From NCBI GenBank assembly GCA_038147295.1, contig JAYQTH010000002.1, positions 586,243 through 650,242 of the forward strand: a stretch of 64,000 nt of DNA, given 5' to 3'. The stretch is from Gammaproteobacteria bacterium. Its GTDB lineage: Bacteria > Pseudomonadota > Gammaproteobacteria > Magnimaribacterales > TMED112. This document shows positions 1-64,000 of the stretch, piece after piece. The position numbers were made by a program, and so were the translations under genes. Within the stretch, counting starts at the first letter, position 1, and each line of letters starts with the position of its first letter. A model generated the notes under the pieces. It did no database searches. It had not been told where the DNA came from and saw nothing but the letters and a program-made list of their open reading frames with translations.

Positions 1-863
1 CTTTCTATAGAGTCTCTGATCAAGTGCTTGGTTTTATGGCTTATCCTCTCTACACAGATTTAGGTTTTTCTGGAGAAGATTTAGCCGCAAAAAATTTGGG
101 GAACTTTATTGCAACTTTCTTTGGAGCATTTCTTGCAGCCTCTATTATTAATAGGTTCTCATTGCAAATTGGTCTTTTTCTTGGAGCTATATTTATTCTA
201 GTAACAAATTTATTGTTTTCGGCACTTTATCTGTATCCAAATCTTAGCAATTTATTATTAATAAATTTTTTAGATACTATCGCCCAAGCTTTTGCAACTG
301 CTAGCTTTCTTGCATATCTAGTTACATTAATTAACAGGAATTTTACCGCGATTCAGCATGCAATATTTACTTCATTAATGTTAGTTCCTGGGATGATTCT
401 GAGAGGTTACTCTGGTTATTTTGTTGAATCATTTGATTATTATAATTTCTTCATTTTTTGTGGCTTTATGGGAATACCAGCAGTACTTATCTCATACTTC
501 TTTGTAAGAGGATCACAGGTGAACTATGAAAATGGGTTAAAAATATTTACTGTCTTGTTACTGATAGTATTATTATTGCTCTCTTTGTTAAGTCTTGATC
601 AAGGGCCTGGCATTAATGATAAATTCATACATTTTTCGGCATATGGGTTTATTGCATTTATTGGGTTATTAGCAAGCAAGAAAAGTACTAAATCTCTTCT
701 AATTGTCATGTTGATAGCATTTGGTGTAATTATTGAATGTCTTCAAGGTTTTTCTGGATTGAGGAATTTTGAGTATATGGATATAATAGCCAATTCTTTA
801 GGAGTTTTTGGGGGACTTTTCTTATATTTTTTAAGTAGAAATTACTTGAAAAAAAATACCTAA
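1..863 (+). CDS. ampG: AmpG-like MFS muropeptide permease (5'-truncated by window edge) fused in frame to a C-terminal VanZ-like domain
   Basis: The frame is open from the window edge (FYRVSDQVLGFMAYPLYTDLGF, AmpG-like). The C-terminus carries VanZ-type motifs DKFIHFSAY and IECLQ..R....DIIAN.LG. Confidence 0.7.
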   Translation, partial: FYRVSDQVLGFMAYPLYTDLGFSGEDLAAKNLGNFIATFFGAFLAASIINRFSLQIGLFLGAIFILVTNLLFSALYLYPNLSNLLLINFLDTIAQAFATASFLAYLVTLINRNFTAIQHAIFTSLMLVPGMILRGYSGYFVESFDYYNFFIFCGFMGIPAVLISYFFVRGSQVNYENGLKIFTVLLLIVLLLLSLLSLDQGPGINDKFIHFSAYGFIAFIGLLASKKSTKSLLIVMLIAFGVIIECLQGFSGLRNFEYMDIIANSLGVFGGLFLYFLSRNYLKKNT

Positions 864-902
864 ATCCTAAATAATTGCTAGTTATTTGGAGGATAACAAA
901 AA

Positions 903-2842
<1,940 letters not shown>

Positions 2843-2861
2843 ATCATTTTAAAACTTTAAT

Positions 2862-2889
2862 AAAAGGGAGCTTAAGCTCCCTTTTTTTT
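2862..2889 (+). terminator. Intrinsic terminator after groEL
   Basis: AAAAGGGAGC-TTAA-GCTCCCTTTTTTTT: perfect stem followed by a T run. Confidence 0.9.
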
Positions 2890-2923
2890 ATTCTTGAATT
2901 AGAATATTAGTGGGAGAAAAATT

Positions 2924-3583
2924 ATGTATGAGTTTTTATCACAAATAGATCGTTTTCTTCATGTTTTATTCGGAATAACATGGATAGGTCTACTTTATTA
3001 TTTTAATTTTGTAGGATCAGGTTATCTTAAAGAAGCTTCACCTGAGGGGAAAAAAGATGCACTTCAAAAGTTGGTTCCTAATGCTTTGTGGTATTTTAGA
3101 TGGGCAGCACTTTTCACTTTCATAACTGGACTTTATCTGCTTTATTACGTTTCTGAGATTCCTGGTGCATATAATGTTGGAATCTCGTTAGGCGCAACCA
3201 TGGCAACCATTATGTTCTTGAATGTGTGGCTAATAATATGGCCAAACCAAAAGAAAGTGATCGCAGGCACTGCAGATGCAGCAGATGCAGGTGCAAAAGC
3301 AGCACTGGCTTCTAGGACTAATACATTGTTTTCATTCCCAATGCTTTATTTTATGATTTATTCAGCGCACATAAATTATGGCAATGATGCATTAGTTCTA
3401 TCAGGGGATTATGGCCCAGGGTGGAGTTCTTATTCATTGTGGGTAGGAGCGCTAGTTATTTTATTGATTGAATTAAACGCCATCTTTGGAAAAATGAGAA
3501 AATGGTTTGAATCAGTAAAAGCAGTAATTCATTCTGGAATACTTCTAACAGTATTCTTTGGGGCTTTAGTTTATTATTTTTAG
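2924..3583 (+). CDS. PuuD / urate-oxidase-N (DUF989) family membrane protein
   Basis: FLHVLFGITWIGLLYYFNFV, ALWYFRWAALFT, NVWLIIWPNQKKV and ASRTNTLFSFPML motifs; no CxxCH cytochrome c module. Confidence 0.75.
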   Translation: MYEFLSQIDRFLHVLFGITWIGLLYYFNFVGSGYLKEASPEGKKDALQKLVPNALWYFRWAALFTFITGLYLLYYVSEIPGAYNVGISLGATMATIMFLNVWLIIWPNQKKVIAGTADAADAGAKAALASRTNTLFSFPMLYFMIYSAHINYGNDALVLSGDYGPGWSSYSLWVGALVILLIELNAIFGKMRKWFESVKAVIHSGILLTVFFGALVYYF

Positions 3584-4833
3584 ATAATATCAGCGGAGTC
3601 TTCAGAGACTCTGCTGACTTTTACCTCTTTAATTAGGTTGTCCTCTATTCCTAATGTCTCAAGCTTATAGCTCCCTAGAGTAATACATATGTTCGCAGTT
3701 GGAATCATATCCAACTCATCTGTAATCAAACCACTGATTGTTTTTTGACCATCTTCAGGCAAATCCCACGACATATACGTATTAAGCTCCCTAATTGTTG
3801 TTGATCCATCAGCAGTAACTGACAAATCATCATTAATTAGCATGCTAGGATCTTTTTCTTCTTGGTTGAGTCTGCCAATAATCTGTTCAATAAGATCTTC
3901 CAGTGTAACTATTCCAGTAAAGTTGCCATATTCATCAACAACCATACCTATTTCGTTGCCTGTTTTTTGAAACTGTTTTAGTTGTGCAAAAAGCGATGTT
4001 GATTCAGGCACATAGTAAGGGCTGATTAAGATATCTCTTGCCGAACTGCCTAATGCTTGCAATTGGTCGGCCTCCTTAGAGTGTATGAAGCCAAGAATAT
4101 CCTGAGAAGTTTCATCAAATACAGGGAAAAAGATATCTTTTTCAGGGATGCTTTTAATATTTTCGTCATTGATATTTATAGATATCACTTCTTGTATAGG
4201 TATTAGTATGTCTTCAACGGTAAGTTCATTAAGTTCTAGTAGTGACTTTAAAGCTATCATTTCATCTTCATCGACCTGTTCAGTATCTTTCTGTAAAACT
4301 GATTTAAGCTCATCTCTATTTAGGTTTTGTGAAAAATAATTTTCATCACTGTTCGTTCCTGTAATTAAATTTCCAATTGAAGTTAGAATCTTTGCAAACC
4401 AACCAATTATATTTGTCAAAATTTCTAAAGGTTTACTTGCGGGATAGGCTATAGACTCCGGTTGCTTAGTGGCATAATTTTTAGGAGCAATTTCAGCAAA
4501 AATAATTACTACTATTGTTAAAATTAACGTGCCTGCCCAAACATACTGGTCCCCAAATTTACTAATAATGTAGTAGGTTAGTAATGCCGATGCAGATATA
4601 TTAACCAGGTTATTTCCAATAAGAATAACGCCCAAAACCTCTGTAATTTTTGCTCTTAATGAATTTACTCTTTTAGCAGATACACTTCCTTTTTCTTCAG
4701 CATTATCAAGCTTAATTTGATTAATTGCCATTAGAGATGTTTCTGAACTAGAAAAAAATGCAGACAATAAAACAAGAATAAGCAAAATGATTGCTACAAG
4801 CAGATCAAAATTATCGAATGTAGAAATATCCAA
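3580..4833 (-). CDS. CNNM/CorB (DUF21 + CBS + CorC_HlyC) membrane protein
   Basis: LSAFFSSSETSL, ILIGNNLVNI, IFAEIAPK and VVDEYGNFTGIVTLEDLIEQIIG motifs; TTG start. Confidence 0.9.
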   Translation of the reverse strand: MDISTFDNFDLLVAIILLILVLLSAFFSSSETSLMAINQIKLDNAEEKGSVSAKRVNSLRAKITEVLGVILIGNNLVNISASALLTYYIISKFGDQYVWAGTLILTIVVIIFAEIAPKNYATKQPESIAYPASKPLEILTNIIGWFAKILTSIGNLITGTNSDENYFSQNLNRDELKSVLQKDTEQVDEDEMIALKSLLELNELTVEDILIPIQEVISININDENIKSIPEKDIFFPVFDETSQDILGFIHSKEADQLQALGSSARDILISPYYVPESTSLFAQLKQFQKTGNEIGMVVDEYGNFTGIVTLEDLIEQIIGRLNQEEKDPSMLINDDLSVTADGSTTIRELNTYMSWDLPEDGQKTISGLITDELDMIPTANICITLGSYKLETLGIEDNLIKEVKVSRVSEDSADII

Positions 4834-4919
4834 AATTAATTAAGAAAATAAGTGAATATTCTGTGAATCTTCTTCAGAAAAGGTGTAAAATGCCATTTTC
4901 AAATATTATACATTAAAAA

Positions 4920-5723
4920 ATGGTTGTAATTAGACTTTCTAGAGGGGGCACAAAGAAGAGGCCTTTTTACCACATATCAGTTTCAGACAGAAGAAACAAG
5001 AGAGATGGTAGCTTTATTGAAAAAATTGGTTTTTATAATCCAATAGCCAAAGATGGAGAAGAAAAAATAAAAGTCAATCTTGAGAGATATGAGTACTGGC
5101 TATCAGTTGGTGCGCAACCAAGTGACACAGTTGAAATGCTAGTCAAAAGATCTGGCATGTCTGCAGAAGAGATCGAAAAAATTGAAAACAAAAAGAAAGA
5201 ACAACAACGTCTTAAAAAAGAAAAAGAAATATTAGCAGCTCAAGAAAAAGCTGCTGCCGAAGAAGCACCAGCCGAAGAAGCACCTGCCGAAGAAGCACCT
5301 GCTGAAGAAGCCGAAGAAGCACCTGCTGAAGAAGCACCTGCCGAAGAAGCTGCCGAAGAAGCACCGGCCGAAGAAGCACCTGCCGAAGAAGCACCTGCCG
5401 AAGAAGCACCGGCTGAAGAAGCACCAGCTGAAGAAGCACCTGCCGAAGAAGCACCTGCCGAAGAAGCACCTGCCGAAGAAGCACCTGCTGAAGAAGCACC
5501 TGCCGAAGAAGCACCTGCTGAAGAAGCACCTGCTGAAGAAGCACCTGCCGAAGAAGCACCTGCCGAAGAAGCACCTGCCGAAGAAGCACCTGCCGAAGAA
5601 GCACCTGCCGAAGAAGCACCTGCCGAAGAAGCACCTGCTGAAGAAGCACCAGCTGAAGAAGCACCTGCTGAAGAAGCACCAGCTGAAGAAGCACCTGCTG
5701 AAGAAGAAAAGAAAGATCAATAA
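4920..5723 (+). CDS. rpsP: 30S ribosomal protein S16 with long acidic (EEAPA)n C-terminal extension
   Basis: [37 protein letters not shown] core; first gene of the rpsP-rimM-trmD-rplS operon. Confidence 0.97.
5259..5699 (+). repeat. In-frame 15-nt coding tandem repeat GAAGAAGCACC[TAG]GC[CT]: 28 EEAPA units plus one EEA and one EEAA
   Basis: 441 nt = 147 codons, read directly from the sequence; variation is at synonymous positions. Confidence 0.97.
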
Positions 5724-6201
5724 TATCAATATTGTTTCTGTTGCAAAATTTGGGAAAACCCATGGATTAAAAGGGGAAATAAGGGTTAATTCATTTTGCA
5801 ATCCAGTAGAAAATATCCTGAACTACAAAAAATTTTATTTAAAAGATGGATCAGGAATTCAGATTGATTTTTTGAATTCATCTCATCCCTACATTGCTAA
5901 AGTAAAAAATATAGATTCAATTGAAGAAGTAAAAAACCTTATTAACCAAGAGATTTTTATTTCTGAAAGAGAGATGCGAAAAGATGATGATGCTATTTAC
6001 TGGAATGATTTGCTTGGGTGTAAGGTAATCAATGATTCAGAAATTTTGCTTGGAACAGTATATAAAGTTGATAATCACGGCGCATCAGATTTAATTTTTA
6101 TTAAGACAGACAGCGAAGACATTATTATCCCACTAGAAGATATTTTTCTTAGAGATTTTGATAGACACAATAAAATCCTCAGGGTTGATTGGGATATATA
6201 A
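5716..6201 (+). CDS. rimM: Ribosome maturation factor RimM (start uncertain, probably non-canonical ATC at 5716)
   Basis: [19 protein letters not shown] lies in frame upstream of the tool's TTG at 5872; [10 protein letters not shown] and HGASDL (PRC barrel); operon position. Confidence 0.88.
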
Positions 6202-6219
6202 GATATATACTTTCTTTAT

Positions 6220-7062
6220 ATGATTAAAGCTATTGACCATGTAATTGTTGCAGTTAGTGACTTAAGAATTGCTGAGAAAGATTATATTCAATTACTTGGA
6301 AGCAAACCTGTCTGGAAAGGCTCTCACCCAAATCTTGGAACCTCAAATGTGCTTTTTAATTTTGAAAATACGTATTTAGAGCTATTGGCAGCAGATGGTC
6401 AGGGGATTGGAGCAGATTTTGTAAATAATAAAATAGAGAATGAAGGCGAAGGCTTAATTGGTCTTGTTTTAGGAGCTGATAGCATTGATTTATTCAGAGA
6501 TAAACTAATTGAATTTGACTATCAATTGGGAGAGAAGCTTTATGGAGAGGGCAGGAACGAAACAAATTTAATACGTAAGTGGTCATATCAATTTCTTCCA
6601 CCAGAATTAACTAGAAATTTATTTTTATTTATCATAGAACACGAGGGAGAAGAATTACCACTAAGCTTTTCTAATGAAACTAATTTAGTTAAGCGCCTTG
6701 AACAAGTTGTTATAAAGACTAATGATGCTGATGGCTTTATTAGCATCTATAAAGATACTTACGGGATAAGGCTTGCTTTGGATAGTGTAATAAAGGAGTG
6801 GAATAGAAGAATGTTATTTTTTCGCCTGAATCACACAACTCTCGAAGTGATAGAGGAAAAAGATAAGAACATGTCTGCATCTGATAAATTATGGGGGCTT
6901 TCTTGGGGTGTGGATGATATCGTCGCTACAAGAAAAAGACTAATAGAAAATGGAATAGAGATTTCAGAAATTAAAGAGGGTATTAAAGAAAATACTTTGG
7001 TTGCAACCATCAAATCACATACCCATAATATTCCAACTTTACTTATCCAACACACTAGGTAA
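6220..7062 (+). CDS. VOC / glyoxalase-like (Glyoxalase_3) protein with two VOC modules
   Basis: IDHVIVAVSDL, G.HPNLGTSN.LFNFENTYLELL; the second module has LEQVVI and LWGLSWGVDDI. Confidence 0.8.
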   Translation: MIKAIDHVIVAVSDLRIAEKDYIQLLGSKPVWKGSHPNLGTSNVLFNFENTYLELLAADGQGIGADFVNNKIENEGEGLIGLVLGADSIDLFRDKLIEFDYQLGEKLYGEGRNETNLIRKWSYQFLPPELTRNLFLFIIEHEGEELPLSFSNETNLVKRLEQVVIKTNDADGFISIYKDTYGIRLALDSVIKEWNRRMLFFRLNHTTLEVIEEKDKNMSASDKLWGLSWGVDDIVATRKRLIENGIEISEIKEGIKENTLVATIKSHTHNIPTLLIQHTR

Positions 7063-7072
7063 TGTTTAACTT

Positions 7073-7798
7073 ATGAATATAAATATAATTGCTCTATTTC
7101 CTGAAGTGATTAAATCATCATTAATAGGCGTCACTGGGAAAGCACTTGAAAATGAAAAAGCAAAATTAAACCTTATTGATTTAAAAGACTTTTCTACGAA
7201 CTCATATGGAAGTGTTGATGATTCCCCTTACGGTGGTGGAGAGGGTATGGTTATGTGTATAGAGCCTCTTGAAAAAGCACTAAGAAGCATAAGTAGTCCA
7301 GGAAAGATTATTAATTTAAGTCCACAAGGGAAAATTTTCAATCATAAAAAAGCCATAGAACTATCTCTATTGGATAACATAACTTTTATATGTGGGAGAT
7401 ATGAAGGCATTGATCAAAGATTTATTGATAGCCATGTAGATGAAGAAATATCTATTGGTGACTTTGTTTTAAGTGGAGGAGAGATTGCTGCATCTGTGAT
7501 TATTGATTCAATGCTAAGAAATCTTCCAGGAGTGATAGGAAATCAAGATTCTGTAAATAAGGATAGCCATAGCCATGGCAAACTGAAAGGATATTCCTTC
7601 ACAAAACCTGCAATATATAACAATCAAGAAGTGCCTAAAGTTCTAACATCTGGTGACCATGAAAAAATAGCTAATTGGAAGTTAGCAAATAGTCTGTGGG
7701 TAACTAAACAAAAAAGGCCAGATTTATTTGAACAATTACAACTTTCTGAAAAAGAAATGATATTATTACGGGATTACGAATCTGGTAAACTTAGCTGA
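7073..7798 (+). CDS. trmD: tRNA (guanine37-N1)-methyltransferase
   Basis: VDDSPYGGGEGMVM, CGRYEGIDQR and SIGDFVLSGGE motifs. Confidence 0.97.
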   Translation: MNINIIALFPEVIKSSLIGVTGKALENEKAKLNLIDLKDFSTNSYGSVDDSPYGGGEGMVMCIEPLEKALRSISSPGKIINLSPQGKIFNHKKAIELSLLDNITFICGRYEGIDQRFIDSHVDEEISIGDFVLSGGEIAASVIIDSMLRNLPGVIGNQDSVNKDSHSHGKLKGYSFTKPAIYNNQEVPKVLTSGDHEKIANWKLANSLWVTKQKRPDLFEQLQLSEKEMILLRDYESGKLS

Positions 7799-7807
7799 CA
7801 AAGGGAA

Positions 7808-8155
7808 ATGACCAAAAATTTAGTAGAAAAAGTTGAAAAAAAACAACTTAAAGAAATACCTGAATTTAGAACAGGTGATACCGTTGTTGTTCAAGTAAGA
7901 GTTACTGAAGGTGAAAGGTCAAGACTACAAGCATTTGAAGGGCTTGTAATATCAAAAAAGAAAAGAGGTCTTAATTCATCTTTTATTGTTAGAAAAATAT
8001 CAAATGGAGTTGGTGTTGAAAGAACTTTTCAAACGCATAGTCCATTAATAGAGTCTATTAAAGTTAAAAGAAGAGGACTCGTAAGACAATCTAAACTTTA
8101 CTATATTCGCGAAAGATCTGGAAAATCTGCTAGGATTAAAGAAAAAATTAGTTAG
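7808..8155 (+). CDS. rplS: 50S ribosomal protein L19
   Basis: [30 protein letters not shown] and [17 protein letters not shown]. Confidence 0.98.
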
Positions 8156-9051
8156 TGCAGATCCAATCCAAATTATTAATTGAAAGCTTCTTAGACAACC
8201 TCTGGTTAGAAAAAAACCTCTCAGAGAACACTCTGGCTTCCTATAAGAACGATCTATTTAAGTTCAACCAATTTTTAGAAAACAATAGAAAATCAGTATT
8301 AGATGCAGATCACTTTCTGTTAATTTCCTATTTAAGTAGTTTGCTAGATAACAATCTTTCATCTAAAACAATCTCAAGAAATTTATCTGCTCTAAAGAGC
8401 TTCTTCAAATATTTGGTGAGTATTGATCAGATCGATTTTAACCCCACTGAAAATATTGACCCACCAAAATCAGGCTTGTATTTACCAACAACATTAACTA
8501 CTGATGAAACAGATAAATTATTGAATTCTCCAGATGAAGATAATTTTATTGAATTAAGAGACAAAGCGATGTTGTATGTTCTATATTCATGTGGATTACG
8601 AGTTTCAGAATTAATAGGTCTTACCATCAATAATATTGACTTAAATAGAGGTTCTGTAAAGGTTCTCGGAAAAGGGTCCAAAGAGAGACTTGTACCAATG
8701 TCTGAGCAGTCTATTGAGATGGTAAAAAAATATTTATCTTCATCAAGAGAAAAACTGGCAAAGAATAATGATTTTCATTATGTTTTCCTTTCAACGCATG
8801 GAAGGAAAATCACAAGACAAAGTTTTTGGCATAGAGTGAAGATATACATGAGAAAAGAAAATATAGAAAAAGAAATTCACCCACACACTCTAAGACATGC
8901 ATTTGCAACACACATGCTCAATAATGGAGCTGACTTAAGATCTGTGCAACTATTGCTTGGCCATACAGATTTATCAACAACACAAATCTATACTCATGTA
9001 GCACAATCTGAAATGAAGAACTTGCATAAAAAACATCACCCAAGAGGTTAA
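8155..9051 (+). CDS. xerD: Site-specific tyrosine recombinase XerD
   Basis: LRDKAML..LYSCGLRVSEL, GKGSKERLVP, HTLRHAFATH.LNNGADLR.VQ.LLGH..LSTTQIYTHV; xerD-dsbC-prfB-lysS synteny. Confidence 0.93.
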   Translation: MQIQSKLLIESFLDNLWLEKNLSENTLASYKNDLFKFNQFLENNRKSVLDADHFLLISYLSSLLDNNLSSKTISRNLSALKSFFKYLVSIDQIDFNPTENIDPPKSGLYLPTTLTTDETDKLLNSPDEDNFIELRDKAMLYVLYSCGLRVSELIGLTINNIDLNRGSVKVLGKGSKERLVPMSEQSIEMVKKYLSSSREKLAKNNDFHYVFLSTHGRKITRQSFWHRVKIYMRKENIEKEIHPHTLRHAFATHMLNNGADLRSVQLLLGHTDLSTTQIYTHVAQSEMKNLHKKHHPRG

Positions 9052-9053
9052 AG

Positions 9054-9758
9054 ATGAAATTAAGATTACTACTATTTCTAACATATGCCTTTATAGCTCA
9101 GCCTTCAGAGGAGGTAAAATTAAAGCTTGAATCGATGCTTCCTCCAGGGGTAAATTTAAATTTTTATGAAGATGCACAAATAGATAATTTCTATGCCCTT
9201 AATGTAGCAAACAATCAAGTTATTTATATTTCTAAAGATTTTCAGTTTATTTTTGCTGGGGAGGTTATTAAATCGTCCCCTTCGGGTCTGGAAAGTGTGA
9301 ACGAACAGTACCAACGCAAACTTATTTTAAATTTGTTATCTGAAGTGCCAGAATCAGAGGCGATTCAATTTATATCTGAAAATGAAAAGCATTCAATTCA
9401 TGTTTTTACAGATGTGACCTGCGCTTATTGTCGAATATTCCATTCAAACATACGCGAATATCTTGATAGAGGAATATCAGTATCCTACCTTGCATTCCCT
9501 AGAGATGGTATGGGTGGAAGTAGCTCAGAAAATATGAAAAGTGCTTGGTGCAGTAGTGATAGAGCCTCAGCAGTCACACAACTCAAGTTAGGCAAAGATA
9601 TTGTAAAAGCTAGTTGCAAAGACCCTATTGCAAAACATTTTGAGATAGGAAGGATGATTGGTATAACGGGAACTCCATCAATCGTTCTTGGTGATGGCCA
9701 AATGTTATCAGGCTATATTCCTGCAGAAGATTTAATTAAAATACTAGATAATGGATAA
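9054..9758 (+). CDS. dsbC: Disulfide isomerase DsbC
   Basis: Signal peptide, FTDVTCAYC active site, ITGTPSIV cis-Pro loop. Confidence 0.9.
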   Translation: MKLRLLLFLTYAFIAQPSEEVKLKLESMLPPGVNLNFYEDAQIDNFYALNVANNQVIYISKDFQFIFAGEVIKSSPSGLESVNEQYQRKLILNLLSEVPESEAIQFISENEKHSIHVFTDVTCAYCRIFHSNIREYLDRGISVSYLAFPRDGMGGSSSENMKSAWCSSDRASAVTQLKLGKDIVKASCKDPIAKHFEIGRMIGITGTPSIVLGDGQMLSGYIPAEDLIKILDNG

Positions 9759-10846
9759 TTCAGAACTGCTCTTAAGAATATCAAAAACCAGTGAGCGTAT
9801 TGGAGAGCTTAGGGGGTTCCTTTGACCCCGATAAACTAAAACAAGAACTAGAACACCTAGATAAATCTCTACAAGATCCAGAGAATTGGAAAAACCATTC
9901 AAAACTTAATGCATTAAACAAAGAAAAAACAACACTAGAACAAAAATTAGATGAATTTAAAAGAATTGAAGATGGTTTCAATGAGATTTCTGATTTAGTA
10001 GATATCTCTATTGAGCTTGAAGACGAAAGTGAATTGTCTAACCAGGAAGATGCTATAAATATTCTTGAAGAAGAGATAGACTCACTTGAGACTAAACGCT
10101 ACTTTTCCCGCGAAAATGACCTCAATAATGCCTTTTTAGATGTTCAATCTGGCTCTGGTGGCACAGAAGCTCAAGATTGGGCAGAAATGCTATTCAGAAT
10201 GTACTCCAGGTGGGCTGAGGATATGGGTTTTACTGTAAAGATAGAGGAATTTTCCCCTGGAGATGTGGCGGGCATTAAAAGTGCAAGCTTAAATATAAAT
10301 GGACCCTATGCTTATGGTTGGCTTAGAACAGAAACTGGAATACACCGCCTCGTAAGAAAATCACCATTTGATTCTGGCAATAGAAGACATACATCGTTTG
10401 CAGCTGTATTTGTTTCCCCCGAGATTGATGATGATATAGAAATCGATTTAGATATGTCGCAAGTTAGAATAGATACTTATCGTGCTTCTGGAGCAGGAGG
10501 TCAACACGTTAATAAAACCGATTCTGCTGTAAGGCTAACACATATTCAAAGTGGATTAGTTGTCCAATGTCAGTCACAAAGGTCACAGCACCAAAACAAA
10601 GACAGAGCAATCAAGCAACTAAAATCAAAATTATATGAGCTTGAATTGCAAAAGAGGGAAGAGGAGATAAAGAAAGTAGAAGATTCAAAAACAGATATTG
10701 GATGGGGCAATCAAATCAGATCTTACGTCTTAGATCAGTCTAGAATAAAAGATATAAGAACAAAGTATGAGGAAACAAATACTCAGTCAGTATTAGATGG
10801 TAAAATTAACAACTTCATTAAAGCTAGCTTAAAAAATGGATACTAA
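9751..10846 (+). CDS. prfB: Peptide chain release factor 2 (programmed +1 frameshift after codon 24)
   Basis: ATG at 9751 reads MDNSELLLRISKTSERIGELRGFL then TGA at 9823; the +1 frame continues DPDKLK and contains the SPF and GAGGQHVN motifs. Confidence 0.96.
9811..9826 (+). promoter_or_regulatory. prfB autoregulatory +1 frameshift site
   Basis: AGGGGG-TTC-CTT-TGA-C: internal SD followed by CUU-UGA-C, the canonical RF2 shift signal. Confidence 0.95.
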
Positions 10847-12299
10847 AGAACTAAATAAAATTCAAAGAGATAGAGAAGAAAAGCTTAAACTTTTGAGACA
10901 AGAGGGTTTTAACTTTCCAAATAATTTTGAAAAAGTAGACAAGCTTGGCGATACGCACTTAAAGTTTGGCACCAAAAGTAAGGAAGAATTAGAAAATCTT
11001 AGCCCATCAATTCAGACAGCAGGAAGAGTTGTTTTGAAACGAGTAATGGGAAAAGCTGCTTTTATGACCCTAGAGGACGAATCTGGTAGATTGCAGGTTT
11101 ATTTTTCATTGAATAATTTAGGTGAAGCTTTTTCACAAATAAGTGATTGGGATTTAGGCGATATTGTTGGCGTAAGTGGAAAACTATTTAGAACTAAAAC
11201 AGACGAACTGACTATTGATGCAGCTACAAGCATTCTTTTGACAAAATCACTCAATCCAATGCCAGAAAAGCATAAGGGCTTATCAAATATTGAAACTATT
11301 TATAGACAAAGATACCTAGACCTCATGAGCAGTTCAGACTCAAGAGAATTATTTAAAAAACGAAATAAAATAATTGCTTCATTAAGAAAAAATCTTGAAA
11401 GTGAAGGGTATCTTGAGGTTGAAACTCCAATGATGCATCCAATACCAGGTGGAGCAAATGCAAGACCATTTGAGACACACCATAATGCACTAGATAAAAA
11501 GCTTTATTTAAGAATTGCCCCTGAGCTTTATCTTAAAAGACTACTTGTTGGTGGTTTTGATAAGGTGTTTGAAATTAATAGAAACTTTAGAAATGAAGGC
11601 ATTTCGACAGTGCATAATCCTGAGTTTACAATGTTGGAGTTCTACGAATCATATGGCAGCCTTGAGAAAACTACAAAGTTTGTCCAAAAATTAGTTCAAG
11701 ATAGTATCTCAGAGGTAAATGAATCTTTAAAGATTGAATACGATGGAAAGCCTTTGGATATGTCAGGAGATTTTAAAGTTGCTTCAATAAAAGAGTTGCT
11801 CGAGGAGAAGTTAGGGTGTGATTTAAGTTCCCCGGAAGCCATAATGACTGCCGCGAAAAAAATGAAACTTGCTGTCAAAGAAAATTGGGGTTGGGGCAAA
11901 GTTTTGTTAGAGCTTTTTGAAACGCATATTGAAGAAGATCTTTGGGAACCAACCTTTGTTAAAGATTACCCTTATGAGGTTTCTCCTTTATCAAGAAAGA
12001 AAGATGACAACCCAGAGTTTACTGACAGAATCGAGCTGTTTATTGCTGGTAGGGAGTTTGCCAATTTCTTTTGTGAACTAAATGATCCAATTGATCAGGA
12101 AGAGAGATTTGATGATCAACTAAAACAAAAAGATTTAGGCGATATAGAAGCTATGTTCTTTGATGAAGATTATATCAATGCACTCAAGCATGGGATGCCG
12201 CCTGCTGTTGGTGTTGGTATAGGAATTGATAGATTGGTTATGCTTGCTACTAATAAAACTTCGATCAGGGACGTTGTTTTATTTCCAACTTTAAAATAG
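10836..12299 (+). CDS. lysS: Lysyl-tRNA synthetase (class II)
   Basis: YRQRYLDL, LYLRIAPELYLKRL, FRNEG...HNPEFTMLEFY and GIGIDRLVML. Confidence 0.98.
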   Translation: MDTKELNKIQRDREEKLKLLRQEGFNFPNNFEKVDKLGDTHLKFGTKSKEELENLSPSIQTAGRVVLKRVMGKAAFMTLEDESGRLQVYFSLNNLGEAFSQISDWDLGDIVGVSGKLFRTKTDELTIDAATSILLTKSLNPMPEKHKGLSNIETIYRQRYLDLMSSSDSRELFKKRNKIIASLRKNLESEGYLEVETPMMHPIPGGANARPFETHHNALDKKLYLRIAPELYLKRLLVGGFDKVFEINRNFRNEGISTVHNPEFTMLEFYESYGSLEKTTKFVQKLVQDSISEVNESLKIEYDGKPLDMSGDFKVASIKELLEEKLGCDLSSPEAIMTAAKKMKLAVKENWGWGKVLLELFETHIEEDLWEPTFVKDYPYEVSPLSRKKDDNPEFTDRIELFIAGREFANFFCELNDPIDQEERFDDQLKQKDLGDIEAMFFDEDYINALKHGMPPAVGVGIGIDRLVMLATNKTSIRDVVLFPTLK

Positions 12300-12310
12300 A
12301 TATTTTTTAG

Positions 12311-13297
12311 TTAAATAAGATCCTGCACTAAATCCCTTTCTTCAAGCAATTCATTTGCAGTAATTTCAAGCTTATTTTTTGCAAAGTCACTTAAACTATA
12401 ATCTCTTACAATCTCAACACCGCCATTTCCATCAGAAATTAGAGGAAAACCTGAAAATATACCCTCAGGCATGCCATATGCTCCATCGCTTAGTATTGCT
12501 GCATTAAAAACATCACCAGATCTTGTTGGATGTTCAACTGCTTTGACAGTATCGCATGCAGCTCTAGCTGCAGAGGATGCTGAAGATGCACCTCTGGCTT
12601 TAATTATTTCTGCACCCCTTTGTTGAATGCGTGGTAGGTACTCATTTTCAACCCAGGAATGATTGTTAATTAAGTCATAAGCATTTTGACCATTAATATT
12701 TGTATTCTCTAAGTCTGGAAACATGGTAGGACTATGATTGCCAAATACCGCCAACCTGTAGATATCATCAACATGACAATTTAATTTTATTGATAGTTGA
12801 GCTTTTGCTCTTAAGGCATCCAGCATTGTCATCGCCATCCATAACTGATTTTTGTTTGGTGAATTGCTGTAACCAATGAGAGCATTTGTATTTGCAGGGT
12901 TTCCAACAACGAGAATTTTGCAGGATTGTTTTGCTTTTTCACCAATAGCTTTACCTTGTTCAGTGAAAATGCCGCCATTTATTTGTAACAAGTCTGATCT
13001 TTCTTTAATTTCTTTGCCATTTAGTACAATGCCCCTTGGGATAGAGCCAACTAAAAGACACCAGTCTGCATCTATAACCGCATCTTGAATGTTATCAAAG
13101 GTACTAATTGAATTTACTGTGCTGTATGCTGAATCTTCTAGCTCTTTGACAAAACCATCCAATCTTTCCATAGCTGAAGGGATTTCAACTAAAGCTAAAT
13201 CTATTTTCTCGTTTGATTTGAATACGCCCTGTTGGCATAAAAATGGAACTAGTGAGTAAGATATTTGGCCAGCAGCCCCTGTTATTACAACTTTCAT
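12311..13297 (-). CDS. mdh: Malate dehydrogenase (MDH type 2)
   Basis: VVITGAAGQISYSL, ERSDLL, LVVGNPANTN, FGNHSPTMFPD and [10 protein letters not shown]. Confidence 0.93.
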   Translation of the reverse strand: MKVVITGAAGQISYSLVPFLCQQGVFKSNEKIDLALVEIPSAMERLDGFVKELEDSAYSTVNSISTFDNIQDAVIDADWCLLVGSIPRGIVLNGKEIKERSDLLQINGGIFTEQGKAIGEKAKQSCKILVVGNPANTNALIGYSNSPNKNQLWMAMTMLDALRAKAQLSIKLNCHVDDIYRLAVFGNHSPTMFPDLENTNINGQNAYDLINNHSWVENEYLPRIQQRGAEIIKARGASSASSAARAACDTVKAVEHPTRSGDVFNAAILSDGAYGMPEGIFSGFPLISDGNGGVEIVRDYSLSDFAKNKLEITANELLEERDLVQDLI

Positions 13298-13386
13298 AGC
13301 TTTGATTAATTCCTATTCTATGTTTACTTGTTATTTAATTCCATTAGAATCAACATTTCGTACATAAATTATTAAGGAGTCAGACA

Positions 13387-14298
13387 ATGTCACTAGATTT
13401 TAATGGAAAAGTTGCAGTAGTAACAGGCTCAGGAGGAGGCATAGGAAAAGGTTATGCACTTGAGCTGGCTAGAAGAGGAGCAAAAGTTGTTGTCAATGAT
13501 TTGGGCGGATCTGTCGATGGTACAGGAGGTTCAGTATCAGCAGCTGAAGCTGTAGTTCAAGAAATTGAAGCAAATGGAGGCGAAGCGTTAGCAAATGGAG
13601 CAAACGTCAGCAATCAATCTGATGTGAAGGATATGGTTGAATCAACACTTAGCAAATGGGGAAGGGTTGATATTTTAATAAATAATGCCGGAATTCTTCG
13701 AGATAAGTCTTTTGGAAAAATGGAGTGGGAGGATTTTGTCGCGGTCATTAATGTTCATTTACTCGGTTCAGCTCTGTGTGCTCATAGTGTTTTTCCTGTT
13801 ATGAAAGAACAAGAATATGGAAGAATAATTATGACATCGTCATCATCAGGACTTTTTGGTAATTTTGGGCAAACAAATTATGCTGCAGCAAAAATGGGAG
13901 TAGTGGGATTAATGAACACCCTTAAGCTTGAAGGAGCAAAATATAATGTTCATACCAACTCTATCGCACCTACAGCAACAACAAGAATGACTGAGCATCT
14001 ATTTCCTGCTGAGTTTGGTGAGCAGTTAGATCCAAAATACATTATTCCAGCTGTTGTATACCTTGCGAGTGAAAAAGCACCTAATGGTGAAATTCTAGAA
14101 GCAGGTGGGGGTGTGGTTGCCAACACATATGTTATGGAAACAATGGGTAAGTTTTTTGGTACAGATGAAAGTTTTACAGCCGAAGCTGTTGCAGAAAGCT
14201 GGGCAGAGATAGCTGATACCAATGATGCTAGAAGGCCTTTCCAAGGTGGAGATGTCGCTTTGAAGCACTTTGAGGCTATTCAAAAAACACAGAAATAA
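13387..14298 (+). CDS. SDR oxidoreductase, (3R)-hydroxyacyl-CoA dehydrogenase / MFE2-like
   Basis: TGSGGGIG, VVVNDLGG, NNAGILRDKSF and GNFGQTNYAAAKMG. Confidence 0.88.
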   Translation: MSLDFNGKVAVVTGSGGGIGKGYALELARRGAKVVVNDLGGSVDGTGGSVSAAEAVVQEIEANGGEALANGANVSNQSDVKDMVESTLSKWGRVDILINNAGILRDKSFGKMEWEDFVAVINVHLLGSALCAHSVFPVMKEQEYGRIIMTSSSSGLFGNFGQTNYAAAKMGVVGLMNTLKLEGAKYNVHTNSIAPTATTRMTEHLFPAEFGEQLDPKYIIPAVVYLASEKAPNGEILEAGGGVVANTYVMETMGKFFGTDESFTAEAVAESWAEIADTNDARRPFQGGDVALKHFEAIQKTQK

Positions 14299-14315
14299 AC
14301 CTTATTACAAAGCAT

Positions 14316-14345
14316 AAAAAAAGGCTCTTTATGAGCCTTTTTTTT
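14316..14345. terminator. Bidirectional intrinsic terminator between the convergent SDR and nrdB genes
   Basis: AAAAAAAGGCTC-TTTAT-GAGCCTTTTTTTT. Confidence 0.88.
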
Positions 14346-14389
14346 ATTTAAAGCACCACCATAGTTGCAGACCTACAGCAGCGCAACTT

Positions 14390-15604
14390 TTAATCGAATT
14401 GCAAAGAACCACCAACTTGGTATTCGATGACTCTGGTTTCAAAGAAGTTCTTCTCCTTCCTAAGATCCATAATTTCAGACATCCAAGGAAATGGATTCTT
14501 AACACCTGGGAATTCTTCACTTAAACCAATCTGTACTAGTCTTCTATTACAGATAAATTTTAGGTACTCTTCCATCATTACCGCATTCATTCCTAGAACT
14601 CCGCGTGGCATTGAATCTCTTGCGTATTCTATTTCGTATTGAGTTCCTTCGAGTATTAAGTTTCTAGCTCTTGTCTTCATGTCTTCATCCCAAATATTTG
14701 GATTTTCATTGATAATCGTATTGATAACATCTATTCCAAAGTTTACGTGCATGGATTCATCACGAAGGATGTACTGGAATTGTTCTGAGACCCCAGTCAT
14801 TTTGTTTAACCTTCCCATTGATAGTACTTGGGTAAAACCGCAATAGAAGAACATGCCTTCAAGCACACAATAATAAGCTATTAGGTTTCCAAGAAACTCT
14901 TTATCGTTTTCAGGTGTGCCAGTACTAAAACTAGGATCAGAAAGAGATCTCGTATGTTTTAGGCCCCAAGCAGCCTTTTTCTCGACTGAAGGCACTTCTC
15001 GGTACATATTAAATATCTCACCTTCATCCATACCTAATGATTCGACGCAGTATTGATATGCGTGAGTATGAATGGCCTCTTCAAAAGCTTGTCGTAGAAG
15101 ATACTGTCTGCATTCAGGGTTTGTTATCTGTCTGTAAACAGAGAGAACAAGGTTGTTTGCAACTAATGAATCTGCAGTAGAAAAGAAGCCCAAACTTCTT
15201 TTAACTATTCTTCTTTCATCTTCTGAGAGCCCATCATTACTTTTCCACAAAGCAATATCTGCAGTCATGTTAATTTCTTGTGGCATCCAGTGGTTGGCGC
15301 AACCATCAAGATATTTTTTCCAAGCCCATTCATACTTAAAGGGTACAAGTTGATTGAGATCTGCCCTTGAATTAATCATGGCTTTTTGATCAACCTGCAC
15401 CCTGCCTTCTAATGTATCTAAATCTTCTTTTGCCAGTTTCATATCTTCTTCAGTTAATGTAGAAACACTTACTGCTTCCTGGTTGGCTGTATTTGCAACT
15501 GGCTCGCTTTGTTGGAGCTGAACTTGGGGCTCGGCTTTTTCTTGAGCTTTCTCTTGTTTGTTTTCAGTTATTTCTTCTTTATGATAATCGTCCCAATTTA
15601 ACAT
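14390..15604 (-). CDS. nrdB: Class Ia ribonucleotide reductase beta subunit
   Basis: [18 protein letters not shown] (radical Tyr retained), [12 protein letters not shown] and [10 protein letters not shown]; ATG at 15604 follows a GGAGG SD. Confidence 0.96.
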
Positions 15605-15612
15605 TTTTCCTC

Positions 15613-18420
15613 CTATTGGCATGCCTCACAATCTGGATCTAATATACTGCAAGCTTTTGGTGCAGAAGCAGCTACTGCTGAGCTTGTTGCTGCAGTTTCA
15701 ACTGCATTCAAGTTGCTTCTTTCAACCGTTGATTTTTCTGTTGAAGTAGCGCCCATAGCTCTCAAGTAGTATGTTGTTTTTAGGCCTTTATACCAAGCCA
15801 TTCTATAAGTGATATCAAGTTTTTTCCCATCAACATTTGCAATGTATAAGTTCAAAGATTGAGCTTGATCAATCCATTTTTGTCTTCTGCTTGCCGATTC
15901 AACTATGTAGCGTGGCTCAACTTCAAAAGCTGTCATAAATCTATTTTTAATATCTTCAGGGATTCTATTTATCTGTGATAGAGATCCCTCAAAATATTTA
16001 AGATCACTCAACATCACATCATCCCAAAGATCTGCCTGTTTTAATTCTTCAATCAAATAAGGATTAACTATTGTAAATTCACCTGATAGATTGGATTTAA
16101 CGAATAGGTTTTGATAAGTTGGCTCAATAGATTGTGATACTCCTGTAATGTTGGCTATAGTTGCAGTAGGGGCAATAGCCATAACGTTTGAGTTTCTCAT
16201 TCCAGTTGTTTTGACCTTCTCTCTTAATTTATCCCAATCAAGGGTTTTGTCTGTGTTTTGGTCAATAAAGTCTTCACCTCTTTGTTCTTTAAGAAGTTGG
16301 ATTGAATCTATTGGTAGTATGCCTTGATCCCAAAGAGAGTTTTTATAAGTCTCATAGGTTCCTCTTTCCTTTGCCAAGTCTGATGATGCATCTATTGCAA
16401 AGTAGCTTATCAGTTCCATTGATTTATCGGCAAAGTCTACAGCTTCTTGTGAGTTGTATGATATTCCAAGTTTGTACAATGCATCCTGGAAACCCATCAA
16501 GCCCAAACCAACAGGTCTGTGTTTTTTATTGGAGTTTTCAGCTTGTGGAACAGGGTAGTAATTTATATCAATAACGTTATCTAGCATTCTTACAGCTGTA
16601 GTTACAGTTTGTTTTAGTTGCTCTACATTTATTTTTCCATCTTGAATATGTTGAGGAAGATTTATGCTACCTAAGTTACATACTGCTATTTCTTCTTCAT
16701 TAGTGTTAAGGGTAATCTCTGTACATAAGTTTGATGAATGCACTGTTCCTACATGCCCTTGAGGTGATCTTATATTACATGGATCTTTGAATGTTATCCA
16801 AGGATGGCCTGTTTCAAAAAGCATAGATAGCATTTTTCTCCAGAGATTTTTTGCAGGAATTTTCTTAAAGTGAGTGAGGGTTCCATTCTCTGCCATTTTT
16901 TCGTATTCCTCATATCTTTTTTCGAATTCTGAACCATAAATATCATGCAGATCTGGCACATCTGATGGGGAGAAGAGAGTCCATTCCTTATCTTCTTCTA
17001 AACGCTTCATAAACAAATCTGGTATCCAGTTTGCTGTATTCATATCATGGGTTCTTCTTCTATCATCTCCAGTATTTTTTCTTAGATCTAAAAATTCCTC
17101 TACATCCATATGCCAGCACTCAAGATAGGCACAAAAAGCACCTTTTCTTTTGCCACCTTGATTAACAGCAACAGCCGTGTCGTTAGACACTTTGAGGAAT
17201 GGAACTATTCCTTGGCTCTTTCCGTTTGTTCCTTTGATTCTTGATCCAAGAGCACGTACATTTGTCCAATCATTTCCGAGCCCTCCTGCCCACTTTGAAA
17301 GTAGAGCATTATCTCTTATGGCCCCATATATGCCTGAAAGATCATCTGGGACTGTTGTTAAATAGCATGAGGATAATTGTGGTCTATGTGTGCCTGAATT
17401 AAACAAAGTCGGTGTTGAACTCATATAATCAAAGCTTGAAAGCAACTTATAGAATTCTATAGCTCTATCTGTCTTATTTTCTTCATTTACTGCAAGCCCC
17501 ATTGCCACTCTCATTAAGAAGACTTGAGGTAATTCATACCTAGTATCTTCTGATGTTATAAAGTATCGATCGTAAAGTGTTTGCAGGCCGAGGTATGTAA
17601 AGTTGAAATCTCTTTTTTCATCAATAGCATCTTGAAGTTTTTCTAGATCAAAGCTTAATAACTCTTTGTTAAGAAAATCCAGCTCAATACCTTTTTCAAA
17701 GGTCTTTACTAATGCTTCGTTGTACATTTCCTTTCTGTCTGATTTTTTGGCTAAGTCAATACCAAGGAAACCTAAGACCTCATTTTCAATGTTATTCAAT
17801 AGTATTCTGGCGGTGACGTATGAGTAGTTTGGTTCTTTTTCTACCATTGTTCTGGCAGCAATTACCATACAGTCAGCAAGGTCTTTTTCAGACATACCTT
17901 CGTAAGAAGAAGCGTTTATTTCCTTAATGAGAGCTTCCGGATCCACATCAGTTAAATTTGCACAAGCATTATTGACTATTGCACTAACAGGATCATCTTG
18001 ATTATTTTTTGTTGCAACTACAGGCTCTTCTTCTTTCCTTTCTTGTTTTCGTGCCTCTCTGTACAATACATAGCTTCTCGCAACTTTATGATGCTCGCTT
18101 CTCATTAATTGGAGTTCTACTTGATCTTGTATCTCTTCTATATGAATCGTTCCACCGGATGGCATTCTGCGCTCAAAGACTTCGATGACTGCTTTTGTTA
18201 AAACATCAACGTTCTCATGAATCCTCGATGAGCCAGCAGCTGTTCCTCCCTCTACTGCAAGAAAGGCTTTCATTATCGCGACCTTAATTTTTTCTTCTTC
18301 AAACGATACAACTTTTCCATTGCGTTTAATAACTCGCATTTTCCCTGGAGTTAGAACCACATTTGGTTGTTGAATTTCTTCTGTTTTTTTTGTTGTGCTT
18401 TCTGTTACCTGTTGTTCCAT
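15613..18420 (-). CDS. nrdA: Class Ia ribonucleotide reductase alpha subunit with tandem ATP cones
   Basis: VIKRNG ATP cone, [28 protein letters not shown] and a C-terminal CxxxxxxCxxC tail; the ATG at 18420 is preferred over the tool's start. Confidence 0.96.
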
Positions 18421-18467
18421 GACTAAAGGTATTTTTATGCATCTAAAACTTACATTCAAGCTTTTTA

Positions 18468-18514
18468 GCACAATATGTTGTGTTATTTTTTTTTGATAAC
18501 ACAATATGCAGTGT
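18468..18514. promoter_or_regulatory. Tandem NrdR boxes upstream of nrdA
   Basis: GCACAATATGTTGTGT (18468-18483) and ACACAATATGCAGTGT (18499-18514), 31 bp apart; both fit acaCwAtATaTwGtgt. Confidence 0.85.
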
Positions 18515-18520
18515 TTTACC

Positions 18521-18529
18521 TGTGGATAA
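18521..18529 (-). promoter_or_regulatory. DnaA box in the nrdA/serA divergent promoter region
   Basis: Perfect TGTGGATAA (reverse complement of TTATCCACA). Confidence 0.75.
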
Positions 18530-18608
18530 ACATTGGATAAATTGGGTACTTTTTTTTAATTTTTATTTCCAAAAAAGCTTAAAATCTGTATTATCAAAAG
18601 CTTTCCAC

Positions 18609-19796
18609 ATGAAAGTAAAAATTCTTAATAACATTGCAAAGACAGGTTTAGATATTCTTGAAAAAGAAGGTTTTTCCCTGCATCAGAATGACGATTTGGA
18701 TGGTTGCAGTGGTATTGTGCTGAGGAGTCAAAATTTAACTCAAGAAAAACTACCCGAATCAATTTTTGGTATAGCCCGAGCAGGAGCAGGAACTAACAAC
18801 ATTAATGTAGAGGATTGCTCACAAAATGGCGTCGTTGTTTTTAATACCCCAGGAGCAAATGCAAACGCTGTAAAAGAAATGGTTCTGTGTTCTTTGATTC
18901 TAGGTAAAAGAGATCTTGTTTCAGGCAATAAATCAATTGATGCCATCGATATAGACAACATGGATGATGAAGCAGTTATGAAAGAAATAGAGGGCATGAA
19001 GAAAAAATATGTTGGGAATGAAATTAAAAATAAAAACCTTACTGTAATTGGGCTTGGTGCGATTGGTTCTTTGGTGGCAGAGCATGCAATACAGTTGGGG
19101 ATGAATGTAACAGGTTATGATCCTGGATTGACAGTAGAGACAGCACTGAGATTGCCAAGTTCCATCAGAATGGCAAAATCTCTCGAAGATTCTTTTAAGG
19201 ATGCAGAATACATTTCCTTACATATACCTCTTGTTCCAGATACTAAGGATATTATTAATAGTAAGCTGATAGCCAAACTGAACAATTGTGTGCTGATTAA
19301 TTTCTCAAGAGGTGGAATTGTTTGTGAAGAAAGTTTGCTTGAAGGATTAGATCAGAAGTTTTTGTACAAATATGTTACTGACTTCCCTACAAAGAAATTA
19401 ATCAATAGAGTTAGATCAAAAAAAGATGTTGTAATCTTTCCCCACTTAGGAGCAAGCACAACAGAAAGTGAAATTAACTGTGCAGAAATGGCATGCTCAC
19501 AGCTTGCTGATTTTTTAAAGAAAGGAAAAATAGTTAACAGTGTAAACTTTCCTAATATATCGTCTGAAAAAGTAAGCAAACACAGAATATATTTTTCAAA
19601 CATGAATGAACCTGGAATTATTAGCAAAGTGGCAGATGTGCTTGCTCAAGAAAATATAAATATTGATGAATTTGTTAACAAAAGCCGCAACAATCTAGCA
19701 AGCAATATTATTGATTCAGATGATGACATAACACCTCAAATTCTTGATAAGCTAATGAAAATAAAGGGTGTAACAAATGCAAGACTTTGCTATTAA
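18609..19796 (+). CDS. serA: D-3-phosphoglycerate dehydrogenase with C-terminal ACT domain
   Basis: IARAGAGTNNI, VFNTPGANANAVKE, VIGLGAIG, INFSRG and PHLGASTTE; ATG at 18609. Confidence 0.9.
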   Translation: MKVKILNNIAKTGLDILEKEGFSLHQNDDLDGCSGIVLRSQNLTQEKLPESIFGIARAGAGTNNINVEDCSQNGVVVFNTPGANANAVKEMVLCSLILGKRDLVSGNKSIDAIDIDNMDDEAVMKEIEGMKKKYVGNEIKNKNLTVIGLGAIGSLVAEHAIQLGMNVTGYDPGLTVETALRLPSSIRMAKSLEDSFKDAEYISLHIPLVPDTKDIINSKLIAKLNNCVLINFSRGGIVCEESLLEGLDQKFLYKYVTDFPTKKLINRVRSKKDVVIFPHLGASTTESEINCAEMACSQLADFLKKGKIVNSVNFPNISSEKVSKHRIYFSNMNEPGIISKVADVLAQENINIDEFVNKSRNNLASNIIDSDDDITPQILDKLMKIKGVTNARLCY

Positions 19797-20005
19797 AAAA
19801 ACAGACTTTTTTTTAGTAAAAAACCTTGCTTTTCACACAGACCACTAAAATTAATTTGTTCAGCTGAGTTGCAAACTTTTTTTTTGGAGAATTTAACCTT
19901 CATCCACTGAAACTCGCTCTATTAAAGTGTTTGAAGTTGTTGTTCATTTTTTAACCAATTCATTGAGAATGTTTATGTTTGCGGCATTTGATAAATTTTT
20001 TATAT

Positions 20006-20040
20006 TTTTCCCCAAAGTTATCCACAGTTTCTGTGGATAA
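20006..20040. promoter_or_regulatory. Cluster of three DnaA boxes (DARS-core-like geometry)
   Basis: TTTTCCCCA (20006-20014), 3 bp, TTATCCACA (20018-20026), 5 bp, TGTGGATAA (20032-20040). Confidence 0.75.
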
Positions 20041-20076
20041 AAAAATATGTTATTTTTTTAAATTATTTTAGAGCCT

Positions 20077-20724
20077 ATGAATTGGGATGAGCTAATAGAA
20101 TCAGAAACAAAAAAAGATTATTTTAAGGCAATAAAAAAAGTAATCTTGAGCGATAGTCGAAGTGGTAAATCAATTTTCCCATATCCAAAAAATTATTTCA
20201 GAGCCCTTGATTTTTGCTCTTTCGAAGATTTAAAAGTTGTGATATTGGGACAAGATCCATACCACACTTCAGGTGTTGCCGATGGTCTTGCTTTTTCATC
20301 TGGTATTTACACCTATATGCCTCCATCTTTAAGAAATATTTTTTTGGAAATTGAAGATGATGTAGGCATAAAAAACCAAAACGTATCATTGGAGGGCTGG
20401 GCAAAGCAAGGTGTACTTTTACTTAATTCATATTTATCAGTACAAGAGGGTCAACCACTATCTCACGCAAAAATAGGTTGGGAGATTTTTACAAACAGGG
20501 TTTTGATTGAGGCAAGCAGAAAGTGCAATGTTGTCTTTATGCTATGGGGCAACTATGCACGTTCAAAAAAAGATATCATTGAAGGTCAGAATTTAATTTT
20601 AGAGGCTGCTCACCCATCACCTCTTTCAGCTCATAAAGGATTTTTTGGGTGCAAGCATTTTTCAAAAGCAAATGCATATCTTGGCCGCCATGGCATTAAA
20701 CAGATTGACTGGCAATTAGCTTAG
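20077..20724 (+). CDS. ung: Uracil-DNA glycosylase (family 1)
   Basis: VVILGQDPYH, PPSLRNIF, QGVLLLN and AAHPSPLSA. Confidence 0.97.
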   Translation: MNWDELIESETKKDYFKAIKKVILSDSRSGKSIFPYPKNYFRALDFCSFEDLKVVILGQDPYHTSGVADGLAFSSGIYTYMPPSLRNIFLEIEDDVGIKNQNVSLEGWAKQGVLLLNSYLSVQEGQPLSHAKIGWEIFTNRVLIEASRKCNVVFMLWGNYARSKKDIIEGQNLILEAAHPSPLSAHKGFFGCKHFSKANAYLGRHGIKQIDWQLA

Positions 20725-21424
20725 ATTTAAATAATTTATCGGGATGTTCAAAGTTCTTAAAGATATATTGTCCATAAAGTATATTGTCTATCTCAATTTC
20801 AAAAACCTCTTTGCCAATCTTTAGCAATTCATTCTTTTCATCTGCCGTAAGATCTTTGAAGATAGCCAAGGTATTTTTGTTCGACCCTAAGTATTTTAGC
20901 CTTGCAATTATTTCCTGCCCTCTGTAGCACCCTTTGGTGAATGAAACATATTTTTCCAAATTGTATCCAAATTCATTAGGTCTATTTTTTAAAGACATAG
21001 CATTACTAATATCTACATCGAAGTGTAAGAGTTTAAGAAGATCCCAATTTTTATTACTATTGTTGGAAGCTCTTGGCATAGCAGTGGTTTTTGTAAAACC
21101 AACGCCATCATAAATTCCTGAAATAATTTTTTCTTTGATTCCGATTTCACACTTATAGAACTGCGCATATTTTTCAAGCTCCCTCTTTAGAATTTCTGCA
21201 ACATCAGCCTTGATAATAAGTTCTAAAGTTTCACTGATTATTGCTGTTGCATTAGTAATAACAAAACCTTTCTCATCACAGAAAAGCACATCTTTGTTCT
21301 GTGTTTTCTCTGAAATATCACCTGATGCTTGACCCTGGATAAATTCTAAAGACCTCTTGCCTGTAATTTCCAAGGTACAATAATTATTTAAAGTAAAATA
21401 ACTTATGTCTAAATTGCTGCTCAT
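20696..21424 (-). CDS. ygfZ: YgfZ/GcvT-like folate-binding Fe-S cluster repair protein
   Basis: LEITG...EFIQGQ and VSFTKGCYRGQEIIAR signature; ATG at 21424. Confidence 0.88.
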   Translation of the reverse strand: MSSNLDISYFTLNNYCTLEITGKRSLEFIQGQASGDISEKTQNKDVLFCDEKGFVITNATAIISETLELIIKADVAEILKRELEKYAQFYKCEIGIKEKIISGIYDGVGFTKTTAMPRASNNSNKNWDLLKLLHFDVDISNAMSLKNRPNEFGYNLEKYVSFTKGCYRGQEIIARLKYLGSNKNTLAIFKDLTADEKNELLKIGKEVFEIEIDNILYGQYIFKNFEHPDKLFKSKLIASQSV

Positions 21425-21638
21425 AAAAAAACTTAATTTTAAAGCAAGAAGAGGAATGAAAGAAACTTCTGAAATCTTAGGCAAGCTTCTTAATTCCATC
21501 AATGCATTTACTGATAACGAATTAAATCAACTTGAATGCCTTCTAAGCTTAGATGACCAATATCTGTTTGATTTATTTTTCAAGCAAAAAGATAAATTTG
21601 ATGAGGAGTTTCACGATTTAAAAAAATATTTAAAATGA
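21405..21638 (+). CDS. sdhE: Succinate dehydrogenase flavinylation factor SdhE
   Basis: KARRGMKE motif and LL...DQ.LF; divergent from ygfZ as in enterics. Confidence 0.8.
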   Translation: MSKLLLIKKLNFKARRGMKETSEILGKLLNSINAFTDNELNQLECLLSLDDQYLFDLFFKQKDKFDEEFHDLKKYLK

Positions 21639-21640
21639 AT

Positions 21641-21667
21641 GAACTTAACTTAATTTTTGAGGTCAAA
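21641..21667 (+). promoter_or_regulatory. Sigma-E-dependent promoter upstream of rpoE
   Basis: GAACTT-N15-GTCAAA matches the sigmaE consensus and ends 7 nt before the ATG at 21675. Confidence 0.75.
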
Positions 21668-21674
21668 AGGTAAC

Positions 21675-22214
21675 ATGAAAGGACAAAATATCTCAGAACT
21701 TGTAGAGCTATCTCAATCTGGAGATGAATCAGCTTTTGAAATTTTGTTTAAAACTTTTCAAACAAGATTGCATCATTCTTTATTCAAAGTGTTAAGAAAC
21801 TATCATGAAACCGAAGATATTGTGCAACAGGCTTTTATGAGAGCATGGGAGAAGATTGGCACTTTTAAGGGGGAAGCAAATTTCTATACTTGGCTATATA
21901 GGATTGGCTTTAATTTAGCTATCACAAAAATAAATAAATCAAGGGAGAATCAAATAGATGAAGATTTTGAGCTAACTCTAAAATCAGATGACAATGTTGT
22001 TCAAAATCTCACGGATAGACGCCTAGAAAATAAAATTATTGACTTACTCAATCAGATATCAGAAGAACAAAGAACAGCATACATCCTTTGTGAAATTGAC
22101 TCTAAGAATTATGAGGAAATTGCAAATATAACCGATGTACCAATTGGCACTGTCAGGTCAAGAATCTTTAGAGCAAGACAATTTTTAATGGAGAACCTAA
22201 AAAACGAATTATGA
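21675..22214 (+). CDS. rpoE: ECF sigma factor RpoE/AlgU
   Basis: EDIVQQAFMRAWEKI..FKGEANFYTWLYRI and VPIGTVRSRIFRAR; context rseA-degP-lepA. Confidence 0.92.
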   Translation: MKGQNISELVELSQSGDESAFEILFKTFQTRLHHSLFKVLRNYHETEDIVQQAFMRAWEKIGTFKGEANFYTWLYRIGFNLAITKINKSRENQIDEDFELTLKSDDNVVQNLTDRRLENKIIDLLNQISEEQRTAYILCEIDSKNYEEIANITDVPIGTVRSRIFRARQFLMENLKNEL

Positions 22215-22945
22215 AAAATATAACAGATTTTGATTTACAAAGACTATCATCATTTATTGATGGTGAAATGAGCAGAGAAGACATCAGAGAGCTTGTCTTG
22301 GATATGGGGAAAAACTCAGAATTAAAGGAATGTTACCTTAAGATGGTAGAACTGAGCCATGCATCTTCTCACATTAAAACATTAAGCTTTACAAAAAAAT
22401 TAAGTAACCTTTCATTGAATTCTCTACTTAAGGCTTTTTTTGAAAAGCTTGTTGCTCCTGTAGGTGTTTTTGCAGCAGGTGTCGTTATGAGCTATACAGT
22501 AGTGAATTCTATTGTTTCAGAGAATTACGAAAATAATGAAACTGCTGCTGTTATCGCTCAAGCTATTTCTTCAGCAGAAGCAAAGCAAACTCTGCTAAAC
22601 ATTCAAAATGAAGAAATAATACAATTTGCATCCAGACACTTTTCAAACACTCCAGACGCAAATATCCTTCCTGTTGGTTATGCTCCTAATTGGGTGCCAT
22701 CTGGTTTTAAATCTGATTCTGCTAGATCAAGTAAATTCATTAATAACTCTAAAAGAAAACAATTTTCTATTTTCGTGACTAGTCCAGAATCTTTTTCTTT
22801 ACCTGATGGCTCATATAGAAAGGAAAATTTTATTCTTATTAAAGAAACACATAACCACAACGGCGTTGCTCATACTCTTGCAGTTTTTGGGGATATAGAT
22901 ATTGAATCTGGTAAAAAAATCCTTAACTCTATAGAAGTTAAATAA
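22211..22945 (+). CDS. rseA: Anti-sigma factor RseA/MucA apparently fused to a RseB/MucB C-terminal domain
   Basis: N-terminal RLSSFIDGE, one TM helix, then APNWVPSGF...FSIFV...LAVFGDI..ESGKKILNSI. Confidence 0.72.
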   Translation: MKNITDFDLQRLSSFIDGEMSREDIRELVLDMGKNSELKECYLKMVELSHASSHIKTLSFTKKLSNLSLNSLLKAFFEKLVAPVGVFAAGVVMSYTVVNSIVSENYENNETAAVIAQAISSAEAKQTLLNIQNEEIIQFASRHFSNTPDANILPVGYAPNWVPSGFKSDSARSSKFINNSKRKQFSIFVTSPESFSLPDGSYRKENFILIKETHNHNGVAHTLAVFGDIDIESGKKILNSIEVK

Positions 22946-22951
22946 ACCTCA

Positions 22952-24343
22952 ATGAAAAAACTAATTTCTTTCTTTCTATTGCTTTCTTCTGCACTGTTTT
23001 CGGAGAGCCTTGATTTTTCTGAGCTTGTTAAAGAGCAAAGAAATTCAGTAGTAAACATAGAATCAACCAGACGAATTGAAACACAAATGAGCAGATCTTA
23101 TGGCGGTTTTCCCGAGGAATTATTTAGAGAATTCGGTTTTCCAATGCCAGATCAAAGAGAGCAAAGACCTCAACAGCGCGAGGCCGTTAGTACAGGATCA
23201 GGCTTTGTTATATCCAGTGACGGTTATGTAATAACGAATTTCCATGTAGTGCAGGATGCCGACGAAGTAGTAGTCAAATTTTACGATAGAAAAGAGTTTA
23301 AAGCAGAAATAATTGGTACAGATGAATTAAGTGATATTGCATTGTTGAAAATTACAGACGATGAATTTATCCCAGTTGAGCTTGGCAACTCCGACATAGT
23401 AGAACAGGGAGATGGTGTTATAGCGATTGGATCACCTTACAACTATGACTTTAGTGTTACTTTTGGAATTATAAGTGCTAAGGGGCGTGGCATCACATCA
23501 GGCAGAGGAATAGGTGACTATGTGCCCTACTTACAAACTGATGCTGCTGTTAATAGAGGAAATTCAGGAGGCCCATTATTTAATCTGGATGGAGAGGTTA
23601 TAGGTATAAATTCCCAGATTTACTCAAGGTCTGGTGGAAATGAGGGCCTAGCATTTGCTATACCAATAAATGTTGCCTTGGAGGTTATAGAACAACTTAA
23701 AGAAAGTGGAAAAGTATCTCGAGGCTACCTTGGAGTTCAAGGTGGTGAAGTTTCTAGTGATCTTGCCATAGCTCTTGGTATGGATAAGCCTTATGGTGCA
23801 TTGGTCAGGTCTGTCGTTGAAGGCGAGGCTGCAGAGTCAAGTGGGATCCTGCCTGGTGATGTTATTGTTGAAATTGGTGGCAAGGAAATAATTTATTTTA
23901 AAGATTTGCAACACAACATTGGAAGAACAAGACCAGAAACCGAAGTGGTTGCTAAAATCTTCAGAGAAGGAAAGTACATAAACCTTGATATTATTGTTGG
24001 TGAACTACCTGTAGTGCAAGAAGTAAATGAAACGAAAGAGGAACCAAAAGATCCAGATTATCCGCTGGGCATGAATCTTAGAGAGGTTGACCCAAACAAC
24101 AGAGCACCAAATGATCCAGAATATGGTTTAAGAGTATTAAGAGTTTTCTCCAATTCTCCAGCGTTTGGTCAAATTTTTGAAGGTGACGTAATAACCAAAA
24201 TCACCTTTAAAAATAAATCTTTTGAAATTACAACTTTAGATAGTTTTGTTAAAACACTTGAATCGTTTGATACAGGCGACATAATTCTTATAATTGGTAC
24301 CCGCAATGGTGCCAACTTATTTGAGCCTGTAGAAATTGAGTAA
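22952..24343 (+). CDS. HtrA-family serine protease with two PDZ domains (DegP/MucD-like)
   Basis: Signal peptide; [19 protein letters not shown] and [15 protein letters not shown] catalytic triad motifs. Confidence 0.93.
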
Positions 24344-26126
24344 TACTAGAAACTTTTCAATTATCGCCCATATCGATCATGGGAAATCAACTTTATCCGA
24401 TAGAATAATCGAGCATTGTGGAGGGTTGAGTAAAAGAGAGATGAAATCTCAGGTCCTAGATACACTTGAGCTTGAGCGAGAAAGAGGTATCACAATTAAG
24501 GCTCAATCGGTCTCATTACAATATAAAAATAATTCTGGAGAATACAACCTCAATCTAATTGATACTCCAGGACATGTAGATTTTTCTTATGAGGTTTCAC
24601 GTTCTCTTGCTGCTTGTGAAGGCGCTTTATTAGTTGTTGACGGCTCTCAGGGGGTAGAGGCACAAACTCTTTCAACTTGCTACAAGGCCATTGATTTAGG
24701 GCTGGAAGTTATCCCTGTTATAAACAAGATTGATCTACCACAAGCAGACCCCGATAGAGTAAAGAAAGAGATAGAAGAAATTATAGGCATAGATGCATCT
24801 GATGCCATCTGCGTTAGTGCAAAAGACGGCACGGGTTTAACCGAACTTTTAGACTTGGTTGTTAGAGAAATTCCTCCACCCAAGGATAAAAGTGATGATC
24901 CATTGCAGGCGTTGATAATTGATTCATGGTACGACAATTTTCTTGGAGTAATTTCACTGATCAGAGTTTTTAGTGGCAGCATAAAAAGAGGAGAAAAATT
25001 TATTGTTAAATCCAATGGTCAAACTTTCACAGCCGATACCCTAGGTGTATTTACTCCAAAAAAGAACGATAAAGATAGCCTTAGCTCAGGCCAAGTAGGT
25101 TTTTTGGTTGCAAATGTTAAAGAATTAAAATCAGTTCCAGTTGGCGATACAATTATTTCTGCAAAGCTCCCGGAAACAAATGCCCTTGATGGTTTTGAAA
25201 AAGTGCAGCCCCAAGTTTTTGCTTCATTTTATCCGATTGACTCAAATGAGTATCAGTCATTTAGAGAAGCACTTCAAAAACTCAGTCTGAATGATTCGTC
25301 TGTTGTATTTGAACCTGAGAATTCAGAGATTCTTGGTAGTGGTTTTAGGTGTGGTTTTTTAGGAACACTTCATATGGAGGTAATTAAAGAGAGACTGGAA
25401 AGAGAGTATGGATTAAGCCTCATCACTACAGCTCCAAGCGTGGCCTATGAAATATTAAAAACAAACGGAGAGGAGATAATGATATCTTCACCATCTCAGC
25501 TGCCGACAACCAATGAAATAAATGAAATAAGAGAACCCATGATCAAATCAACTGTATTGTGTCCTGATAAGTATGTTGGAGACGTTATTGAATTAGCAAT
25601 GTCAAAAAGAGGAATCCAGAAGGATCTTCAATATTTGGGAGGACAGGTATCATTAACTTTTGATATGCCACTTTCAGAAATAGTTATGGATTTCTTTGAC
25701 ACATTAAAATCAAAAAGCCAAGGATATGCATCAGTTGATTTTGTATTTGATCGATATCAGCACTCAGATCTTGTAAAAGTTGATGTTGCCATAAATGGTC
25801 TTGTTGTAGATTCTCTTTCGGCCATCATGCATAGAGGCGACGCTCAAAGAAGAGGTAGAGAAATCGCTAAGAGATTAAAGGACGTTATTCCTAGACAAAT
25901 GTTTGAGATTCCAATACAAATAATGTTAGGCAGTAAAATTATTGCCAGGGAGAGTGTTAAAGCTTTTAGAAAAAATGTTACTGCAAAACTATATGGTGGA
26001 GATGTTACTAGAAAGAAGAAACTGCTTGAAAAGCAAAAGGCAGGAAAGAAGAAAATGAAGCAGATAGGAAAAGTTGCGCTACCACAAGAAGCTTTTTTAA
26101 GCTTTTTATCTAACGAGAAAAAGTAA
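24336..26126 (+). CDS. lepA: Elongation factor 4
   Basis: [25 protein letters not shown] and [12 protein letters not shown]; TTG start overlaps the protease stop by 8 nt. Confidence 0.98.
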
Positions 26127-26128
26127 TT

Positions 26129-27037
26129 ATGTTAGAGGTATTTTTTTCACTGATTACACCCTTGGCAAATATCTTTTGGTTTAGCCTTTTAAATCTAGGG
26201 ATATGTCTCATTTCAATTCATTGGATTTATGTTCGAAACCAAACAGGGGATAATCCAACACAGCACAGAGCCCTACAATCTATTGGGCTTGTGCTGGCTC
26301 TACTTGCTATTGGAATTCTTTGGATAAAGCAATGGAACATTGGTGATTTACTTGCGTTTTATACAGTCTTTTCGGGTGTAGTTTATTTATCCACGTTAAA
26401 TCTAGACAAAAACGTTTTAAAAGAAGCAAGAGGTTGGTTTTTATCAATATTGTTTGTATTTGTCATACGCGGTTATATTTATGAGCCATGGCAGATACCA
26501 TCTAGCTCAATGAAACCGAACCTTGAGATTGGTGATTTTGTTTTAGTAAATAGAAATGCTTATGGTTTGGAAATCCCATTTACAGGCAGAGCAAAAATTT
26601 TATCCCGATCACCAGAAATTGGAGAAGTTGTGGTTTTCTTCCCACCGCATAAACCAACAACACCATTTGTAAAAAGAGTGATTGCAAAAGGTGGCGACAA
26701 AGTTACTTATGCAAATAAAAAGTACTTTGTTAATGGCAATGAGCTTGAGGCAAGTTTCTTTTCTGAGGATATTTCAGGCGGCAATCTTTTTTATGAACAA
26801 AATAACAACCTTAGCTACGTCATAAGAAAAATACCCTCTAGACTTGCAGTAAACGGATCTTGGGAGATACCTGAAGGCAGTTTTTTTGTTTCGGGGGACA
26901 ATAGGGATAATTCAAGCGATAGTCGTGAATGGGGATATATCACTGAAGATGTCATATGGGGCAGAGCAGACTTTATCTGGATGTCTTGGCCTCAAGGCAA
27001 TTTCCCTAATTTTTCCAGAGTGGGCAAGGTTGAGTAA
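26129..27037 (+). CDS. lepB: Signal peptidase I with extended hydrophobic N-terminus
   Basis: EPWQIPSSSMKPNL..GDFVLV, FVKRVI and GDNRDNSSDSREWG. Confidence 0.93.
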   Translation: MLEVFFSLITPLANIFWFSLLNLGICLISIHWIYVRNQTGDNPTQHRALQSIGLVLALLAIGILWIKQWNIGDLLAFYTVFSGVVYLSTLNLDKNVLKEARGWFLSILFVFVIRGYIYEPWQIPSSSMKPNLEIGDFVLVNRNAYGLEIPFTGRAKILSRSPEIGEVVVFFPPHKPTTPFVKRVIAKGGDKVTYANKKYFVNGNELEASFFSEDISGGNLFYEQNNNLSYVIRKIPSRLAVNGSWEIPEGSFFVSGDNRDNSSDSREWGYITEDVIWGRADFIWMSWPQGNFPNFSRVGKVE

Positions 27038-27043
27038 GCTTTA

Positions 27044-27928
27044 ATGATGAAATGTGGTTTTGTGACAATTATTGGTAAAACCAATGTCGGCAAATCTACA
27101 TTTTTAAATGCATTCATAGGCAAGAAAGTCTCAATTACTTCAAAAAAATCACAAACAACTAGATCAAATATTTATGCTGTAAAAACTACCAAAAGTCTTC
27201 AAGCAATATTCATTGATACTCCTGGAATTCACCTAAGAACTGAAAAAGCCCTCAATAAAGTGCTAAGAAAAAAACCTCTGGAAGCTATTAATGATATTGA
27301 TGTGATTTTGTATATGGTATCTGGAACAAAATTTGATCAAGTAGATCAAGACGCCCTGAATTTAATAAAAAACTCTACTGCAAAAAAGATTTTATTAATA
27401 AACAAAATTGATTTAGTTGCCGACAAATCCGCTTTATTTGAATTTGTTAAAAATCTCGAAGAAAAAAATCTTTTTGAATCTATCATTCCAATTTCTTCAG
27501 AAAAAGAATTAGGATTCGACATTGTACTAGATGAGCTTGAGAAAGCATTACCTGAAAATGATCTATTTTATCCACCGGAGGGGTTTGATTTTCAGAGCAT
27601 TAATTTTGAAATCAGTGAATTAATTAGAGAAAAGGTTATTCGGTTTCTTGGTGATGAGCTGCCCTATGAAACTGCCATCTTCCTTGAAAATGTAAGTGAC
27701 TTAAAATCGCACTTTGAAATTAATGCATTAATTTATGTAGCAAAACAAAGTCAGAAAAAGATAGTCATTGGAGCAGAGGGGTCAAAGATTAAACAAATTG
27801 GTACCAATGCAAGAAAAGAATTAGAAAACCATTTGGGTAGAAAAGTAAACCTAAACTTATGGTGTAAAGTTAAGAAAAACTGGCTGGATAACCCCATCAC
27901 ACTTGAGAGCCTGGGCATAAAGAACTAA
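27044..27928 (+). CDS. era: GTPase Era
   Basis: GKTNVGKST, QTTR, DTPG, NKID and KH-domain VIGAEGSKIKQIG. Confidence 0.96.
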   Translation: MMKCGFVTIIGKTNVGKSTFLNAFIGKKVSITSKKSQTTRSNIYAVKTTKSLQAIFIDTPGIHLRTEKALNKVLRKKPLEAINDIDVILYMVSGTKFDQVDQDALNLIKNSTAKKILLINKIDLVADKSALFEFVKNLEEKNLFESIIPISSEKELGFDIVLDELEKALPENDLFYPPEGFDFQSINFEISELIREKVIRFLGDELPYETAIFLENVSDLKSHFEINALIYVAKQSQKKIVIGAEGSKIKQIGTNARKELENHLGRKVNLNLWCKVKKNWLDNPITLESLGIKN

Positions 27929-28605
27929 TGATTACCAACCTACAAGAGGCTTATGTTATACATGCTAAAGCCTATAAAGAAACAAGCATATTGGTAACCT
28001 TCTTTACTAAAAATGACGGAAAGGTAAGCGCAATTGCCAAAGGAGCAAAAAGGCCAAAATCCAAATTTTCAGGAACACTTGAACCATTCCAGAAGATTGC
28101 TATTGACTACAGCGGCAGAACATCCTTGAAAACACTTAAAAGCAGCGAATGCATTGAGCCATTCAAGGAATTTTGCACTAGAAAAAACTTATATTCGGCC
28201 TTTTATGTAAATGAGCTTATTAATTGCATGGTAAAGTCAAATGAAGATCCAATAGAATTATTTAATCTTTATGAGCAATGCATACTTCAATTATATGATG
28301 ATAGTGATACAAATAAGGTCTTACGCAATTTTGAGTTCAATATGATGAAAGTTTTGGGGTACGAAATAAATTTTCAATCGGACTATAGAAGTGGAGATCC
28401 ATTGGATGCTAATTCATTTTATACTTATGCCCCTCAAATGGGCTTTACTATTTCAGATAGTGGGTATGGCGGAGAACAATTAATTGAAATTAGAGAAAAA
28501 AAATTCAGTAAAGAAAATTTGGAATTAGCGAAACAAATAATTAAACAAACTTTAGACTTTTATTTTGAAGAATTGAATATTAATAGCAGAAGTTTTTTTA
28601 GATGA
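27928..28605 (+). CDS. recO: DNA repair protein RecO
   Basis: AYVIHAKAYKETS, GKVSAIAKGAKRPKS and YVNELI; follows era. Confidence 0.9.
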   Translation: MITNLQEAYVIHAKAYKETSILVTFFTKNDGKVSAIAKGAKRPKSKFSGTLEPFQKIAIDYSGRTSLKTLKSSECIEPFKEFCTRKNLYSAFYVNELINCMVKSNEDPIELFNLYEQCILQLYDDSDTNKVLRNFEFNMMKVLGYEINFQSDYRSGDPLDANSFYTYAPQMGFTISDSGYGGEQLIEIREKKFSKENLELAKQIIKQTLDFYFEELNINSRSFFR

Positions 28606-28958
28606 TCAAAGGAATAGGCACTGATTTAGTTGAACAATCAAGAGTTGCAGCTTTACTATCAAAATATGGCCAGAAGTTTCTAAACAAAATCTTATCAAAA
28701 AATGAAATTTTCCATATCGAGAAATACAGTAGTGAGAGTAAGTTAAATTTTATTTGTTCTTCCTTTGCAGCTAAGGAAGCTTTTGTAAAGGCATTAGGCA
28801 CTGGCTTTAGAGGCATTTACCCAAACCAAATGACCTATCTTAAAAACAATGAGGGTAAACCCTCTCTTAATATTGAAAAACCAATTAATTATTCTATTCA
28901 TCTATCAATATCTAATGTCGCTGGATATACTTTGTCTTTTATAGTTCTTGAGGAATGA
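28602..28958 (+). CDS. acpS: Holo-ACP synthase
   Basis: GIGTDLVE, FAAKEAFVKALGTG and HLSISN. Confidence 0.92.
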   Translation: MIKGIGTDLVEQSRVAALLSKYGQKFLNKILSKNEIFHIEKYSSESKLNFICSSFAAKEAFVKALGTGFRGIYPNQMTYLKNNEGKPSLNIEKPINYSIHLSISNVAGYTLSFIVLEE

Positions 28959-29587
28959 GAATAATACTATTAGGAATGCCAGGTGCTGGAAAGGGCACAC
29001 AAGCTCAAATAATTGAGGAGGAGCTTGCTATCGCGAACGTTTCAACCGGCGCGATTCTTAGAGAGGTTAGTAAATCCGAATCTGATCTTGCCCAAAAAGT
29101 CCAAATATATTTAAACTCTGGGCAACTTGTCCCAGATGAAATAATTATTGAAATGTTAGTGGAAAGAATATCCAAAGATGATTGCAATAATGGCTTTATT
29201 CTTGATGGCTTCCCAAGGAATATTGAACAGGCAAAGTCATTGGACCAGGCCGGTGTCAGTATAGATTTAGTAATTTACTTAAAGATTCTTGAAGAACAAA
29301 TTATTGAGCGCATGTCTGGAAGAAGAATACACTTGGCATCAGGACGTTCTTACCATACTACTTTTAACCCACCTAAAGTTGATGGGAAAGATGATCTAAC
29401 CGGAGAGGATTTGGTTCAAAGATCTGACGACAAGCCTGATGTCATTAAAAAGAGGTTAGAGGTATATTTTAATGAGACAGAACCAATGTTAGATTTCTAT
29501 AAAAATAAGGATATACAATTTTATGAGATTGACGCATCAGAGCCTGTAAAAGCAGTTACAGAAAAAATACTCAAGATCATAAATTGA
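28955..29587 (+). CDS. adk: Adenylate kinase
   Basis: LLGMPGAGKGTQA, GFILDGFPR and GRRIHLASGRSYH LID domain. Confidence 0.97.
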   Translation: MRIILLGMPGAGKGTQAQIIEEELAIANVSTGAILREVSKSESDLAQKVQIYLNSGQLVPDEIIIEMLVERISKDDCNNGFILDGFPRNIEQAKSLDQAGVSIDLVIYLKILEEQIIERMSGRRIHLASGRSYHTTFNPPKVDGKDDLTGEDLVQRSDDKPDVIKKRLEVYFNETEPMLDFYKNKDIQFYEIDASEPVKAVTEKILKIIN

Positions 29588-30162
29588 ACCTTCTAGCATT
29601 AGACCTCACAAATGAAATTCATTACATTGCAGTTAGATTCTTTGGAAAAGAATATTCACTTGAGTTCTCAGAGAACAATAGATCCCAAAGGAACGATTGG
29701 AACAAAAAAATTGACGAAATTTATAACAAAATTCCAAATTTTGACCTAAAAGAAATTGATGCAAACATTTATGCAGCAGGCCCTGGTTCATATACAGGCG
29801 CTAGACTAGCATATACCTTTTTCAGCACTCTAGAGTACATCAACAATACTCCTTTTTACGCAGTATCAAATCTAGAGGCAATGAACATTGAGTGCCCTGA
29901 TGCCGTACCTTTCTTTGCAAACAATAATAAAGATTTTTTCTTTAGAATAAATGGACAAGACAAACACACCAATGATATTAAGGAGATACAAGTGTTGGGG
30001 AAAAAGCTTGTCGGCTTTGAACACAATAAGGATTTGGTTGATCTAGTTATCCCCAAAAATGTAGTTGTAAAAAATGTTCTTGAGGTTATTGAGAGACAAA
30101 ATTTAGCAAGTGGAGATAATTACCCCAACTATATTAAAGAATTAGCTTATAAGAAATTGTGA
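29584..30162 (+). CDS. tsaB: Divergent TsaB (t6A biosynthesis) protein
   Basis: LLALD and GPGSYTGARLA motifs; adk-tsaB synteny; C-terminal half strongly diverged. Confidence 0.7.
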   Translation: MNLLALDLTNEIHYIAVRFFGKEYSLEFSENNRSQRNDWNKKIDEIYNKIPNFDLKEIDANIYAAGPGSYTGARLAYTFFSTLEYINNTPFYAVSNLEAMNIECPDAVPFFANNNKDFFFRINGQDKHTNDIKEIQVLGKKLVGFEHNKDLVDLVIPKNVVVKNVLEVIERQNLASGDNYPNYIKELAYKKL

Positions 30163-30926
30163 TGGAAGATTTGTCATTAATCCAAATTTTAATTTTGTCA
30201 ATAATTCAAGCTCTTACAGAGTTTTTGCCAATATCAAGTTCTGCACATTTACTCTTGCCTAGCAAATTATTAGGGTGGCCAGATCAGGGTCTTTTCTTTG
30301 ATATTGCAGTTCATTTTGGCAGTCTTTTTGCTGTAATAATTTATTTTTGGAAAGAACTCACAAATATTAAGTTTTACACCTCAAAGTTATTCCTTTTAGT
30401 TGTGATAGCTACTGTTCCCCTTGTATTAGCAACATTGTTTATTGATGAACTTGGCAGCTACAGATGGTCAATTCAAACAATTGCTATATCTAACTTGATT
30501 TTTGCTGCACTTTTGTATTTAAGCACCATTGTTGGCAATAATACAAAATCTAATAAAGATATGACTATCCTACACGCAGTAGGTATTGGTATTTGGCAAA
30601 TTTTTAGCGCTATTTCAGGAGCATCAAGGTCTGGAACAGCTATTACAGGAGCGTTATTTTTTGGTTTTAGAAGAGAGGATGCAGCTAAATTTTCAATTTT
30701 ACTTTCCATTCCCACAATAATGGGTGCCCTTGTTTTCATCATATCAAAAAATAGTATTTTAAACGAAGATAGTTATATTTTAGATGCATTTATACCATTT
30801 TTAACGACATTTATAGTATCTTATTTCTGTATAAAATGGTTTATTTCATTCGTTAAACGAGTTGGCTATCTGCCATTTATAATTTACAGGGTTGTTTTGG
30901 GAGTATTGCTTTTGTGGCTGATATAA
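30162..30926 (+). CDS. uppP: Undecaprenyl-diphosphatase BacA/UppP
   Basis: IQALTEFLPISSSAH, HFGSLFAV and GASRSGTAIT. Confidence 0.93.
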   Translation: MEDLSLIQILILSIIQALTEFLPISSSAHLLLPSKLLGWPDQGLFFDIAVHFGSLFAVIIYFWKELTNIKFYTSKLFLLVVIATVPLVLATLFIDELGSYRWSIQTIAISNLIFAALLYLSTIVGNNTKSNKDMTILHAVGIGIWQIFSAISGASRSGTAITGALFFGFRREDAAKFSILLSIPTIMGALVFIISKNSILNEDSYILDAFIPFLTTFIVSYFCIKWFISFVKRVGYLPFIIYRVVLGVLLLWLI

Positions 30927-31627
30927 GCTTTATCTGTTATCAGGAGAACTTTAAAGATAAAGCACTAACTCTTGCAGAAAAGTACTCTTTGAAGTTGAGC
31001 TCTCTCGCTGCAAAACAGCCTTATTTGTATATCAGTGAAAATCCATTTATTAAGTTTAAAGATAAAGAGATCATAAACTCCTTTAGGTCTGGCTCTTTCA
31101 GTAACAGAATTAAAAATTTCCAACGCGAATCACTTTTAAAAAAAGCCATCGGTTATGGTGGTGAAAGTTCACAAAAGATTTTGGACTGCACTGCAGGATT
31201 GGGTCATGATGCATTCATCCTTGCTCTTTTGGGACAATATGTAACCTTTGTCGAGAAAAATAAAGGTTTGTGCATATTATTTGAGCTTGCTTTAGAAAGC
31301 TTGCCACAAACTTCTTATTTTCAAGAAGCAAAAAAGAGAATCACAATTATTAACGATGATTCTGCATCTTTTGTAGACAAATTGTTCGATTACGATGTTG
31401 TATACATCGACCCAATGTTTAAGGATAGGGGGACTGCTGGTAGATCAGGTGTTATGAGTTTAATTTCAGATTACTTAGATGACTTCACCGATGTTTCAGA
31501 TGTTCTTATTGGGTCGAAATTCAATAGAATGGTAATTAAAAGGCAAAAACAGTTTAAGCAAACTGGTAATGTGTCGCCAAGTTTCATTCTTAGCGGTAAA
31601 TCAATCAATTTTCATGTATTTATTTAA
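30914..31627 (+). CDS. rsmJ: 16S rRNA m2G1516 methyltransferase RsmJ-like
   Basis: ILDCTAGLGHDAFILA and VVYIDPMF motifs. Confidence 0.8.
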   Translation: MADISFICYQENFKDKALTLAEKYSLKLSSLAAKQPYLYISENPFIKFKDKEIINSFRSGSFSNRIKNFQRESLLKKAIGYGGESSQKILDCTAGLGHDAFILALLGQYVTFVEKNKGLCILFELALESLPQTSYFQEAKKRITIINDDSASFVDKLFDYDVVYIDPMFKDRGTAGRSGVMSLISDYLDDFTDVSDVLIGSKFNRMVIKRQKQFKQTGNVSPSFILSGKSINFHVFI

Positions 31628-31668
31628 ATCTAGTTATTTTGATTTTTTTTTGATGGTAATATGTTGAA

Positions 31669-32199
31669 ATGAATTTCGGACAAGCTTTAGACTCCGCCCT
31701 GATCAAAAACTATAAGACATTTAAAGGCAGGGCATGCCGTGCAGAATGGTTTTATTTTTTGCTTTTTAGTGTTGGTCTTACTATTTTAATATCAATTATA
31801 GGAGGCATTGTCTCTGTTGCTGGATTGGATGTTGAATACCTTGCAACTTTAAGTGAAGAACAGGCCGCAGAGTATTTACTTAAAAGCCCTCAGTTTGAGT
31901 ACATCAAATGGATAAGTATTTTTGTAAGTCTTTTGCTTTTCCTTCCATCTCTTTCAGTTACTGTCAGAAGACTTCAAGATTTGGATTATTCATTTTATTG
32001 GGCAATCCCATATTTTCTAACTAGTGCCGTTGCATTAGTAATTAGTTTTGACCCATTAGCTGAGCTTGCTCAAAGGCTTGGTGGAGCAGTTAATCTAGTA
32101 GGTATTGTGTATATACTAGTGTTTTTAAGAAAGGGCTCTTACGGTCCAAATAGGTTTGGAGAAAACCCTTTAGAAGAAAACCCTAAAGATACTTACTAA
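31669..32199 (+). CDS. DUF805 membrane protein
   Basis: FKGRA.RAEWFYF, PSLSVTVRRLQD and KGSYGPNRFG.NP. Confidence 0.88.
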   Translation: MNFGQALDSALIKNYKTFKGRACRAEWFYFLLFSVGLTILISIIGGIVSVAGLDVEYLATLSEEQAAEYLLKSPQFEYIKWISIFVSLLLFLPSLSVTVRRLQDLDYSFYWAIPYFLTSAVALVISFDPLAELAQRLGGAVNLVGIVYILVFLRKGSYGPNRFGENPLEENPKDTY

Positions 32200-32513
32200 T
32201 CTTCTACAACCACACCAGTTCCGTAAGCGACAACTTCCGATGCTCCTTGAGCTATAGTGCTTGATTGAAGACGAAAGACAACTATTGCATTGGCCCCTTT
32301 TGCCATTGCATCCTGTTTCATGCGTTCCACGGCCTGATCTCTCGTTTGCTGAAGCAGTCTAGAATATTCTTCAACTTCACCTCCAATGATATTTTTTAAG
32401 GAAGCAAAAACATCAGCTGCCGCATTTCTTGCTCTTGCAGAACTGCCTTTTACGTAACCAATGGTTTTTATTATTTTTTTATCTTCTATCTTCTCAGACG
32501 TAGTAATTATCAT
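32196..32513 (-). CDS. YbjQ (UPF0145) family protein
   Basis: [26 protein letters not shown]...A...GANAIV and YGTGV. Confidence 0.9.
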
Positions 32514-32575
32514 TCAGATATTATTTATTAAATTCCTTCCAATTCCAAATTAAAAAATATAGAATTCAAATCTTT

Positions 32576-32785
32576 ATGGCAGTACAAAAAAGCAAAAAGA
32601 CAAGAAGTAGAGTTGGCATGAGAAGATCTCATGATGCCTTATCTTCAAACTCTCTTTCTACAGATCAAGTAAGTGGTGAAAAGCACTTAAGACACAACAT
32701 GTCATCAGATGGGTTCTACAAAGGAAGGTTAATAAAAGACCTTAAGAAGAAAGAAAAAGAGCCTGAAGAAGAGATTCAGCAGTAA
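32576..32785 (+). CDS. rpmF: 50S ribosomal protein L32
   Basis: [20 protein letters not shown] and GEKHLRH; Cys-free (C-) form. Confidence 0.93.
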
Positions 32786-32790
32786 TTCCT

Positions 32791-33723
32791 ATGAGTTTTT
32801 CATTTCTTTTCCCTGGTCAAGGGTCTCAATACAATGGCATGTTCAAGGATCATTTTGAAGAATTCCCTGAATTTTCAGAAATATTAGGACAAGGCGAAGA
32901 GTTTTATAAAGAGGACCTAAAGGACATTATCTTTAAGGACGACCCAAGATTATCTGATACTTACTATACCCAACCAATCTTATTGCTTATGAGTTATGCG
33001 CTTTATAAGGTTTGGGATAAACACGGTTGCCCAAATCCCAAGGTAAGTGCTGGACACAGTTTGGGAGAGGTATCTTCATTATTATGTGCAGGTGCTTTCT
33101 CGTTATCCGATGCACTTAAGCTTATAAAATACCGAGCAAGTTTTATGATTGAAAGTAAAGGCGAAATGAAGACAAAAATGTCGGCTGTTTTAGGCATAGA
33201 GGGAAGCAAGATAGTGGATATCTTAAAAAACAGAAGAGCAAATTTTCTTGAAGCAGTAAATCTAAATGCACCACAACAGACCGTCATTGCTGGTAATGCA
33301 GATGAGGTTGAAGCAGTAAAAGAGCTGCTTAAGACTGAGGGAGCAAAAAGAATCATAGACTTGTCTGTCTCTGTTCCTTCACATTCATCCTTAATGGATA
33401 TAGCCTCGTCAAAACTAAAATTAGTTTTGGACGACATAAATATAGATGAACCAAAATTTTCAACAATTCAAAATTACGATTCCAAAGTTTCTATTTCAGG
33501 GACAGAAGTTAGACACAGGCTGGCTGAACAAATTTCTAATCCTGTTCAATGGGTGGAATCGATGAAAAAATTAAAAAAATATTCTTTGAATGAGCATCTT
33601 GAAATGGGTCCTGGTAAAGTTTTATGCAGCTTAGCGAAACAAAATAGGCTGGCTGGCTCCTTTTCAGCCCTAGATAATATTGATACATTTAAAGAGAAAA
33701 TTTCAGAATATGGACAAAAATAG
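32791..33723 (+). CDS. fabD: Malonyl-CoA:ACP transacylase
   Basis: FPGQGSQ, TQP, AGHSLGE, VSVPSHS.LM and PVQW. Confidence 0.94.
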   Translation: MSFSFLFPGQGSQYNGMFKDHFEEFPEFSEILGQGEEFYKEDLKDIIFKDDPRLSDTYYTQPILLLMSYALYKVWDKHGCPNPKVSAGHSLGEVSSLLCAGAFSLSDALKLIKYRASFMIESKGEMKTKMSAVLGIEGSKIVDILKNRRANFLEAVNLNAPQQTVIAGNADEVEAVKELLKTEGAKRIIDLSVSVPSHSSLMDIASSKLKLVLDDINIDEPKFSTIQNYDSKVSISGTEVRHRLAEQISNPVQWVESMKKLKKYSLNEHLEMGPGKVLCSLAKQNRLAGSFSALDNIDTFKEKISEYGQK

Positions 33724-34411
33724 AGTTTTAATCACTGGCGGTAGCAGAGGAATAGGACAAGGGCTGTGCGATGCATTTCTCTCTGATGGTTATGAGGTTT
33801 TGGCCACTTGTCGAGATGCATCACAAATGACCTCAAAGGACAAGAATCTGATTTATGAAAGCCTGGATATCTCTAACCCAGTTTCTTTAGAGCAGTTTAA
33901 GTCTGTTGTTGATGATTTTAAGCCCTGCGTGTTAATCAATAATGCAGGCATTACAAAGGATAATTTATTTCTGCGAATGTCTGATGAGGAATGGACAGAT
34001 GTTCTAAACACAAACCTCACCGGTACTTTTAGAGTCACCAAGCTCGTTGCAAAGTTAATGTTAAAAGCTAAGTGGGGCAGAATCATAAATATAAGCTCTA
34101 TTTCTGGAATTATGGGCAATCCAGGTCAAACAAACTATTCTGCCTCTAAAGCAGGGATGGATGGTTTCACAAGATCGCTTGCTAAAGAATTGGGCGCTAG
34201 AAATATAACAGTTAATTCTATTTCTCCTGGTTTTATTGAAACTGACATGACCAAGGGACTTATTGACGAAGATTTGATAGAAAAAATTCCTTTAGGAAGA
34301 GCAGGTCAAGTCAGTGATATTGCTTCTGTTGCTTTATTTTTAGCATCGGAGAATGCTAATTACATTACGGGTCAAACATTAGTAGTTGATGGCGGACTAT
34401 TTATGAAGTAA
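33710..34411 (+). CDS. fabG: 3-oxoacyl-ACP reductase
   Basis: TGGSRGIG, NNAGITKDNL, GQTNYSASKAG and PGFIETDMT. Confidence 0.95.
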   Translation: MDKNRVLITGGSRGIGQGLCDAFLSDGYEVLATCRDASQMTSKDKNLIYESLDISNPVSLEQFKSVVDDFKPCVLINNAGITKDNLFLRMSDEEWTDVLNTNLTGTFRVTKLVAKLMLKAKWGRIINISSISGIMGNPGQTNYSASKAGMDGFTRSLAKELGARNITVNSISPGFIETDMTKGLIDEDLIEKIPLGRAGQVSDIASVALFLASENANYITGQTLVVDGGLFMK

Positions 34412-34447
34412 AGTACGCCTTTACAAAAACTTATTTTTGGAGAAATT

Positions 34448-34681
34448 ATGAGCGAAGTTCTAAACAAGGTTGTAGACATTGTCTGTGATCAACTTTCTGT
34501 AAACAAAGATGACGTTAACCCTGAGTCCTCATTCGTAGAAGATCTAGGAGCAGATTCACTGGATACGGTAGAGCTAGTTATGGCTTTCGAAGAAGAATTT
34601 GAGTTAGAAATTCCTGATGACGAAGCCGAAAAAATCACCACAATTCAAAGTGCAGTTGAGTGGATCGAAGGCAATAGCTAA
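34448..34681 (+). CDS. acpP: Acyl carrier protein
   Basis: [20 protein letters not shown]. Confidence 0.98.
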
Positions 34682-35642
34682 GAAAACACTTGTTGTAACA
34701 GTTGTAATTGGAGTTTTGCTTTTCATAGCAAAGCTTAGTTATTCGGTAAATCAAAAAATACCTCTCATAGAAGAAAATGCCTCTTTTGTTATCAAAAAAG
34801 GGGAGACCTTCAATTCTGTTATTGAAAGAATAAGTGTAGAGTTCGGTACATCGGATCTATTTTGGACAAAGTTGGTCTACAAAATTCATGGCACACCTAT
34901 TGTGAAAGCTGGCCGATATAATATTTATCCTGAAACAAGACTAAAAAAACTAATCGATCGATTCTCTGAAGGAGATATTGAAAGGTTCAGATTCACAGTA
35001 ATAGAAGGGACCATTGCATCTAGAGCCGCTTTTAAGCTAAAGGATATTATTGAAATTAATAATTTAGATATAGTTTTAGATGAAGAGATAAAAGCATTCT
35101 TTTCTAAGGAAGCAGTAATTTTTCCTGATACTTATTTTTTCTCTGACAGTGATGATTTAAAAAGAGTTCTGCAATCCTCGCAAGAGTCATTGAATCAATA
35201 TTTGCAGGATTTATGGCAACAGAAACCTGCCAGTAATCCCTTAAAAACACCTGAAGAAGCTTTGGTGCTTGCATCAATGATTGAAAGGGAGGCCATGCTT
35301 ACCTCTGAACAAGAAACCATAGCGTCTGTCTTCCTTTTCAGGCTAGTTAAAGGAATGAGGTTGCAGTCCGACCCAACATCTTCTTATGGGTATTACCAAG
35401 ATTATGGTGAAAAGATTGGTAGAAAAGTTCTCGTAGACCAAAATGAATTTAATACTTATAGGATCGATGGTCTTCCACCAAGCCCTATATGCTACCCTTC
35501 AAAATCTGCAATTGAAGCTGCAATACTGTCTGTTCCTGGTGAGTATCTTTTTTTTGTTGCAAAAGGGGATGGGTCCCATGTGTTTTCAAAAAACTACGAA
35601 GATCACAATAAAGCTGTAAAAAAATATATTTACAGTAAATAA
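34674..35642 (+). CDS. mltG: Endolytic transglycosylase MltG (start uncertain: TTG 34656 or ATA 34674)
   Basis: N-terminal TM helix, [27 protein letters not shown]-like [14 protein letters not shown] and [14 protein letters not shown]. Confidence 0.88.
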
Positions 35643-35649
35643 TATATCG

Positions 35650-36264
35650 ATGTTTATCTCTTTTGAAGGAATCGAAGGTTCCGGTAAGTCAACTCAAATA
35701 GAATTACTCAAGGATTTTTTAAACCAAAAAGGTTTGAACCCTGTTGTCATACGTGAACCTGGTGGCACACAAATTGGGGAGAAAGTAAGAGATATTTTCC
35801 TTACAAAAACTAATGAGTATTTTGATCCTTTAACGGAAGTTTTATTGCTCTATTCATCACGCAAACAGCTGGATACCAATGTAATTAAACCAGCACTCAG
35901 AGCTGGTAAAATTGTGATTGCAGACAGGTTTGCAGATGCAACTATAGCTTACCAAGCTTATGGAAAGAGTGTCTCCAAAGACTTTATTGCTCAACTGCAT
36001 AGTGACTTAGAAATATCTAACCCCGATCTAACTTTTTTTATTGATATCTCACCAGAATTATCAAAAGCAAGAATTTCAGATCGTGAATCAGATAGAATGG
36101 AAAGTGAATCTATTGAATTTTTTTCTAAAGTTAGATCAGGCTATCAAGCTTGTGCCAAGGATAGTGACAGGGTTATTACCATTGAAGGAACAGATTCAAT
36201 TGAAGATGTTTTTGTGGAAATTAAAGAGGCAGTAGCAAAAAAATTAAATGTATCAGTGGAATAA
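35650..36264 (+). CDS. tmk: Thymidylate kinase
   Basis: FISFEGIEGSGKST, REPGGT, DRF and R.GY. Confidence 0.95.
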   Translation: MFISFEGIEGSGKSTQIELLKDFLNQKGLNPVVIREPGGTQIGEKVRDIFLTKTNEYFDPLTEVLLLYSSRKQLDTNVIKPALRAGKIVIADRFADATIAYQAYGKSVSKDFIAQLHSDLEISNPDLTFFIDISPELSKARISDRESDRMESESIEFFSKVRSGYQACAKDSDRVITIEGTDSIEDVFVEIKEAVAKKLNVSVE

Positions 36265-37054
36265 AGATTTTTTAGCGAATCCACCAAAAATTCAGCCTAA
36301 AACAATTTTTTATGGCAGCACTGGAGATGATATTCATAAAATTGTTTCAACTCTTGTCCTTAAACACTTAGACGAAAAATTCAAAAAAGAAATTAAACAA
36401 ACTCAAAACTTGGATGACTTAGCGCTACCAAATTTCTTTTTTTTAAAAAAAGAAGAAGGGAAATCAAATATCCCGATTGAGGAAATAAGAAAACCAAAGG
36501 AATTTCTGAATTTAAAAAGTACTTTAGGCAAAATGCTTTATATTCAAGGCGGACAAGATATCCGAATTGATGGTTACAATGCTTTGTTAAAAGCAGTTGA
36601 GGATTCAGATTCATCAACTTTTATTTGGATCTCCACTGAGAGCTTAAAATCAATCCCAGCCACCATTTTAAGTAGATTTGATCAGATAAAAATACCTTCT
36701 CCTAAAAGTAGCTGCATTAAAGAATACTTTGAGGAAAATAAAATTAAATTTGATGATGAGATGCTGACTTTTGTGGCTCAAAACCCAAATGTTATGATGA
36801 TGGATGATTTTCACTTATTGCTTAAAAGATTTGATCAGGTCTTGCAATCAAAAGATATAGCTTCAATTGAAAAATCTGAATTTAAGCTATTTCTTGACTA
36901 CCTTATATTCAATAACAAACACAGAATAGGCTCAGATCATAAGCAAGCAATAAAGAGGCTTAACGTTCTAACAGAAGCAAAAAAATCACTACTCTCGGCC
37001 CACAATCTAAGTCTTGATGTAATTCGGCTGAGAGTTAATTCTTGTCTCGATTAG
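36248..37054 (+). CDS. holB: Divergent DNA polymerase III delta-prime subunit
   Basis: Position after tmk; I.IEEIR, NALLKAVED and IPATILSR remnants. Confidence 0.7.
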   Translation: MYQWNKDFLANPPKIQPKTIFYGSTGDDIHKIVSTLVLKHLDEKFKKEIKQTQNLDDLALPNFFFLKKEEGKSNIPIEEIRKPKEFLNLKSTLGKMLYIQGGQDIRIDGYNALLKAVEDSDSSTFIWISTESLKSIPATILSRFDQIKIPSPKSSCIKEYFEENKIKFDDEMLTFVAQNPNVMMMDDFHLLLKRFDQVLQSKDIASIEKSEFKLFLDYLIFNNKHRIGSDHKQAIKRLNVLTEAKKSLLSAHNLSLDVIRLRVNSCLD

Positions 37055-38543
37055 GTCTAGGAAAGAAAGAGTTTTCCTGCTCAAATGCATAAGCAAAATT
37101 AATAATTTTTGCTTCCTCCCAAGCAGAGGCAAAAAATGATACTCCAACCGGTAAGCCTTCTACGTAATCAAGAGGTATAGTTATGTGCGGATAGCCTGCA
37201 ACAGCTGATAAGCCACCATTACCCCAGGAAAGCCCATTAAAGCCTCTAGAGTCACCATTTTCATGATCAGTTTTCCATGCCGGATTTCTGGTAAGTCCTA
37301 CCAGGCCATCAAGGCTATTTCTTTGTAATAGACCGTCAATTTGGTTTTGAGCTCTTGATACAATTAGCTCAACGCCTTTTTCATACTTCTCTTCATCTGT
37401 TGCTGAAGCGCTATCAAGAAAGATTTCATGACCAAAATGTTTTAAGACACTTTCAGAATTCTCTTCATTAAAAGCGATTAAGTCAGACAAACTATTCATG
37501 CTAGATGCACTTGATTCTAGGTATTTATTGACTCCTTCTCTAAATTCATAAAGCAATACATAGTATTCATTATCCCACTTATAGTTGCTTTGAATATCAA
37601 AGTTAACTCTAAGCACTTCTGCTCCTAATTTGGTAAGGATTGCTTCAGATTTTTCTAGTAACACTTTTTCATATTCAGAAACTTCTTCCGGAAAGATGAG
37701 ACCAACTCTTTTCCCAAGAAGCGATTGCTTGCTCATACTTAGCAAGGCTTTGAAATCATAATCTTTTGGAATATTTTTTGTTGCCGGGTCTTTAGGGTCT
37801 GCACCAGATATGGCGTGAAGAACTGCAGCTGCATCACTAACACTTCTCGCCATTGGTCCGGCTGTATCTTGCGTTTCAGAGATAGGAATAATTCCATCTC
37901 TGCTTACTAAACCAACTGTAGGCTTAATTCCAACAACACCATTAATTGAGGCAGGACAGCTAATTGAACCGTTTGTTTCTGTGCCTATTGCAACTGGAAC
38001 AAGGCCTTCAGCAACAACTGCTGCACTACCTGAACTTGATCCGCATGGGTTGTAGCTTAAATCGTAAGGATTATTAGTTTGCCCTCCATAGCTTGACCAC
38101 CCGCTAGTTGAAGGATTACCTCTGAAGTTAGCCCATTCCGATAAGTTTGCCTTACCAGCCAAGACAAAGCCGGAATCTTTTAGTAGTTTTACTATGTGTG
38201 CGTCATCTTTGGGGAAGTTATCAAGCATTGCCAATGATCCTGCAGTATTTGCAAGACCAACCGAATCTATATTATCTTTAATGATTATTGGCACGCCTCG
38301 CCATTCTGTTCTTCTGCTATAAACAAAATTTTTATAAAGGTCTTGATCAGAATAAAGGGCAATTACAGCATTTACATCACCATCTGCTTCTTCCAGGTAG
38401 CTTAGGTACTCTTTATAAAAGGCTCTTTTATTGTTTGAGCTATCAAGCAACTGTTTAAATTCATCCAGCGATAAGTCTTTAAAATTATTTTCGCTGTATG
38501 CAAGGAAAGATATGAGGCAAAAAAAGATGGTTCTATTTAACAT
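37035..38543 (-). CDS. Secreted amidase-signature family enzyme (peptide amidase-like)
   Basis: Signal-peptide-like N-terminus; IKDNI, PCGSSSGS and GTETNGSISCPA (Ser-cisSer-Lys triad). Confidence 0.88.
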   Translation of the reverse strand: MLNRTIFFCLISFLAYSENNFKDLSLDEFKQLLDSSNNKRAFYKEYLSYLEEADGDVNAVIALYSDQDLYKNFVYSRRTEWRGVPIIIKDNIDSVGLANTAGSLAMLDNFPKDDAHIVKLLKDSGFVLAGKANLSEWANFRGNPSTSGWSSYGGQTNNPYDLSYNPCGSSSGSAAVVAEGLVPVAIGTETNGSISCPASINGVVGIKPTVGLVSRDGIIPISETQDTAGPMARSVSDAAAVLHAISGADPKDPATKNIPKDYDFKALLSMSKQSLLGKRVGLIFPEEVSEYEKVLLEKSEAILTKLGAEVLRVNFDIQSNYKWDNEYYVLLYEFREGVNKYLESSASSMNSLSDLIAFNEENSESVLKHFGHEIFLDSASATDEEKYEKGVELIVSRAQNQIDGLLQRNSLDGLVGLTRNPAWKTDHENGDSRGFNGLSWGNGGLSAVAGYPHITIPLDYVEGLPVGVSFFASAWEEAKIINFAYAFEQENSFFPRPNRDKN

Positions 38544-38660
38544 AGAACCATCTTATAAAATTTATGGTAATTTTCTAGTACAATGAATTAGAGAGAGCGC
38601 TTAAATTAAAATACAAAGGGCTATAGGATTAAATCTAAACTCTCTCTCCAAACTCAATGA

Positions 38661-39908
38661 CTAAAACTCTGGGTACGCTTCAATACCTATTTCTTCAGCA
38701 TCCAACCCTTTCTTTTGAATTTCGTCAGAAGCTCTAACTGGAGCCACCAGATTGAGTAAAAATAGGAATGCATAGGTCAATACAAACCCCCAAAGGACAA
38801 TTGAAACAACGCCATACAGTTGAGAACCAAATGTAGCTTCTGCATTAGTAAATGGCACAACCATGACACCAAATATTCCAGCAGCTCCATGGGCGGAAAT
38901 AGCGCCTACAGGATCATCAACCTTAAAGAATTGTTCAAATGCAACCAATGCACCATAACAAATTAGACCGCCAACTGCTCCAATTAAAGTAGCTTCATAA
39001 CCACTTGGAGATAATGGGTCTGCTGTTATTGAAACTAGTCCTGATATGGCACCATTTAATGCATAAATGATGTTGGTTTTTTTGAAAAACACTCTGGCAA
39101 CCACTAAACATGAAATAACACCTCCTGCAGCAGCCATATTGGTATTTAGGAATACTTGAGCTACAGCATTAGCGTTTTCAACGTCTTGTATTGCAAGCTG
39201 TGAACCTCCATTAAAACCAAACCAACCCAACCACAGAACAAAAGTTCCCAATGCAGCAATAGGAATATTTGCACCGTAAAGTTTCTTTGTTTCTGCTACA
39301 GGGAAGAGTCCATAACGCTTACCTGATACCTTGCCATATTTACCAAGTCTTGGGCCAATGAATATTGCTGCAGCTAAGGCACATGCAGCTCCAATTAAAT
39401 GGACTGTTCCTGAACCAGCAAAATCTGAATAGCCAGCCTGTTTTAAGAATCCGCCACCCCAATTCCAGAAGCCTTGTACAGGGTAGATGAAAGCTGCTAT
39501 AAAGACGACCAAAGCAAAAAATGGCCATTGGTTCATTCTCTCAGCAACAGCACCAGATACAATTGAGCAAGCGGTGGCAACAAAAACTACTTGAAAGAAA
39601 AAATCAGCAGATTCTGAGTAGCCATAACCATCAACGACTGTATCAGCAGTAGTGCTTCCAAAACTAAAGTCGTAAGCTGGCACGATTGTTCCAGCAGGCA
39701 CATCACCTGGGTACATCACCATGTAGCCACATAGCAAATACATAAAGCATGCTATTGAATAAAGGCCGATATTTTTTGTAACTATTTCAGCCGTATTTTT
39801 TCTTCTGACAAGACCTGCTTCAAGCATGGTAAAGCCCGCTGCCATCCACATGACTAAAGCAGCAGTTAACAGCATATATAACGTATTTAAAGCGTATCCT
39901 AGTTCCAT
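38661..39908 (-). CDS. amtB: Ammonium transporter
   Basis: AGFTMLEAG, DFAGSGTVH, WLGWFGFNGGS and DDPVGAISAHG (both pore His present). Confidence 0.95.
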   Translation of the reverse strand: MELGYALNTLYMLLTAALVMWMAAGFTMLEAGLVRRKNTAEIVTKNIGLYSIACFMYLLCGYMVMYPGDVPAGTIVPAYDFSFGSTTADTVVDGYGYSESADFFFQVVFVATACSIVSGAVAERMNQWPFFALVVFIAAFIYPVQGFWNWGGGFLKQAGYSDFAGSGTVHLIGAACALAAAIFIGPRLGKYGKVSGKRYGLFPVAETKKLYGANIPIAALGTFVLWLGWFGFNGGSQLAIQDVENANAVAQVFLNTNMAAAGGVISCLVVARVFFKKTNIIYALNGAISGLVSITADPLSPSGYEATLIGAVGGLICYGALVAFEQFFKVDDPVGAISAHGAAGIFGVMVVPFTNAEATFGSQLYGVVSIVLWGFVLTYAFLFLLNLVAPVRASDEIQKKGLDAEEIGIEAYPEF

Positions 39909-39917
39909 ATTAGCCCC

Positions 39918-40514
39918 TTAAAATGATGCTCCGACAGTAAAAAATAGCCCGTCTTCATCTTCTAACCCTGATGCACCATCGGCCGTAAATGAGCTATAAC
40001 CCAAAGACGCGTCATACTCACCTAAAGAAAATCCGTAACCTACTAAAAAGTTTGATCCTGTGTCTTCGTAATCTCCATAAGAAAATGAGAAATCACCAAA
40101 ACCATATGATATGTCATAGTAGTCTCCAAACTCATCGCCAAGGTAGTACGAGAAACCCACACCGGCATATGACAATGCAACGTAGATTTCTGAAAAGTCG
40201 GCATCTGTTACTTCAGGGTAAGCATAATTGATGTAACCAACATCCCATCCAAGACCACCATCGGTTTCACCCGCGTAGCCGAGATAGGTATCAAGTTCTA
40301 GACCTGCACCACCAAAAGCAACATTAGAACCCCAAGTACCAGCATAAAAGCCACCTTCAGAGCTATAATCAAATCCACCACTGTATGCGGGAGCATCCAT
40401 TGTTTGGGACATCCCACGCCAGAAGTAATTTGATGAAAATGAAAAGTTCGAGGACACACCTGCAAACACATTCAACGTTAGAAATATGGCTAAAGCCATC
40501 ATTCCTTTTTTCAT
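39918..40514 (-). CDS. TorF-family putative porin (TIGR02001-like)
   Basis: Signal peptide, SNYFWRGMSQT...PA.SGGFDY, FYAGTWGSNV, ELD.Y.GY and terminal Phe. Confidence 0.85.
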   Translation of the reverse strand: MKKGMMALAIFLTLNVFAGVSSNFSFSSNYFWRGMSQTMDAPAYSGGFDYSSEGGFYAGTWGSNVAFGGAGLELDTYLGYAGETDGGLGWDVGYINYAYPEVTDADFSEIYVALSYAGVGFSYYLGDEFGDYYDISYGFGDFSFSYGDYEDTGSNFLVGYGFSLGEYDASLGYSSFTADGASGLEDEDGLFFTVGASF

Positions 40515-40553
40515 AAAAACATCTCCTTATTAAAAATAAGTGTGTTAAGAATT

Positions 40554-40586
40554 GAAAAAGGGCTAAACCTTCATAGTTTAGTAGCC
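40554..40586 (-). terminator. Intrinsic terminator-like hairpin directly 3' of the riboswitch
   Basis: Minus strand GGCTACTAAAC-TATGAAG-GTTTAGCC followed by CTTTTT. Confidence 0.6.
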
Positions 40587-40636
40587 GCGTTCCTTCAGCT
40601 TTCGCTTACTTCCGTCCTCGAAGAGGATGAACGATT
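40586..40636 (-). ncRNA. Glutamine-I (glnA motif) riboswitch aptamer
   Basis: Minus strand AUCGUUCA-UCCUCUUCGAGGA-CGGAAGUA-AGCGAAAGCU-GAAGGAACGCG gives P1 CGUUC/GAACG, P2, P3 with a GNRA loop and E-loop strands; upstream of porin-amt. Confidence 0.85.
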
Positions 40637-40654
40637 AGACGCTGCTCCTTTTTT

Positions 40655-40720
40655 ACCATGGAGTATGGTTTAACTTTTAACCCATGTTATATGGGCTCCT
40701 TTTAACCCATGGAGTATGGG
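40655..40720. repeat. Three tandem 15-bp palindromes (A/C)CCAT-N5-ATGG(T/G) in 25-26-bp repeat units
   Basis: ACCATGGAGTATGGT (40655), CCCATGTTATATGGG (40681) and CCCATGGAGTATGGG (40706). Confidence 0.9.
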
Positions 40721-40757
40721 GATAAAAAATATCTTCTTTATAAACACTATTTATAAA

Positions 40758-40798
40758 TTAACATAAACTAAATTAATGTTGTAGAATGTAAATGTCAA
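40758..40798. promoter_or_regulatory. Overlapping divergent sigma70-like promoters for gltBD (+) and porin-amt (-)
   Basis: Plus strand TTAACA-N18-TAGAAT (40758-40787); minus strand TTGACA (40798-40793)-N17-TAATTT. Confidence 0.45.
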
Positions 40799-40832
40799 TA
40801 AAAAATTTACATAAAGTCGAAAAAGCAACAAA

Positions 40833-43800
40833 ATGAATGAGCATTTAGATCACAAAGACAATTGCGGCACTGGATCTATCTTTAATATTTCAAATCAACC
40901 TGATCACACAATAATTACAAGAGCTCTAAAATCTCTTATCAGCATGAAGCATCGTGGAGCCGTTTCTCATGACGGTTTAACGCCAGATGGCTGTGGGCTC
41001 CTTTTAGATCTAGACAAGAATTTTTTTCAAAAGGTGATGTTGGATGAACAAAATAAAATCCTACCTTCTGATTTTGCAATTGGAGTTTTTTTCGTCAATA
41101 AAAATTACGACTTTGAGTCAGAAATGCTAAAAATATGTGCTCAGCATTCCCTTGAAATACTGGGCACAAGAATACTTAAAACAGACTCAAAAATTCTTGG
41201 CAAAGAAGCAGCCAATTCCATGCCAAATATTTTGCAGCTATTTGTTAAAAGTAAAAATCAAAAAGTTGAGCTTGAAGCTGCTCTCTTTAAAGCAAAGAAA
41301 TATTGTGATACGCATCTCGATGCAGAAAGACAAAGTTATTGTGTTAGTTTTTCAAGTGAAACAATAGTCTACAAAGGTCTTGTGCAGCCTGAGGTTTTTG
41401 CCAATTTTTACTCTGATTTGACAGACAACAGTTTTAAAACTGCATCTGCAGTTTTTCATGTTAGATTCTCTACAAATACCTCACCTAAATGGCATCTTGC
41501 GCAACCTTATAGAGTGCTGGCTCACAATGGTGAAATTAATACCATTAGTGGTAACAGAAATTGGGCTCTAGCAAGGACTAAAGCATTTAATTCTGCAAGA
41601 TTAGGAGATATGAAAGACTATCAACCTCTTATCGGACAAAGTGGCTCAGACTCATCTTCTTTGGATCATATTCTTGATTTATTTCGCGTTGGAGAAATTA
41701 AAATTGCCCGTGCAGCTAGAATGTTGATTCCACCATCTTGGCAAAATACAGATTTAATGGATCCAGATGAAAAAGCTTTTCATGAATTTAATTCCATGCA
41801 TATGGAAGCTTGGGATGGCCCAGCATTGATTTGTTTTCAGTCTAAAGATTACACCTGTTGTTTTCTAGATAGAAATGGGTTGAGACCAGCAAGAATAGAG
41901 CACTTTTCCGATGGTAGTGTGAGTATTGCTTCTGAAGTGGGCACCAACCTAGAGTCAAATATTAAGGTTAGAAAAACCGATAGGTTGGGGCCTGGTGGGT
42001 TAATTTTATTTGATCGAGCGCAGAAAAAAGTTCTTACAAACGATGAAGTAGACAAAGAACTTTCAAGAGCTATGCCCTACAGATTGTGGCTAAAAGACCA
42101 CTCTAGACATTTAGAAGCAAATCTACATGAATATTCAGGGCCACAAATGAAGGAAATTTCCGATGCATATTTCGCTGAAGCCTCAAAAAACTTTCAACTA
42201 ACAAGGGAAGAATCATTGAATATCTTTCATACAGCTGAAGAGGGTAATGAGCCTACAGGATCTATGGGAGATGATACACCTTTAGCACCTATCAGTAGCA
42301 AGGTAAGATCAATTTATGATTATTGTCGTCAAAAATTTGCTCAGGTAACCAATCCTCCTATCGACTCTTTGCGCGAAAAATCAGCGATGTCTCTGGAAAC
42401 ATGCATTGGTCCTGAACGCAATATCTTTGAAGAGACCAAAGAACATGCTTCTAGAATAGTAGTAAATTCGCCAATTCTTTCCCATAAGAAATACAATCTT
42501 TTACTCAAAAGCAAAAAGTTTAAGCTAAAGAAATACCCTCTAGAGTATTCGCGAAGTATGGGGCTAGAAGAATCTATGAGCTTTCTTTTGGAGGAGATAC
42601 TATCTGACGTTAAAAATGGTACTGGAATAGTTGTTTTGGATGAAAGGCAAATATCGAGCAATAATCCTGTCATTCCTGCACTTTTAATTACATCAGCCCT
42701 ACACAGTGCTCTTATCAGACAAAATTTAAGAGTTGCATGCAATATCGTGGTGAATTCCGCTTCTGCACGAGATAATCATCAAATTTCTTGCCTAATAGCA
42801 TTCGGAGCAACTTGCGTTCATCCATGGCTAGGCCTGCAAGCTGTATTAAAAAATGCAAAAAAAACTCAAACCGATCTAAGCAAAACAGAGCTATGTGTAT
42901 CTTACAGACGTGCACTGAATAAAGGGTTGCTTAAAATTATGTCAAAAATGGGTATATCCAATGTATCCAGCTACCGAGGTTCAAGGCTGTACGATGTGGT
43001 TGGCTTTTCAAAAAAACTGAGAAAGATATGTTTTTCAGAAATGCATTCGAGTATTGATGGTGATTGCTTTAACGATATTCATCAGAAAATGCTTGCTGTT
43101 TTAGACTCCGACCTTGATACAAGTCCGGTAGCTACAGGATTACACAAATACACATCCAATGGTGAGCAGCATGCATTTAACCCGGATGTAGTATTGCAGT
43201 TGCAAAATGCACTATCGTCTGGATCCTTTAGTGGGTTCAAAAATTTCTCTAGTTTGGTAGAAAATAGATCCCCACTTGCTGTGAGAGATTTTTTTAATGT
43301 TAAGTCAAACAAAGACCCAATTGCTATTTCTGAGGTTGAGTCGATCGAATCAATTCTTCAAAGGTTTGATTCTGCAGGAATGAGTTTGGGTTCCTTGTCG
43401 CCTAAGGCCCACGAAACATTGGCAGCAGCAATGAATAGTCTTGGTTGTAGATCCAATTCAGGAGAGGGTGGGGAGGATCCAGCAAGATACAATACACAGT
43501 TATCCTCTAAGATAAAACAAATAGCATCAGGCAGGTTTGGAGTTACCCCAAGTTATCTTGTAAATGCAGAAGTTTTACAAATAAAAATTGCTCAAGGTGC
43601 AAAACCAGGAGAAGGTGGTCAGTTGCCTGGTACAAAAGTTGACCCTTATATTGCTAAACTTCGATACTCAAAACCGGGAGTAACACTTATATCGCCACCA
43701 CCTCACCACGATATTTATTCCATTGAGGACCTGGCCCAACTTATACATGATTTAAAACAGATTAACGATCAGGCAATGGTGTCTGTAAAGCTAGTATCAG

Positions 43801-45233
43801 AGCCTGGTGTTGGGATTGTTGCTGCAGGAGTTGTAAAGGCCAATGCAGATTTTATAACTATTTCTGGTCACGACGGCGGGACAGGAGCAAGCCCAATATC
43901 ATCGATAAGGCACGCTGGATCCCCTTGGGAAATTGGTATGCATGAAGTGCAAAATATATTACTGGAAAGCAATTTAAGATCCATGGTAAAACTGCAAACA
44001 GATGGAGGCTTGAAAGTAGGTTTAGATGTTATCAAAGCGGCAATCTTTGGAGCTGATTCTTTTGGTTTTGGCACAGCACCAATGATTGCTATGGGCTGTA
44101 AATACCTAAGAATCTGCCATCTCAATAACTGTGCGACTGGAGTAGCTACTCAACACATCAAAATCATTGATAAACAATTTGATGGAGAAGTTGAGAAGGT
44201 GCGGAATTACTTTTTATTTGTGGCACAAGAAGTCCGTGAATATCTCGCTCAGCTAGGCTATAAGTCTCTTGATGAGATTATTGGAAAGACAAATTTATTG
44301 CATTTGAAACCAGAAACAAAGTCAAAGGCAGAAAAACTTGGACTTGCCACCTTAAAAGAAAGATTCAGGCCCAACAAGAAACAGTACTGTACAGAAACAA
44401 ACAAATTAAACCTATCTCTCAACGACCATTCCTTATCAAAACTAATTCAACAAAAAACCACTCAACACATCAAAAAAGGGAAGGGTGGCTCTTTCACATT
44501 CAAGATTAGCAATACTCATAGATCTATTGGTGGCAGATTATCTGGTGATATTGCTAGAAAATACGGAGTTGAGGGCTTTCCAGAAACGCTGATTTTAAAT
44601 TTTTCAGGCATAGCAGGGCAATCGTTCGGGTGCTGGAACTCCAAAGGCGTTGAGATGAAGCTCAAGGGTTTTGCAAATGATTACGTTGGCAAAGGCATGA
44701 ATGGTGGAAAAATCACTCTTATACGACCCAGAGGTATGCAAGAGGACCGTTCTGTAGTTATGGGTAACACTTGCTTATTTGGTGCGACTGGAGGTGAGTT
44801 CTATGGCAACGGAATTGCTGGTGAACGATTTGCAGTACGAAATTCTGGCTGCAAAGCTGTAGTTGAGGGTGCAGGAGATCATTGCTGCGAATATATGACT
44901 GGTGGAGAAGTTATTGTGTTGGGCAATGTAGGGCATAATTTTGGAGCTGGGATGACAGGTGGTTTTGCATATGTTCTTGATGAAGACAGAAGTTTTGTTG
45001 ATAAATGCAACAAAGAATCTGTAACCTTTAATCGCATCACTAATCAAGAGATGGAAGCCCATAAATCTTATCTTAAAGATAGAATTTATTGTCATCTTAA
45101 AGAGACTGGCAGTGAAGTTGCACAAAAAATTCTGGCTGACTTTGATAAATATCAAAGCAAATTTTGGATCGTTACTCCAAATGCAGAAAATTTAGCCAGA
45201 ATCATAAAAAATACTAGAGAGGAAGCAGCTTAA
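40833..45233 (+). CDS. gltB: Glutamate synthase large subunit
   Basis: N-terminal NCG (Ntn Cys), HVRFSTNT, HNGEIN, IKIAQGAKPGEGGQLPG, C..LRICHLNNC and the GXGXG C-terminal domain. Confidence 0.97.
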   Translation: MNEHLDHKDNCGTGSIFNISNQPDHTIITRALKSLISMKHRGAVSHDGLTPDGCGLLLDLDKNFFQKVMLDEQNKILPSDFAIGVFFVNKNYDFESEMLKICAQHSLEILGTRILKTDSKILGKEAANSMPNILQLFVKSKNQKVELEAALFKAKKYCDTHLDAERQSYCVSFSSETIVYKGLVQPEVFANFYSDLTDNSFKTASAVFHVRFSTNTSPKWHLAQPYRVLAHNGEINTISGNRNWALARTKAFNSARLGDMKDYQPLIGQSGSDSSSLDHILDLFRVGEIKIARAARMLIPPSWQNTDLMDPDEKAFHEFNSMHMEAWDGPALICFQSKDYTCCFLDRNGLRPARIEHFSDGSVSIASEVGTNLESNIKVRKTDRLGPGGLILFDRAQKKVLTNDEVDKELSRAMPYRLWLKDHSRHLEANLHEYSGPQMKEISDAYFAEASKNFQLTREESLNIFHTAEEGNEPTGSMGDDTPLAPISSKVRSIYDYCRQKFAQVTNPPIDSLREKSAMSLETCIGPERNIFEETKEHASRIVVNSPILSHKKYNLLLKSKKFKLKKYPLEYSRSMGLEESMSFLLEEILSDVKNGTGIVVLDERQISSNNPVIPALLITSALHSALIRQNLRVACNIVVNSASARDNHQISCLIAFGATCVHPWLGLQAVLKNAKKTQTDLSKTELCVSYRRALNKGLLKIMSKMGISNVSSYRGSRLYDVVGFSKKLRKICFSEMHSSIDGDCFNDIHQKMLAVLDSDLDTSPVATGLHKYTSNGEQHAFNPDVVLQLQNALSSGSFSGFKNFSSLVENRSPLAVRDFFNVKSNKDPIAISEVESIESILQRFDSAGMSLGSLSPKAHETLAAAMNSLGCRSNSGEGGEDPARYNTQLSSKIKQIASGRFGVTPSYLVNAEVLQIKIAQGAKPGEGGQLPGTKVDPYIAKLRYSKPGVTLISPPPHHDIYSIEDLAQLIHDLKQINDQAMVSVKLVSEPGVGIVAAGVVKANADFITISGHDGGTGASPISSIRHAGSPWEIGMHEVQNILLESNLRSMVKLQTDGGLKVGLDVIKAAIFGADSFGFGTAPMIAMGCKYLRICHLNNCATGVATQHIKIIDKQFDGEVEKVRNYFLFVAQEVREYLAQLGYKSLDEIIGKTNLLHLKPETKSKAEKLGLATLKERFRPNKKQYCTETNKLNLSLNDHSLSKLIQQKTTQHIKKGKGGSFTFKISNTHRSIGGRLSGDIARKYGVEGFPETLILNFSGIAGQSFGCWNSKGVEMKLKGFANDYVGKGMNGGKITLIRPRGMQEDRSVVMGNTCLFGATGGEFYGNGIAGERFAVRNSGCKAVVEGAGDHCCEYMTGGEVIVLGNVGHNFGAGMTGGFAYVLDEDRSFVDKCNKESVTFNRITNQEMEAHKSYLKDRIYCHLKETGSEVAQKILADFDKYQSKFWIVTPNAENLARIIKNTREEAA

Positions 45234-46627
45234 TGTCTGAGAAAAATTTTGAATTTTTGAATTTAGAAAGACAAGAGCCAAAACTTAAATCGGTTGAGGT
45301 TAGAAAAGTTGATTTTAGAGAAATTTATGAAGACCAAACAATGGAAAATGCAGTTTCACAATCCAGCAGATGTCTTGATTGTGGTAATCCTTACTGTCAG
45401 TGGAAGTGTCCACTACACAATAAAATACCGGAATGGTTAAAACTGCTTGAACAATCATCAATAGAGGAAGCTGCAGATTTATGTCACGAAACCAATGCCT
45501 TTCCAGAAATATGTGGACGCATATGTCCACAAGACAAACTATGTGAAGGTGCATGCACCCTTAACACCGGCTATGAAGCAGTGACTATTGGACAGCTAGA
45601 AAAGTACATCACCGATACCGCTCTAAGCAAAGGCTGGAAACCAAAAAAGTATGCGTCTAAAAATACCAAACACCATGTTTCAATAATTGGTGCTGGGCCA
45701 GCTGGATTAGCGTGCGCGGAAAGCCTTATTCGACGAGGAATAGCTTGCACTGTTTATGACAAGCACAAACAGATTGGGGGACTGCTAACTTATGGAATTC
45801 CAGAATTTAAATTGGAAAAAAAGATTGTTCTCAAGCGAAGGCAATTACTTGAAGAGTTGGGAGTAAAGTTCGTTTTAAATACCGAAGTTGATACAAAGAA
45901 ACTTGCTCAGATTGAGAACAACAGTGATGCTGTGTTTTTAGGATTGGGCACCTATGAGTCCATTAAGGGTGATATCGAAGGCATTCATAAAAATGGCGTT
46001 GTTGAAGCACTACCTTACTTAATAAAAAATACCGAGTATTTGATGGACCCAGAAGATGCAGAAAAAATTGATTTTGCTAATCAAAGGGTAGCTGTGCTGG
46101 GTGGTGGAGATACGGCTATGGACTGCGTTCGGACAGCATTGCGTCAACAAGCAAAGAGCGTTACCTGCATCTATCGTAGAGATCAAGAAAATATGCCGGG
46201 ATCTACTAAAGAAATCAAACATGCGATGGAGGAGGGCGTTAAATTTCTTTTCAACACACAACCTCTAGAAGTAGGTGGCAATGGTTCGGTTACCAGCTTG
46301 AAGGTATGTGAAACCAAGCTAGGAGAGCCCGACGAGAGTGGGAGGCAGCGACCAGAAGTCATCCCAGGATCCAATCAAGATATAGAAGTAGATAAGCTCG
46401 TCATTGCCTTTGGTTACCAAGCAGATCTACCGGATTTTATTCTTGAGAAGAATGTAAGCACAACAAGCACAGGCTTAATTAAGCTAGAAGGCAATGAATT
46501 TAGATATCAAACTTCAAATCCTAAGTACTTTGCAGGTGGAGATATGGTTATAGGATCCAGTCTGGCAGTGCATGCAATAGCGCATGGCCGAGATGCTGCC
46601 AAAGAAATAATAAAATTCTTAAATTAA
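45233..46627 (+). CDS. gltD: Glutamate synthase small subunit
   Basis: RCLDCGNPYCQWKCP, GRICPQDKLCEGAC, GAGPAGL and GGGDTAMDC. Confidence 0.97.
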   Translation: MSEKNFEFLNLERQEPKLKSVEVRKVDFREIYEDQTMENAVSQSSRCLDCGNPYCQWKCPLHNKIPEWLKLLEQSSIEEAADLCHETNAFPEICGRICPQDKLCEGACTLNTGYEAVTIGQLEKYITDTALSKGWKPKKYASKNTKHHVSIIGAGPAGLACAESLIRRGIACTVYDKHKQIGGLLTYGIPEFKLEKKIVLKRRQLLEELGVKFVLNTEVDTKKLAQIENNSDAVFLGLGTYESIKGDIEGIHKNGVVEALPYLIKNTEYLMDPEDAEKIDFANQRVAVLGGGDTAMDCVRTALRQQAKSVTCIYRRDQENMPGSTKEIKHAMEEGVKFLFNTQPLEVGGNGSVTSLKVCETKLGEPDESGRQRPEVIPGSNQDIEVDKLVIAFGYQADLPDFILEKNVSTTSTGLIKLEGNEFRYQTSNPKYFAGGDMVIGSSLAVHAIAHGRDAAKEIIKFLN

Positions 46628-46628
46628 T

Positions 46629-46657
46629 TGGGTGGTCAGAATCAACCACCCATTTTT
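46629..46657 (+). terminator. Intrinsic terminator after gltD
   Basis: TGGGTGGT-N8-ACCACCCA-TTTTT. Confidence 0.8.
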
Positions 46658-46663
46658 ATTCAA

Positions 46664-49519
46664 TTAAAGATCTATTTTGTTTGAAGCTCCTAAGCCTGCT
46701 CCATAGACCACAGCGTTAAGCCACAACCTATTCGTTCCTTGAGCAGCGCCCCTGAAGTTAGGTTCTCCAGAAAACAGTATCACTTGACCTCGTCCAACTC
46801 TTTCGCGAGTTAAATATGCTGAGTTAGCAATTCTTTGGGATGCTTCAGGCCAGACAAGACCACTCATTCTGACATTTAAATTTTTCCCCGGAGGCAAGTC
46901 GGACCAATTGATTGAGCGATACTCCTCAGCTTCAGGATCATCGACCAGCTCTCCAATGCGCACTACAGCCTCTGAGGACCTATTTGTCATCAGTATAGGG
47001 TAGTTGCTGTAGAGCAAGGGCAGGGTGCTAGTCGTGCCAAATGTAAGCCAGTGTTCGTTATCAGCTCTGCCGGCAACGATTGCTCCTGATGGCATAAATC
47101 GAGACTGCCATGCATCACGCTTTTCCAATTCCTGTTTACTGTACTGAGATTTATTGTTTTCCCATGGGTAAGCTAGATCAAAATCAACTTTGTTGTCGTT
47201 TGTTTTCTCAACATCAATCACAACATTTAAGGCTTCAAACTCCCTTTGGAGGTTAATATTGTAGTCAGAGCTATTTTCAAAGGTGCTAGCTAACTGTTTA
47301 ACGGAGCCAATCCCATTATCAGAGGCTAAGCTTCTGGAACTTGAATTATTGGCGATTAAAGTACCTCCTTGTCTAACCCAATCTCTTAAAGCACTGAGTT
47401 GAGAACTGGAAAACCCTCTACCACTTGGCATAATTATGGTGTTGTAGCGTCTTAAATCTGTGTAATTAAGCGCTGAACCATTAATTTGACTGTGGCGTAT
47501 ACCTAGATAATGATCCATTGACCACCAGCTAACACCGACATCATAGGAGCTAAAATCATCGTAACTAAGGATGGCAACTTGAGGTCTTTCTAAAAGTCGG
47601 AAATGTCTTCCACCCCAGTCAGGCAGCTCCTCGGCACCAAAACCTGAAGCCACTGAAGCAACATCAAGATTCAGTTCGGCAGCAACTTTTTGCACAGTGC
47701 TTGATAGATTTTGAAAGTTTGGATTATCCATAGCTATGACAGCTACGCTTCCTCTTGGAAACTCTTGACCAGAGAGGTTAGATTCTTTATCGATTATCCT
47801 TACTTCAACACCTAATTCCATTAGCCGAGCAGCGAAAGGCACCGATCTGTCGTCAACACCATTTGCCACCCAAATTAAGGCATCTTTATTAATTTCAACT
47901 GCTTTTTGGTCGATACTCCAAGGCTCAAGATCTCTTTGTAAGTTTTGGTTGACTGTGACTGCTTCAAGACCATACATCATGGTGAGGTTGAAAGCAGTTG
48001 TATCGTACATTATTGAAGAACCATTTTTTAGAGTTTTTCTTCTTTCTTCTTTTAAAACTGGCTCAATAATTTCAGCATCGAATTCTAAAATAGCTGATAT
48101 TAAAGGGGCTTCAGGCTGAAGGTTTGGAATGACTAAACTACCAGCTGGTATCAGGTAATTATCCGTAGTTTCCCCATTTTGTTTCAGAGTAGAGCCTACT
48201 CTAAGTGGTTTTGTATTCACATAAATTTCAATGTCTTGAGAAGCAAGTTTTTTTGCTAGAGTATTGATTCTTCCTCGATTCTCAGTCGCAAGCACCACAA
48301 ACGTTTGATTAGCATATTCCCCATCCCGAGAGACATTGTATTTTCTACCATCCCAGTAATCTTGGTACATTTGTTTTGAGTATTTTTCCAAGGACTTTAA
48401 GTTTGAGATTGTGCTAGCAAATTGATGATGAACAGATTCTTTATAAGATTGAATGGTTCCTTCTTGTCTGCGGACACCATCTTCAGCCATTCTAGACTGC
48501 TCATACAGGATGCCTAGACTACCTCTAAATTGAACATAGAATGAATAACCAGGGTACAGATCTTCATGCCATTCACCCGTGTAAAAACGCCAATTATTCT
48601 GATCAAATACTTTTGCTTGCTCATCAGCAAAAACATGCCCCCATTTAATAATATCCTTATCTACATTGGTATTTATTGGCTCTCTTGGTGGTCCTGTCAT
48701 GAAGGTATCTTGAGCGCCCATTTCATGGCCATCTACAAGGATTTGAGGCCTCCATGCGTTAATAAGTGGAACTCTTCCTTGGGTTTCAGGCTGGGTTTGA
48801 TAGAACCAATCTCTATTTAAATCAAAAAAATAATGATTAGTTCTGCCTGATGGCCAGTCTCCTGAGTGCAACAATGACTGATCATCATAATTAGGTGCAG
48901 TACCACGGTATTGCTCAAGAGATTTAGCAAATCTGTCTCTACCATCTGGATTCATCATGGGGTCAACAATGACAACCATGTTTTCAAGCATGTTAACAAC
49001 GTCTTCATCCTCACTAGCAATAAGATGGTAAATTACGCCCAATGCAGCGTCAGCACCTGATGTCTCATTGCCATGTATGGAATATGCCATCCAAGCCACA
49101 GCAGGAAGGTTTTTGATTATTGAATTAGCTTTAGAATCGTTGATTTTCCTAGCATCTGCTAATAAGGCAATATCGGTTTTAATTGCATCCAGTCTCTTAA
49201 TATTGGCAGGGGAGGAGATAAAAACAGCGTACAAAGGCCTATTCTCATGTGTTCGCCCGTACTCAATAACTTTAATACGATCAGATTGAGCAGAATATGC
49301 TTGAACAGCAGCTGATATCTGTGCTGGATTAGCCACTCTTTCGGCGTAATTAAAGTCTAAAAATGTATCTGGATGGTCAATATTATCAATATAGTTTCCG
49401 TCTAAAATAATTTTGTTATAAAGATTGCTAGAGAAGGAAGTGGGTTTTGATAAATCTGCTATTAAAAGAAATGGTATTGTTAAAAATAAAGATAAAAGTT
49501 GTAAAGGATGTAATTTCAT
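46664..49519 (-). CDS. Secreted M14-family zinc carboxypeptidase with C-terminal glutamine-amidotransferase-like domain
   Basis: SIHGNE, NPDGR, R.NHY..DLNRD and DGHEM motifs; ATG at 49519 followed by a signal peptide. Confidence 0.85.
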   Translation of the reverse strand: MKLHPLQLLSLFLTIPFLLIADLSKPTSFSSNLYNKIILDGNYIDNIDHPDTFLDFNYAERVANPAQISAAVQAYSAQSDRIKVIEYGRTHENRPLYAVFISSPANIKRLDAIKTDIALLADARKINDSKANSIIKNLPAVAWMAYSIHGNETSGADAALGVIYHLIASEDEDVVNMLENMVVIVDPMMNPDGRDRFAKSLEQYRGTAPNYDDQSLLHSGDWPSGRTNHYFFDLNRDWFYQTQPETQGRVPLINAWRPQILVDGHEMGAQDTFMTGPPREPINTNVDKDIIKWGHVFADEQAKVFDQNNWRFYTGEWHEDLYPGYSFYVQFRGSLGILYEQSRMAEDGVRRQEGTIQSYKESVHHQFASTISNLKSLEKYSKQMYQDYWDGRKYNVSRDGEYANQTFVVLATENRGRINTLAKKLASQDIEIYVNTKPLRVGSTLKQNGETTDNYLIPAGSLVIPNLQPEAPLISAILEFDAEIIEPVLKEERRKTLKNGSSIMYDTTAFNLTMMYGLEAVTVNQNLQRDLEPWSIDQKAVEINKDALIWVANGVDDRSVPFAARLMELGVEVRIIDKESNLSGQEFPRGSVAVIAMDNPNFQNLSSTVQKVAAELNLDVASVASGFGAEELPDWGGRHFRLLERPQVAILSYDDFSSYDVGVSWWSMDHYLGIRHSQINGSALNYTDLRRYNTIIMPSGRGFSSSQLSALRDWVRQGGTLIANNSSSRSLASDNGIGSVKQLASTFENSSDYNINLQREFEALNVVIDVEKTNDNKVDFDLAYPWENNKSQYSKQELEKRDAWQSRFMPSGAIVAGRADNEHWLTFGTTSTLPLLYSNYPILMTNRSSEAVVRIGELVDDPEAEEYRSINWSDLPPGKNLNVRMSGLVWPEASQRIANSAYLTRERVGRGQVILFSGEPNFRGAAQGTNRLWLNAVVYGAGLGASNKIDL

Positions 49520-49809
49520 AAAAGAGTTCCAAAGTTTAATTTCTAGATTAATACAAAAAATCATAATGCAGGGTAAAAAAATAGGGAAAATGTTAAAAAA
49601 GCTCGTAGGAGACTTTAATTTCAATCCTAAGCAAATTAATCAAAAAACAATGTACAAGTTCAAGAAATGTTAAAGAGAATTAATTAGAGACGAGATAAAA
49701 ATAGGAAATCTTTTCAAATCTAGAAAAAAATTAAAAAAATCAAAAAAATACAAAATTCAAATTTCCCACTAAAAAACTCATGAAGCAATTTTAAGAATTT
49801 TTTTATCAA

Positions 49810-49817
49810 GGGCAGGG
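49810..49817 (+). other. FtsK-orienting KOPS octamer pointing at dif
   Basis: GGGCAGGG about 50 bp left of dif. Confidence 0.7.
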
Positions 49818-49869
49818 GTTTCTTATAAATAATTTTTATTCAACAACTTGCATAATCTCTATAAATATA

Positions 49870-49897
49870 TATTCGCATAATATATATTATGTTAAAT
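49870..49897 (+). other. dif chromosome dimer resolution site (XerC/XerD)
   Basis: TATTCGCATAA-TATATA-TTATGTTAAAT. The XerD arm is identical to E. coli dif and the XerC arm ends CGCATAA; it lies in the largest intergenic gap. Confidence 0.92.
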
Positions 49898-50104
49898 TAT
49901 ATAGAGGTTAATTGATAGAATATCAATAAGGTTCAAACCCACTATTTATAATATATATAGAGATTCAGGTGTTTAATGATCAGTAAATTATTTAACATAA
50001 TATTTTACCTTCTTGCATCTAGAAACAATATTTATACTTTTTGCTCTTTCTAGGATTGGCACATAGGTGTGACTTTTAGTTTTTTCTAATTACAATAGGT
50101 CCCT

Positions 50105-50320
50105 ATGGCAAAAGATGTTATCGAAATGCAAGGCACTGTTATTGAGGTGCTTCCTAATACTGTTTTTCGTGTGAAACTTGAAAATGATCATGTCATTACT
50201 GGACATATATCAGGTAAAATGCGCAAAAACTACATACGTATCCTTAATGGTGACAAAGTTACCGTAGAGCTTTCTCCTTATGATTTAAGCAAAGGACGTA
50301 TTACTTTTAGATCTAAATAG
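50105..50320 (+). CDS. infA: Translation initiation factor IF-1
   Basis: [19 protein letters not shown] and [30 protein letters not shown]. Confidence 0.98.
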
Positions 50321-52532
50321 ACGTTACTTTTGATTTAACTGTTAATTTAAGGCCTTTTGTGGTGATTTTTGCTTGTATTGTGTCACCTCTTTTTGCCTTA
50401 TCTTGTATGAGGTAATTCGCTACCGGCTTCTTAATTTCTTTTTCCACAATTCTAGCAATTGGTCTTGCACCTAATTTATTATCGGTATTCTTTGAAAGTA
50501 TCATTTTTACTACGCTATCATCGTATTCAAAATCAATTCCTTTCTTATTTAATTTTGCTTGCAGTTCTATTAAAAACTTATCAACTACTGAATTTAGATC
50601 CGTTGTTTGAAGTTTATTAAAATTAACTATTCCATCTAATCTATTTCTGAATTCTGGTGTGAAAACCTTAGAGACAGCTTTTTCAAATTTATCTTCATTT
50701 TGCTGTTCAATAAAACCAACAGAATCACTCTCAGCCTCTATTGCTCCTGTATTTGACGTCATGACTATCATCGTATTTTTGAAGTTTACATTTCTTCCGT
50801 TGCTGTCTGTCAATGTTCCGTAATCTAACACCTGCAACAAGATATTAAACACATCAGGATGAGCTTTCTCTATTTCATCTAAAAGCAGCACAGAATAAGG
50901 CTTTTTATTGATTTCTTCCGTTAACAACCCTCCTTGCTCGTAACCAACATAACCTGGAGGTGAGCCTATGAGTTTCGATACAGTATGGCGCTCCATATAC
51001 TCGGACATATCAATCCTTACAAACTCAATGCCCATAAAAAAGGCAAGCTGCTTTGTTAATTCAGTCTTTCCAACACCAGTTGGGCCTGTAAACAAGAACG
51101 AACATATTGGTTTATCATCGCTACCAATACCTGCTTTAGCAGTTTTAATAGCGCTAACAACTGAATCGATTGCCTTATCTTGACCGAAAATCACCGATTT
51201 AAGGTTTGAATCTAAGTTATTTAAATTCTCCTTACTGCTAGCAGTTAGCTGCATTGGTGGAATATTTGTAATGCTTGAAATTAGGTTCTCTATATCGGAT
51301 TTTCTAATTACATTGCCAGTTTTTTTATTGAGTTTCTTCACTGATCCAGCCTCATCAATAAGGTCTATTGCTTTGTCTGGTAGCTTAGAGTCCTGCAAAT
51401 ACTTGTTTGAGAGCTCTACGGCTGATTTAAGCGCCTCTTTTGAATAAGATACCTCATGATAGGCTTCAAACTTGTTCTTTAAGCCCTCGAGGATTCTAAG
51501 AGCCTCATCTGTACTTGGTTCATCAATTTGAATTTTCTGGAATCTTCTCGACAGTGAATTGTTTTTTTCAAAAATCTGCCTATATTCTTTGTAAGTTGTT
51601 GCTCCTATGCATCTAATATCGCCTTTAGCCAAAGCTGGTTTTAGTAAGTTCGATGCATCTAGTGCACCTCCTGATGCTGATCCAGCACCAATAATTGTGT
51701 GGATTTCATCGATAAAGAGGATTATTTTTTCATTCTTTTTGAGATATTCAGTAAGTGATTTCATTTTTTTCTCAAAATCACCTCTGTACTTTGTTCCTGA
51801 CACTAAACTACCGACATCAAGGGCCATTACCTCGTAATCTGCAAATATTTCAGGGCATTTTTCTTCTTGTATGGCTTTTGCTAAACCCTCTGCAATGGCT
51901 GTCTTACCGACCCCTGACTCGCCAACTAGTACTGGATTGTTTTTTCTTCTTCTGCCAAGTACTTGAAACAATCTTTCAGTCGTGTCTTCACGACCGATTA
52001 GCGGATCTATTCTCCCCTCTTTTGCCTGTTGATTAAGATTGGTTAAGAAATCTGGATGAGATTCAGTAACTTCTTTGGTTTCTTCTGTGTTCTCTTCTGT
52101 TTCAACGGCAGTATCTCTTCCATGGGAAATATACTCAACAACATCTAATCTGCTGATGTTTCGCCTGTTTAGAATGTAAACGGCATAGCTTTCTTTTTCC
52201 GAAAAAATTGCTGCAAGCAAGTTTTCTCCATGAACCTCAGTTTTCCCACTGGATTGAACGTGAAAAATCGCTCTTTGCAATACTCTTTGAAACGCCAGAG
52301 TTGGCTGTATTTCCTTAGTTTCCTTAGTTTTCGGTACGTTTTTGTTAATGTATTCTTTAACTTCTTTTTGAAGGCTGCTGATATCTACCGATAAAGATTC
52401 AAAGATTCTCCTTGCTGATTCCTCCATAGTGAGCATAAGCAGGAGGTGTTCAATTGTGACAAATTCCTCCTTGTTTTCAGAACAATCTTTAAAGAGTTGA
52501 TTTAATGTATTTTCTAAATCTTTCGAAAGCAT
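50313..52532 (-). CDS. clpA: ATP-dependent Clp protease ATPase subunit ClpA
   Basis: MLSKDLE N-domain, GESGVGKT and GPTGVGKT Walker A motifs, RIDMSEYME; follows clpS. Confidence 0.96.
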
Positions 52533-52545
52533 ATAGATAATATAT

Positions 52546-52869
52546 CTAATCTTTTATCAATTCTTCAATATCTGTTTTCAAAGGATGTTCATTTTGTTTT
52601 GAAAATTGATTGATTTGCTGCGATTTTGTCTCAGCAATTTCCCTTGAAAAGGCGCCACAATAACCCTTTCCTTCTGTATGAATTTGCAGCATTACTTCGG
52701 TTGCTTTTGCATGATCAAACCCAAAGAATTGTTGAATAACGTAGACAACAAACTCCATTGGCGTGTAATCATCGTTGAAGAAAACTACTGCAAAGCGCGC
52801 AGGTTTTTCGATTTCAAGAATTGGATCTTCAAGCTCGACGCTTCCAGATGTGTACTCTTTTTGCGACAT
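52546..52869 (-). CDS. clpS: ClpS N-end-rule adaptor
   Basis: VVFFNDDYTPMEFVV, MLQIH.EGKG and AETK. Confidence 0.96.
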   Translation of the reverse strand: MSQKEYTSGSVELEDPILEIEKPARFAVVFFNDDYTPMEFVVYVIQQFFGFDHAKATEVMLQIHTEGKGYCGAFSREIAETKSQQINQFSKQNEHPLKTDIEELIKD

Positions 52870-52879
52870 TCAGAATTTT

Positions 52880-54133
52880 CTAGAAGTTTTTGATCAGAAG
52901 TTCACCAAATTTTGAGCAGCTTACTTCTTCAGCATCATCAATGAGTCTAGCAAAATCATAGGTTACTGTTTTGTCTTGAATGGTTTTTTCCATTCCTAGA
53001 ATGATTAAATCTGCTGCCTCGACCCAACCCATATGCCTTAGCATCATTTCAGCTGAAAGGATTAGAGAGCCTGGATTTACCCTATCTTGGCCTGCATATT
53101 TAGGTGCTGTACCATGTGTTGCCTCAAATACAGCAGTTTCATCACCTAGGTTTGCTCCTGGTGCTATGCCTATGCCTCCTACTTGAGCAGCTAATGCATC
53201 TGATAGGTAGTCTCCATTGAGGTTAGGTGTTGCTAAAACATTATATTCAGCAGGCCTTAGAAGGCATTGCTGTAAGAAAGCATCACAAATTACATCGTTA
53301 ACTATTATTTCTTTGCCAGTATTTGGATTTTTGAACATCATCCATGGGCCGCCATCAATTTCTACTCCGCCAAACTCTTCAGCAGCCAGCTCATAACCCC
53401 AGTCTCTGAAGGCGCCCTCAGTAAATTTTTGGATATTTCCTTTGTGTATTAAAGATACAGAGTCTCTATTGTTCTGTACTGCATATTCAAAAGCCTTTCT
53501 AATTAGGCGCTTACTACCCTCTTCCGATATTGGCTTAATACCTATTCCACAGCTCTCTGGAAACCTAATTTTCTCAACACCATATTGCTCTTGAAGGACC
53601 TTAATTAATGACTTTGCTTCTTCTGTGTCTGCTTTAAATTCAACACCTGCATAAATGTCTTCAGAGTTTTCTCTAAAAATCACCATATCTACTAGTTCAG
53701 GCTTTCTTACTGGACTTGGAGTGCCATCAAAATACCTCACTGGTCTTTGACACACATAAAGATCAAGTTGTTGGCGTATGGCAACGTTTAAGGATCTTAT
53801 GCCACCACCAACGGGTGTTGTGAGCGGCCCTTTGATAGACAGAATGTACTCTCTGCAAGCGTCTAATGTTTCTTGTGGAAGCCATTCATTGTCGCCATAT
53901 ACCTCAACGGATTTTTCTCCACAAAATATTTCCATCCAACTTATAGCTTTTTTGCCGCCATAAGCTTTATCCACAGCTGCATCAACAACTTTTTTCATTA
54001 CAGGTGTAATATCAACACCAATACCATCGCCCTCGATGAATGGAATAATAGGATTATCAGGGATATTTAACTTACCATTTTTGTAAGATATTTTTTCACC
54101 CTTCGCTGGAACTTTAATTTTTGATGTACCCAT
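52880..54133 (-). CDS. icd: Dimeric isocitrate dehydrogenase (E. coli Icd type)
   Basis: [37 protein letters not shown] and [13 protein letters not shown]; ATG at 54133. Confidence 0.96.
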
Positions 54134-54200
54134 AGACCTAAAATTTGGCTTGATTATACTTAGATTTGCACTAAATATTAAGCTTTTATGAAGAAATGTT

Positions 54201-55340
54201 ATGCAAAATAGCAAAAAGGTTATAGTTGGCATCTCTGGAGGCGTAGATTCCTCTGTTAGCGCACTTATGCTTAAAACTGCAGGTTTCGATGTTCAGGGTG
54301 TTTTTATGAAGAATTGGACCAATTCTGCACCCAATATTGAATGCACTACTGAGAAGGATTTTGCTGATGCGGAGGCGGTCTGTGATCAAATAGGGATACC
54401 CCTTCACCAAGCTAATTTTTCTGGGGACTATTGGGACCGCGTATTTAAGAAATTTTTGTCTGATCACAACGAGGGCCTAACGCCAAATCCAGATATTTTA
54501 TGCAATAAAGAAATAAAATTTAGATCATTTTTGGACTATTGCTTGGAAATAGGCGCTGACTACATAGCCACAGGACACTACGTTAGAGTTGATAATAGTG
54601 GCTCATCAGCAAGACTTTTAAGAGGTATTGATCCCACAAAAGATCAATCTTATTTCCTGCATCAGGTTACAGGAAAAGATCTTGCCAAATCCTTGTTTCC
54701 TCTGGGTGAGCTTACCAAGGAACAGGTTAGACAAATTGCCAAGGACAACAAGCTAATAACATCAGAAAAGAAAGATTCCGTTGGGATTTGTTTCATTGGG
54801 AAAAACAAATACAACGACTTCATTGCCAATTTTCTTGGCAAGGATCCAGGCGTAATATTGGATGAAGAAGGGAATGAATTGGGTGTTCATGATGGTTTGA
54901 TGTATTTCACTCTTGGTCAAAGGCAGGGCATCGGGCTTGGAGGCATTAAAGGCAAGGAACAAGATTCTTGGTACGTAGCCCATAAAGACACACAATCAAA
55001 AGCTTTGACAGTTGTTCAGGGTAGAGATCATCCGCTGCTATTTAGTGACGGCTGTTATGTTGATAATGTTCAATGGGTCAACGAAAACAATGAAGATGAG
55101 CTTAATTGCGAAGTCCAGATAAGGTATCAGTCGCAGCCAGTGAAAGCACAACTAAAAAAATTAACTGGTGGCTATAAGATAACTTTTTCTTCGCCTCAGT
55201 TAGCGGTAACGCCTGGTCAGTCCGCAGTGATCTATCAGGGGGAAGACTGTTTAGGCGGTTCAGTAATTAAAGACAGGATTTCTTCAGACTTTTATAGCTG
55301 GGCTGATAATCGAGGTTATAATTACCAAGTCTATGGATGA
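54201..55340 (+). CDS. mnmA: tRNA 2-thiouridylase
   Basis: [38 protein letters not shown] and PGQSAV. Confidence 0.96.
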
Positions 55341-56685
55341 CAGTCAACTGAGGAACCTGTCCCCTCTCGATGGAAGATATCACGATAAAACTAAAGTAAC
55401 TCGTGAGATTTTTTCTGAGCTTGGCTTAATCAAGGCACGAGTTAAAGTTGAGGCTCTCTGGCTTTCCTATTTTTTGAGTAATTTCAAACCAGAATTAATT
55501 AATGAGGAAATCAGCTCCTTGCTGACCAATCTTGCATCAAACGTACCCGATGAGTTGGCTTTGCGTGTAAAAGAGATTGAGCAAACAACCAATCACGATG
55601 TAAAAGCAGTTGAGATTGCTATAGCAGAACAATTTGCTGACCAAAATAGTATTCAGAGCTTAGTCCACATATTTTTAACCTCTGAAGACGTCAATAGTGC
55701 CAGTTATGCATTGATGCTAAAAGATGGGAACGATGCTTTAATTGCATTGCTTGAAAGCCTCTTAAGTGACATAAAAGATTTAGCAGCAAATACTGCCGAT
55801 ATTGCCATGTTGGCAAGAACTCATGGTCAGCCAGCCTCCCCTACCTCTCTGGGCAAGGAGTTGAATGTCTTTGCCACAAGAATTGAAAAAGAACTTCAGA
55901 CACTAAAAAACCAAAAAATGTACGCCAAATGGGGTGGTGCTACAGCAAACTACAACCCTCACCTGCTCGCTTATCCAGAAGAGAACTGGGTTAAGCATTC
56001 TCAAGATTTTATGGCTGGCATGGAGCTAGAGCTAACAACGGTTTCAACGCAAATTGAGCCACATGATTATATGGCTGAAGTTTTTCAAAATGTCGTCAGG
56101 GTCAACAATGTGCTATTGGATTTTGCACAAGACGTCTGGTCTTACATTGCGTTTGATTATTTCAAGCTCAAGGTAGTGAAAGATGAAGTGGGCTCTTCAA
56201 CCATGCCACACAAAGTAAATCCAATCGATTTTGAAAATGCCGAAGGCAACCTTGGGCTCTCATCAGCACTTTTAAACCATTTGGCTAATAAGCTCACCCA
56301 ATCACGTTTGCAGAGAGATCTTTCAGATTCCACTGCTTTACGCAATATTGGTTCTGCGTATGGTTATTTGGAAATAGCTTTGAGCTCATTAAAAAAAGGC
56401 GTCGCAAAATTAGAACCAAATAACATCAAAATAAAAGCAGATCTTGAGGATCGCTATGAGATACTTGCTGAAGCATTGCAAAGCTTTTTGAGACTTGAGG
56501 GCAACAGCGATGCATACAATGCAATCAAAGATCTCAGCAGAGGCGCAGTAATGAATAAAGAGGTTTATGAGAGGGCTGTCAATGAGCTAGTTGCAGATGC
56601 CAAACATAAAGAAATTCTATTGAAACTTAAACCAGAGACGTATGTTGGTTTGGCTTCAATATTAGCAAAGGAAGGAAAAAAATGA
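55333..56685 (+). CDS. purB: Adenylosuccinate lyase
   Basis: LSPLDGRY, TNHDVKAVE, ARTHGQPA and GSSTMPHKVNPIDFENAEGN. Confidence 0.96.
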   Translation: MDDSQLRNLSPLDGRYHDKTKVTREIFSELGLIKARVKVEALWLSYFLSNFKPELINEEISSLLTNLASNVPDELALRVKEIEQTTNHDVKAVEIAIAEQFADQNSIQSLVHIFLTSEDVNSASYALMLKDGNDALIALLESLLSDIKDLAANTADIAMLARTHGQPASPTSLGKELNVFATRIEKELQTLKNQKMYAKWGGATANYNPHLLAYPEENWVKHSQDFMAGMELELTTVSTQIEPHDYMAEVFQNVVRVNNVLLDFAQDVWSYIAFDYFKLKVVKDEVGSSTMPHKVNPIDFENAEGNLGLSSALLNHLANKLTQSRLQRDLSDSTALRNIGSAYGYLEIALSSLKKGVAKLEPNNIKIKADLEDRYEILAEALQSFLRLEGNSDAYNAIKDLSRGAVMNKEVYERAVNELVADAKHKEILLKLKPETYVGLASILAKEGKK

Positions 56686-58259
56686 GTGTGAAATTCAAGT
56701 TTGATATGCCCCCAGAGGCAGAAGTGATTTTTAACCAAGACGCCTTAAAGTTTCTTGAGAGCTTGCATAATAAATTCGATGGACGAATCAAAGAAGTTCT
56801 TGAGACTAGGGCAGAGAGACAGGAGAAATTCAACAATGGTTTGTTACCGGATTTTCTTCCTGAAACAGAAGCCATACGTTCATCCGATTGGCGTGTTCGA
56901 GATATCCCCAATGACCTCTTAGATAGAAGAGTTGAAATCACTGGTCCTGTTGATAGAAAAATGGTTATTAACGCGCTAAATGCCGATGTGAAGGTATTCA
57001 TGGCAGATTTTGAAGACTCCCTAAGCCCTACTTGGGAAAACGTAGCTTTAGGGCAAAAAAACCTCTACGACGCAGTCAGAAAAACAATCAATTTTGAGAA
57101 CCCTGACAATGGCAAGAAATACAAACTCAATGAGGATACAGCAATATTAATGTGTCGAGTTCGAGGCTTACACCTGCCAGAAAAAGCCATTGAAATTAAC
57201 GGCGATAATCCTTTTGGTTGTTTGTGTGATTTTGGACTTTATCTGTTACACAACGCTAAAGAGCTTATGAACAACAATACCGGACCCTATTTCTATGTGC
57301 CTAAACTCCAATCGCACCTTGAGGCAAGATTATGGAACGAAATAATTGACTACTCTGAAGACTATCTCAATCTACCAAGAGGCACTGTTCGCGTGACATG
57401 CTTAATTGAAACATTGCCGGCAGTCTTTGAAATGGATGAGATTTTGTACGAGCTTAAAGACCACATAGTAGCCCTAAATTGTGGTCGCTGGGATTACATC
57501 TTCAGCTACATTAAGACCTTCCAAAATTCACCTGATAGGCTCTTGCCTGATCGCTATCAAGTCGGCATGGGACAACCTTTCCTTAATGCTTATTCAAGAC
57601 TTTTAATCAAAACTTGTCACCGTAGAGGCGCTTTTGCGATGGGTGGAATGGCCGCCTTTATTCCTTCCAAGGACCCAGAAGAAAACGATAAGGTGACTGA
57701 AAAAGTTATGGCTGACAAAATGTTGGAGACTCAGAATGGTCATGATGGAACTTGGATTGCCCACCCTGGGTTATCTGATATTGCCAACAATGTATTTTCC
57801 AACGCTTTTGAGGCCGGCAATACCAATCAAATGCATGTGCTCAGAGAAGAAGATGAAATTACAGCAGAAGATCTAATCACACCCTGCGACGGTGATTTTA
57901 CTGAAGGGTGTTTTCGAGCAAATATCAGAGTTTCCTTGCGTTACATTGAAGCTTGGTTAAGAGGCGTAGGCTGTGTGCCAATTTACGGATTAATGGAAGA
58001 CGCCGCAACCGCTGAGATATCTAGAAGTTCATTGTGGCAGTGGGTAAAGCACGGTGTCACCATGGATTCAGGCGTTGTGGCCTCAAAAGCATCATTTGAA
58101 AAAATGCTGGATGAAGAATACAATGTTGTCCAAGAAGAGGTTGGGCAGAGCTCTTTGGCATCAGGTAAGTTCCTTGAGGCTAAAAAATTATTAAATGATT
58201 TGGTGTTAAGCGAGGAATTAACTGATTTCCTTACATTGCCCGCATATAGGAGTATATAA
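56682..58259 (+). CDS. aceB: Malate synthase A
   Basis: DRRVEITGP, MADFEDS, ALNCGRWDYIFS, GGMAAFIP and LMEDAATAEISR. Confidence 0.96.
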   Translation: MSVKFKFDMPPEAEVIFNQDALKFLESLHNKFDGRIKEVLETRAERQEKFNNGLLPDFLPETEAIRSSDWRVRDIPNDLLDRRVEITGPVDRKMVINALNADVKVFMADFEDSLSPTWENVALGQKNLYDAVRKTINFENPDNGKKYKLNEDTAILMCRVRGLHLPEKAIEINGDNPFGCLCDFGLYLLHNAKELMNNNTGPYFYVPKLQSHLEARLWNEIIDYSEDYLNLPRGTVRVTCLIETLPAVFEMDEILYELKDHIVALNCGRWDYIFSYIKTFQNSPDRLLPDRYQVGMGQPFLNAYSRLLIKTCHRRGAFAMGGMAAFIPSKDPEENDKVTEKVMADKMLETQNGHDGTWIAHPGLSDIANNVFSNAFEAGNTNQMHVLREEDEITAEDLITPCDGDFTEGCFRANIRVSLRYIEAWLRGVGCVPIYGLMEDAATAEISRSSLWQWVKHGVTMDSGVVASKASFEKMLDEEYNVVQEEVGQSSLASGKFLEAKKLLNDLVLSEELTDFLTLPAYRSI

Positions 58260-59540
58260 ATGAATTTAAGTGACCAAGTCGCTGCGTTAGAGAAAGATTG
58301 GGCTGAGAACCCAAGATGGAAGCATGTTAAAAGACCATATTCAGCAGAAGAAGTCGTCAGGTTAAGAGGATCATTGCAGCCTGAATGTACACTAGCAAGA
58401 AGAGGATCTGAGAAACTTTGGAATTACCTACATACTGAGGATTACATAAACTGTTTAGGTGCATTGACCGGAGGTCAAGCTGTGCAGCAGGTCAAGGCTG
58501 GAGTGAAAGCGATTTATCTCTCAGGCTGGCAAGTAGCCGCCGACAACAACTCTGCTGGCACCATGTATCCCGATCAATCACTGTATCCGGTTGATTCAGT
58601 GCCTAAAGTTATTAAGCGTATTAATAACGCTTTTAGACGTGCCGATCAAATTGAATGGTTGAACACCAATGGCGAACCGAAGATAGACTTTTTTGCCCCA
58701 ATTATTGCCGATGCTGAAGCTGGTTTTGGCGGCAATTTAAATGCCTTTGAACTAATGAAGCGCATGATCGATGCTGGGGTATCTGGGGTGCACTTTGAAG
58801 ATCAATTGGCCAGTGTTAAAAAATGCGGCCATTTGGGCGGCAAGGTATTAGTTCCAACCCAAGAAGCCGAACAAAAATTGATTGCTGCAAGACTTGCGGC
58901 CGATGTATCCAACACTCCTACTATTTTGATTGCTCGCACCGACGCCGATGCGGCAGATTTAGTAACTTCAGACATTGATGACAGAGATCTACCCTTCTTA
59001 ACCGGCGAAAGGACCTCAGAGGGTTTCTTTAGATCCAATGCTGGCATTGATCAGGCTATTGCTAGAGGATTGGCTTATGCGCCCTATTCCGACCTTGTGT
59101 GGTGTGAAACATCCAAACCTAGCCTTGAGGAAGCCAAAAAATTTGCTGAGGCAATCAAGAAAGATCATCCAGAAATTATGTTGGCTTACAACTGTTCACC
59201 GTCATTTAACTGGAAGAAAAACCTCGATGACGCAACCATTGCTAAATACCAGAAAGAGCTCGGTGCCATGGGATACAAATTCCAATTCATCACTTTAGCC
59301 GGTATTCATTCAATGTGGCACGGAATGTTCAGCCTAGCAAAAGAGTACGTATCCGATGGTATGACAGCTTATGTCAAGCTGCAGGAGAAGGAGTTTGCCG
59401 ATGCTGAAAAAGGCTATACTTTTGTGTCCCATCAACAAGAAGTTGGTACAGGTTACTTCGATGCAGTTAATAACTGCGTGCAAGGCGAAGAGAGCTCAAC
59501 TTCGGCTCTAAAAGGTTCTACCGAAGAAGAGCAGTTCTAA
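58260..59540 (+). CDS. aceA: Isocitrate lyase
   Basis: [24 protein letters not shown] and YNCSPSF. Confidence 0.98.
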
Positions 59541-59590
59541 AATTTGTAATTTTTTTGTTTTCATAGGACACTCTTATTAAGGAGTGTTCT

Positions 59591-59953
59591 ATGAGCAAAA
59601 TAGTAAAAAAATCGTTTTCCAATCCCGACGTAAAACCCGATTTTCCTAAAGTCGATGCCAGAACCTTAGAAATGGGCGATGGTGTTAAAGTATCAAGAGT
59701 AGTTGCTGAGCATGGCTGGAAGTGGTCAGAATGCGTCAAACCTAGCATTGGAACAGACAGCTGCCAAGCTTCGCACATAGGTGTGTTAGCCAAAGGCAAC
59801 ATGACGGTCAGAATGGACGATGGGACAGAAGTTAATTATGAGGCTGGTGATGCTTACATGATTGGCCCTGGTCACGATGCTTGGATTACCAGTGCTGAAG
59901 GCACAGAGGCATACGAAGTCTCGTTTGATAAAGCCGATATTTGGCACGATTGA
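59591..59953 (+). CDS. Small cupin-domain protein
   Basis: GWKWSECVKP..GT.SCQ.SH.G and G....I.PGHDAW cupin motifs. Confidence 0.8.
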   Translation: MSKIVKKSFSNPDVKPDFPKVDARTLEMGDGVKVSRVVAEHGWKWSECVKPSIGTDSCQASHIGVLAKGNMTVRMDDGTEVNYEAGDAYMIGPGHDAWITSAEGTEAYEVSFDKADIWHD

Positions 59954-59990
59954 TTAAGAGTTAAAAAAACAGTCTACTTTCTAGACATGC

Positions 59991-60030
59991 TCTAGCCACA
60001 GTGCCATACTCAAATTGTGGCTAGATTTTT
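59991..60030 (+). terminator. Probable terminator after the aceBA-cupin block
   Basis: TCTAGCCACA-N15-TGTGGCTAGA-TTTTT. Confidence 0.6.
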
Positions 60031-60116
60031 ATCAATAATACGGCTACCGTCAGCACGATGGCATCATTGTCATATTATCTCAACCACTTTTAATTTGAAT
60101 TCAGAGAGGAGCAATA

Positions 60117-60218
60117 ATGCAGAAATTTAAAAATATTTTATTCGTAATCATCAGCACACTAGTGCTCGCCAACTGCGGTGGCGGTGGCGGTGGCGGCTCA
60201 GAACCGGCACCAGTACCA
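60117..60218 (+). repeat. Direct repeat copy 1 (lipoprotein leader); copy 2 at 62129-62230
   Basis: 98 of 102 nt identical, compared by eye; the SD region AGGAG[CT]AATA is also shared. Confidence 0.93.
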
Positions 60219-62126
60219 ACCCCTCCTCCAGCACCTACGGCTTCTATTTCTGCTGATCCGACGACTTTATGGGTCAATGAGTCTGTCACCCTCACTTGGT
60301 CATCAACCAATGCCACTGGATGCAGTGCTGGCGGTGAATGGAGTGGCGATAAAGACCCATCGGGCGAAGAAAGTGTCACAGTAACCAAAGATGGCGAACT
60401 AACCTATAGCATCACCTGCTCATCCGGCACACGATCGGCCACTTCAGAGGTGGTAATCACCGCTAATCCTATTAATCAGACAGGGAAATATGCTTACGAA
60501 GATGGTACTTATGTATATATTGAGGCAGAACAAGGTAACTTATTCAATACTCCGGCAAAATGGACTTATTCATTAAGAGAGCATGGTGGTTATACTTATC
60601 CAAATTCTGAAACTGGAGAGCCTATTATTCTCGATGGGGGATGGTTCGACAACAGGATCAAAACTTGTCGTTCCGCAAATCTAAATGGTGATGAATACCC
60701 AGATGTTGTGGCTCAATCTATGACAACTTGGCAGGCACAACCGACTTCTCAGCCTGAAGATATGCAAAATCCAGAAAGAAGACCGAGAGTTCACTTTTTT
60801 ATAAATGACGGCCAAGGTAAATTTGATGATGCTCAGGACATTATTTTAGGTGATGATTACTACCGTATTAATACCTACAAAGACATAATGCTTGGCGATC
60901 TAAATAATGATGGCATCGATGACATTTTGACAGGTTCAGGTGGTGCTGGACCTTTGCTCTGGCAAGTGATTGATGATGGCATACTTATTCTGATGAGTAA
61001 TGAAGACGGAAATTTTGAGGATAAGACAGATTTGATTAATTTCCCAAAAATTACAAGAGATAGAGGCGAATTTTCAGAAGAGGTATTAGGCATTGCTGGA
61101 GTTGATAATGTTATTCCTGTAGACGTTAATGGGGACGGCTGGAAAGATATTGTAATGTTTGCTATTGCACAACCTGAACAAGGATACTCATTTCCATTAG
61201 TCTTATTGAGTGATGAAGGAAAATCATTTGAACCTTGGGATAGGTACAAAAACGATGACCCTCTCTTTTTAATTGGCGAGTGGATGGGTATGAGAGATGC
61301 TCATGTGGCTGATTATGATAACGATGGTGATGAAGACGTTTTTATGCTTTGTTATCGTGATTGCTGGAGTGAGAGCTCTTCGTTGTATGCCGATGGAAGT
61401 GATACAGGTTTTGTCTTAATCAACAATGAGGGCGACTTTAAAAAAGAGGATATTATACATTTTCCACCAGGTACAATTGCTGATGTAAACAAAAATGATG
61501 CTATGTCAGTCGGTGATATCAATGGCGATGGTTTGGTTGATGTAGTTATAGCTCAAGGCAAAAGTGACCCATACTATGTTTCTAGGAACATTCAAATTCT
61601 TATCAATAATGGCGAAGGTTTTAGTGATGAGACTGAAACAAGAATTGAGAATCTACGAGACGATTACAATGGGACTCCAGAGGGAAATATATGGCTAATT
61701 GATTATGACCAAGATGGCGATTTGGATATTTTTGATTTTCAAGACAACGTCAGAAATGGCTATTCCAGCAACACCAATGCTCCTACCGAGGAAGATAAAA
61801 AGTTTCCTTACTGGAAAAATGGTGGCGCACTCTTTTTGAATGATGGTGGCGGAATTTTTACTTATCAGGAAGAAGATACAACTATTACTGGTGAACTGCC
61901 AAATTTATTTGAGCCATGGAAGATGTCGACCTTTAATGAGCCATACCACTTATGCCCAGTGGATTTTGGAGATGGTTATGGGTATGGTTTTGGTTTTTCA
62001 GGTAGTCCCGGTGAAGAAGCACCAAATGTCAACCCACCGGAGGGAGAGCCCTATGTTGATTATAATCTTGAGGGCTTTGCTTTTGGAAGAAAGGTCAGCA
62101 ACCAAGACAATTTTAGACAGGAGTAA
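60117..62126 (+). CDS. Lipoprotein with Gly/Pro linker, Ig-like module and FG-GAP/VCBS Ca-binding repeats
   Basis: LANC-G7-S leader; six DxNxDGxxD-type repeats (NLNGDEYPD, DLNNDGIDD, DVNGDGWKD, DYDNDGDED, DINGDGLVD, DYDQDGDLD). Confidence 0.82.
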   Translation: MQKFKNILFVIISTLVLANCGGGGGGGSEPAPVPTPPPAPTASISADPTTLWVNESVTLTWSSTNATGCSAGGEWSGDKDPSGEESVTVTKDGELTYSITCSSGTRSATSEVVITANPINQTGKYAYEDGTYVYIEAEQGNLFNTPAKWTYSLREHGGYTYPNSETGEPIILDGGWFDNRIKTCRSANLNGDEYPDVVAQSMTTWQAQPTSQPEDMQNPERRPRVHFFINDGQGKFDDAQDIILGDDYYRINTYKDIMLGDLNNDGIDDILTGSGGAGPLLWQVIDDGILILMSNEDGNFEDKTDLINFPKITRDRGEFSEEVLGIAGVDNVIPVDVNGDGWKDIVMFAIAQPEQGYSFPLVLLSDEGKSFEPWDRYKNDDPLFLIGEWMGMRDAHVADYDNDGDEDVFMLCYRDCWSESSSLYADGSDTGFVLINNEGDFKKEDIIHFPPGTIADVNKNDAMSVGDINGDGLVDVVIAQGKSDPYYVSRNIQILINNGEGFSDETETRIENLRDDYNGTPEGNIWLIDYDQDGDLDIFDFQDNVRNGYSSNTNAPTEEDKKFPYWKNGGALFLNDGGGIFTYQEEDTTITGELPNLFEPWKMSTFNEPYHLCPVDFGDGYGYGFGFSGSPGEEAPNVNPPEGEPYVDYNLEGFAFGRKVSNQDNFRQE

Positions 62127-62128
62127 TA

Positions 62129-64000
62129 ATGCAGAAATTTAAAAATATTGTATTCGTAATCATCAGCACACTAGTGCTTGCCAACTGCGGTGGAGGTGGC
62201 GGTGGCGGCTCAGAACCGGCACCGGTACCAGCACCAACACCAGCACCAACCCCTGCCCCACTTACTTTAAGTTATGAAGCCCCAGAAAGTTTATCTGACT
62301 ATCAAAAATTTGAGTTTGAAGTACAGGTAAATAATCTTCAAGAAGGTGAAACCTTCACTCTAGAAGTTAATCATGGAGATGGAAAAAAATTCAACACTTA
62401 GATATTGTAGATAAAAACAAAATTTTAGGCAGACTTTTATTTTGTATACACAGCTGAGGATTTGATATTTGAAATTTCTGCAACATCATCAAACAGCAGA
62501 TCTGCATCAGAAACAGTATCTATTCCTGTTGAATACTATAGAAAAGAGCTTGTTGGCCAAAGCATGAATGAAAGTCCAGGATTAAGGGGTTTTTCAAATA
62601 TTGAGTAAGTTGTTCAAACAGAAAAATTTGCACAATGGGTTTTTCCATCAGCCGTGTATGATGTTCGATCCTTGTGGAATGGGAGATACTGTTACCCAAC
62701 TGGCCAGATAATTGTTATGAAGGTAACGACTCATCCATTGGTCTTGCTTCACCTGAATTTTAGCTATGGTGATTTCAATGGAGATGGACATGAAGATGTT
62801 GTAGTTGCTAGTTATCATGTACCAAGACATTTAGAGACAATTGATGCACCAGATATCTTAGTTTTGCTAAATGATGGGCATGGTAGATTATTGAAGATCA
62901 AACTATTTTTACATCTGGTGTAAGGCCTGAATTATCAATTCCATACAGAATTGAATTAGAGATTTTAATGGAGATGGAGTGGATGATATTATTGTCCAAA
63001 ATTTTGCTACAGCCTCAGATCCCGAAAGTGGGTATTCCTATAAATGGGCCCCTCACTTTTCTTACTATCAGTCCTCTGACGGAAAATTAAACGATGCCTC
63101 AATAACTTTGATTACTGAAGATAATGCAAAAACAGATTTTTCTCATGATGCATCATCTGGAGATGTTGATGGTGATGGGGATTTTGATTTTTATGCAGGA
63201 TCTAGGCTTTTCTTAAATGATGGCAATTGAAATTTGCATCATACGACCTCTAATGTTTTAATTGAAATGTCCTATGAAAAAGGCGTGCCGATGGCCTCTG
63301 ATATTGTTGATATCAATAATGATGGTTTTGGTGATGTAATAAGTTACTGGTTTGATGGTCCTGATGGTGGTTACCAAAACAATGGTGATTAATTTAGTGA
63401 TTGTCAGAAAATGCCGATCTTTCAACAGATGGAGAGCATGACAATTTGCCAGTTGGCTAATATTAAGCGATGGTCAAAACTAAATGATGCTAAAGTCAAC
63501 GGAGATTTTAATGGCGATGGAGAAAGATTTTATCTTAACTAAAACTTACGATGACGAGCAACCTATATTTACTCCTGGCAACCTCATTATAAATGAGACT
63601 GAGACATTAACTGATACGGTATCTGCCTCTGAGCTAGGTTCAATAAACAATGGCACATTTTGGCCAGTATGGCTTAACCTAAATAACGATAAACATTTAG
63701 ATTTTATGATAGTGAAAAGCCATGACTGGAACAATGGAGATCCTGGTGAACTGAGGAATGCTGACATATCTGCAATTAAGTTTATATCCGACCCTAAATT
63801 CACAATTCGACACGTTAGAGTAATTTCAAATGATGACGGTAATAAGTACGAAATTTGTACTGCAGAATATTTTAAAGTTGGTGATGAAGCATGTGAACGC
63901 ACACCTAATCTCACTCTAAGAAGAGACAGAACTTATGGTTTTACCATGATGTCAAGTGACTACGAAGTTCACCCATTTAAGCAATCAGCAACAAAAGATC
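62129..64000 (+). pseudogene. Second FG-GAP lipoprotein gene, broken by multiple frameshifts and a nonsense codon, running off the window edge
   Basis: Same leader. FG-GAP motifs (GDFNGDGHED, DFNGDGVDD, GDVDGDGDFD, DINNDGFGD, GDFNGDG, NLNNDKHLD) fall in different frames; in-frame TGA at 63228; frame open from about 63541 to the end. Confidence 0.72.

Follow-up and report, generated by a model that had tools for sequence, protein, structure and literature searches.

The genome of a SAR86 gammaproteobacterium, a member of one of the most abundant uncultured clades of marine heterotrophs with streamlined genomes, carries a conserved triad of DnaA boxes immediately upstream of ung, the gene for uracil-DNA glycosylase. 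The triad was found in a stretch of 64 kb of contiguous DNA, which was analyzed as a whole and is called the window below. It is arranged like the core of the DnaA-reactivating sequences (DARS) of E. coli, elements at which DnaA is recharged, and its sequence, its geometry and the purifying selection that acts on it are established by the comparisons that follow. We predict with high confidence that it is a selected DnaA-binding site. By analogy with E. coli, the triad may assemble three DnaA protomers with high affinity within the ung promoter or leader, where it would both recharge DnaA and gate ung, and we give this combined reading about an even chance.

The DnaA-Box Triad

The three boxes occupy 35 bp of the window. 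Box III, TTTTCCCCA (20006-20014, plus strand), is a weak box that runs in the same direction as box II, from which it is separated by a space of 3 bp, aag (20015-20017). Box II, TTATCCACA (20018-20026, plus strand), agrees perfectly with the consensus and is followed by a space of 5 bp, gtttc (20027-20031), and by box I (20032-20040, minus strand), which reads TGTGGATAA on the plus strand and TTATCCACA on the minus strand and stands head-to-head with box II. Boxes III, II and I have two, zero and zero mismatches to the consensus, respectively, boxes I and II being perfect 9-mers, while box III has two mismatches to TTATCCACA and one to the relaxed form TTWTNCACA. The original prediction had given the minus strand as TTATCCACA-5-TGTGGATAA-3-TGGGGAAAA, which matched exactly when 20006-20040 was re-read, and had described one box opposed to two, as is the case for box I on the minus strand against boxes II and III on the plus strand.

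With up to three mismatches allowed, the 35-bp pattern occurs once in the window and in none of 100 dinucleotide-preserving shuffles, so chance does not explain the triad. The ung loci of other taxa, about 575 kb in total, do not contain the pattern. As for DnaA boxes in general, the window contains 28 matches at zero to one mismatch, where 19.5 ± 4.6 are expected. Two weak box-like sequences, TTTCACACA (19831-19839) and TCATCCACT (19900-19908), were considered as additional boxes and excluded, because neither is conserved as a box in distant lineages. A lone perfect DnaA box is also present in the coding sequence of icd (53967-53975, plus strand), where it has no partner box and probably occurs by chance.

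The ung Locus and Its Upstream Spacer

The gene downstream of the triad (20077-20724, plus strand) matches the NCBIfam models NF003589 and TIGR00628 above cut-off (equivalog), which confirms the prediction that the boxes lie upstream of ung, and its start codon is located 36 bp past box I. The upstream neighbor is a serA-like 2-hydroxyacid dehydrogenase gene on the plus strand, which starts at about 18609 and ends at 19796. NCBIfam further named nrdA and nrdB upstream, both on the minus strand, and ygfZ, sdhE, rpoE and degP downstream. Genes for DnaA and Hda are absent from the window. The intergenic spacer (19797-20076) is 280 bp in length and has a G+C content of 27.5%, against 37% in the window. 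It had been described as an unusually long AT-rich spacer, and it is indeed AT-rich and long, the median intergenic gap being 9 bp, but it is not unique, as it ranks ninth by length among the 49 spacers of the window. An Rfam search of the spacer at gathering and E-value thresholds gave no match, and no meaningful small ORFs were found in it.

The distance from the end of box I to the ung start codon is 14 bp in locus L144, 15 bp in L129, 27 bp in L003 and L167, 29 bp in L159, 36 bp in the window and 50 bp in L009. A promoter would not fit into the 14-50 bp between the boxes and the gene, so the triad lies within the ung promoter or 5' leader.

Conservation in the spacer extends beyond the boxes. 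Block A, TTTTTRAYCAAT plus the next bases (19947-19979, plus strand, with TTTTTRAYCAAT itself at 19947-19959), is located about 50 bp upstream of box III in a fixed register, and block B, ACTGAAACT in the window and ACTGATTT in other lineages (19900-19919, plus strand), is located about 100 bp upstream of the triad. Altogether, about 130 bp upstream of the triad are conserved in register across eight lineages, with 6-12 columns per 85 reaching an identity of at least 7/8, while a background of random offsets gave 1.8 ± 1.4 columns per 85. Block A could be the ung promoter, since a -35 element TTAACC (19951-19956) and a -10 element TATGTT (19974-19979) separated by 17 bp can be recognized by eye, and transcription would then start about 20 bp upstream of box III. 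The scan for sigma-70 promoters and terminators made no call inside the spacer, block A included, at the threshold used. Block A could also be a weak IHF-like site, as it matches the IHF consensus with one to three mismatches; the match shifts its register in some lineages, and it was dropped as evidence for being weak and inconsistent between lineages.

Downstream, ygfZ (20696-21421, minus strand) is convergent with ung, and the 3' ends of the two genes overlap by 29 bp. A 2026 paper associates E. coli YgfZ with replication initiation and with the binding of IHF at datA and DARS2 (PMC13036160), and the position of ygfZ next to ung may be a coincidence. Elsewhere in the window, a glutamine riboswitch aptamer (Rfam RF01739, 67 bits, E = 1e-12) was identified at 40584-40635 on the minus strand, upstream of a minus-strand ORF (39918-40514).

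Conservation of the Triad in SAR86

The assignment of the window to SAR86 agrees with its Ung protein, whose closest relatives among species-representative genomes, with 90% and 84% identity, are encoded by MAGs of the SAR86 cluster; more distant ones, at about 50%, come from SAR86 single-cell genomes. The same protein is also encoded on many marine metagenome contigs. One of the metagenomic contigs, taylor_4__contig_3568_pilon (ENA ERZ28548097; L218) with a length of 1,059,223 bp, carries the exact locus, with ung at 585,396-586,043.

Six SAR86 loci were retrieved via Ung without regard to the motif (L001, L002, L003, L009, L010 and L031), and the triad is present at the same place in all six. 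Four further SAR86-like ung loci with the triad were obtained from the metagenome scan (L129, L144, L159 and L167), so that the comparison comprises 11 sequences including the window. L001 and L002 are its close relatives (Ung 90% and 84% identical), and the Ung proteins of the other eight relatives are 45-52% identical to that of the window. Boxes I and II are unchanged in all 11 sequences, while box III occurs as TTTTCCCCA, TTATCCAAA, TTATCCATA or TTATCCCAA, always at the same position. The two spaces are fixed in length across the SAR86 lineages and vary in their letters, the 3-bp space reading aag, act or gag and the 5-bp space gtttc, gaata, gattc or gaaat. Within the species of the window, zero to three SNPs were found in the spacer and none in the triad. 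The gene upstream differs by lineage, being either serA-like (plus strand) or an OYE-family oxidoreductase gene (minus strand), while the triad, together with its conserved blocks, remains linked to ung throughout. The original prediction had proposed conservation of the spacing across the clade as a check, and the outcome was positive, as the 5-bp and 3-bp spaces and the boxes are kept in eight lineages at this level of Ung identity although the letters of the spaces differ.

Comparison with DARS1 and DARS2 of E. coli

In E. coli MG1655 (NC_000913.3), the DARS1 core reads TTATCCACT-attcc-TGTGGATAA-cca-TGTGTATTA and is located in the bioD-uvrB spacer, about 385 bp upstream of uvrB, and the DARS2 core reads TTATTCACC-ttttc-TGTGGATAG-agt-TGTGAAGAA and is located in the rppH-mutH spacer, about 493 bp upstream of mutH. 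As the original prediction had stated, box I runs against the other two boxes in both cores, uvrB and mutH lie downstream, and the spacing of 5 and 3 bp given for DARS1 is correct in the MG1655 sequence. Sugiyama et al. (PMC6868365) likewise gave a I-II space of 5 bp; they described the spaces as strongly conserved across DARS1, DARS2 and predicted candidates, and they showed that ADP leaves the DnaA protomers bound to boxes I and II but not the one bound to box III. When the triad of the window was aligned with the two cores, as had been suggested, the geometry of both boxes and spaces was identical. In total, the boxes of the window triad have two mismatches, those of DARS1 three and those of DARS2 five. 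A second and weaker triad with 5-bp and 3-bp spaces, TTATCCCAG-ctttc-TGTGGATAA-cat-GGTGTAAGA (L082, 952-986), lies 177 bp upstream of mutH within the DARS2 region, and it coincides with the third DARS2 ChIP peak of a published study (PMC11317965).

Similar to DARS1, the SAR86 triad consists of three boxes with box I opposed and with spaces of 5 and 3 bp, and in both elements box II is perfect and box III degenerate. Both are also situated in the promoter region of a DNA-repair gene: the promoter region of uvrB is repressed by DnaA (PMC6015884), and the DARS1 core is located inside it. Moreover, DARS1 works without Fis, a feature that would fit a slow-growing organism such as SAR86. Unlike DARS1, the SAR86 site neighbors ung instead of uvrB, and ung lies on the box-I side at 36 bp (14-50 bp in relatives), whereas uvrB lies far off on the box-III side; the putative SAR86 element is in addition terminus-proximal and has no homology to DARS1 outside the boxes. 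With DARS2 it shares the core geometry and a long flanking region with elements at fixed distances. However, DARS2 requires defined IHF and Fis sites, whereas the SAR86 locus has only the weak IHF-like match, and the neighbor and the orientation differ as well, mutH lying on the box-III side. Box III also differs in that the SAR86 version keeps the 5' half TTATCC and loses the CACA half, while box III of the E. coli DARS elements keeps CACA. DARS1 and DARS2 occupy other positions on the E. coli chromosome than the terminus-proximal one of the SAR86 triad. Since ung is near and on the box-I side, while uvrB and mutH are far and on the box-III side, the triad is not an ortholog of DARS1 or DARS2, which is likewise ruled out by its serA-like (or OYE)-ung context and by the absence of similarity outside the boxes. 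The flanks of DARS1 and DARS2 are stimulatory (PMC4245941), and the in-register blocks beside the SAR86 triad recall them.

Double DnaA Boxes and the Opposed Box

At nearly all of its chromosomal targets, DnaA prefers direct pairs of boxes 2-3 bp apart, termed "double DnaA boxes" (Stringer et al. 2024, PMC11317965). The III-II pair of the triad is therefore generic, and at the sequence level the opposed box I is the only feature that discriminates a DARS core from an ordinary double box. When eight DnaA-bound regions of MG1655 were compared, DARS1 and DARS2 carried an opposed box at a distance of 5 bp from the double box (one to three mismatches), while no opposed box was found at that position in polA, purH, nrdA, datA, nrdD, oriC-R4 or mioC (five to eight mismatches). 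Thus, the triad resembles the operators of nrdA, polA, purH and nrdD in having a direct pair just upstream of a gene of nucleotide or DNA metabolism, and it is unlike them in having an opposed third box 5 bp away. The datA and oriC clusters also contain consensus boxes, a double box included, but they have more boxes in other layouts. In addition, datA has an IHF site, and oriC has a DUE and a skew switch, all of which are absent at the triad.

The window also possesses a double box of the ordinary kind, TTATCCAAT-gt-TTATCCACA (18521-18540, minus strand), between nrdA (start at about 18420, minus strand) and the serA-like gene. It has no opposed third box and follows the same design as the nrdA and nrdD operators of E. 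coli. The organism therefore uses E. coli-type boxes, and the pair suggests that ribonucleotide reductase may be controlled by DnaA in SAR86. The window itself thus allows an ordinary operator, the nrdAB double box, to be contrasted with the opposed-box arrangement of the triad.

Triads in Metagenomes

A metagenome scan for TTATCCACA-N5-TGTGGATAA, in which boxes I and II are perfect by design, retrieved at least 120 loci (L083-L202) with G+C contents of 26-73%. Among the matches listed, a third box (up to three mismatches) is present exactly 3 bp from one arm in 89 of 120 (74%), which indicates that the triad is a widespread module. Counted by flank, again among the matches listed, a third box occurs at 3 bp in 88 of 234 flanks, and each of the other spacings from 0 to 11 bp occurs only zero to five times. 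A hemN-like radical-SAM gene lies about 200 bp away at no fewer than 15 loci, with rpmE on the opposite side in at least three; at least nine triads are situated in a divergent xseA-exbB/tolQ spacer, at least seven neighbor priA and at least four neighbor SAR86 ung. Hence, among the matches listed, the triads usually stand beside genes of replication restart or repair, in parallel with DARS1 at uvrB and DARS2 at mutH. The placement at priA, xseA and rpmE could also reflect merely a common operator design.

Position Relative to the Terminus

A dif-like XerCD site, TATTCGCATAATATATATTATGTTAAAT (49870-49897, plus strand), is present in a gap of 688 bp before clpA. It agrees with E. coli dif at 24 of 28 positions, has a perfect XerD arm and differs at one position from the proteobacterial consensus used; a search of the window for E. 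coli dif with up to three mismatches gave no match, and the relaxed scan matched at four. The site is 29.8 kb from the triad, in line with the 30 kb originally stated, and at this distance the triad would be among the last DNA to be replicated. The GC skew of the window follows the gene strand and has no clear flip at the dif-like site, so the skew is unable to place the terminus within these 64 kb.

Alternative Explanations

The triad might be a plain DnaA operator on the ung promoter or leader, which would tune uracil repair to the replication cycle and have no meaningful role in nucleotide exchange. We regard this as a real possibility, though one that falls short of an even chance. It accords with the distance between box I and the ung ATG, which is 14-50 bp in every lineage, and with the III-II pair, a direct pair 3 bp apart and, in the window, 36 bp before the ung ATG; this is a generic double box of the kind present at nrdA, polA and purH (PMC11317965) and at nrdAB of the window. 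The DnaA regulon of E. coli includes genes for nucleotide synthesis, replication and repair (PMC11317965), and the metagenomic triads are often upstream of priA, xseA and rpmE, among the matches listed. The triad is also much nearer to its gene than DARS1 and DARS2 are to theirs, and on the opposite side. However, the opposed third box is missing from all non-DARS operators of E. coli that were checked, and because the 5-bp head-to-head geometry drives ADP release in E. coli, some exchange activity may accompany the geometry here. Furthermore, conservation in register over 130 bp upstream of the triad goes beyond what a simple operator needs.

The three remaining readings have far less in their favor. 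Perfect DnaA boxes and an AT-rich stretch in a long spacer could belong to a replication origin or to a part of oriC, but there are only three boxes, the GC skew stays positive through 20 kb and does not change sign at the triad, plus-strand genes stand on both sides, dnaA, dnaN and mnmG are not nearby, and the dif-like site is 29.8 kb away. Thus, neither a box cluster with a DUE nor a skew switch nor divergent genes were found at the triad, and no DnaA, DnaN or MnmG family was found among the 151 neighbors of the metagenomic triads (best 25 families listed). The original prediction, which had proposed the skew check and had considered oriC unlikely, was right on this point, and an origin is extremely improbable. 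The prediction had also offered a titrating locus as an alternative. Two perfect boxes should indeed give a high affinity for DnaA, but three boxes would titrate only a negligible amount of it. A site that inactivates DnaA by stimulating ATP hydrolysis would be expected to resemble datA, which has about five boxes and an essential IHF site in a different arrangement (PMC4585315). Neither about five boxes nor an IHF site between specific boxes was found at the triad, the datA double box has no opposed box, and block A matches the IHF consensus only weakly and not uniformly across lineages, so that a DnaA sink or inactivator of either kind is quite improbable. Finally, boxes II and I form a 9-bp inverted repeat with a 5-nt loop, as might be expected of an RNA hairpin or terminator or of a palindromic operator for another dimeric regulator. 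Against this, all 18 stem bases are invariant without compensatory changes while the loop varies, a third box, which is not palindromic, is kept at a distance of 3 bp, neither strand has a U-tract after the stem, the spacer has no Rfam match and does not fold better than shuffled sequences (z = -1.1), and the exact DnaA consensus recurs, among the matches listed, in organisms of 26-73% G+C. We therefore consider it very improbable that the triad is anything other than a DnaA site.

Proposed Function of the Triad

If the triad acts as a DARS-like site that also gates ung, two DnaA protomers would bind cooperatively and head-to-tail to the double box formed by boxes III and II, and a third would occupy box I, opposite box II. 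As at DARS1, the protomers on boxes I and II would touch head-to-head, and this contact would loosen their ADP; apo-DnaA would then leave and rebind ATP, and initiation-competent ATP-DnaA would be regenerated at the locus. Occupancy by DnaA at 14-50 bp from the ung start codon would at the same time gate the transcription of ung, most likely by repression, for which the DARS1 core in the DnaA-repressed uvrB promoter region (uvrB p3) provides a precedent in E. coli.

These steps differ in strength. An effect on ung transcription is probable because of the position of the triad. ADP release in the manner of DARS is plausible, with the chances about equally divided, because the geometry equals the head-to-head one of E. 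coli, where it is specific to DARS, and because the boxes here are stronger. DARS-like exchange would presuppose an ATP/ADP cycle of DnaA in the host (Hda/RIDA) and the head-to-head interface of DnaA (Gln208). Whether exchange at the triad would affect the timing of initiation in SAR86 is less certain. As judged from the sequence, the triad is no less likely to control ung through DnaA than to reactivate DnaA, and the two roles would be compatible.

Implications for SAR86 and Other Bacteria

Two later studies (PMC6868365, PMC6090056) credit the original DARS paper with the prediction of DARS-like sequences outside E. coli, and the latter mentions such sites at uvrB and mutH in Vibrio cholerae. 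DARS2 cores are also described as conserved in gammaproteobacteria related to E. coli (PMC4245941), and the same is said of DARS cores in this group with Vibrio included. The search of the literature on SAR86 and DnaA, or on DARS-like elements in other taxa, gave nothing specific. No paper found in it links SAR86 to a DARS-type element, which is consistent with the view that none had been described in this lineage. To our knowledge, the reactivation of DnaA by chromosomal DNA sites has been demonstrated experimentally only in E. coli. What the sequence adds at the SAR86 triad is ung as the putative partner gene, the opposite placement relative to the gene and the terminus-proximal location.

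More speculatively, the III-3-II-5-I triad may be an ancient DnaA-recharging module that has been reused across bacteria, at ung in SAR86 and at priA, xseA or rpmE elsewhere, with the SAR86 copy being single, independent of Fis and terminus-proximal, although we think this rather unlikely. If it were true, the triad would be duplicated, or cleared by the passing fork, just as replication finishes, and the completion of the chromosome would in this way be coupled to the renewal of ATP-DnaA and to the expression of ung in a streamlined and slow-growing organism. Because the boxes match the E. coli consensus, the SAR86 fragment can be used directly with E. coli DnaA and cells, and its deep conservation in SAR86 makes it a concrete and cheap test case for the generality of the DARS mechanism. 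The metagenomic triads suggest an architecture that is reusable across diverse bacteria, which would widen the search for replication-control loci. In SAR86, the triad also points to a possible control of uracil repair by DnaA, and this uncultured marine lineage may possess in it a switch for the control of replication.

Follow-up and report, generated by a model that had tools for sequence, protein, structure and literature searches.

A SAR86 protein that probably joins an RseA-type anti-sigma domain to the C-terminal domain of RseB

RseA and RseB (MucA and MucB) form the textbook two-signal gate of Gram-negative envelope stress, in which OMP signals activate a protease and lipid or LPS signals remove RseB. 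SAR86, an uncultured marine group, is among the most abundant bacterial clades of the surface ocean, and in the 64-kb stretch of SAR86 DNA analysed here (the window) a single fused gene occupies the slot that is filled by rseA plus rseB in the conserved rpoE...lepA operon of other Gammaproteobacteria. What does this gene encode, and can sigma-E signalling run without lipid sensing, as the fusion leads one to ask? The locus reads sdhE, sigma-E-type promoter, rpoE, fused ORF, MucD/DegP-type protease, lepA, lepB, era and recO (Table 1). The fused gene is currently annotated as 'hypothetical'.

The sigma factor encoded upstream shares 37% sequence identity with E. coli RpoE, and its best NCBIfam match is TIGR02939 RpoE (E 1.5e-39, 136 bits, which misses the 236-bit equivalog cutoff). 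The gene likely starts at ATG 21676; the ORF as called mechanically opens at TTG 21657, within the promoter. The predicted promoter ends 8 nt upstream of this ATG and, as a pattern match, resembles the GGAACTT-N16-TCAAA type of autoregulated ECF02 (RpoE-like) modules. Both promoter elements recur with the same spacing and position, in diverged flanking intergenic sequence, in each of the 19 SAR86 loci examined at this site. The stop of rpoE and the start of the fused ORF overlap in an ATGA (22211-22214), and the gap between the fused-ORF stop and the start of the Do-family protease at 22952 is 6 nt long and holds no gene. Pfam identifies a trypsin domain (Trypsin_2) and two PDZ domains (both PDZ_2) in the protease, whose N-terminus resembles a signal peptide. 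It scores 418.6 bits against TIGR02037 degP_htrA_DO (cutoff 416.2) and 244 bits against the DegS equivalog model, well under the 423-bit cutoff of the latter, and it is the sole HtrA-family gene in the window. In the window, lepB and era are not separated by an rnc gene.

Table 1. Coordinates of the rpoE locus and of the parts of the fused protein (positions in the window)
Feature	Position	Strand	Remarks
Predicted sigma-E-type promoter	21641..21667	+	-35 GAACTT, 16-nt spacer, -10 TCAAA; pattern match
rpoE-like ECF sigma factor	21676..22214	+	Pfam Sigma70_r2, Sigma70_r4_2, Sigma70_ECF
Fused, probable anti-sigma factor ORF	22211..22945	+	244 aa
Putative cytoplasmic N-terminal anti-sigma domain, residues 1-60, LSSFIDGE motif	22211..22390	+	
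Transmembrane segment, single, residues 80-103	22448..22519	+	Predicted N-in/C-out
Conserved periplasmic helix, residues 118-144, SSAEAKQTLLNIQNEEIIQFASRHF	22562..22642	+	Candidate RseA/MucA alpha-I counterpart
RseB/MucB C-terminal domain, residues 156-244	22676..22942	+	
MucD/DegP-type periplasmic Do serine protease	22952..24343	+	Overlaps lepA start
lepA-lepB-era-recO	24336..28605	+	Conserved continuation of the rpoE operon region; order as in E. coli

An earlier note on this DNA had read the fused gene as a single-chain RseA-RseB(C) anti-sigma factor. The strings that it quoted (IIQFASRHF, YAPNWVPSGF, KQFSIFV and TLAVFGDIDIESGKKILNSI) are all present in the translation, and the E. coli RseB motifs that it gave are right, as translated rseB contains FSWTPTWLPQGF, FSFSVNV and ITIVGELPPQTAKRIAENI. 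When the family profile was aligned with an RseB/MucB alignment in hhalign, the C-terminal domain (CTD) matched with a probability of 96.8-97.6% and E 2.2e-10 to 3.2e-12. The match spans the whole domain (E. coli RseB 220-312), with both its W-x-P-x-G-F entry motif and its terminal helix, and RseB homology begins at about residue 145-156, aligned to E. coli RseB 203-220. The NCBIfam RseB model PRK09455 aligns residues 153-243 to its positions 219-315 of 319. Pfam MucB_RseB_C (PF17188) is matched in 22 of the 25 family members (best E 4.4e-4) and aligns to the window protein over profile positions 6-96 of 97 at E 0.11 and 13 bits (cutoff 30.1); the window protein lies under the curated thresholds of every RseA/RseB model. 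Detection of RseB and RseA required alignments of their relatives, single-sequence searches being uninformative at such divergence: hhalign of the family against the single E. coli RseB or RseA sequence returned probabilities of 12% and 1%, the family profile reached MucB among the PDB sequences only at E 1.7, and a phmmer search of PDB sequences with the fused protein returned chance matches to cytochrome bc1 subunit 9 via the transmembrane helix.

The AF2 model of the CTD (pLDDT about 80-90) adopts an RseB-like fold. The top 7 or top 9 PDB matches found with Foldseek are all RseB/MucB (6in9, 6jau, 2v42, 2v43, 6in8; probability 1.00), the best being 6in9_A, the MucB CTD (E 3.5e-5), and matches ranked after them have E values of 0.08 or above. 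The r.m.s.d. between the AlphaFold model and 2v43_A is 2.2 Å over 86 columns. The proposal that the C-terminal 90 residues match and fold like MucB_RseB_C thus stands on both the profile alignment and the predicted structure.

The remaining parts of the protein are in keeping with an anti-sigma factor. Residues 6-48 align to RseA 1-38 (hhalign against an RseA alignment; probability 79.7%, E 1.5e-5), and AF2 places helices at residues 6-16, 22-34 and 36-65. The Pfam RseA_N model (PF03872) matches 1 of the 25 family members (E 0.0048), does not match the window protein at E <= 10, and scores 23.3 and 21.2 bits (cutoff 24) in P0096 and P0108, two members of a deep-branching clade described below. 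The RseA-like N-domain proposed earlier is consistent with these alignments, which are weaker than the match of the C-domain. The transmembrane helix claimed in the same place can be retained: there is one hydrophobic segment (19-residue Kyte-Doolittle mean of 2.0 at residues 80-98), and in 25 of 25 members its N-flank is net positive and its C-flank net negative or neutral, following the positive-inside rule. Only about 14 variable residues connect this segment to the conserved periplasmic helix, and we see no counterpart of the RseA DegS site in the sequence between them. The helix (9 of 27 columns invariant) is modelled with a pLDDT of about 80 when AF2 is given the periplasmic part only (pTM 0.72). 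Its position, its conservation and the pTM of the model make it a candidate counterpart of RseA/MucA alpha-I. Homology with RseA_C could not be demonstrated: Pfam RseA_C (PF03873) has no match in the 25 members at E <= 10, and hhalign of the periplasmic regions, using trimmed alignments, gives E 0.77. What had been described as an RseA-like periplasmic stretch (IIQFASRHF) is hence a conserved helix whose likeness to RseA is not supported statistically.

Full-length homologues of 243-247 aa are found in about 80 protein clusters and in 21 SAR86 species genomes. All 21 species examined carry the fused gene, its synteny is identical across the 21 loci, and it lies directly downstream of an RpoE-type sigma gene in 20 of them (the remaining locus, L014, ends at a contig edge). 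The family proteins compared are 47-55% identical overall. Mean pairwise identity is highest in the periplasmic helix (0.75), followed by the CTD (0.64), and drops to 0.33 and 0.41 in the flanking tethers. In the CTD, 26 of 89 columns are invariant, and the clade-specific invariant motifs LPDGxYxKENF and FGDIDxESGKKILNSI are absent from RseB/MucB. We regarded weak Pfam matches to Rnk_N, SHOCT-like, DUF5532 and other models, which are scattered sporadically among the members, as noise. A pseudogene, a remnant or a mis-called ORF was considered and ruled out by conservation and constant length. We are highly confident of the fused architecture and of the homology of its C-terminus to the RseB CTD, and an anti-sigma-E function of the fused protein appears likely.

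Two sets of relatives were found beyond the 21 SAR86 species. In a search of 1.84 billion proteins, the SAR86 family profile reached a sole canonical-looking protein, P0113 (E 8.9e-6), which has 301 aa and is encoded on a 161-kb metagenomic contig (54% GC, found in 2 samples); its relatives are annotated as Pseudomonadales. P0113 passes the Pfam cutoffs for RseA_N (25.0 versus 24) and MucB_RseB_C (73 versus 30.1). Its residues 2-175 share 61% identity with stand-alone RseA and its last 170 residues share 58% with stand-alone RseB, RseA residue ~172 being joined to RseB residue ~213, and its closest relatives have separate RseA and RseB genes. Like the window protein, P0113 has an RseA-RseB(C) architecture and sits in the order rpoE, fusion, Do protease, lepA; unlike the SAR86 fusion, it has retained the whole periplasmic part of RseA, with the canonical alpha-I motif (EEKQRRLRAYLNQH). 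P0113 is evidently a recent, singleton fusion that is independent of the one in SAR86, and may be an assembly artefact. The second set is a deep-branching, low-GC clade (P0096, P0098 and P0108; 228-233 aa) that is homologous to the window protein over its full length at about 22% identity. Like the SAR86 fusion, it has the CTD, an NW.P.GF entry motif and a helix that starts with SS.EA+, whereas the SAR86-specific LPDG and FGDID motifs are absent. For P0096 and P0108 we checked the gene order, which is sdhE-rpoE-X-Do protease-lepA, and the P0096 contigs still have rnc. This is a very rare clade, a homologue search with P0096 returning only P0096 itself, and the 62% identity between its LepA and that of the window is uninformative on its relation to SAR86.

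We searched the window and 10 kb to either side of the gene in the 21 SAR86 species by tblastn with E. coli queries and found no match for rseB, rseC, rseP or a second HtrA; a search for degS in the window and the 21 loci returned nothing beyond the MucD-type protease. The view that no separate rseB or rseC lies between the fused gene and the protease therefore extends from the 6-nt gap in the window to all 21 species loci, and a survey of the clade finds the fusion in 21 of 21 species with no degS, rseP or rseB within 10 kb of it. The LolA-like N-domain MucB_RseB (PF03888) has no match in the fused protein, which also has no room for one, and tblastn with E. coli RseB finds none in the window or the 21 SAR86 loci, in agreement with the proposed loss of this large domain. 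The CTD sits at the C-terminus of one continuous ORF and, unlike RseB/MucB, has no signal peptide of its own. Judged by its sequence, the fused protein is not a full member of the RseB family, and the CTD is its only RseB part. In the literature searched, nothing relevant came up on a fusion of RseA with RseB, on RpoE in SAR86 or on anti-sigma factors that contain MucB_RseB_C.

Our preferred reading, which we consider probable, is that the gene encodes a SAR86 anti-sigma factor for a sigma-E of the RpoE/AlgU type, built as a fusion of an RseA-type domain, a transmembrane segment, a tether, a helix and the RseB CTD. A single in-frame deletion that began in the 3' end of rseA and extended into rseB would give this arrangement and may be its origin; in canonical operons these genes lie side by side in the same orientation and overlap (by 1 nt in E. 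coli). The cytoplasmic domain would sequester sigma-E at the membrane, and sigma-E would direct transcription of the operon that encodes it, using the conserved GAACTT-N16-TCAAA promoter. In the characterized systems, the contact of the RseA/MucA alpha-I helix with the RseB/MucB CTD is primary and sufficient, and it is the N-domain of RseB/MucB that binds lipid A and in which the cleavage site is buried (PMC7400510). What alpha-I does in trans on the CTD of RseB/MucB, the periplasmic helix of the SAR86 protein may do in cis, docking on the CTD that is tethered to it, and the resulting compact, folded cap near the membrane would restrain regulated proteolysis of the anti-sigma factor. We put such an intramolecular helix-CTD lock, to which the conservation of the helix and the periplasm-only model lend indirect support, at somewhat less than an even chance. 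The earlier note had spoken of a tethered shielding domain: a tethered RseB CTD is indeed there, and 'shielding' is imprecise, the CTD being the docking domain in the solved complexes (PMC7400510). By analogy, SAR86 would have kept the anchor of RseB and lost its sensor and shield. Since burial of the cleavage site is canonically the job of the N-domain, which is missing here, the CTD alone is not established as a protector. As the lipid-sensing N-domain is absent, the lipid-triggered release of RseB known from E. coli and Pseudomonas cannot work in the same way, and from this loss we infer a different signal logic, as had been suggested. Activation would have to come from protease-side signals or from destabilisation of the helix-CTD module. 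In its furthest form, the fusion would be the only visible sigma-E switch of SAR86, devoid of a lipid/LPS arm and possibly of a DegS-type site-1 protease, with a cap that locks itself in cis and answers to another cue. We regard this as rather doubtful; the cue could be unfolding, a ligand that binds the CTD directly, or the MucD-type protease encoded alongside.

The CTD could instead have been kept for a new job, as a sensor or adaptor that binds a periplasmic ligand such as OMP C-termini or lipid species, or that recruits the co-encoded MucD/DegP-type protease and would thereby link sensing directly to proteolysis, without DegS-type logic. Invariant CTD motifs that RseB/MucB lack would fit such a role, as would a MucD-type enzyme 6 nt downstream as the only HtrA-family gene in 64 kb and a stretch between transmembrane and conserved helix that holds no equivalent of the DegS cleavage region. 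However, conservation is strongest in the helix next to the CTD, as a cis helix-CTD complex predicts, and the documented role of the CTD in known systems is alpha-I docking (PMC7400510), so that we think a new job improbable. Canonical logic could also operate in trans, with a separate RseB N-domain or LolA-like protein docking on the CTD, DegS/AlgW and RseP acting as usual and signalling unchanged. The interface between the N- and C-domains of RseB/MucB is large (about 850-925 square angstroms), which makes a split arrangement physically conceivable (PMC7400510), but the tblastn searches for RseB, RseC, RseP and a second HtrA, in the window and within 10 kb of the gene in the 21 SAR86 species, returned no match, SAR86 genomes are small (1.0 Mb in the complete CP097968.1), and the literature searched contains no split RseB. 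This arrangement seems to us quite improbable.

Two further alternatives concern the C-terminal domain itself. It could be a generic beta-sheet periplasmic domain, for example DUF4367-like, that resembles RseB through a shared fold or convergence; identity to RseB/MucB is 11-20% in the structural alignments, the window protein stays under the Pfam MucB_RseB_C cutoff, and weak DUF4367 matches occur in at most 2 of the 25 members and in the divergent relative P0081. Against those two members stand the 22 that match MucB_RseB_C, the hhalign match over the full domain (97.6%, E 3e-12) and the sharp drop that follows the RseB/MucB structures at the top of the PDB matches. Moreover, the gene fills the rseA-plus-rseB slot at a locus where no rseB was found, and an independent RseA-RseB(C) fusion, 58% identical to bona fide RseB, exists in P0113. 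A generic origin of the domain is accordingly very improbable. Least probable of all is a decaying, functionless rseB remnant in a streamlined genome. SAR86 genomes are reduced, and rseC and rnc are also gone from the operon, but the number of invariant columns in CTD and helix among proteins only 47-55% identical, an ORF that stays intact and at a constant 243-247 aa throughout 21 species and about 80 clusters and that the deep clade has as well, and the confidently predicted fold speak against decay; given the conservation pattern, the remnant is effectively refuted.

A clade-wide fusion in which nothing of RseB but the docking domain survives amounts to a natural deletion experiment on the RseB C-domain alone, and a 'hypothetical' gene of a globally abundant lineage gains an annotation. 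The fusions in SAR86 and in P0113 suggest a simple evolutionary route, a single in-frame deletion between overlapping genes, that was apparently taken at least twice. If the self-locked cap is true, the RseB CTD would be an autonomous regulatory module, and in the SAR86 protein the RseA/RseB checkpoint would be reduced to a minimal form made of one protein. What is new is a clade-wide variant of the known RseA/RseB system; the known mechanism is not overturned.

Comparison with E. coli RseA and RseB (PDB ID 3M4W; RseB alone, 2V42 and 2V43) reveals a shared neighbourhood, in which rpoE and the anti-sigma gene are followed further on by lepA-lepB-era-recO, and a sigma-E-type promoter that is common to the rpoE-rseABC operon and, by prediction, to SAR86. 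The anti-sigma motif is LSALMDGE in E. coli RseA and LSSFIDGE in SAR86, both proteins have a single N-in/C-out transmembrane helix (predicted for the fusion), and the C-terminal 90 residues of the fusion are homologous to the E. coli RseB CTD and are predicted to fold alike. The two systems differ in that SAR86 has one polypeptide where E. coli has two, and the signal peptide and the LolA-like N-domain of E. coli RseB (residues 25-208) are absent from the fusion. In place of the RseA periplasmic region, or as a compressed form of it, the fusion has about 14 variable residues and a single conserved helix, and rseC is absent at the SAR86 locus. In Pseudomonas aeruginosa algU-mucABCD (6IN8, 6IN9, 6JAU), the MucB N-domain and mucC have no counterpart at the SAR86 locus, and the MucB-binding residues Trp-158, Arg-162 and His-170 of MucA cannot be mapped with confidence, although His-143 at the end of the SAR86 helix is reminiscent of them. 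As in SAR86, a MucD-type Do protease is encoded directly downstream, and the contact between the MucA alpha-I helix and the MucB CTD provides the model for the putative cis helix-CTD module of the SAR86 protein.

The fused anti-sigma ORF is uninterrupted, and all the strings quoted from it in an earlier note are present in its translation. An ECF sigma factor gene lies directly upstream in this stretch of ∼36% GC, and its stop codon overlaps the ATG of the fused ORF. The sigma factor matches Pfam Sigma70_r2, Sigma70_r4_2, and Sigma70_ECF, shares 37% sequence identity with E. coli RpoE, and has RpoE TIGR02939 as its best NCBIfam model (E 1.5e-39, under the equivalog cutoff). The protease encoded downstream scores 418.6 bits with TIGR02037 (cutoff 416.2), falls far under the DegS equivalog cutoff, and fills the slot of mucD in a Pseudomonas-type operon. 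It is followed by lepA, lepB, era, and recO, and sdhE adjoins rpoE on its upstream side. The equivalent place in E. coli reads rpoE-rseA-rseB-rseC-lepA-lepB, and the fused ORF therefore fills the combined rseA+rseB(+rseC) slot. A tblastn search of the window with E. coli RseB, RseC, RseA, RseP, DegS, and DegQ found only rpoE and a single protease, and E. coli queries detected no RseA, RseB, RseC, or RseP in the flanks of 21 SAR86 species, which bears out the earlier claim that the fused gene and the protease gene have no separate rseB or rseC between them.

Features of the window (coordinates in the window)
Feature	Position	Strand	Description
Sigma-E-type promoter	21641-21667		GAACTT, 16-nt spacer, TCAAA; pattern match
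Fused anti-sigma ORF	22211-22945	+	244 aa
Do-family serine protease	start 6 nt downstream of the fused ORF		463 aa, two PDZ domains
ygfZ-like gene (mechanical ORF)	20696-21502	-
sdhE (mechanical ORF)	21405-21638	+
lepB/era interval	27037-27044		rnc (RNase III) missing
Ribosomal protein S16 gene	4920-5723	+	267 aa; Pfam Ribosomal_S16 at residues 8-68
Long antisense ORFs	5212-5801		probably by-products of the EEAPA repeat
M14 zinc-carboxypeptidase domain protein	46664-49624	-	985 aa; domain at residues 110-283
Malate synthase and isocitrate lyase genes (adjacent; glyoxylate shunt), with nearby ammonium transporter and glutamate synthase subunit genes	56682-59540 (+) and 38661-46627
FG-GAP/VCBS-like repeat protein	60117-62126	+	669 aa; probably secreted or surface-located
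ORFs neighboring the repeat protein gene	59591-59953; 63546-63914		no Pfam match

The mechanical ygfZ-like and sdhE ORFs overlap head-to-head by ∼100 nt, and internal starts are likely for both genes (MSSNLD... and MKETSE...); in L025, a high-GC relative, the ygfZ-like gene gives a weak Pfam GCV_T match. The interval between lepB and era usually holds rnc, which is missing from the window and from the 19 SAR86 loci reaching era, lepB running straight into era; rnc is present there in two contigs of the deep-branching relative P0096 and in L025. Elsewhere in the window, the S16 protein carries a C-terminal extension of ∼185 aa that consists almost wholly of tandem EEAPA repeats, and the M14 domain is the sole recognized domain of its protein, leaving ∼700 aa without assignment. 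Near the glyoxylate shunt genes are those for an ammonium transporter and for both glutamate synthase subunits, large and small; this group serves as metabolic context only.

As a single sequence, the C-terminal domain of the fusion reaches only sub-threshold scores, over the whole length of the domain, with Pfam MucB_RseB_C (E 0.11, residues 156-241 aligned to profile positions 6-96 of 97) and NCBIfam RseB PRK09455 (E 0.059, residues 153-243 aligned to positions 219-315 of 319), and MucB_RseB_C is matched in 22 of 25 diverse family members (best E 4.4e-4). We compared the family profile using hhalign with RseB/MucB and RseA alignments built from recovered relatives and the E. coli proteins. 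The RseB/MucB alignment is matched with 96.8% probability (E 2.2e-10), and with 97.6% (E 3.2e-12) when deep-branching members are added, residues 157-242 aligning to E. coli RseB 221-312. The domain has a pLDDT of ∼80 in the full-length AlphaFold2 model, and a model of the periplasmic part (residues 106-244) has a mean pLDDT of 79 and a pTM of 0.72. Foldseek searches against the PDB returned exclusively RseB/MucB chains as the top 7 and top 9 matches (6in9, 6jau, 2v42, 2v43, and 6in8, probability 1.00; r.m.s.d. with 2v43_A is 1.9-2.2 Å over 86 columns), with all subsequent matches at E ≥ 0.08. Residues 156-244 thus form an RseB/MucB C-domain by homology and by fold, as the earlier note had proposed. 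Pairwise identity across the domain is 0.64, and 26 of its 89 columns are invariant.

At the N terminus, residues 6-48 can be aligned with the beginning of RseA (LSSFIDGE versus LSALMDGE; hhalign 79.7%, E 1.5e-5), and the Pfam RseA_N scores of deep-clade members, 21-23 bits, fall slightly short of the 24-bit cutoff. The sole hydrophobic segment (residues 80-103) has flanking charges that predict an N-in/C-out orientation in 25 of 25 members. Two variable stretches (residues 104-117 and 145-155, pairwise identity 0.33 and 0.41) enclose a predicted helix (residues 118-144), the segment with the highest conservation in the entire protein (0.75; invariant residues Ser-121, Glu-123, Ala-124, Leu-128, Glu-135, Ile-136, Phe-139, Ala-140, and His-143). 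The description of the stretch IIQFASRHF as RseA-like found no confirmation: none of the 25 family members scanned matches RseA_C, and when profiles trimmed to the periplasmic regions were compared with each other, the result was E 0.77.

All 19 of the SAR86 loci inspected at this site retain both promoter elements upstream of rpoE, with unchanged spacing and position, while the intervening and flanking sequence has diverged, a pattern that supports a sigma-E-like promoter specificity and autoregulation. Their position moves the rpoE start to the ATG at 21676, the mechanical TTG start at 21657 being wrong. The -10 element ends 8 nt ahead of this ATG (7-9 nt across the SAR86 loci, at positions ∼9424-9470 of L002-L022). 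Such a short distance implies that the rpoE mRNA has little or no leader and is leaderless or nearly so.

The family comprises ∼80 clusters, almost all of 243-247 aa; they have no Pfam domains precomputed, and the label is "hypothetical" wherever a name is given. Of the species-representative genomes scanned, those of 21 species carry the gene, each of them either SAR86 or an unclassified marine Gammaproteobacteria MAG; protein-level identity between the window and SAR86 MED-G83 is 95%. The order serA-udg-ygfZ-like-sdhE-rpoE-fusion-protease-lepA-lepB-era-recO-adk is found in all 20 loci extending upstream of the gene, and the remaining locus, which starts at the fusion gene, has the same downstream order. 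When 1.84 billion representatives were searched exhaustively with HMMER, only 36 proteins were returned at E ≤ 0.001, most of them family members or their fragments, the others being a few deep-clade proteins and P0113, a 301-aa fusion protein. The deep-branching proteins (P0096, P0098, and P0108) come from a rare low-GC (34-36%) marine clade and share ∼22% identity and the same architecture; in the P0096 and P0108 contigs the fused gene (L026 1019-1720 and L028 8001-8693, 228-233 aa) occupies the same operon slot. LepA of this clade is only 62% identical to that of the window, so that the fusion may predate SAR86 proper.

The gene for P0113 (L025 8001-8906, on a 54% GC contig) has rpoE on one side and, on the other, a Do protease gene and then lepA. 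With 25.0 bits for RseA_N and 73 bits for MucB_RseB_C, the protein clears both Pfam cutoffs. The proteins closest to it are RseA (∼200 aa) and RseB (∼310-340 aa) as separate chains: up to and including the alpha-I motif ...EEKQRRLRAYLNQHDRM it shares 61% identity with an RseA, and from there on 58% identity with the final ∼130 residues of an RseB, the product expected if one in-frame deletion had spanned the rseA/rseB junction. Directly after the gene, 306 nt are non-coding, where mucB 3′ or mucC sequence would be expected. P0113 represents an independent RseA-RseB(C-domain) fusion of apparently recent origin; it may reflect a deletion that is real or an artefact of assembly, and two samples contain the contig. 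In E. coli, rseA and rseB overlap by one base. We infer that the SAR86 fusion arose by the same kind of in-frame deletion, much earlier.

In known complexes, the alpha-I helix of RseA/MucA on the RseB/MucB C-domain forms the primary, sufficient contact, the N-domain is a LolA-like lipid A-binding sensor, and the DegS-site segment is buried in a hydrophobic pocket of RseB (PMC7400510). The term "shielding domain" in the earlier note therefore calls for amendment: the domain retained in the fusion is the docking C-domain, and the sensor and shield are gone. Architecture, operon position, predicted membrane topology, and promoter conservation are established for a locus without the RseB N-domain and rseC. 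The joint conservation of helix and C-domain, together with the pTM of 0.72 and a helix pLDDT of ∼80, indirectly suggests that the two may be coupled. We propose that the conserved helix would dock in cis on the tethered domain, and that this unit could form a compact cap near the membrane, restraining proteolysis of the anti-sigma factor. With the RseB N-domain gone, lipid-triggered RseB release would be unable to run as in E. coli or Pseudomonas.

It is unlikely, though worth considering, that the C-terminal domain has instead been re-purposed as a sensor or MucD adaptor, and about half as probable that the canonical logic is kept in trans through an unlinked N-domain gene. That the domain is a non-RseB lookalike is very improbable: its single-sequence scores are sub-threshold, but the hhalign result (97.6%, E 3.2e-12), the RseB/MucB-only top Foldseek matches, and MucB_RseB_C in 22 of 25 members contradict it. 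Least credible is a decaying remnant, which is at odds with the 26 invariant columns of the domain and the helix identity of 0.75.

Among the papers searched, none describes a fusion of RseA with RseB or how sigma-E is regulated in SAR86, and domain-architecture databases may list a few such fusion proteins. The fusion is a clean, naturally occurring dissection of a textbook checkpoint, in a clade that is abundant worldwide, its mechanism being a proposal, and poses no challenge to the existing RseA/RseB paradigm. The SAR86 protein would function as RseA joined to the docking half of RseB. It is a full member of neither family: its N terminus aligns with RseA by hhalign but stays under the curated RseA_N thresholds, it has no RseA_C match, and it lacks the N-domain and signal peptide of RseB, both of which were tested.

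Follow-up and report, generated by a model that had tools for sequence, protein, structure and literature searches.

The 5' leader of a porin-ammonium transporter (porin-amt) operon carries what is almost certainly a genuine cis-acting glutamine riboswitch, with ligand binding predicted from its sequence. The leader lies on the minus strand of the 64,000-nucleotide stretch of DNA analyzed here (the window), and the host is a SAR86-type gammaproteobacterium with 37% G+C. A covariance-model search with the Rfam glnA model, which the initial annotation had proposed as a check, returned a match to RF01739 over the full model (positions 1-53 of 53; 67.0 bits, E = 1.1e-12), well above the gathering score of 35, and thereby bore out the complete glnA-type three-way junction described there. 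This aptamer is the sole Rfam match at gathering threshold in the 64-kb window. P1 is formed by CGUUC (40633-40629) with GAACG (40592-40588), and neither junction string, ACGGAAGUA or GAAGGAACG, is disrupted. All highly conserved (upper-case) positions of the RF01739 consensus match but one, the third base counted from the 3' end, a position that belongs to neither P1 nor the junctions. An Rfam search of 40480-40840 with E values up to 10 revealed no second, degenerate aptamer upstream; a Glutamine-II match there covers only the P1/P2 part of the same aptamer (15 bits), and other matches, e.g., BMV UPD-PK1 at 13 bits, are far below thresholds. No new class of element is defined; the aptamer belongs to the known glnA motif.

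The aptamer lies about 70 nt upstream of the Gcw_chp-Amt operon, on the same strand and in sense orientation, within a leader of about 250 nt that ends at the porin ATG at 40514; the operon is divergent from gltBD. The placement in a porin-amt leader given by the initial annotation is upheld by the Pfam domains of the two downstream genes (Table 1), and its gammaproteobacterial host by the presence of the same leader and porin in SAR86 genomes, e.g., CP097968. In a metagenome scan, the aptamer was kept about 115 nt before the ATG in 15/15 orthologous porin loci with readable upstream DNA (61 to 99% amino-acid identity), and porin homologues at ≤58% identity were without it. The leader is 76 to 99% identical versus 68 to 76% for the surrounding DNA; it is under selection. 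Orthologous aptamers score 58 to 68 bits with RF01739. Across 18 orthologous leaders, 100% of cells are paired in P1, in P3, and in the four outer pairs of P2, compared with 83% at the innermost pair of P2. Two P3 pairs and one P2 pair have changed on both sides; P1 is invariant, and GAACGCG is found in 18/18.

Table 1. Features of the porin-amt operon and its leader (window coordinates)
Feature	Position	Strand	Remarks
Sigma-70-like leader promoter	40770..40798	-	-35 TTGACA (40798-40793), 17-nt spacer, -10 TAATTT (40775-40770)
AT-rich palindrome TTTATAAA-TAGTG-TTTATAAA between divergent promoters	40737..40757	.	Nearly invariant in 18 leaders
Hairpin 1, CCCAU-ACUCC-AUGGG, then tail UUAAAA + GGAG	40696..40720	-	Invariant in class-A leaders
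Hairpin 2, CCCAU-AUAAC-AUGGG	40681..40695	-	Stem invariant in class A
P0 5' strand, GUUAAACC	40667..40674	-	Pairs with 40569-40562; last two C shared with hairpin 3 stem
Hairpin 3, CCAU-ACUCC-AUGG, then tail UAAAAAA + GGAG	40645..40668	-	Second pseudoknot-type unit, inside P0
Candidate short helix P1a	AGCG at 40643-40640 with CGGCU flank	-	
Glutamine riboswitch aptamer (glnA RNA motif, type 1)	40584..40635	-	Rfam RF01739, 67 bits
Aptamer parts: P1, P2 hairpin, junction ACGGAAGUA, P3 hairpin, junction GAAG	within 40584..40635	-	
3' flank of P1, CGGCU	40583..40587	-	C40587 at position of published "linchpin" C
Local hairpin (terminator stem of the initial annotation)	40561..40586	-	GGCUA/UAGCC + AACU/GGUU, 3-nt bulge, 5-nt loop
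P0 3' strand, GGUUUAGC (GGUUURRY in orthologues)	40562..40569	-	Variants GAC, AGC, AAU, GAU
C/U tract CUUUUUC	40554..40560	-	U4-U8 in 13/18 aligned leaders; only UUU in 5/18
Hairpin at ribosome-binding site, CUUAUU-UUU-AAUAAG	40523..40540	-	Overlaps Shine-Dalgarno GGAG (40526-40523)
Gcw_chp family outer-membrane protein ("porin"), 198 aa	39918..40514	-	Pfam PF09694, E = 8e-20
Ammonium transporter (Amt), 415 aa	38661..39908	-	Pfam PF00909, E = 1.5e-86
Strong intrinsic-terminator-like hairpin at porin-amt operon end	38519..38554	-	Perfect 13-pair stem, then six U; -17.2 kcal/mol

With respect to transcription, the predicted start of the leader lies near 40763, and its promoter stands back-to-back with a gltB promoter-like site on the plus strand (40758-40787). 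The pattern TTGACw-17-TAATTT is conserved across orthologous leaders. A simple promoter scan did not list the minus-strand leader promoter because its -10 hexamer matches 3/6 positions, and it is therefore from conservation that we infer this promoter. The sigma-54 motif TGGCAC-N5-NTGC was found within 300 nt upstream in 27/41 aptamer-less distant homologues (0.08 expected by chance) and in 0/14 SAR86-type orthologues. We also considered and rejected a sigma-54 promoter in the leader itself, where GG-N10-GC is present by construction of the repeats but the TGGCAC/TTGC consensus is absent. The sigma-70-like promoter and the riboswitch occupy the place of the NtrC/sigma-54 promoter of more distant porin homologues, and the riboswitch apparently replaces the usual protein-based nitrogen control. 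The kind of operon is the one known from NtrC/sigma-54 control of amtB, and the signal is presumably the same, nitrogen status via glutamine; whereas the Ntr system is a protein cascade acting at a -24/-12 promoter, the window relies on an RNA sensor downstream of a sigma-70-like promoter, and its leader is free of a sigma-54 motif.

Upstream of the aptamer, the leader contains a series of conserved hairpins for which the Rfam search of 40480-40840 (E up to 10) returned no known family. The loop CUCC and the tail GGAG of hairpin 1 can pair in the model to give a compact H-type pseudoknot, and paralogous SAR86 leaders show covariation between the two (ACCCC/GGGG in L013; ACUCC/GGGG in L051 and L065). 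At the position of hairpin 2, SAR86 glnA leaders have a different hairpin (CCCUUUUAGGG, UCCUUUUUAGGA, CCCUAUUGGG), which constitutes a compensatory change. The CUCC loops were also considered as anti-Shine-Dalgarno elements for the porin ribosome-binding site, a reading that is unsupported because in L013 the loop has changed together with the adjoining tail (ACCCC with GGGG), whereas the ribosome-binding site is still GGAG. A leader peptide was likewise rejected: the hairpin AUGs give MG* or a 17-aa frame through the aptamer, these frames differ between L098, L013, and L051, and the leader holds no ORF of ≥50 aa.

The conserved 3' element of the leader, GGUUURRYCC, has a potential long-range partner in GUUAAACC, on the 5' side of the aptamer. 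This helix, P0, is an 8-pair duplex of -6.4 to -8.6 kcal/mol in 19/19 distinct leaders and is present in the RNAalifold consensus. Its cells are 97.2% paired, with one-sided changes only, and all variants of its 3' strand are transitions that keep pairing with GUU; a second register using GGGUUAAA fits equally well (97.9% of cells paired). P0 and P1a (AGCG with CGGCU, 40587-40583) are the two candidates for an alternative helix that would use a strand of both the aptamer and the terminator, and neither covaries on both sides, there being no double compensatory change for either among the orthologous leaders. In partition-function calculations, the probability of P0 with the native aptamer is equal to or lower than that with P1 blocked, and often lower (0.33 versus 0.84 in the window), a modeled result that would fit a bound state in which the 3' strand is set free. 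In our folding tests, the aptamer state had no consistent effect on Shine-Dalgarno accessibility or on P0, the thermodynamic coupling being weak, and in SAR86 glnA-type leaders the minimum-free-energy fold is a local GUUAAAC/GUUUAAC hairpin in both aptamer states. For a candidate pairing of the hairpin 3 tail (AAAAAGG) with the U tract, 89% of cells are paired, with one apparently compensated change (L077 group) and one uncompensated change (L127).

Since the riboswitch sits where distant homologues have an NtrC/sigma-54 promoter, lower porin-amt expression at high glutamine is most likely, and on these physiological grounds we lean toward an OFF switch. According to Klahn 2018, citing Ren 2015, a short helix attached to P1 is melted when glutamine binds, and a G-C linchpin forms (PMC6212724). 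By analogy, C40587 and the flank bases of the window may take the linchpin and P1a roles. In the mechanism we propose, the strand 3' of the aptamer would be held, without glutamine, by pairing with the 5' part of the leader through the P1-attached helix and P0 (GUUAAACC with GGUUUAGC). Glutamine binding would form the linchpin at C40587 and melt the P1-attached helix, which would favor the upstream pseudoknot hairpin and free the 3' strand. In the window strain, the freed strand could then fold into the local hairpin before U5 and act as a weak attenuator; in most relatives, which are without that hairpin, the freed C/U-rich strand would more probably mask the translation start region. The use of the P1 3' flank for signaling is in line with the structural mechanism in the literature (PMC6212724). 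In other SAR86 leaders, an anti-Shine-Dalgarno CAUCU directly adjoins P1, which shows that the P1 3' flank is the signaling strand in the SAR86 lineage. The specific release mechanism is put forward tentatively, as less probable than not; the full statement, that a type-1 glutamine riboswitch in the SAR86-type porin-amt leader replaces sigma-54 control and switches expression off via 3' strand release, has in our estimation an even chance of being correct.

Among the alternatives, purely translational control is the most probable, though it is less likely than not. Here, the C/U-rich 3' strand (GGUUUAGCCCUUUUU) and the A-rich GGAG tails would swap partners, masking or freeing the start region (AAGGAGAUG ... 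AUGAAAAAAGG) with no termination involved. The C/U tract is complementary to AAAAAAGG at porin codons 2-4 (CCUUUUU with AAAAAGG; 92% of cells paired), but this pairing shows no covariation, and in a leader with 37% G+C, A runs and U runs can hardly avoid being complementary. Conservation of the ribosome-binding-site hairpin comes with compensatory changes, three pairs having changed on both sides among orthologues (92% of cells paired), and for L007-type leaders, folding predicts that nearly the whole Shine-Dalgarno pairs with U runs. Sister SAR86 leaders mask the Shine-Dalgarno by pairing CUUCUAUAG with CUAUAGGAG or CAUCU with AGAUG, and the Synechocystis gifB switch is thought to act on translation (PMC6212724). 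Against this, nearest-neighbor folding predicted no difference in Shine-Dalgarno accessibility between the two aptamer states. The window has no gifB-type anti-Shine-Dalgarno next to P1; its flank CGGCUAC is not complementary to GGAGAUG.

The initial annotation had read the aptamer as apparently wired to a transcription terminator, such that the glutamine-bound P1 would let the 40586-40561 hairpin form before U5 and transcription would end near 40555. Its description of a hairpin plus U tract is accurate: C40587 is followed by GGCUA-CUA-AACU / AUGAA / GGUU-UAGCC, a C, and UUUUU (40559-40555), so that the hairpin starts one base past the linchpin C and, given the position of the ATG, about 40 nt separate the U run from the porin start. 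Three substitutions in the window lineage (CAAAAC to CUAAAC, GAC to AGC) create GGCUA/UAGCC while the long-range pairing is kept. The CGGCU flank of P1 doubles as the 5' base of this hairpin, and GGCU within it can instead pair with AGCG (40643-40640) as a possible antiterminator. The wiring itself finds no support in that form. The local hairpin has 9 pairs, an interrupting bulge, and -5.9 kcal/mol (-7.0 with flanks), whereas the four gene-end terminators in the window have perfect stems of 8 to 13 pairs and -12.7 to -17.2 kcal/mol, two- to threefold stronger, and a consensus terminator scan did not call it. It is found only in the window and in a 96%-identical contig (L126); the same stretch folds at 0 to -4 kcal/mol in the 16/18 orthologous leaders that are without the hairpin and keep everything else. 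Across orthologues, 70% and 74% of its cells are paired, with pairs broken in 8 to 13 of 18 sequences, and the U run shrinks to UUU in 5/18. In addition, SAR86 glnA leaders of the same platform type have no U run at all. The stable, uninterrupted, G+C-rich stem and the conservation expected of an intrinsic terminator are absent, while the U tract is present in the window. A simple transcriptional OFF switch is therefore unlikely.

We regard the reverse polarity as about equally improbable. In an ON switch, the 3' strand would zip up without glutamine from P1 outwards (P1a, CAUGGU with ACUAUG, and P0) into a long hairpin, with the aptamer at its tip and the U run at its base, that terminates or blocks expression; glutamine would prevent the zipper. 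This would agree with the published effect of glutamine, i.e., melting of the P1-attached helix, and the order of the 3' segments fits co-transcriptional zipping. The 3' arm of hairpin 3 (CAUGGU, 40660-40655) is indeed also complementary to ACUAUG (40577-40572), making an alternative "rod" fold possible, and in L007-type leaders the rod is unbroken over about 27 pairs, with CC and eight U behind it. Rod complementarity inside P0 reaches significance in the L007 and L077 sub-lineages alone (z scores of -3 and -2) but is not significant in the window (z = -1.3), and in SAR86 glnA leaders the 3' strand is not followed by a U run. Moreover, the sigma-54 promoters of distant operon homologues imply induction under nitrogen limitation, and the same platform type precedes genes for nitrogen acquisition (glutamine synthetase, TonB-dependent receptor); both argue against an ON switch.

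Three further points weigh against the OFF polarity. P0 might itself serve as a terminator together with the U run that follows it, which is eight U long in the L007 type, and the polarity would then be inverted. If gifB is taken as a direct model, expression could instead be turned on by glutamine through melting of the helix adjacent to P1. In SAR11, detection of one riboswitch-associated Amt is reported to have been confined to nitrogen-replete conditions (PMC3870248).

It is quite unlikely that the repeats are DNA operators, with the three CCAT-N5-ATGG palindromes and the TTTATAAA palindrome binding a transcription factor for gltBD and porin-amt, independently of the riboswitch. The CCAT-N5-ATGG units are palindromic, nearly invariant, regularly spaced (25 to 26 bp), and located between divergent promoters, as operators would be. 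Nevertheless, the hairpin units accompany the aptamer, always in one orientation, in unrelated leaders of SAR86 (glnA, TonB-dependent receptor) downstream of a promoter-like site, and the covariation of loop with downstream GGRG and of the hairpin 2 stem is not expected of a protein operator. The TTTATAAA palindrome alone could act in the RNA, as a hairpin spanning about +7 to +27 of the leader, or in the DNA, as an operator that precedes the gltB -35; scored as a helix, it has 93.5% of its cells paired, with variation on one side only. Finally, that the aptamer is a decaying or non-functional remnant is extremely improbable given its 67 bits, its intact highly conserved positions, and its retention with compensatory changes in all orthologues to 61% amino-acid identity, and we found no points in favor of it.

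The closest described relatives are the Synechocystis gifB switch and the cyanobacterial glnA motifs (RF01739; Ames & Breaker 2011; Ren 2015; Klahn 2018), with which the window element shares P1/P2/P3, ACGGAAGUA and GAAGGAACG, the C 3' of P1, and a position in the 5' UTR of a nitrogen-metabolism gene. It differs in its host, a heterotrophic gammaproteobacterium, in its target (porin-amt rather than a glutamine-synthetase inactivating factor), in the missing anti-Shine-Dalgarno next to P1, in an expected polarity that is opposite (OFF versus ON), and in a long leader with extra conserved hairpins and a long-range helix. The same motif and gene associations were reported for marine-metagenome glnA RNAs before amt, glnA, gltB, and PII genes (Weinberg 2010, PMC2864571), and the window is very probably the kind of sequence behind those matches. 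Where Klahn 2018 discusses matches upstream of glnA genes, their taxonomic affiliation is left open (PMC6212724); the window comes with a defined host lineage (SAR86) and a complete leader architecture.

Riboswitch-like elements before amt/amtB genes have also been described in "Ca. Pelagibacter" (Meyer 2009; Smith 2013, PMC3870248), likewise a streamlined marine heterotroph with an RNA element before Amt. That lineage is different, and SAR11-like genomes in our scan have tandem glutamine aptamers before Amt genes with a different flanking platform, compared with the single aptamer of the window. Pelagibacter is reported to be without PII, NtrB, and NtrC, a statement that covers Pelagibacter alone.

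Classical transcriptional OFF riboswitches use terminator/antiterminator platforms, e.g., the xpt guanine riboswitch of B. subtilis. The window strain shares with them the order of aptamer, hairpin, and U run, but its hairpin is weak, bulged, and unconserved, and there is no clear antiterminator overlapping P1.

The initial annotation had described glnA-motif RNAs as best known from cyanobacteria and marine metagenomes, and the wider distribution calls for a correction: such aptamers are common in marine Proteobacteria and no oddity there. A scan of GTDB genomes with a strict aptamer pattern gave at least 119 loci; among the matches listed, 29 are cyanobacterial and at least 90 are non-cyanobacterial. 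Amt is the most frequent proteobacterial target among the matches listed (29/80 proteobacterial examples), and together with Gcw_chp (8/80) it accounts for 37/80. That glnA RNAs of marine metagenomes are associated with ammonium transporters has been in the literature since 2010 (Weinberg 2010, PMC2864571). In SAR86, the same platform type is also found before glutamine synthetase (glnA) and TonB-dependent receptor genes. A broader reading, which is speculative and rather less than probable, is that SAR86 has its own undescribed platform of one or two compact H-type pseudoknot hairpins (CCAU-ACUCC-AUGG, A-rich tail, GGAG), a structural hairpin, and an aptamer-enclosing clamp helix, which would repress amt, glutamine synthetase, and TonB-dependent receptor genes and replace NtrBC/sigma-54, while gifB-like leaders would switch on IF17-like DUF4278 proteins in the same genomes. 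If true, this would amount to an RNA-based nitrogen regulon in an abundant marine heterotroph.

To our knowledge, experimental tests of glutamine riboswitches have been made in cyanobacteria only. The literature considered here confines these riboswitches to cyanobacteria and unassigned marine metagenome sequences, and the window and the genome scan assign many such sequences to SAR86, SAR11-like, and other abundant marine heterotrophs, in which, among the matches listed, the commonest target is ammonium uptake. A riboswitch in place of an NtrC/sigma-54 promoter fits the idea that streamlined genomes swap protein regulators for RNA sensors. The polarity and mechanism of this switch, if worked out, would explain how ammonium uptake is tuned in some of the commonest bacteria of the ocean.

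A covariance-model comparison with Rfam family RF01739 identifies a full-length glutamine riboswitch aptamer on the minus strand (67.0 bits against a gathering score of 35, E = 1.1e-12, model positions 1-53 of 53), the sole Rfam match at gathering score across the 64-kb window. Both junction strings, ACGGAAGUA and GAAGGAACG, are unbroken, and among orthologues the stems P2 and P3 show two-sided changes, with P1 invariant. The initial annotation, which had read a complete glnA-type aptamer from the sequence and proposed a covariance-model search as a check, was correct in identifying a glutamine riboswitch in a gammaproteobacterium, and the features it described (aptamer, adjoining hairpin and U tract before the porin ATG) are all found.

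Features of the porin-amt leader and its surroundings (window positions)
Feature	Position	Strand	Remark
gltB + gltD		+	divergent from porin-amt (gene context)
gltBD promoter-like TTAACA-18-TAGAAT	40758-40787	+	back-to-back with porin-amt promoter
porin-amt promoter, sigma-70-like TTGACA-17-TAATTT	40798-40770	-	conserved in orthologous leaders
AT-rich palindrome TTTATAAA-N5-TTTATAAA	40757-40737		between the two divergent promoters; conserved
Pseudoknot-type hairpins CC(C)AU-ACUCC-AUGG(G) + A-rich tail + GGAG	40720-40696 and 40668-40645	-
Plain hairpin	40695-40681	-	between the two pseudoknot-type units
Long-range complement GUUAAACC of 3' element	40674-40667	-	8-pair duplex
RF01739 match	40635..40584	-
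P1	CGUUC 40633-40629 with GAACG 40592-40588	-	RF01739 alignment
Local hairpin GGCUA/UAGCC + AACU/GGUU, 3-nt bulge	40586-40561	-	begins right after C40587
3' element GGUUURRYCC	40569-40560	-	conserved in orthologous leaders
C, then UUUUU	40559-40555 (U run)	-	directly 3' of local hairpin
Hairpin over Shine-Dalgarno	40540-40526	-	three compensated pairs
Gcw_chp outer-membrane protein (porin), 198 aa	40514-39918	-	first gene 3' of aptamer; ATG at 40514
Amt ammonium transporter, 415 aa	39908-38661	-	second gene after leader
Strong terminator-like hairpin	38554-38519	-	after amt; -17.2 kcal/mol; perfect 13-pair stem, then six U

By sequence, the host is a SAR86-type gammaproteobacterium, since SAR86 genomes share this leader and porin (the complete 1.0-Mb CP097968, locus L098, as well as loci L077 and L087), G+C content of the window is 37%, and DNA identity to those species is 68-76% over the 3-8 kb compared; an identical porin protein is present in marine MAGs. 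A scan for the strict pattern CGTTCA-N8-20-ACGGAAGTA-N8-14-GAAGGAACG, with each GTDB species represented by a single genome, returned at least 119 aptamer loci, and among the matches listed just 29 are cyanobacterial, with 24 from SAR86, 35 from Alphaproteobacteria including SAR11-like ones, 12 from other Gammaproteobacteria, and others from Pelagibacterales, SAR116, SAR92 and Porticoccaceae. The 80 genes following proteobacterial aptamers among these listed matches include those for Amt (29), circularly permuted ATP-grasp proteins (16), Gcw_chp (8), GltB (7), glutamine synthetase (5), GltD (2) and TonB-dependent receptors (2). Gammaproteobacterial placement of this riboswitch is common, not exceptional. 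The motif has been described as limited to cyanobacteria and marine metagenomic sequences, with no settled host taxa for metagenomic glnA-upstream aptamers and a mode of action called "unclear to date" (PMC6212724), and the SAR86 genome literature that we checked does not mention riboswitches. Ammonium transporters were already among the motif-associated genes in 2010 (PMC2864571), and RF01739 is listed inside SAR86 deletions in work from 2025 (PMC12379486). The gammaproteobacterial aptamer is therefore under-discussed, yet not new in databases.

With respect to other glutamine-aptamer leaders, we observe that some SAR86 leaders carry a P1-abutting CAUCU... strand complementary to the ribosome-binding site GGAGAUG, with small-protein genes downstream. 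This is the gifB design, whereas CGGCU abuts P1 in the window, and by analogy these leaders are presumably ON switches. They are found at loci L084, L095, L100, L105 and L122 and at L018, L028, L075, L076, L093 and L125; their products are either 71-74 aa long, starting MTKWEYKVVDH... with a weak DUF4177 match, or 46-54 aa long, ending ...FFPYYL without a Pfam match. In SAR86, Porticoccaceae/SAR92 and one unclassified MAG, some genes immediately behind single or tandem aptamers encode 56-60-aa proteins with three YRG repeats (L068:4137-4304:-, L070:2439-2606:+, L045:7563-7742:+, L111:4595-4774:+). These match DUF4278 (30.2 and 50.1 bits, above the Pfam cut-off of 25.3, and 22.8, just below it), the domain found in IF17, a glutamine-synthetase inactivating factor of cyanobacteria; according to the literature, such factors are unique to cyanobacteria. 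In SAR11-like "Alphaproteobacteria," the gene behind tandem aptamers encodes, in 16 of the 80 proteobacterial cases, a 468-aa circularly permuted ATP-grasp protein (CP_ATPgrasp_1, CP_ATPgrasp_2; L010, L030, L047-L049, L056, L063, L067, L083, L107, L113 and others), an association that we did not find discussed in the literature searched. Furthermore, single aptamers precede gltB or gltD in marine gammaproteobacterial MAGs, some recorded as "Thiothrix sp." (L019, L020, L027, L085, L102, L103, L115, L118). There the aptamer is followed by a pair of hairpins that exclude each other (CACCAAACU...AGGUUUGGUG or CCUAAGGUUUGGUGA...UCAUCAAACUCUUAGG), without a U run, and the arrangement is a further expression platform for this aptamer.

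The initial annotation also read the window aptamer as apparently wired to a transcription terminator. The hairpin and U5 exist, beginning next to C40587, which adjoins P1 on its 3' side, but the hairpin is weak (-5.9 kcal/mol; -7.0 with flanks) compared with the four gene-end terminators in the window (-12.7 to -17.2 kcal/mol; perfect 8-13-pair stems, then T5-T8), and a consensus terminator scan of the window did not list it. Among orthologous leaders, it is present only in the window and the 96%-identical contig L126; in the other 16 distinct leaders this stretch has a folding energy of 0 to -4 kcal/mol and mostly leaves the strand beside the U run unused. On the alignment, its helices are 70% and 74% paired, with single pairs broken in 8-13 of the 18 sequences, and in 5 of 18 the U run is UUU, with AG or GA next. 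Because it is absent from these 16 relatives and three substitutions in the window lineage (CAAAAC to CUAAAC; GAC to AGC) create GGCUA/UAGCC, we consider the hairpin a derived, strain-level feature, which may act as a weak attenuator in this strain and cannot be the conserved output of the riboswitch.

Conservation lies in another, more elaborate platform. Measured from hairpin 1 up to the ATG, the leader is 76-99% identical among species, against 68-76% for the surrounding DNA, and contains no plausible ORF. Variants of its 3' element (GAC, AGC, AAU, GAU) differ by transitions only and always keep pairing with an upstream GUU. The long-range duplex P0 (40674-40667 with 40569-40562) is 8 pairs long in all leaders, at -6.4 to -9.9 kcal/mol, with an alternative register, GGGUUAAA, one step further upstream; the registers are 97.2% or 97.9% paired without two-sided changes, and the RNAalifold consensus includes this helix, enclosing the natively folded aptamer. 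In the pseudoknot-type hairpins, loop CUCC and tail GGAG can, by complementarity, fold into a compact H-type pseudoknot. The two covary (ACCCC/GGGG in L013; U-G intermediates in L051, L065 and L127), with no C-A combination across the leaders compared. The unit, also seen at L013, L022, L051, L053, L065 and L119, is restricted to SAR86 leaders with glutamine aptamers, before porin-amt, glutamine synthetase and TonB-dependent receptor genes. The middle hairpin is swapped for other, compensated stems in glnA leaders, and an Rfam search returned no family for either hairpin type.

Klahn 2018 (PMC6212724), citing Ren 2015, reports that glutamine induces a long-range G-C pair, in which the C immediately 3' of P1 takes part, and melts a short helix attached to P1. 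The CGGCU abutting P1 in the window can pair with AGCG (40643-40640; candidate helix P1a) and doubles as the base of the local hairpin. Without glutamine, the 5' part of the leader would hold the 3' strand through P1a and P0, and in L007-type leaders such pairing gives a continuous predicted rod of ~27 pairs. With glutamine, the 3' strand would be released, feeding the weak hairpin-plus-U5 attenuator in the window strain and masking the start region in relatives (CCUUUUU with AAAAAGG). This release mechanism is our best, tentative reading: nearest-neighbour calculations show no coupling of aptamer state to Shine-Dalgarno accessibility, P0 tends only inconsistently to be less likely with a natively folded aptamer, the rod has statistical support in two sub-lineages only, and polarity could be opposite, with rod and U run forming the terminator itself and glutamine relieving it. 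Physiology favours OFF polarity, that is, repression at high glutamine, considering the sigma-54 promoters at distant operon homologues and the same platform type before glutamine synthetase.

The palindrome between the divergent promoters could be an operator common to gltBD and porin-amt, or an RNA hairpin at the leader 5' end. Downstream, an amidase gene follows the terminator-like hairpin and is probably a separate transcription unit; the hairpin overlaps the first ATG (38543) of the 502-aa amidase ORF, so the true start probably lies further downstream. Scanned with the porin protein as query, metagenomes yielded 65 loci. Every orthologue with readable upstream DNA (61-99% amino acid identity) carries the aptamer ~115 nt before the ATG, and no homologue at ≤58% identity does. 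The sigma-54-type motif TGGCAC-N5-NTGC lies ≤300 nt upstream in 27 of 41 distant homologues (L143-L189; chance expectation 0.08) and in 0 of 14 SAR86-type orthologues. Some of the distant loci also have NtrC-like TGCACC sites, and none has a glutamine aptamer. This presence of sigma-54 motifs in distant homologues, with the riboswitch in SAR86 instead, is the best argument for repression at high glutamine. In the SAR86 lineage, a sigma-70-like promoter and a riboswitch appear to occupy the place of the Ntr control of other lineages. This replacement may merit specialist follow-up, as may the accessory module of pseudoknot and clamp, and the IF17-like DUF4278 proteins behind gammaproteobacterial aptamers.

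Follow-up and report, generated by a model that had tools for sequence, protein, structure and literature searches.

Three CCAT-N5-ATGG palindromes located directly in front of a glutamine riboswitch aptamer are most likely the DNA image of three RNA pseudoknot-type folds, which would work together with the riboswitch. The array that they form is very probably a conserved strand-specific RNA element of the amt leader, as judged from its pattern of conservation, and we classify it as a putative 5' tandem-pseudoknot switching domain of the glutamine riboswitch leader of a previously undescribed type. The window, i.e., the whole stretch of 64,000 nucleotides that was analysed, belongs to a SAR86-cluster gammaproteobacterium; its porin-like protein is 99% identical in two SAR86 MAGs.

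The palindrome array and its leader

The palindromes CCATNNNNNATGG are found at 40656-40668, 40682-40694, and 40707-40719, all three within 64 nt. CCAT-N5-ATGG matched five times in the whole 64-kb window against 0.8 expected, a number reached by 0 of 100 shuffles, and a repeat search of the window returned the array as a direct-repeat family of 22 nt in three copies with start-to-start distances of 26 and 25. The three palindromes, 26 and 25 bp apart, that had been noticed in the original prediction were thus confirmed by the pattern count, the shuffles, and the repeat family. The remaining two matches, at 31146 and 47970, were isolated.

The array (40645-40720) lies directly 5' of the glutamine aptamer on the minus strand, with a gap of 9 nt, and comprises three units (Table 1); the outer pair of the stem S1 in unit 3 is A-U, not C-G. 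RF01739 was matched with 67 bits (gathering score 35, E=8.6e-14) by the adjacent aptamer, and the array is not covered by the model.

The 5' leader of the porin-amtB-amidase mRNA is predicted to be about 250 nt long, and gltB and gltD run divergently from these genes. A transcription start at about 40764-40762 is predicted from the promoter candidate TTGACA-17-TAATTT (40798..40770, minus strand); the array would then span roughly positions +40 to +120 of the predicted transcript. The array is on the transcribed side of this conserved promoter candidate, as had been supposed when it was proposed to be transcribed, and the idea that it is stacked on a riboswitch also held, the array being physically coupled to the nitrogen-sensing glutamine aptamer. 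No GG-N10-GC element indicative of sigma-54/NtrC control was found in the window leader. At the 5' end of the leader, hairpin 0 showed 94% of cells paired in the leader alignment, with one-sided changes only. The small hairpin that follows, GAUA-UUUUU-UAUC, has as its counterpart GAUG:CAUC in one relative (L005) and GAUGUA:UACAUC in another (L009), which is a compensatory change. Within the island that forms the main conserved block 3' of the aptamer, GGUUUAGC is the proposed 3' strand of a long-range helix, P0, and CCCUUUU is anti-SD-like; a short UAUG just 5' of the island is also conserved, and AAGGAGAUGUUU at the ribosome-binding site (RBS) is nearly invariant in the leader alignment.

Table 1 Features of the amt leader and the downstream operon (positions in the window).
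Feature	Position	Strand	Remarks
-35 hexamer TTGACA, amt-leader promoter candidate	40793..40798	minus	TTGAC invariant in all aligned leaders
-10 candidate TAATTT, 17 nt past -35	40770..40775	minus	Position conserved in all leaders; consensus match only
Hairpin 0, UUUAUAAA-UAGUG-UUUAUAAA	40737..40757	minus	Inverted repeat at the 5' end of the leader
Small clade-specific hairpin GAUA-UUUUU-UAUC	40721..40733	minus	Compensatory change in relatives
Unit 1	40720..40696	minus	CCCAUACUCCAUGGG-UUAAAA-GGAG; S1 CCCAU/AUGGG, L1 A, loop CUCC:tail GGAG, L3 UUAAAA
Unit 2	40695..40671	minus	CCCAUAUAACAUGGG-UUAAAA-GUUA; S1 CCCAU/AUGGG, loop UAAC:tail GUUA, L3 UUAAAA
P0 5' strand GUUAAACC (proposed)	40667..40674	minus	Unit 2 tail, spacer, and start of unit 3
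Unit 3	40669..40645	minus	ACCAUACUCCAUGGU-AAAAAA-GGAG; S1 ACCAU/AUGGU, loop CUCC:tail GGAG, L3 AAAAAA
Glutamine riboswitch aptamer (glnA RNA, RF01739)	40584..40635	minus	67 bits
Expression-platform island AAGGUUUAGCCCUUUUU	40555..40571	minus	Main conserved block between aptamer and RBS
Shine-Dalgarno AAGGAG (40528..40523) and start codon (40514..40512)	40512..40528	minus	Gcw_chp porin-like gene
Operon downstream of the leader	37035..40514	minus	Porin-like protein, AmtB, and amidase
Gcw_chp/TIGR02001 porin-like protein	40514..39918	minus	Pfam PF09694, 8e-20
AmtB	39908..38661	minus	Pfam PF00909, 1.5e-86
Amidase	38543..37035	minus	Pfam PF01425, 6.3e-83

Conservation of the array in SAR86

Relatives were collected in two ways: the porin protein led to 13 SAR86 species representatives, and a pattern specifying the aptamer and the platform only yielded about 20 metagenome contigs. 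Since retrieval was by the downstream protein or by aptamer and platform, the array itself was never used as bait. All SAR86 loci fetched in either way carried the triple array, which was present in 32 distinct SAR86 leaders with 17 distinct array sequences and was the most conserved block of the leader. Since 13 SAR86 genomes assembled independently and about 20 metagenome contigs all contain it, the array is no artefact of assembly duplication, and it was present in every close relative examined. In a regular-expression search of the fetched loci (820 kb), amt/gln leaders were the only places where the unit occurred, and the two-unit pattern gave no match in viral contigs.

The array had been thought to be shared with the divergent gltBD genes. 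However, gltB was not the upstream neighbour in L001, L088, L100, and L110, where the array and the amt leader were still intact and in unchanged orientation. The array was also retained where the porin gene was deleted and the leader was fused to amtB. Retention in loci where gltB is not adjacent or the porin gene is deleted therefore indicates that the array belongs to the amt leader, not to gltBD.

RNA element or DNA operators

Conservation of the array was strand-asymmetric: the 3' flanks AAAAGGAG and AAAAGUUA are invariant and have no symmetric counterpart. The centres of the palindromes, which would be mere spacers between DNA half-sites, are invariant as well (CUCC, AAC) and are complementary to the tails. 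Among the 17 distinct array sequences, the variable positions coincided with the predicted linkers, namely L1 and the first 2 nt of L3. L1 was A, U, or C in unit 2, and A, U, or deleted in unit 3. Every S1 and S2 position of unit 1 was invariant in 29 leaders, its L3 varying in the first 2 nt only, and the UU of L3 was invariant in unit 2 of the 29 leaders, the corresponding positions of units 1 and 3 being variable. In one leader (L003), the tail of unit 3 was GGGG in place of GGAG, with a U.G pair retained.

The original prediction had listed repressor operators first, and a dimeric transcription factor controlling the amt promoter, the divergent gltBD promoter, or both would be in keeping with the perfect, sequence-invariant arms CCCAT/ATGGG and with the location of the array in front of gltB, at about 75-150 bp from its predicted start. 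We regard such DNA operators as very improbable. Strand asymmetry, invariant centres and 3' flanks, and the G.U-compatible change argue against them, and the complementarity between loops and tails would be left unexplained. In addition, a spacing of 25-26 bp corresponds to 2.5 turns and would put successive sites on alternating faces of the helix, the array lies at +40 to +120 downstream of the amt promoter, and it keeps its orientation where gltB is absent.

The motif had been said not to match NtrC, NtcA, GlnR, AmtR, or ANTAR sites, and this was borne out for NtrC and ANTAR. Sites of NtrC and sigma-54 are typically the enhancer TGCACC-N5-GGTGCA and the promoter TGGCAC-N5-TTGC, respectively, and direct reading of the array revealed no match to the NtrC consensus. 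As reportedly described by Ramesh et al. in 2012, ANTAR leaders consist of two tandem hairpins with hexaloops having A1 and G4, the second of which overlaps a terminator. This pattern was absent from the array, which has three hairpins with 5-nt loops (ACUCC, AUAAC, and ACUCC), no G4, and no overlap with a terminator.

Mini-ORFs within the array

The AUG-GGU-UAA mini-ORFs and the 17-codon ORF (40659..40606) that had been pointed out exist in the window as described. As genes, these mini-ORFs were rejected, because neither the stop codon of unit 1 nor the frame of unit 3 is conserved: AUG-GGU-UAA of unit 1 is lost in most lineages, where L3 begins with UA, AU, AA, AC, or GA, and the frame of the 17-codon ORF shifts through indels among leaders. 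The related suggestion of a ribosome-loading decoy keeps some merit in that the GGAG tails mimic a Shine-Dalgarno (SD) sequence. In its most specific form, GGAG of unit 1 would load ribosomes on the start-stop mini-ORF AUG-GGU-UAA of unit 2 as a decoy, thereby controlling folding or stability of the leader. Indeed, GGAG-10 nt-AUG-GGU-UAA at unit 2 was invariant in 29/29 leaders, including the UU that makes the stop codon. This UU is equally explained by an AG:UU extension of the hairpin or by the pairing GGGUUAAA:UUURRYCC, however, and both the AUG and the SD lie within predicted helices. Translation in the array would account for neither unit 1, unit 3, nor the loops, and is, in our estimate, improbable, if slightly less so than the DNA operators.

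Probable pseudoknot-type fold of the units

Within every unit, a 6-nt A-rich linker is followed by 4 nt that are complementary to the loop, the pairing being CUCC:GGAG for units 1 and 3 and UAAC:GUUA for unit 2. Three of the four S2 pairs differ on both sides between unit 2 and units 1 and 3, i.e., the change is compensatory between paralogous units. The common geometry is S1=5, L1=0-1, S2=4, and L3=6 (L1=1 and L3=6 in the window), a class of geometry that arises by chance about 8 times per 128 kb. When the units were aligned with one another, 97% of cells were paired, compared with 26-45% when the partner was slid; two-sided changes occurred at 4/9 pairs (the outer S1 pair, C-G/A-U, and three of the four S2 pairs), and the covariation score was reached by 0/500 shuffles. 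These results suggest that each unit of about 25 nt can fold as a minimal H-type pseudoknot in which an A-rich strand would lie across a G-C-rich S1. The loop-tail pairing, either as a pseudoknot or as an alternative hairpin, is likely on the same sequence comparisons. The S1 hairpins are predicted to be stable (-5, -5, and -3.5 kcal/mol for units 1 to 3), and the unit-2 S2 is of marginal stability (+0.2 kcal/mol for the duplex). ViennaRNA does not represent pseudoknots.

Among the 29 orthologous leaders, by contrast, no two-sided compensatory change was found in S1, S2, or the long-range helix described below, whereas the aptamer stem P3 covaried at 3/3 pairs in the same alignment. The evidence for the pseudoknot consequently comes from the paralogous units, which represent few independent events, and from one-sided changes among orthologs. 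Because the orthologs do not covary where P3 does, the array stems, especially those of unit 1, are under a sequence-specific constraint beyond pairing.

Such a constraint could reflect a sequence-specific RNA-binding factor that binds the hairpins or pseudoknots and modulates the riboswitch-controlled leader. The candidates are a (possibly oligomeric) nitrogen regulator, CsrA on AAGGAG, Hfq, and ribosomal protein S1/30S at a standby site. Invariance of S1 and S2 in 29 leaders beside covarying aptamer stems is a signature of sequence-specific recognition, and the units are three in number, near-identical, and spaced by 25-26 nt. CsrA-regulated leaders typically contain several GGA motifs, ideally in hairpin loops, with one overlapping the SD, and the GGA motifs between the hairpins do look like CsrA sites. 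In the present leader, two tails and the SD contain GGA and unit 2 does not, and the motif falls in a loop only within an inter-unit alternative fold. As S2 has one sequence in unit 2 and another in units 1 and 3, recognition cannot be directed at a single S2 sequence. The pentaloops lack the A1/G4 pattern of ANTAR, no candidate protein was identified, and the invariance can also stem from multiple alternative RNA pairings. Altogether, we consider an RNA-binding factor unlikely as the main explanation, although it is the strongest of the alternatives to a riboswitch-linked switching domain.

A passive structural module, which would shield the long untranslated leader against RNase E or Rho, or insulate folding of the aptamer, and involve no switching, is somewhat less likely still. 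The stability of the S1 hairpins, the position of the array between the 5' hairpin and the aptamer, and the simple hairpin found at the array position in other lineages (L068 and L113) are all compatible with it. However, such a module would predict free covariation of the stems, which is absent, and it leaves unexplained both the significant complementarity to the platform island and the SD/anti-SD mimicry. Furthermore, glutamine-riboswitch leaders of other organisms (L093, L096, and L105) start directly past the promoter and manage without an array.

Predicted long-range helix between the array and the platform

The main conserved island 3' of the aptamer, GGUUU(R)(R)(Y)CCUUUU, is complementary to two segments of the array taken together, AAAAGG and GUUAAACC. 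The pairing GUUAAACC:GGUUURRY appeared in the RNAalifold consensus of 17 leaders. Of its cells in the leader alignment, 98.3% were paired. Four positions varied, each on one side and each by a wobble-compatible transition: the platform variants GAC, AGC, GAU, and AAU stand opposite U, U, and G, and an A-to-G variant of the array stands opposite U. The complete helix was contained in the single-sequence minimum free energy (MFE) structure of 21/29 leaders. Its median pair probability was 0.75, changing to 0.81 when P1 was enforced and to 0.69 when the P1 strand was blocked; this dependence on P1 was strong in one clade. In several MFE structures, the helix runs without a gap into CCUUUU:AAAAGG, formed with the tail of unit 1, to give a three-way junction. 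The junction surrounds an extended unit-2 hairpin, AGCCCAU:AUGGGUU (97.7% of cells paired), and it would account for the invariant UU of the unit-2 linker as opposed to the varying UU of units 1 and 3.

When the array was cofolded with the 18-nt platform, ddG values of -9.4, -8.3, and -7.4 kcal/mol were obtained, compared with about -3 for shuffled platforms; these values were matched by 2, 16, and 41 of 1000 shuffles, respectively. For the island of the window, ddG was -8.3 kcal/mol against -3.65 kcal/mol in shuffles (16/1000). Independent support is provided by 12 related multi-aptamer loci, where the same helix, GUUAAAC:GUUU(A/G)AC, exists as a local hairpin right past the last aptamer. Leaders like that of the window have the 5' strand within the array, and the predicted helix would consequently enclose unit 3 and the aptamer.

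Several points temper this model. In the clade of the window itself, the predicted probability of the long-range helix was only 0.04-0.28, because a local terminator-like hairpin, CUAAAC:GUUUAG, competes with it. The alternative register GGGUUAAA:UUURRYCC fits the data as well as GUUAAACC:GGUUURRY. Since many short complementarities exist among the invariant AU-rich segments, some of the proposed pairings may be due to chance. Docking of the array with the platform is accordingly put forward tentatively, with a likelihood slightly short of even, on the basis of these predictions.

SD and anti-SD mimicry

In sequence, the tails of units 1 and 3 (AAAAGGAG) are similar to AAGGAG of the real RBS, and the CUCC loops are similar to an anti-SD sequence. 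In 12/29 leaders, the loop and arm of unit 3 read CAUCUCC, which is perfectly complementary over 7 nt to the invariant GGAGAUG at the RBS. In the MFE structure of L069, a locus of a different lineage, UCUCC of its unit pairs with the real SD and AAAAGG pairs with the anti-SD CCUUUU beside the RBS.

Two simpler outputs were considered and discarded. An intrinsic terminator was rejected as the general output, as the U-tract past the platform varies from 3 to 9 nt and is not conserved. Pairing of CCUU with AAGG of the SD was rejected as the whole mechanism, because a local AAGG competes for the same CCUU. A convincing terminator-like hairpin (CUAAAC:GUUUAG) followed by U5 was seen in the clade of the window only.

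Proposed mechanism

We give about an even chance to the reading that the array is the 5' switching domain of the riboswitch expression platform, with hidden SD-like and anti-SD-like elements. The formation of the pseudoknots and of the docked state, the coupling to glutamine, and the output are inferred from the conservation and complementarity described above. The pseudoknots would act as lids over AAAAGG (unit 1 tail) and GUUAAACC (junction of units 2 and 3), and when folded they would hide these two platform-binding segments together with the two anti-SD-like loops. The glutamine-bound aptamer would draw its flanks together, allowing the island to dock on the array. The proposed docked pairing includes GUUAAACC:GGUUUGAC, the platform side of docking being GGUUUAGCCCUUUU, and would produce the three-way junction around the unit-2 hairpin, enclosing unit 3 and the aptamer. 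As docking would enclose the aptamer, we propose that folding of the aptamer on glutamine is coupled to a swap of partners in the array. Opening of the lids would free CUCC, which together with CCCUUU could sequester the real SD. The partner swap may in this manner alter the sets of free SD-like (GGAG tails and AAGGAG) and anti-SD-like sequences, and hence translation initiation of the porin-amtB operon. The least certain step is the direction: high glutamine would be expected to mean OFF for an ammonium transporter, an assignment that we regard as doubtful.

The near-absolute invariance of stems that are able to covary leaves room for another reading, in which the tandem mini-pseudoknots are a sensor or adaptor domain of a new class, providing a second input to the glutamine riboswitch. 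The input might be an RNA-binding nitrogen regulator, the 30S subunit, or a small ligand or ion, for example 2-oxoglutarate or ammonium, which would make the leader a nitrogen logic gate with two inputs, constructed from "lid-and-decoy" pseudoknots. We consider this reading quite unlikely, a little more so than the passive module.

Comparison with known RNA elements

Searches against Rfam, covering a 5-kb region, the 165-nt array region (40636-40800) at E<=10, and the whole window, returned only the glutamine aptamer as significant. Weak matches to the array region (manA-II, GP20-a, BMV3_UPD-PK1, and others) were far below the gathering scores. A literature search found no description of the array; the papers covered report tandem glutamine aptamers and mention no pseudoknot domain upstream of them. 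The array, which had been called undescribed, thus matches no Rfam family and no paper that we found.

The glutamine riboswitch itself (RF01739) is the constant partner of the array, which is always directly 5' of a bona fide aptamer ahead of nitrogen genes (amtB, porin). Glutamine aptamers in tandem have been reported (PMC2864571, PMC9481103), and related lineages place two or three of them at the array position. The units do not appear to be extra or degenerate aptamers: the aptamer cores ACGGAAGUA and GAAGGAACG are missing from the units of about 25 nt, and no second RF01739 match was found in 40636-40800 at E<=10.

The preQ1-I riboswitch is a minimal H-type pseudoknot in which a P1 of 5 bp is combined with an A-rich linker on the 3' side and a short P2 that includes an SD-like sequence. 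In these general features, its topology and size class are the same as those of the array units. Its context is queuosine, however, and that of the array is nitrogen, and RF00522 gave no match in the 165-nt region at E<=10. Because the loop of the array units has only 5 nt, wholly used by S2, no ligand pocket is evident, unlike in preQ1-I.

In the STAXI motif (RF01728), a pseudoknot is repeated two or usually three times in tandem (PMC2864571). STAXI differs in occurring in Enterobacterales mobile DNA near DNA-manipulation genes, in its UUCG loops, and in having no link to a riboswitch, whereas the array loops are ACUCC and AUAAC; RF01728 gave no match in the 165-nt region at E<=10. The upstream pseudoknot domain of tobamo- and bromovirus 3' UTRs also consists of consecutive small H-type pseudoknots 5' of a larger structured RNA, as in the present leader. 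The only match to a pseudoknot family was in fact that of unit 2 to BMV3_UPD-PK1 (RF01108), which was not significant (13.4 bits against a gathering score of 38, E=3.4). As the viral domain belongs to the 3' UTRs of eukaryotic viruses and binds eEF1A, the likeness is an analogy only.

A further parallel is found in the anti-SD/decoy-SD platforms of translational riboswitches and attenuators, in which competing copies decide whether the real SD is free. CUCC and CCCUUU of the array leader can similarly sequester GGAG or AAGG. Unlike in those platforms, the competing elements of the array sit 5' of the aptamer in three pseudoknot-type units, and the predicted helix spans the aptamer. To our knowledge, there is no described case of competing elements packaged in 5' pseudoknots with a helix spanning the aptamer.

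Significance and the array position in related lineages

SAR86 is among the most abundant heterotrophic clades of the surface ocean, and its nitrogen economy depends centrally on the uptake of ammonium. Cyanobacteria are so far the only group in which the function of the glutamine riboswitch has been demonstrated, as an ON switch for GS-inactivating factors, and the control of transport and assimilation genes in the "marine metagenome" carriers was stated to be unknown (PMC6212724). The SAR86 leaders offer a concrete, testable architecture for the transport-gene case, in which the platform would be split around the aptamer and its 5' half would consist of three pseudoknot-type units mimicking SD:anti-SD helices. 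If the docking model is true, this would be an unusual riboswitch design that combines long-range closure across the aptamer with partner swapping, and it could also provide a compact part for RNA engineering.

In distant relatives, the same operon was preceded by other devices. A sigma-54 promoter, TGGCAC-N5-TTGC, with no riboswitch was found in L065-67, L072-74, L079, L082, and L121, and three tandem aptamers without an array were found in L068, L070, L071, L113, L114, and L116-119. Among related lineages, the same task is handled by sigma-54 promoters, by triple aptamers, or by a single aptamer combined with three pseudoknot-type units. A supposed rule that riboswitch lineages lack glnK was dropped, since L069 and L113 have P-II alongside triple aptamers. 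In L069, one unit (ACCAUCUCCAUGGUUAAAAAGGAG) is placed before the three aptamers, and L075 has a unit-like element with two aptamers.

Short ORF and hairpins within the leader

The predicted transcription start of the array-riboswitch leader coincided exactly with an ATG located 6 nt past the -10 candidate in 29 of 29 aligned leaders, and in each of them this ATG opened an ORF of 5-8 codons. The encoded peptides were MLIYK* in the window, and MKIYK*, MLFYN*, and MYIYNLCL* in the relatives' loci L003, L009, and L087, respectively. This ORF could be a leaderless mini-ORF overlapping with hairpin 0.

Between hairpin 0 and unit 1 of the array, a clade-specific hairpin showed compensatory change across the window, L005, and L009 (GAUA:UAUC, GAUG:CAUC, and GAUGUA:UACAUC). 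The 5' half of this hairpin, AAGAAGAU(G/A)UUU, was similar to the same-lineage RBS AAGGAGAUGUUU, and the U-runs of the two agreed in length as well.

Confined to the clade of the window was a complementarity between the post-aptamer linker GGCUACUAAAC and the platform GUUUAGCC, the conserved island 3' of the aptamer, with CUUUUUC following the platform. The resulting terminator-like hairpin competes, in this clade only, with the long-range helix proposed between the array and the platform.

Features of the leader and of related loci
Feature	Location	Strand	Context
ATG-initiated short ORF	40764..40745	minus	positionally equivalent in each of the 29 leaders aligned
Clade-specific hairpin	40733..40721	minus	between hairpin 0 and unit 1; equivalents in L005, L009
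Terminator-like hairpin (aptamer linker + platform)	40586..40554	minus	window's own clade only
Triple tandem glutamine aptamers	L068 2685-2858; L069 2683-2856; L113, L116-L119 about 1180-1360		upstream of same porin-amtB operon
Double tandem glutamine aptamers	L075 1766-1893		upstream of glnA-like gene

Control regions in relatives

Related Gcw_chp-glnK-amtB operons (L065-L067, L072-L074, L079, L082, and L121) carried a canonical sigma-54 promoter, TGGCAC-N5-TTGC, approximately 60-90 nt upstream of the porin gene, and the riboswitch was absent. Control of the same operon thus differs among lineages, being NtrC-type in some and riboswitch-based in others. The tandem aptamers listed in the table were followed on the 3' side by a conserved hairpin, GUUAAAC-N8-GUUURAC. 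Two loci, L088 (at approximately 2090-2190) and L110 (at approximately 1900-1965), showed deletion or truncation of the porin-like gene, and in both the array-riboswitch leader was joined almost directly onto amtB.

Two more isolated CCAT-N5-ATGG occurrences in the window (31146-31158 and 47970-47982), having neither the A-rich tail nor loop-tail complementarity, are probably chance matches. An IMES-1 RNA (RF02034) was strongly matched (203.6 bits) on the minus strand of the Tara Oceans contig L069 (5368-5556), 3' of the amt operon.
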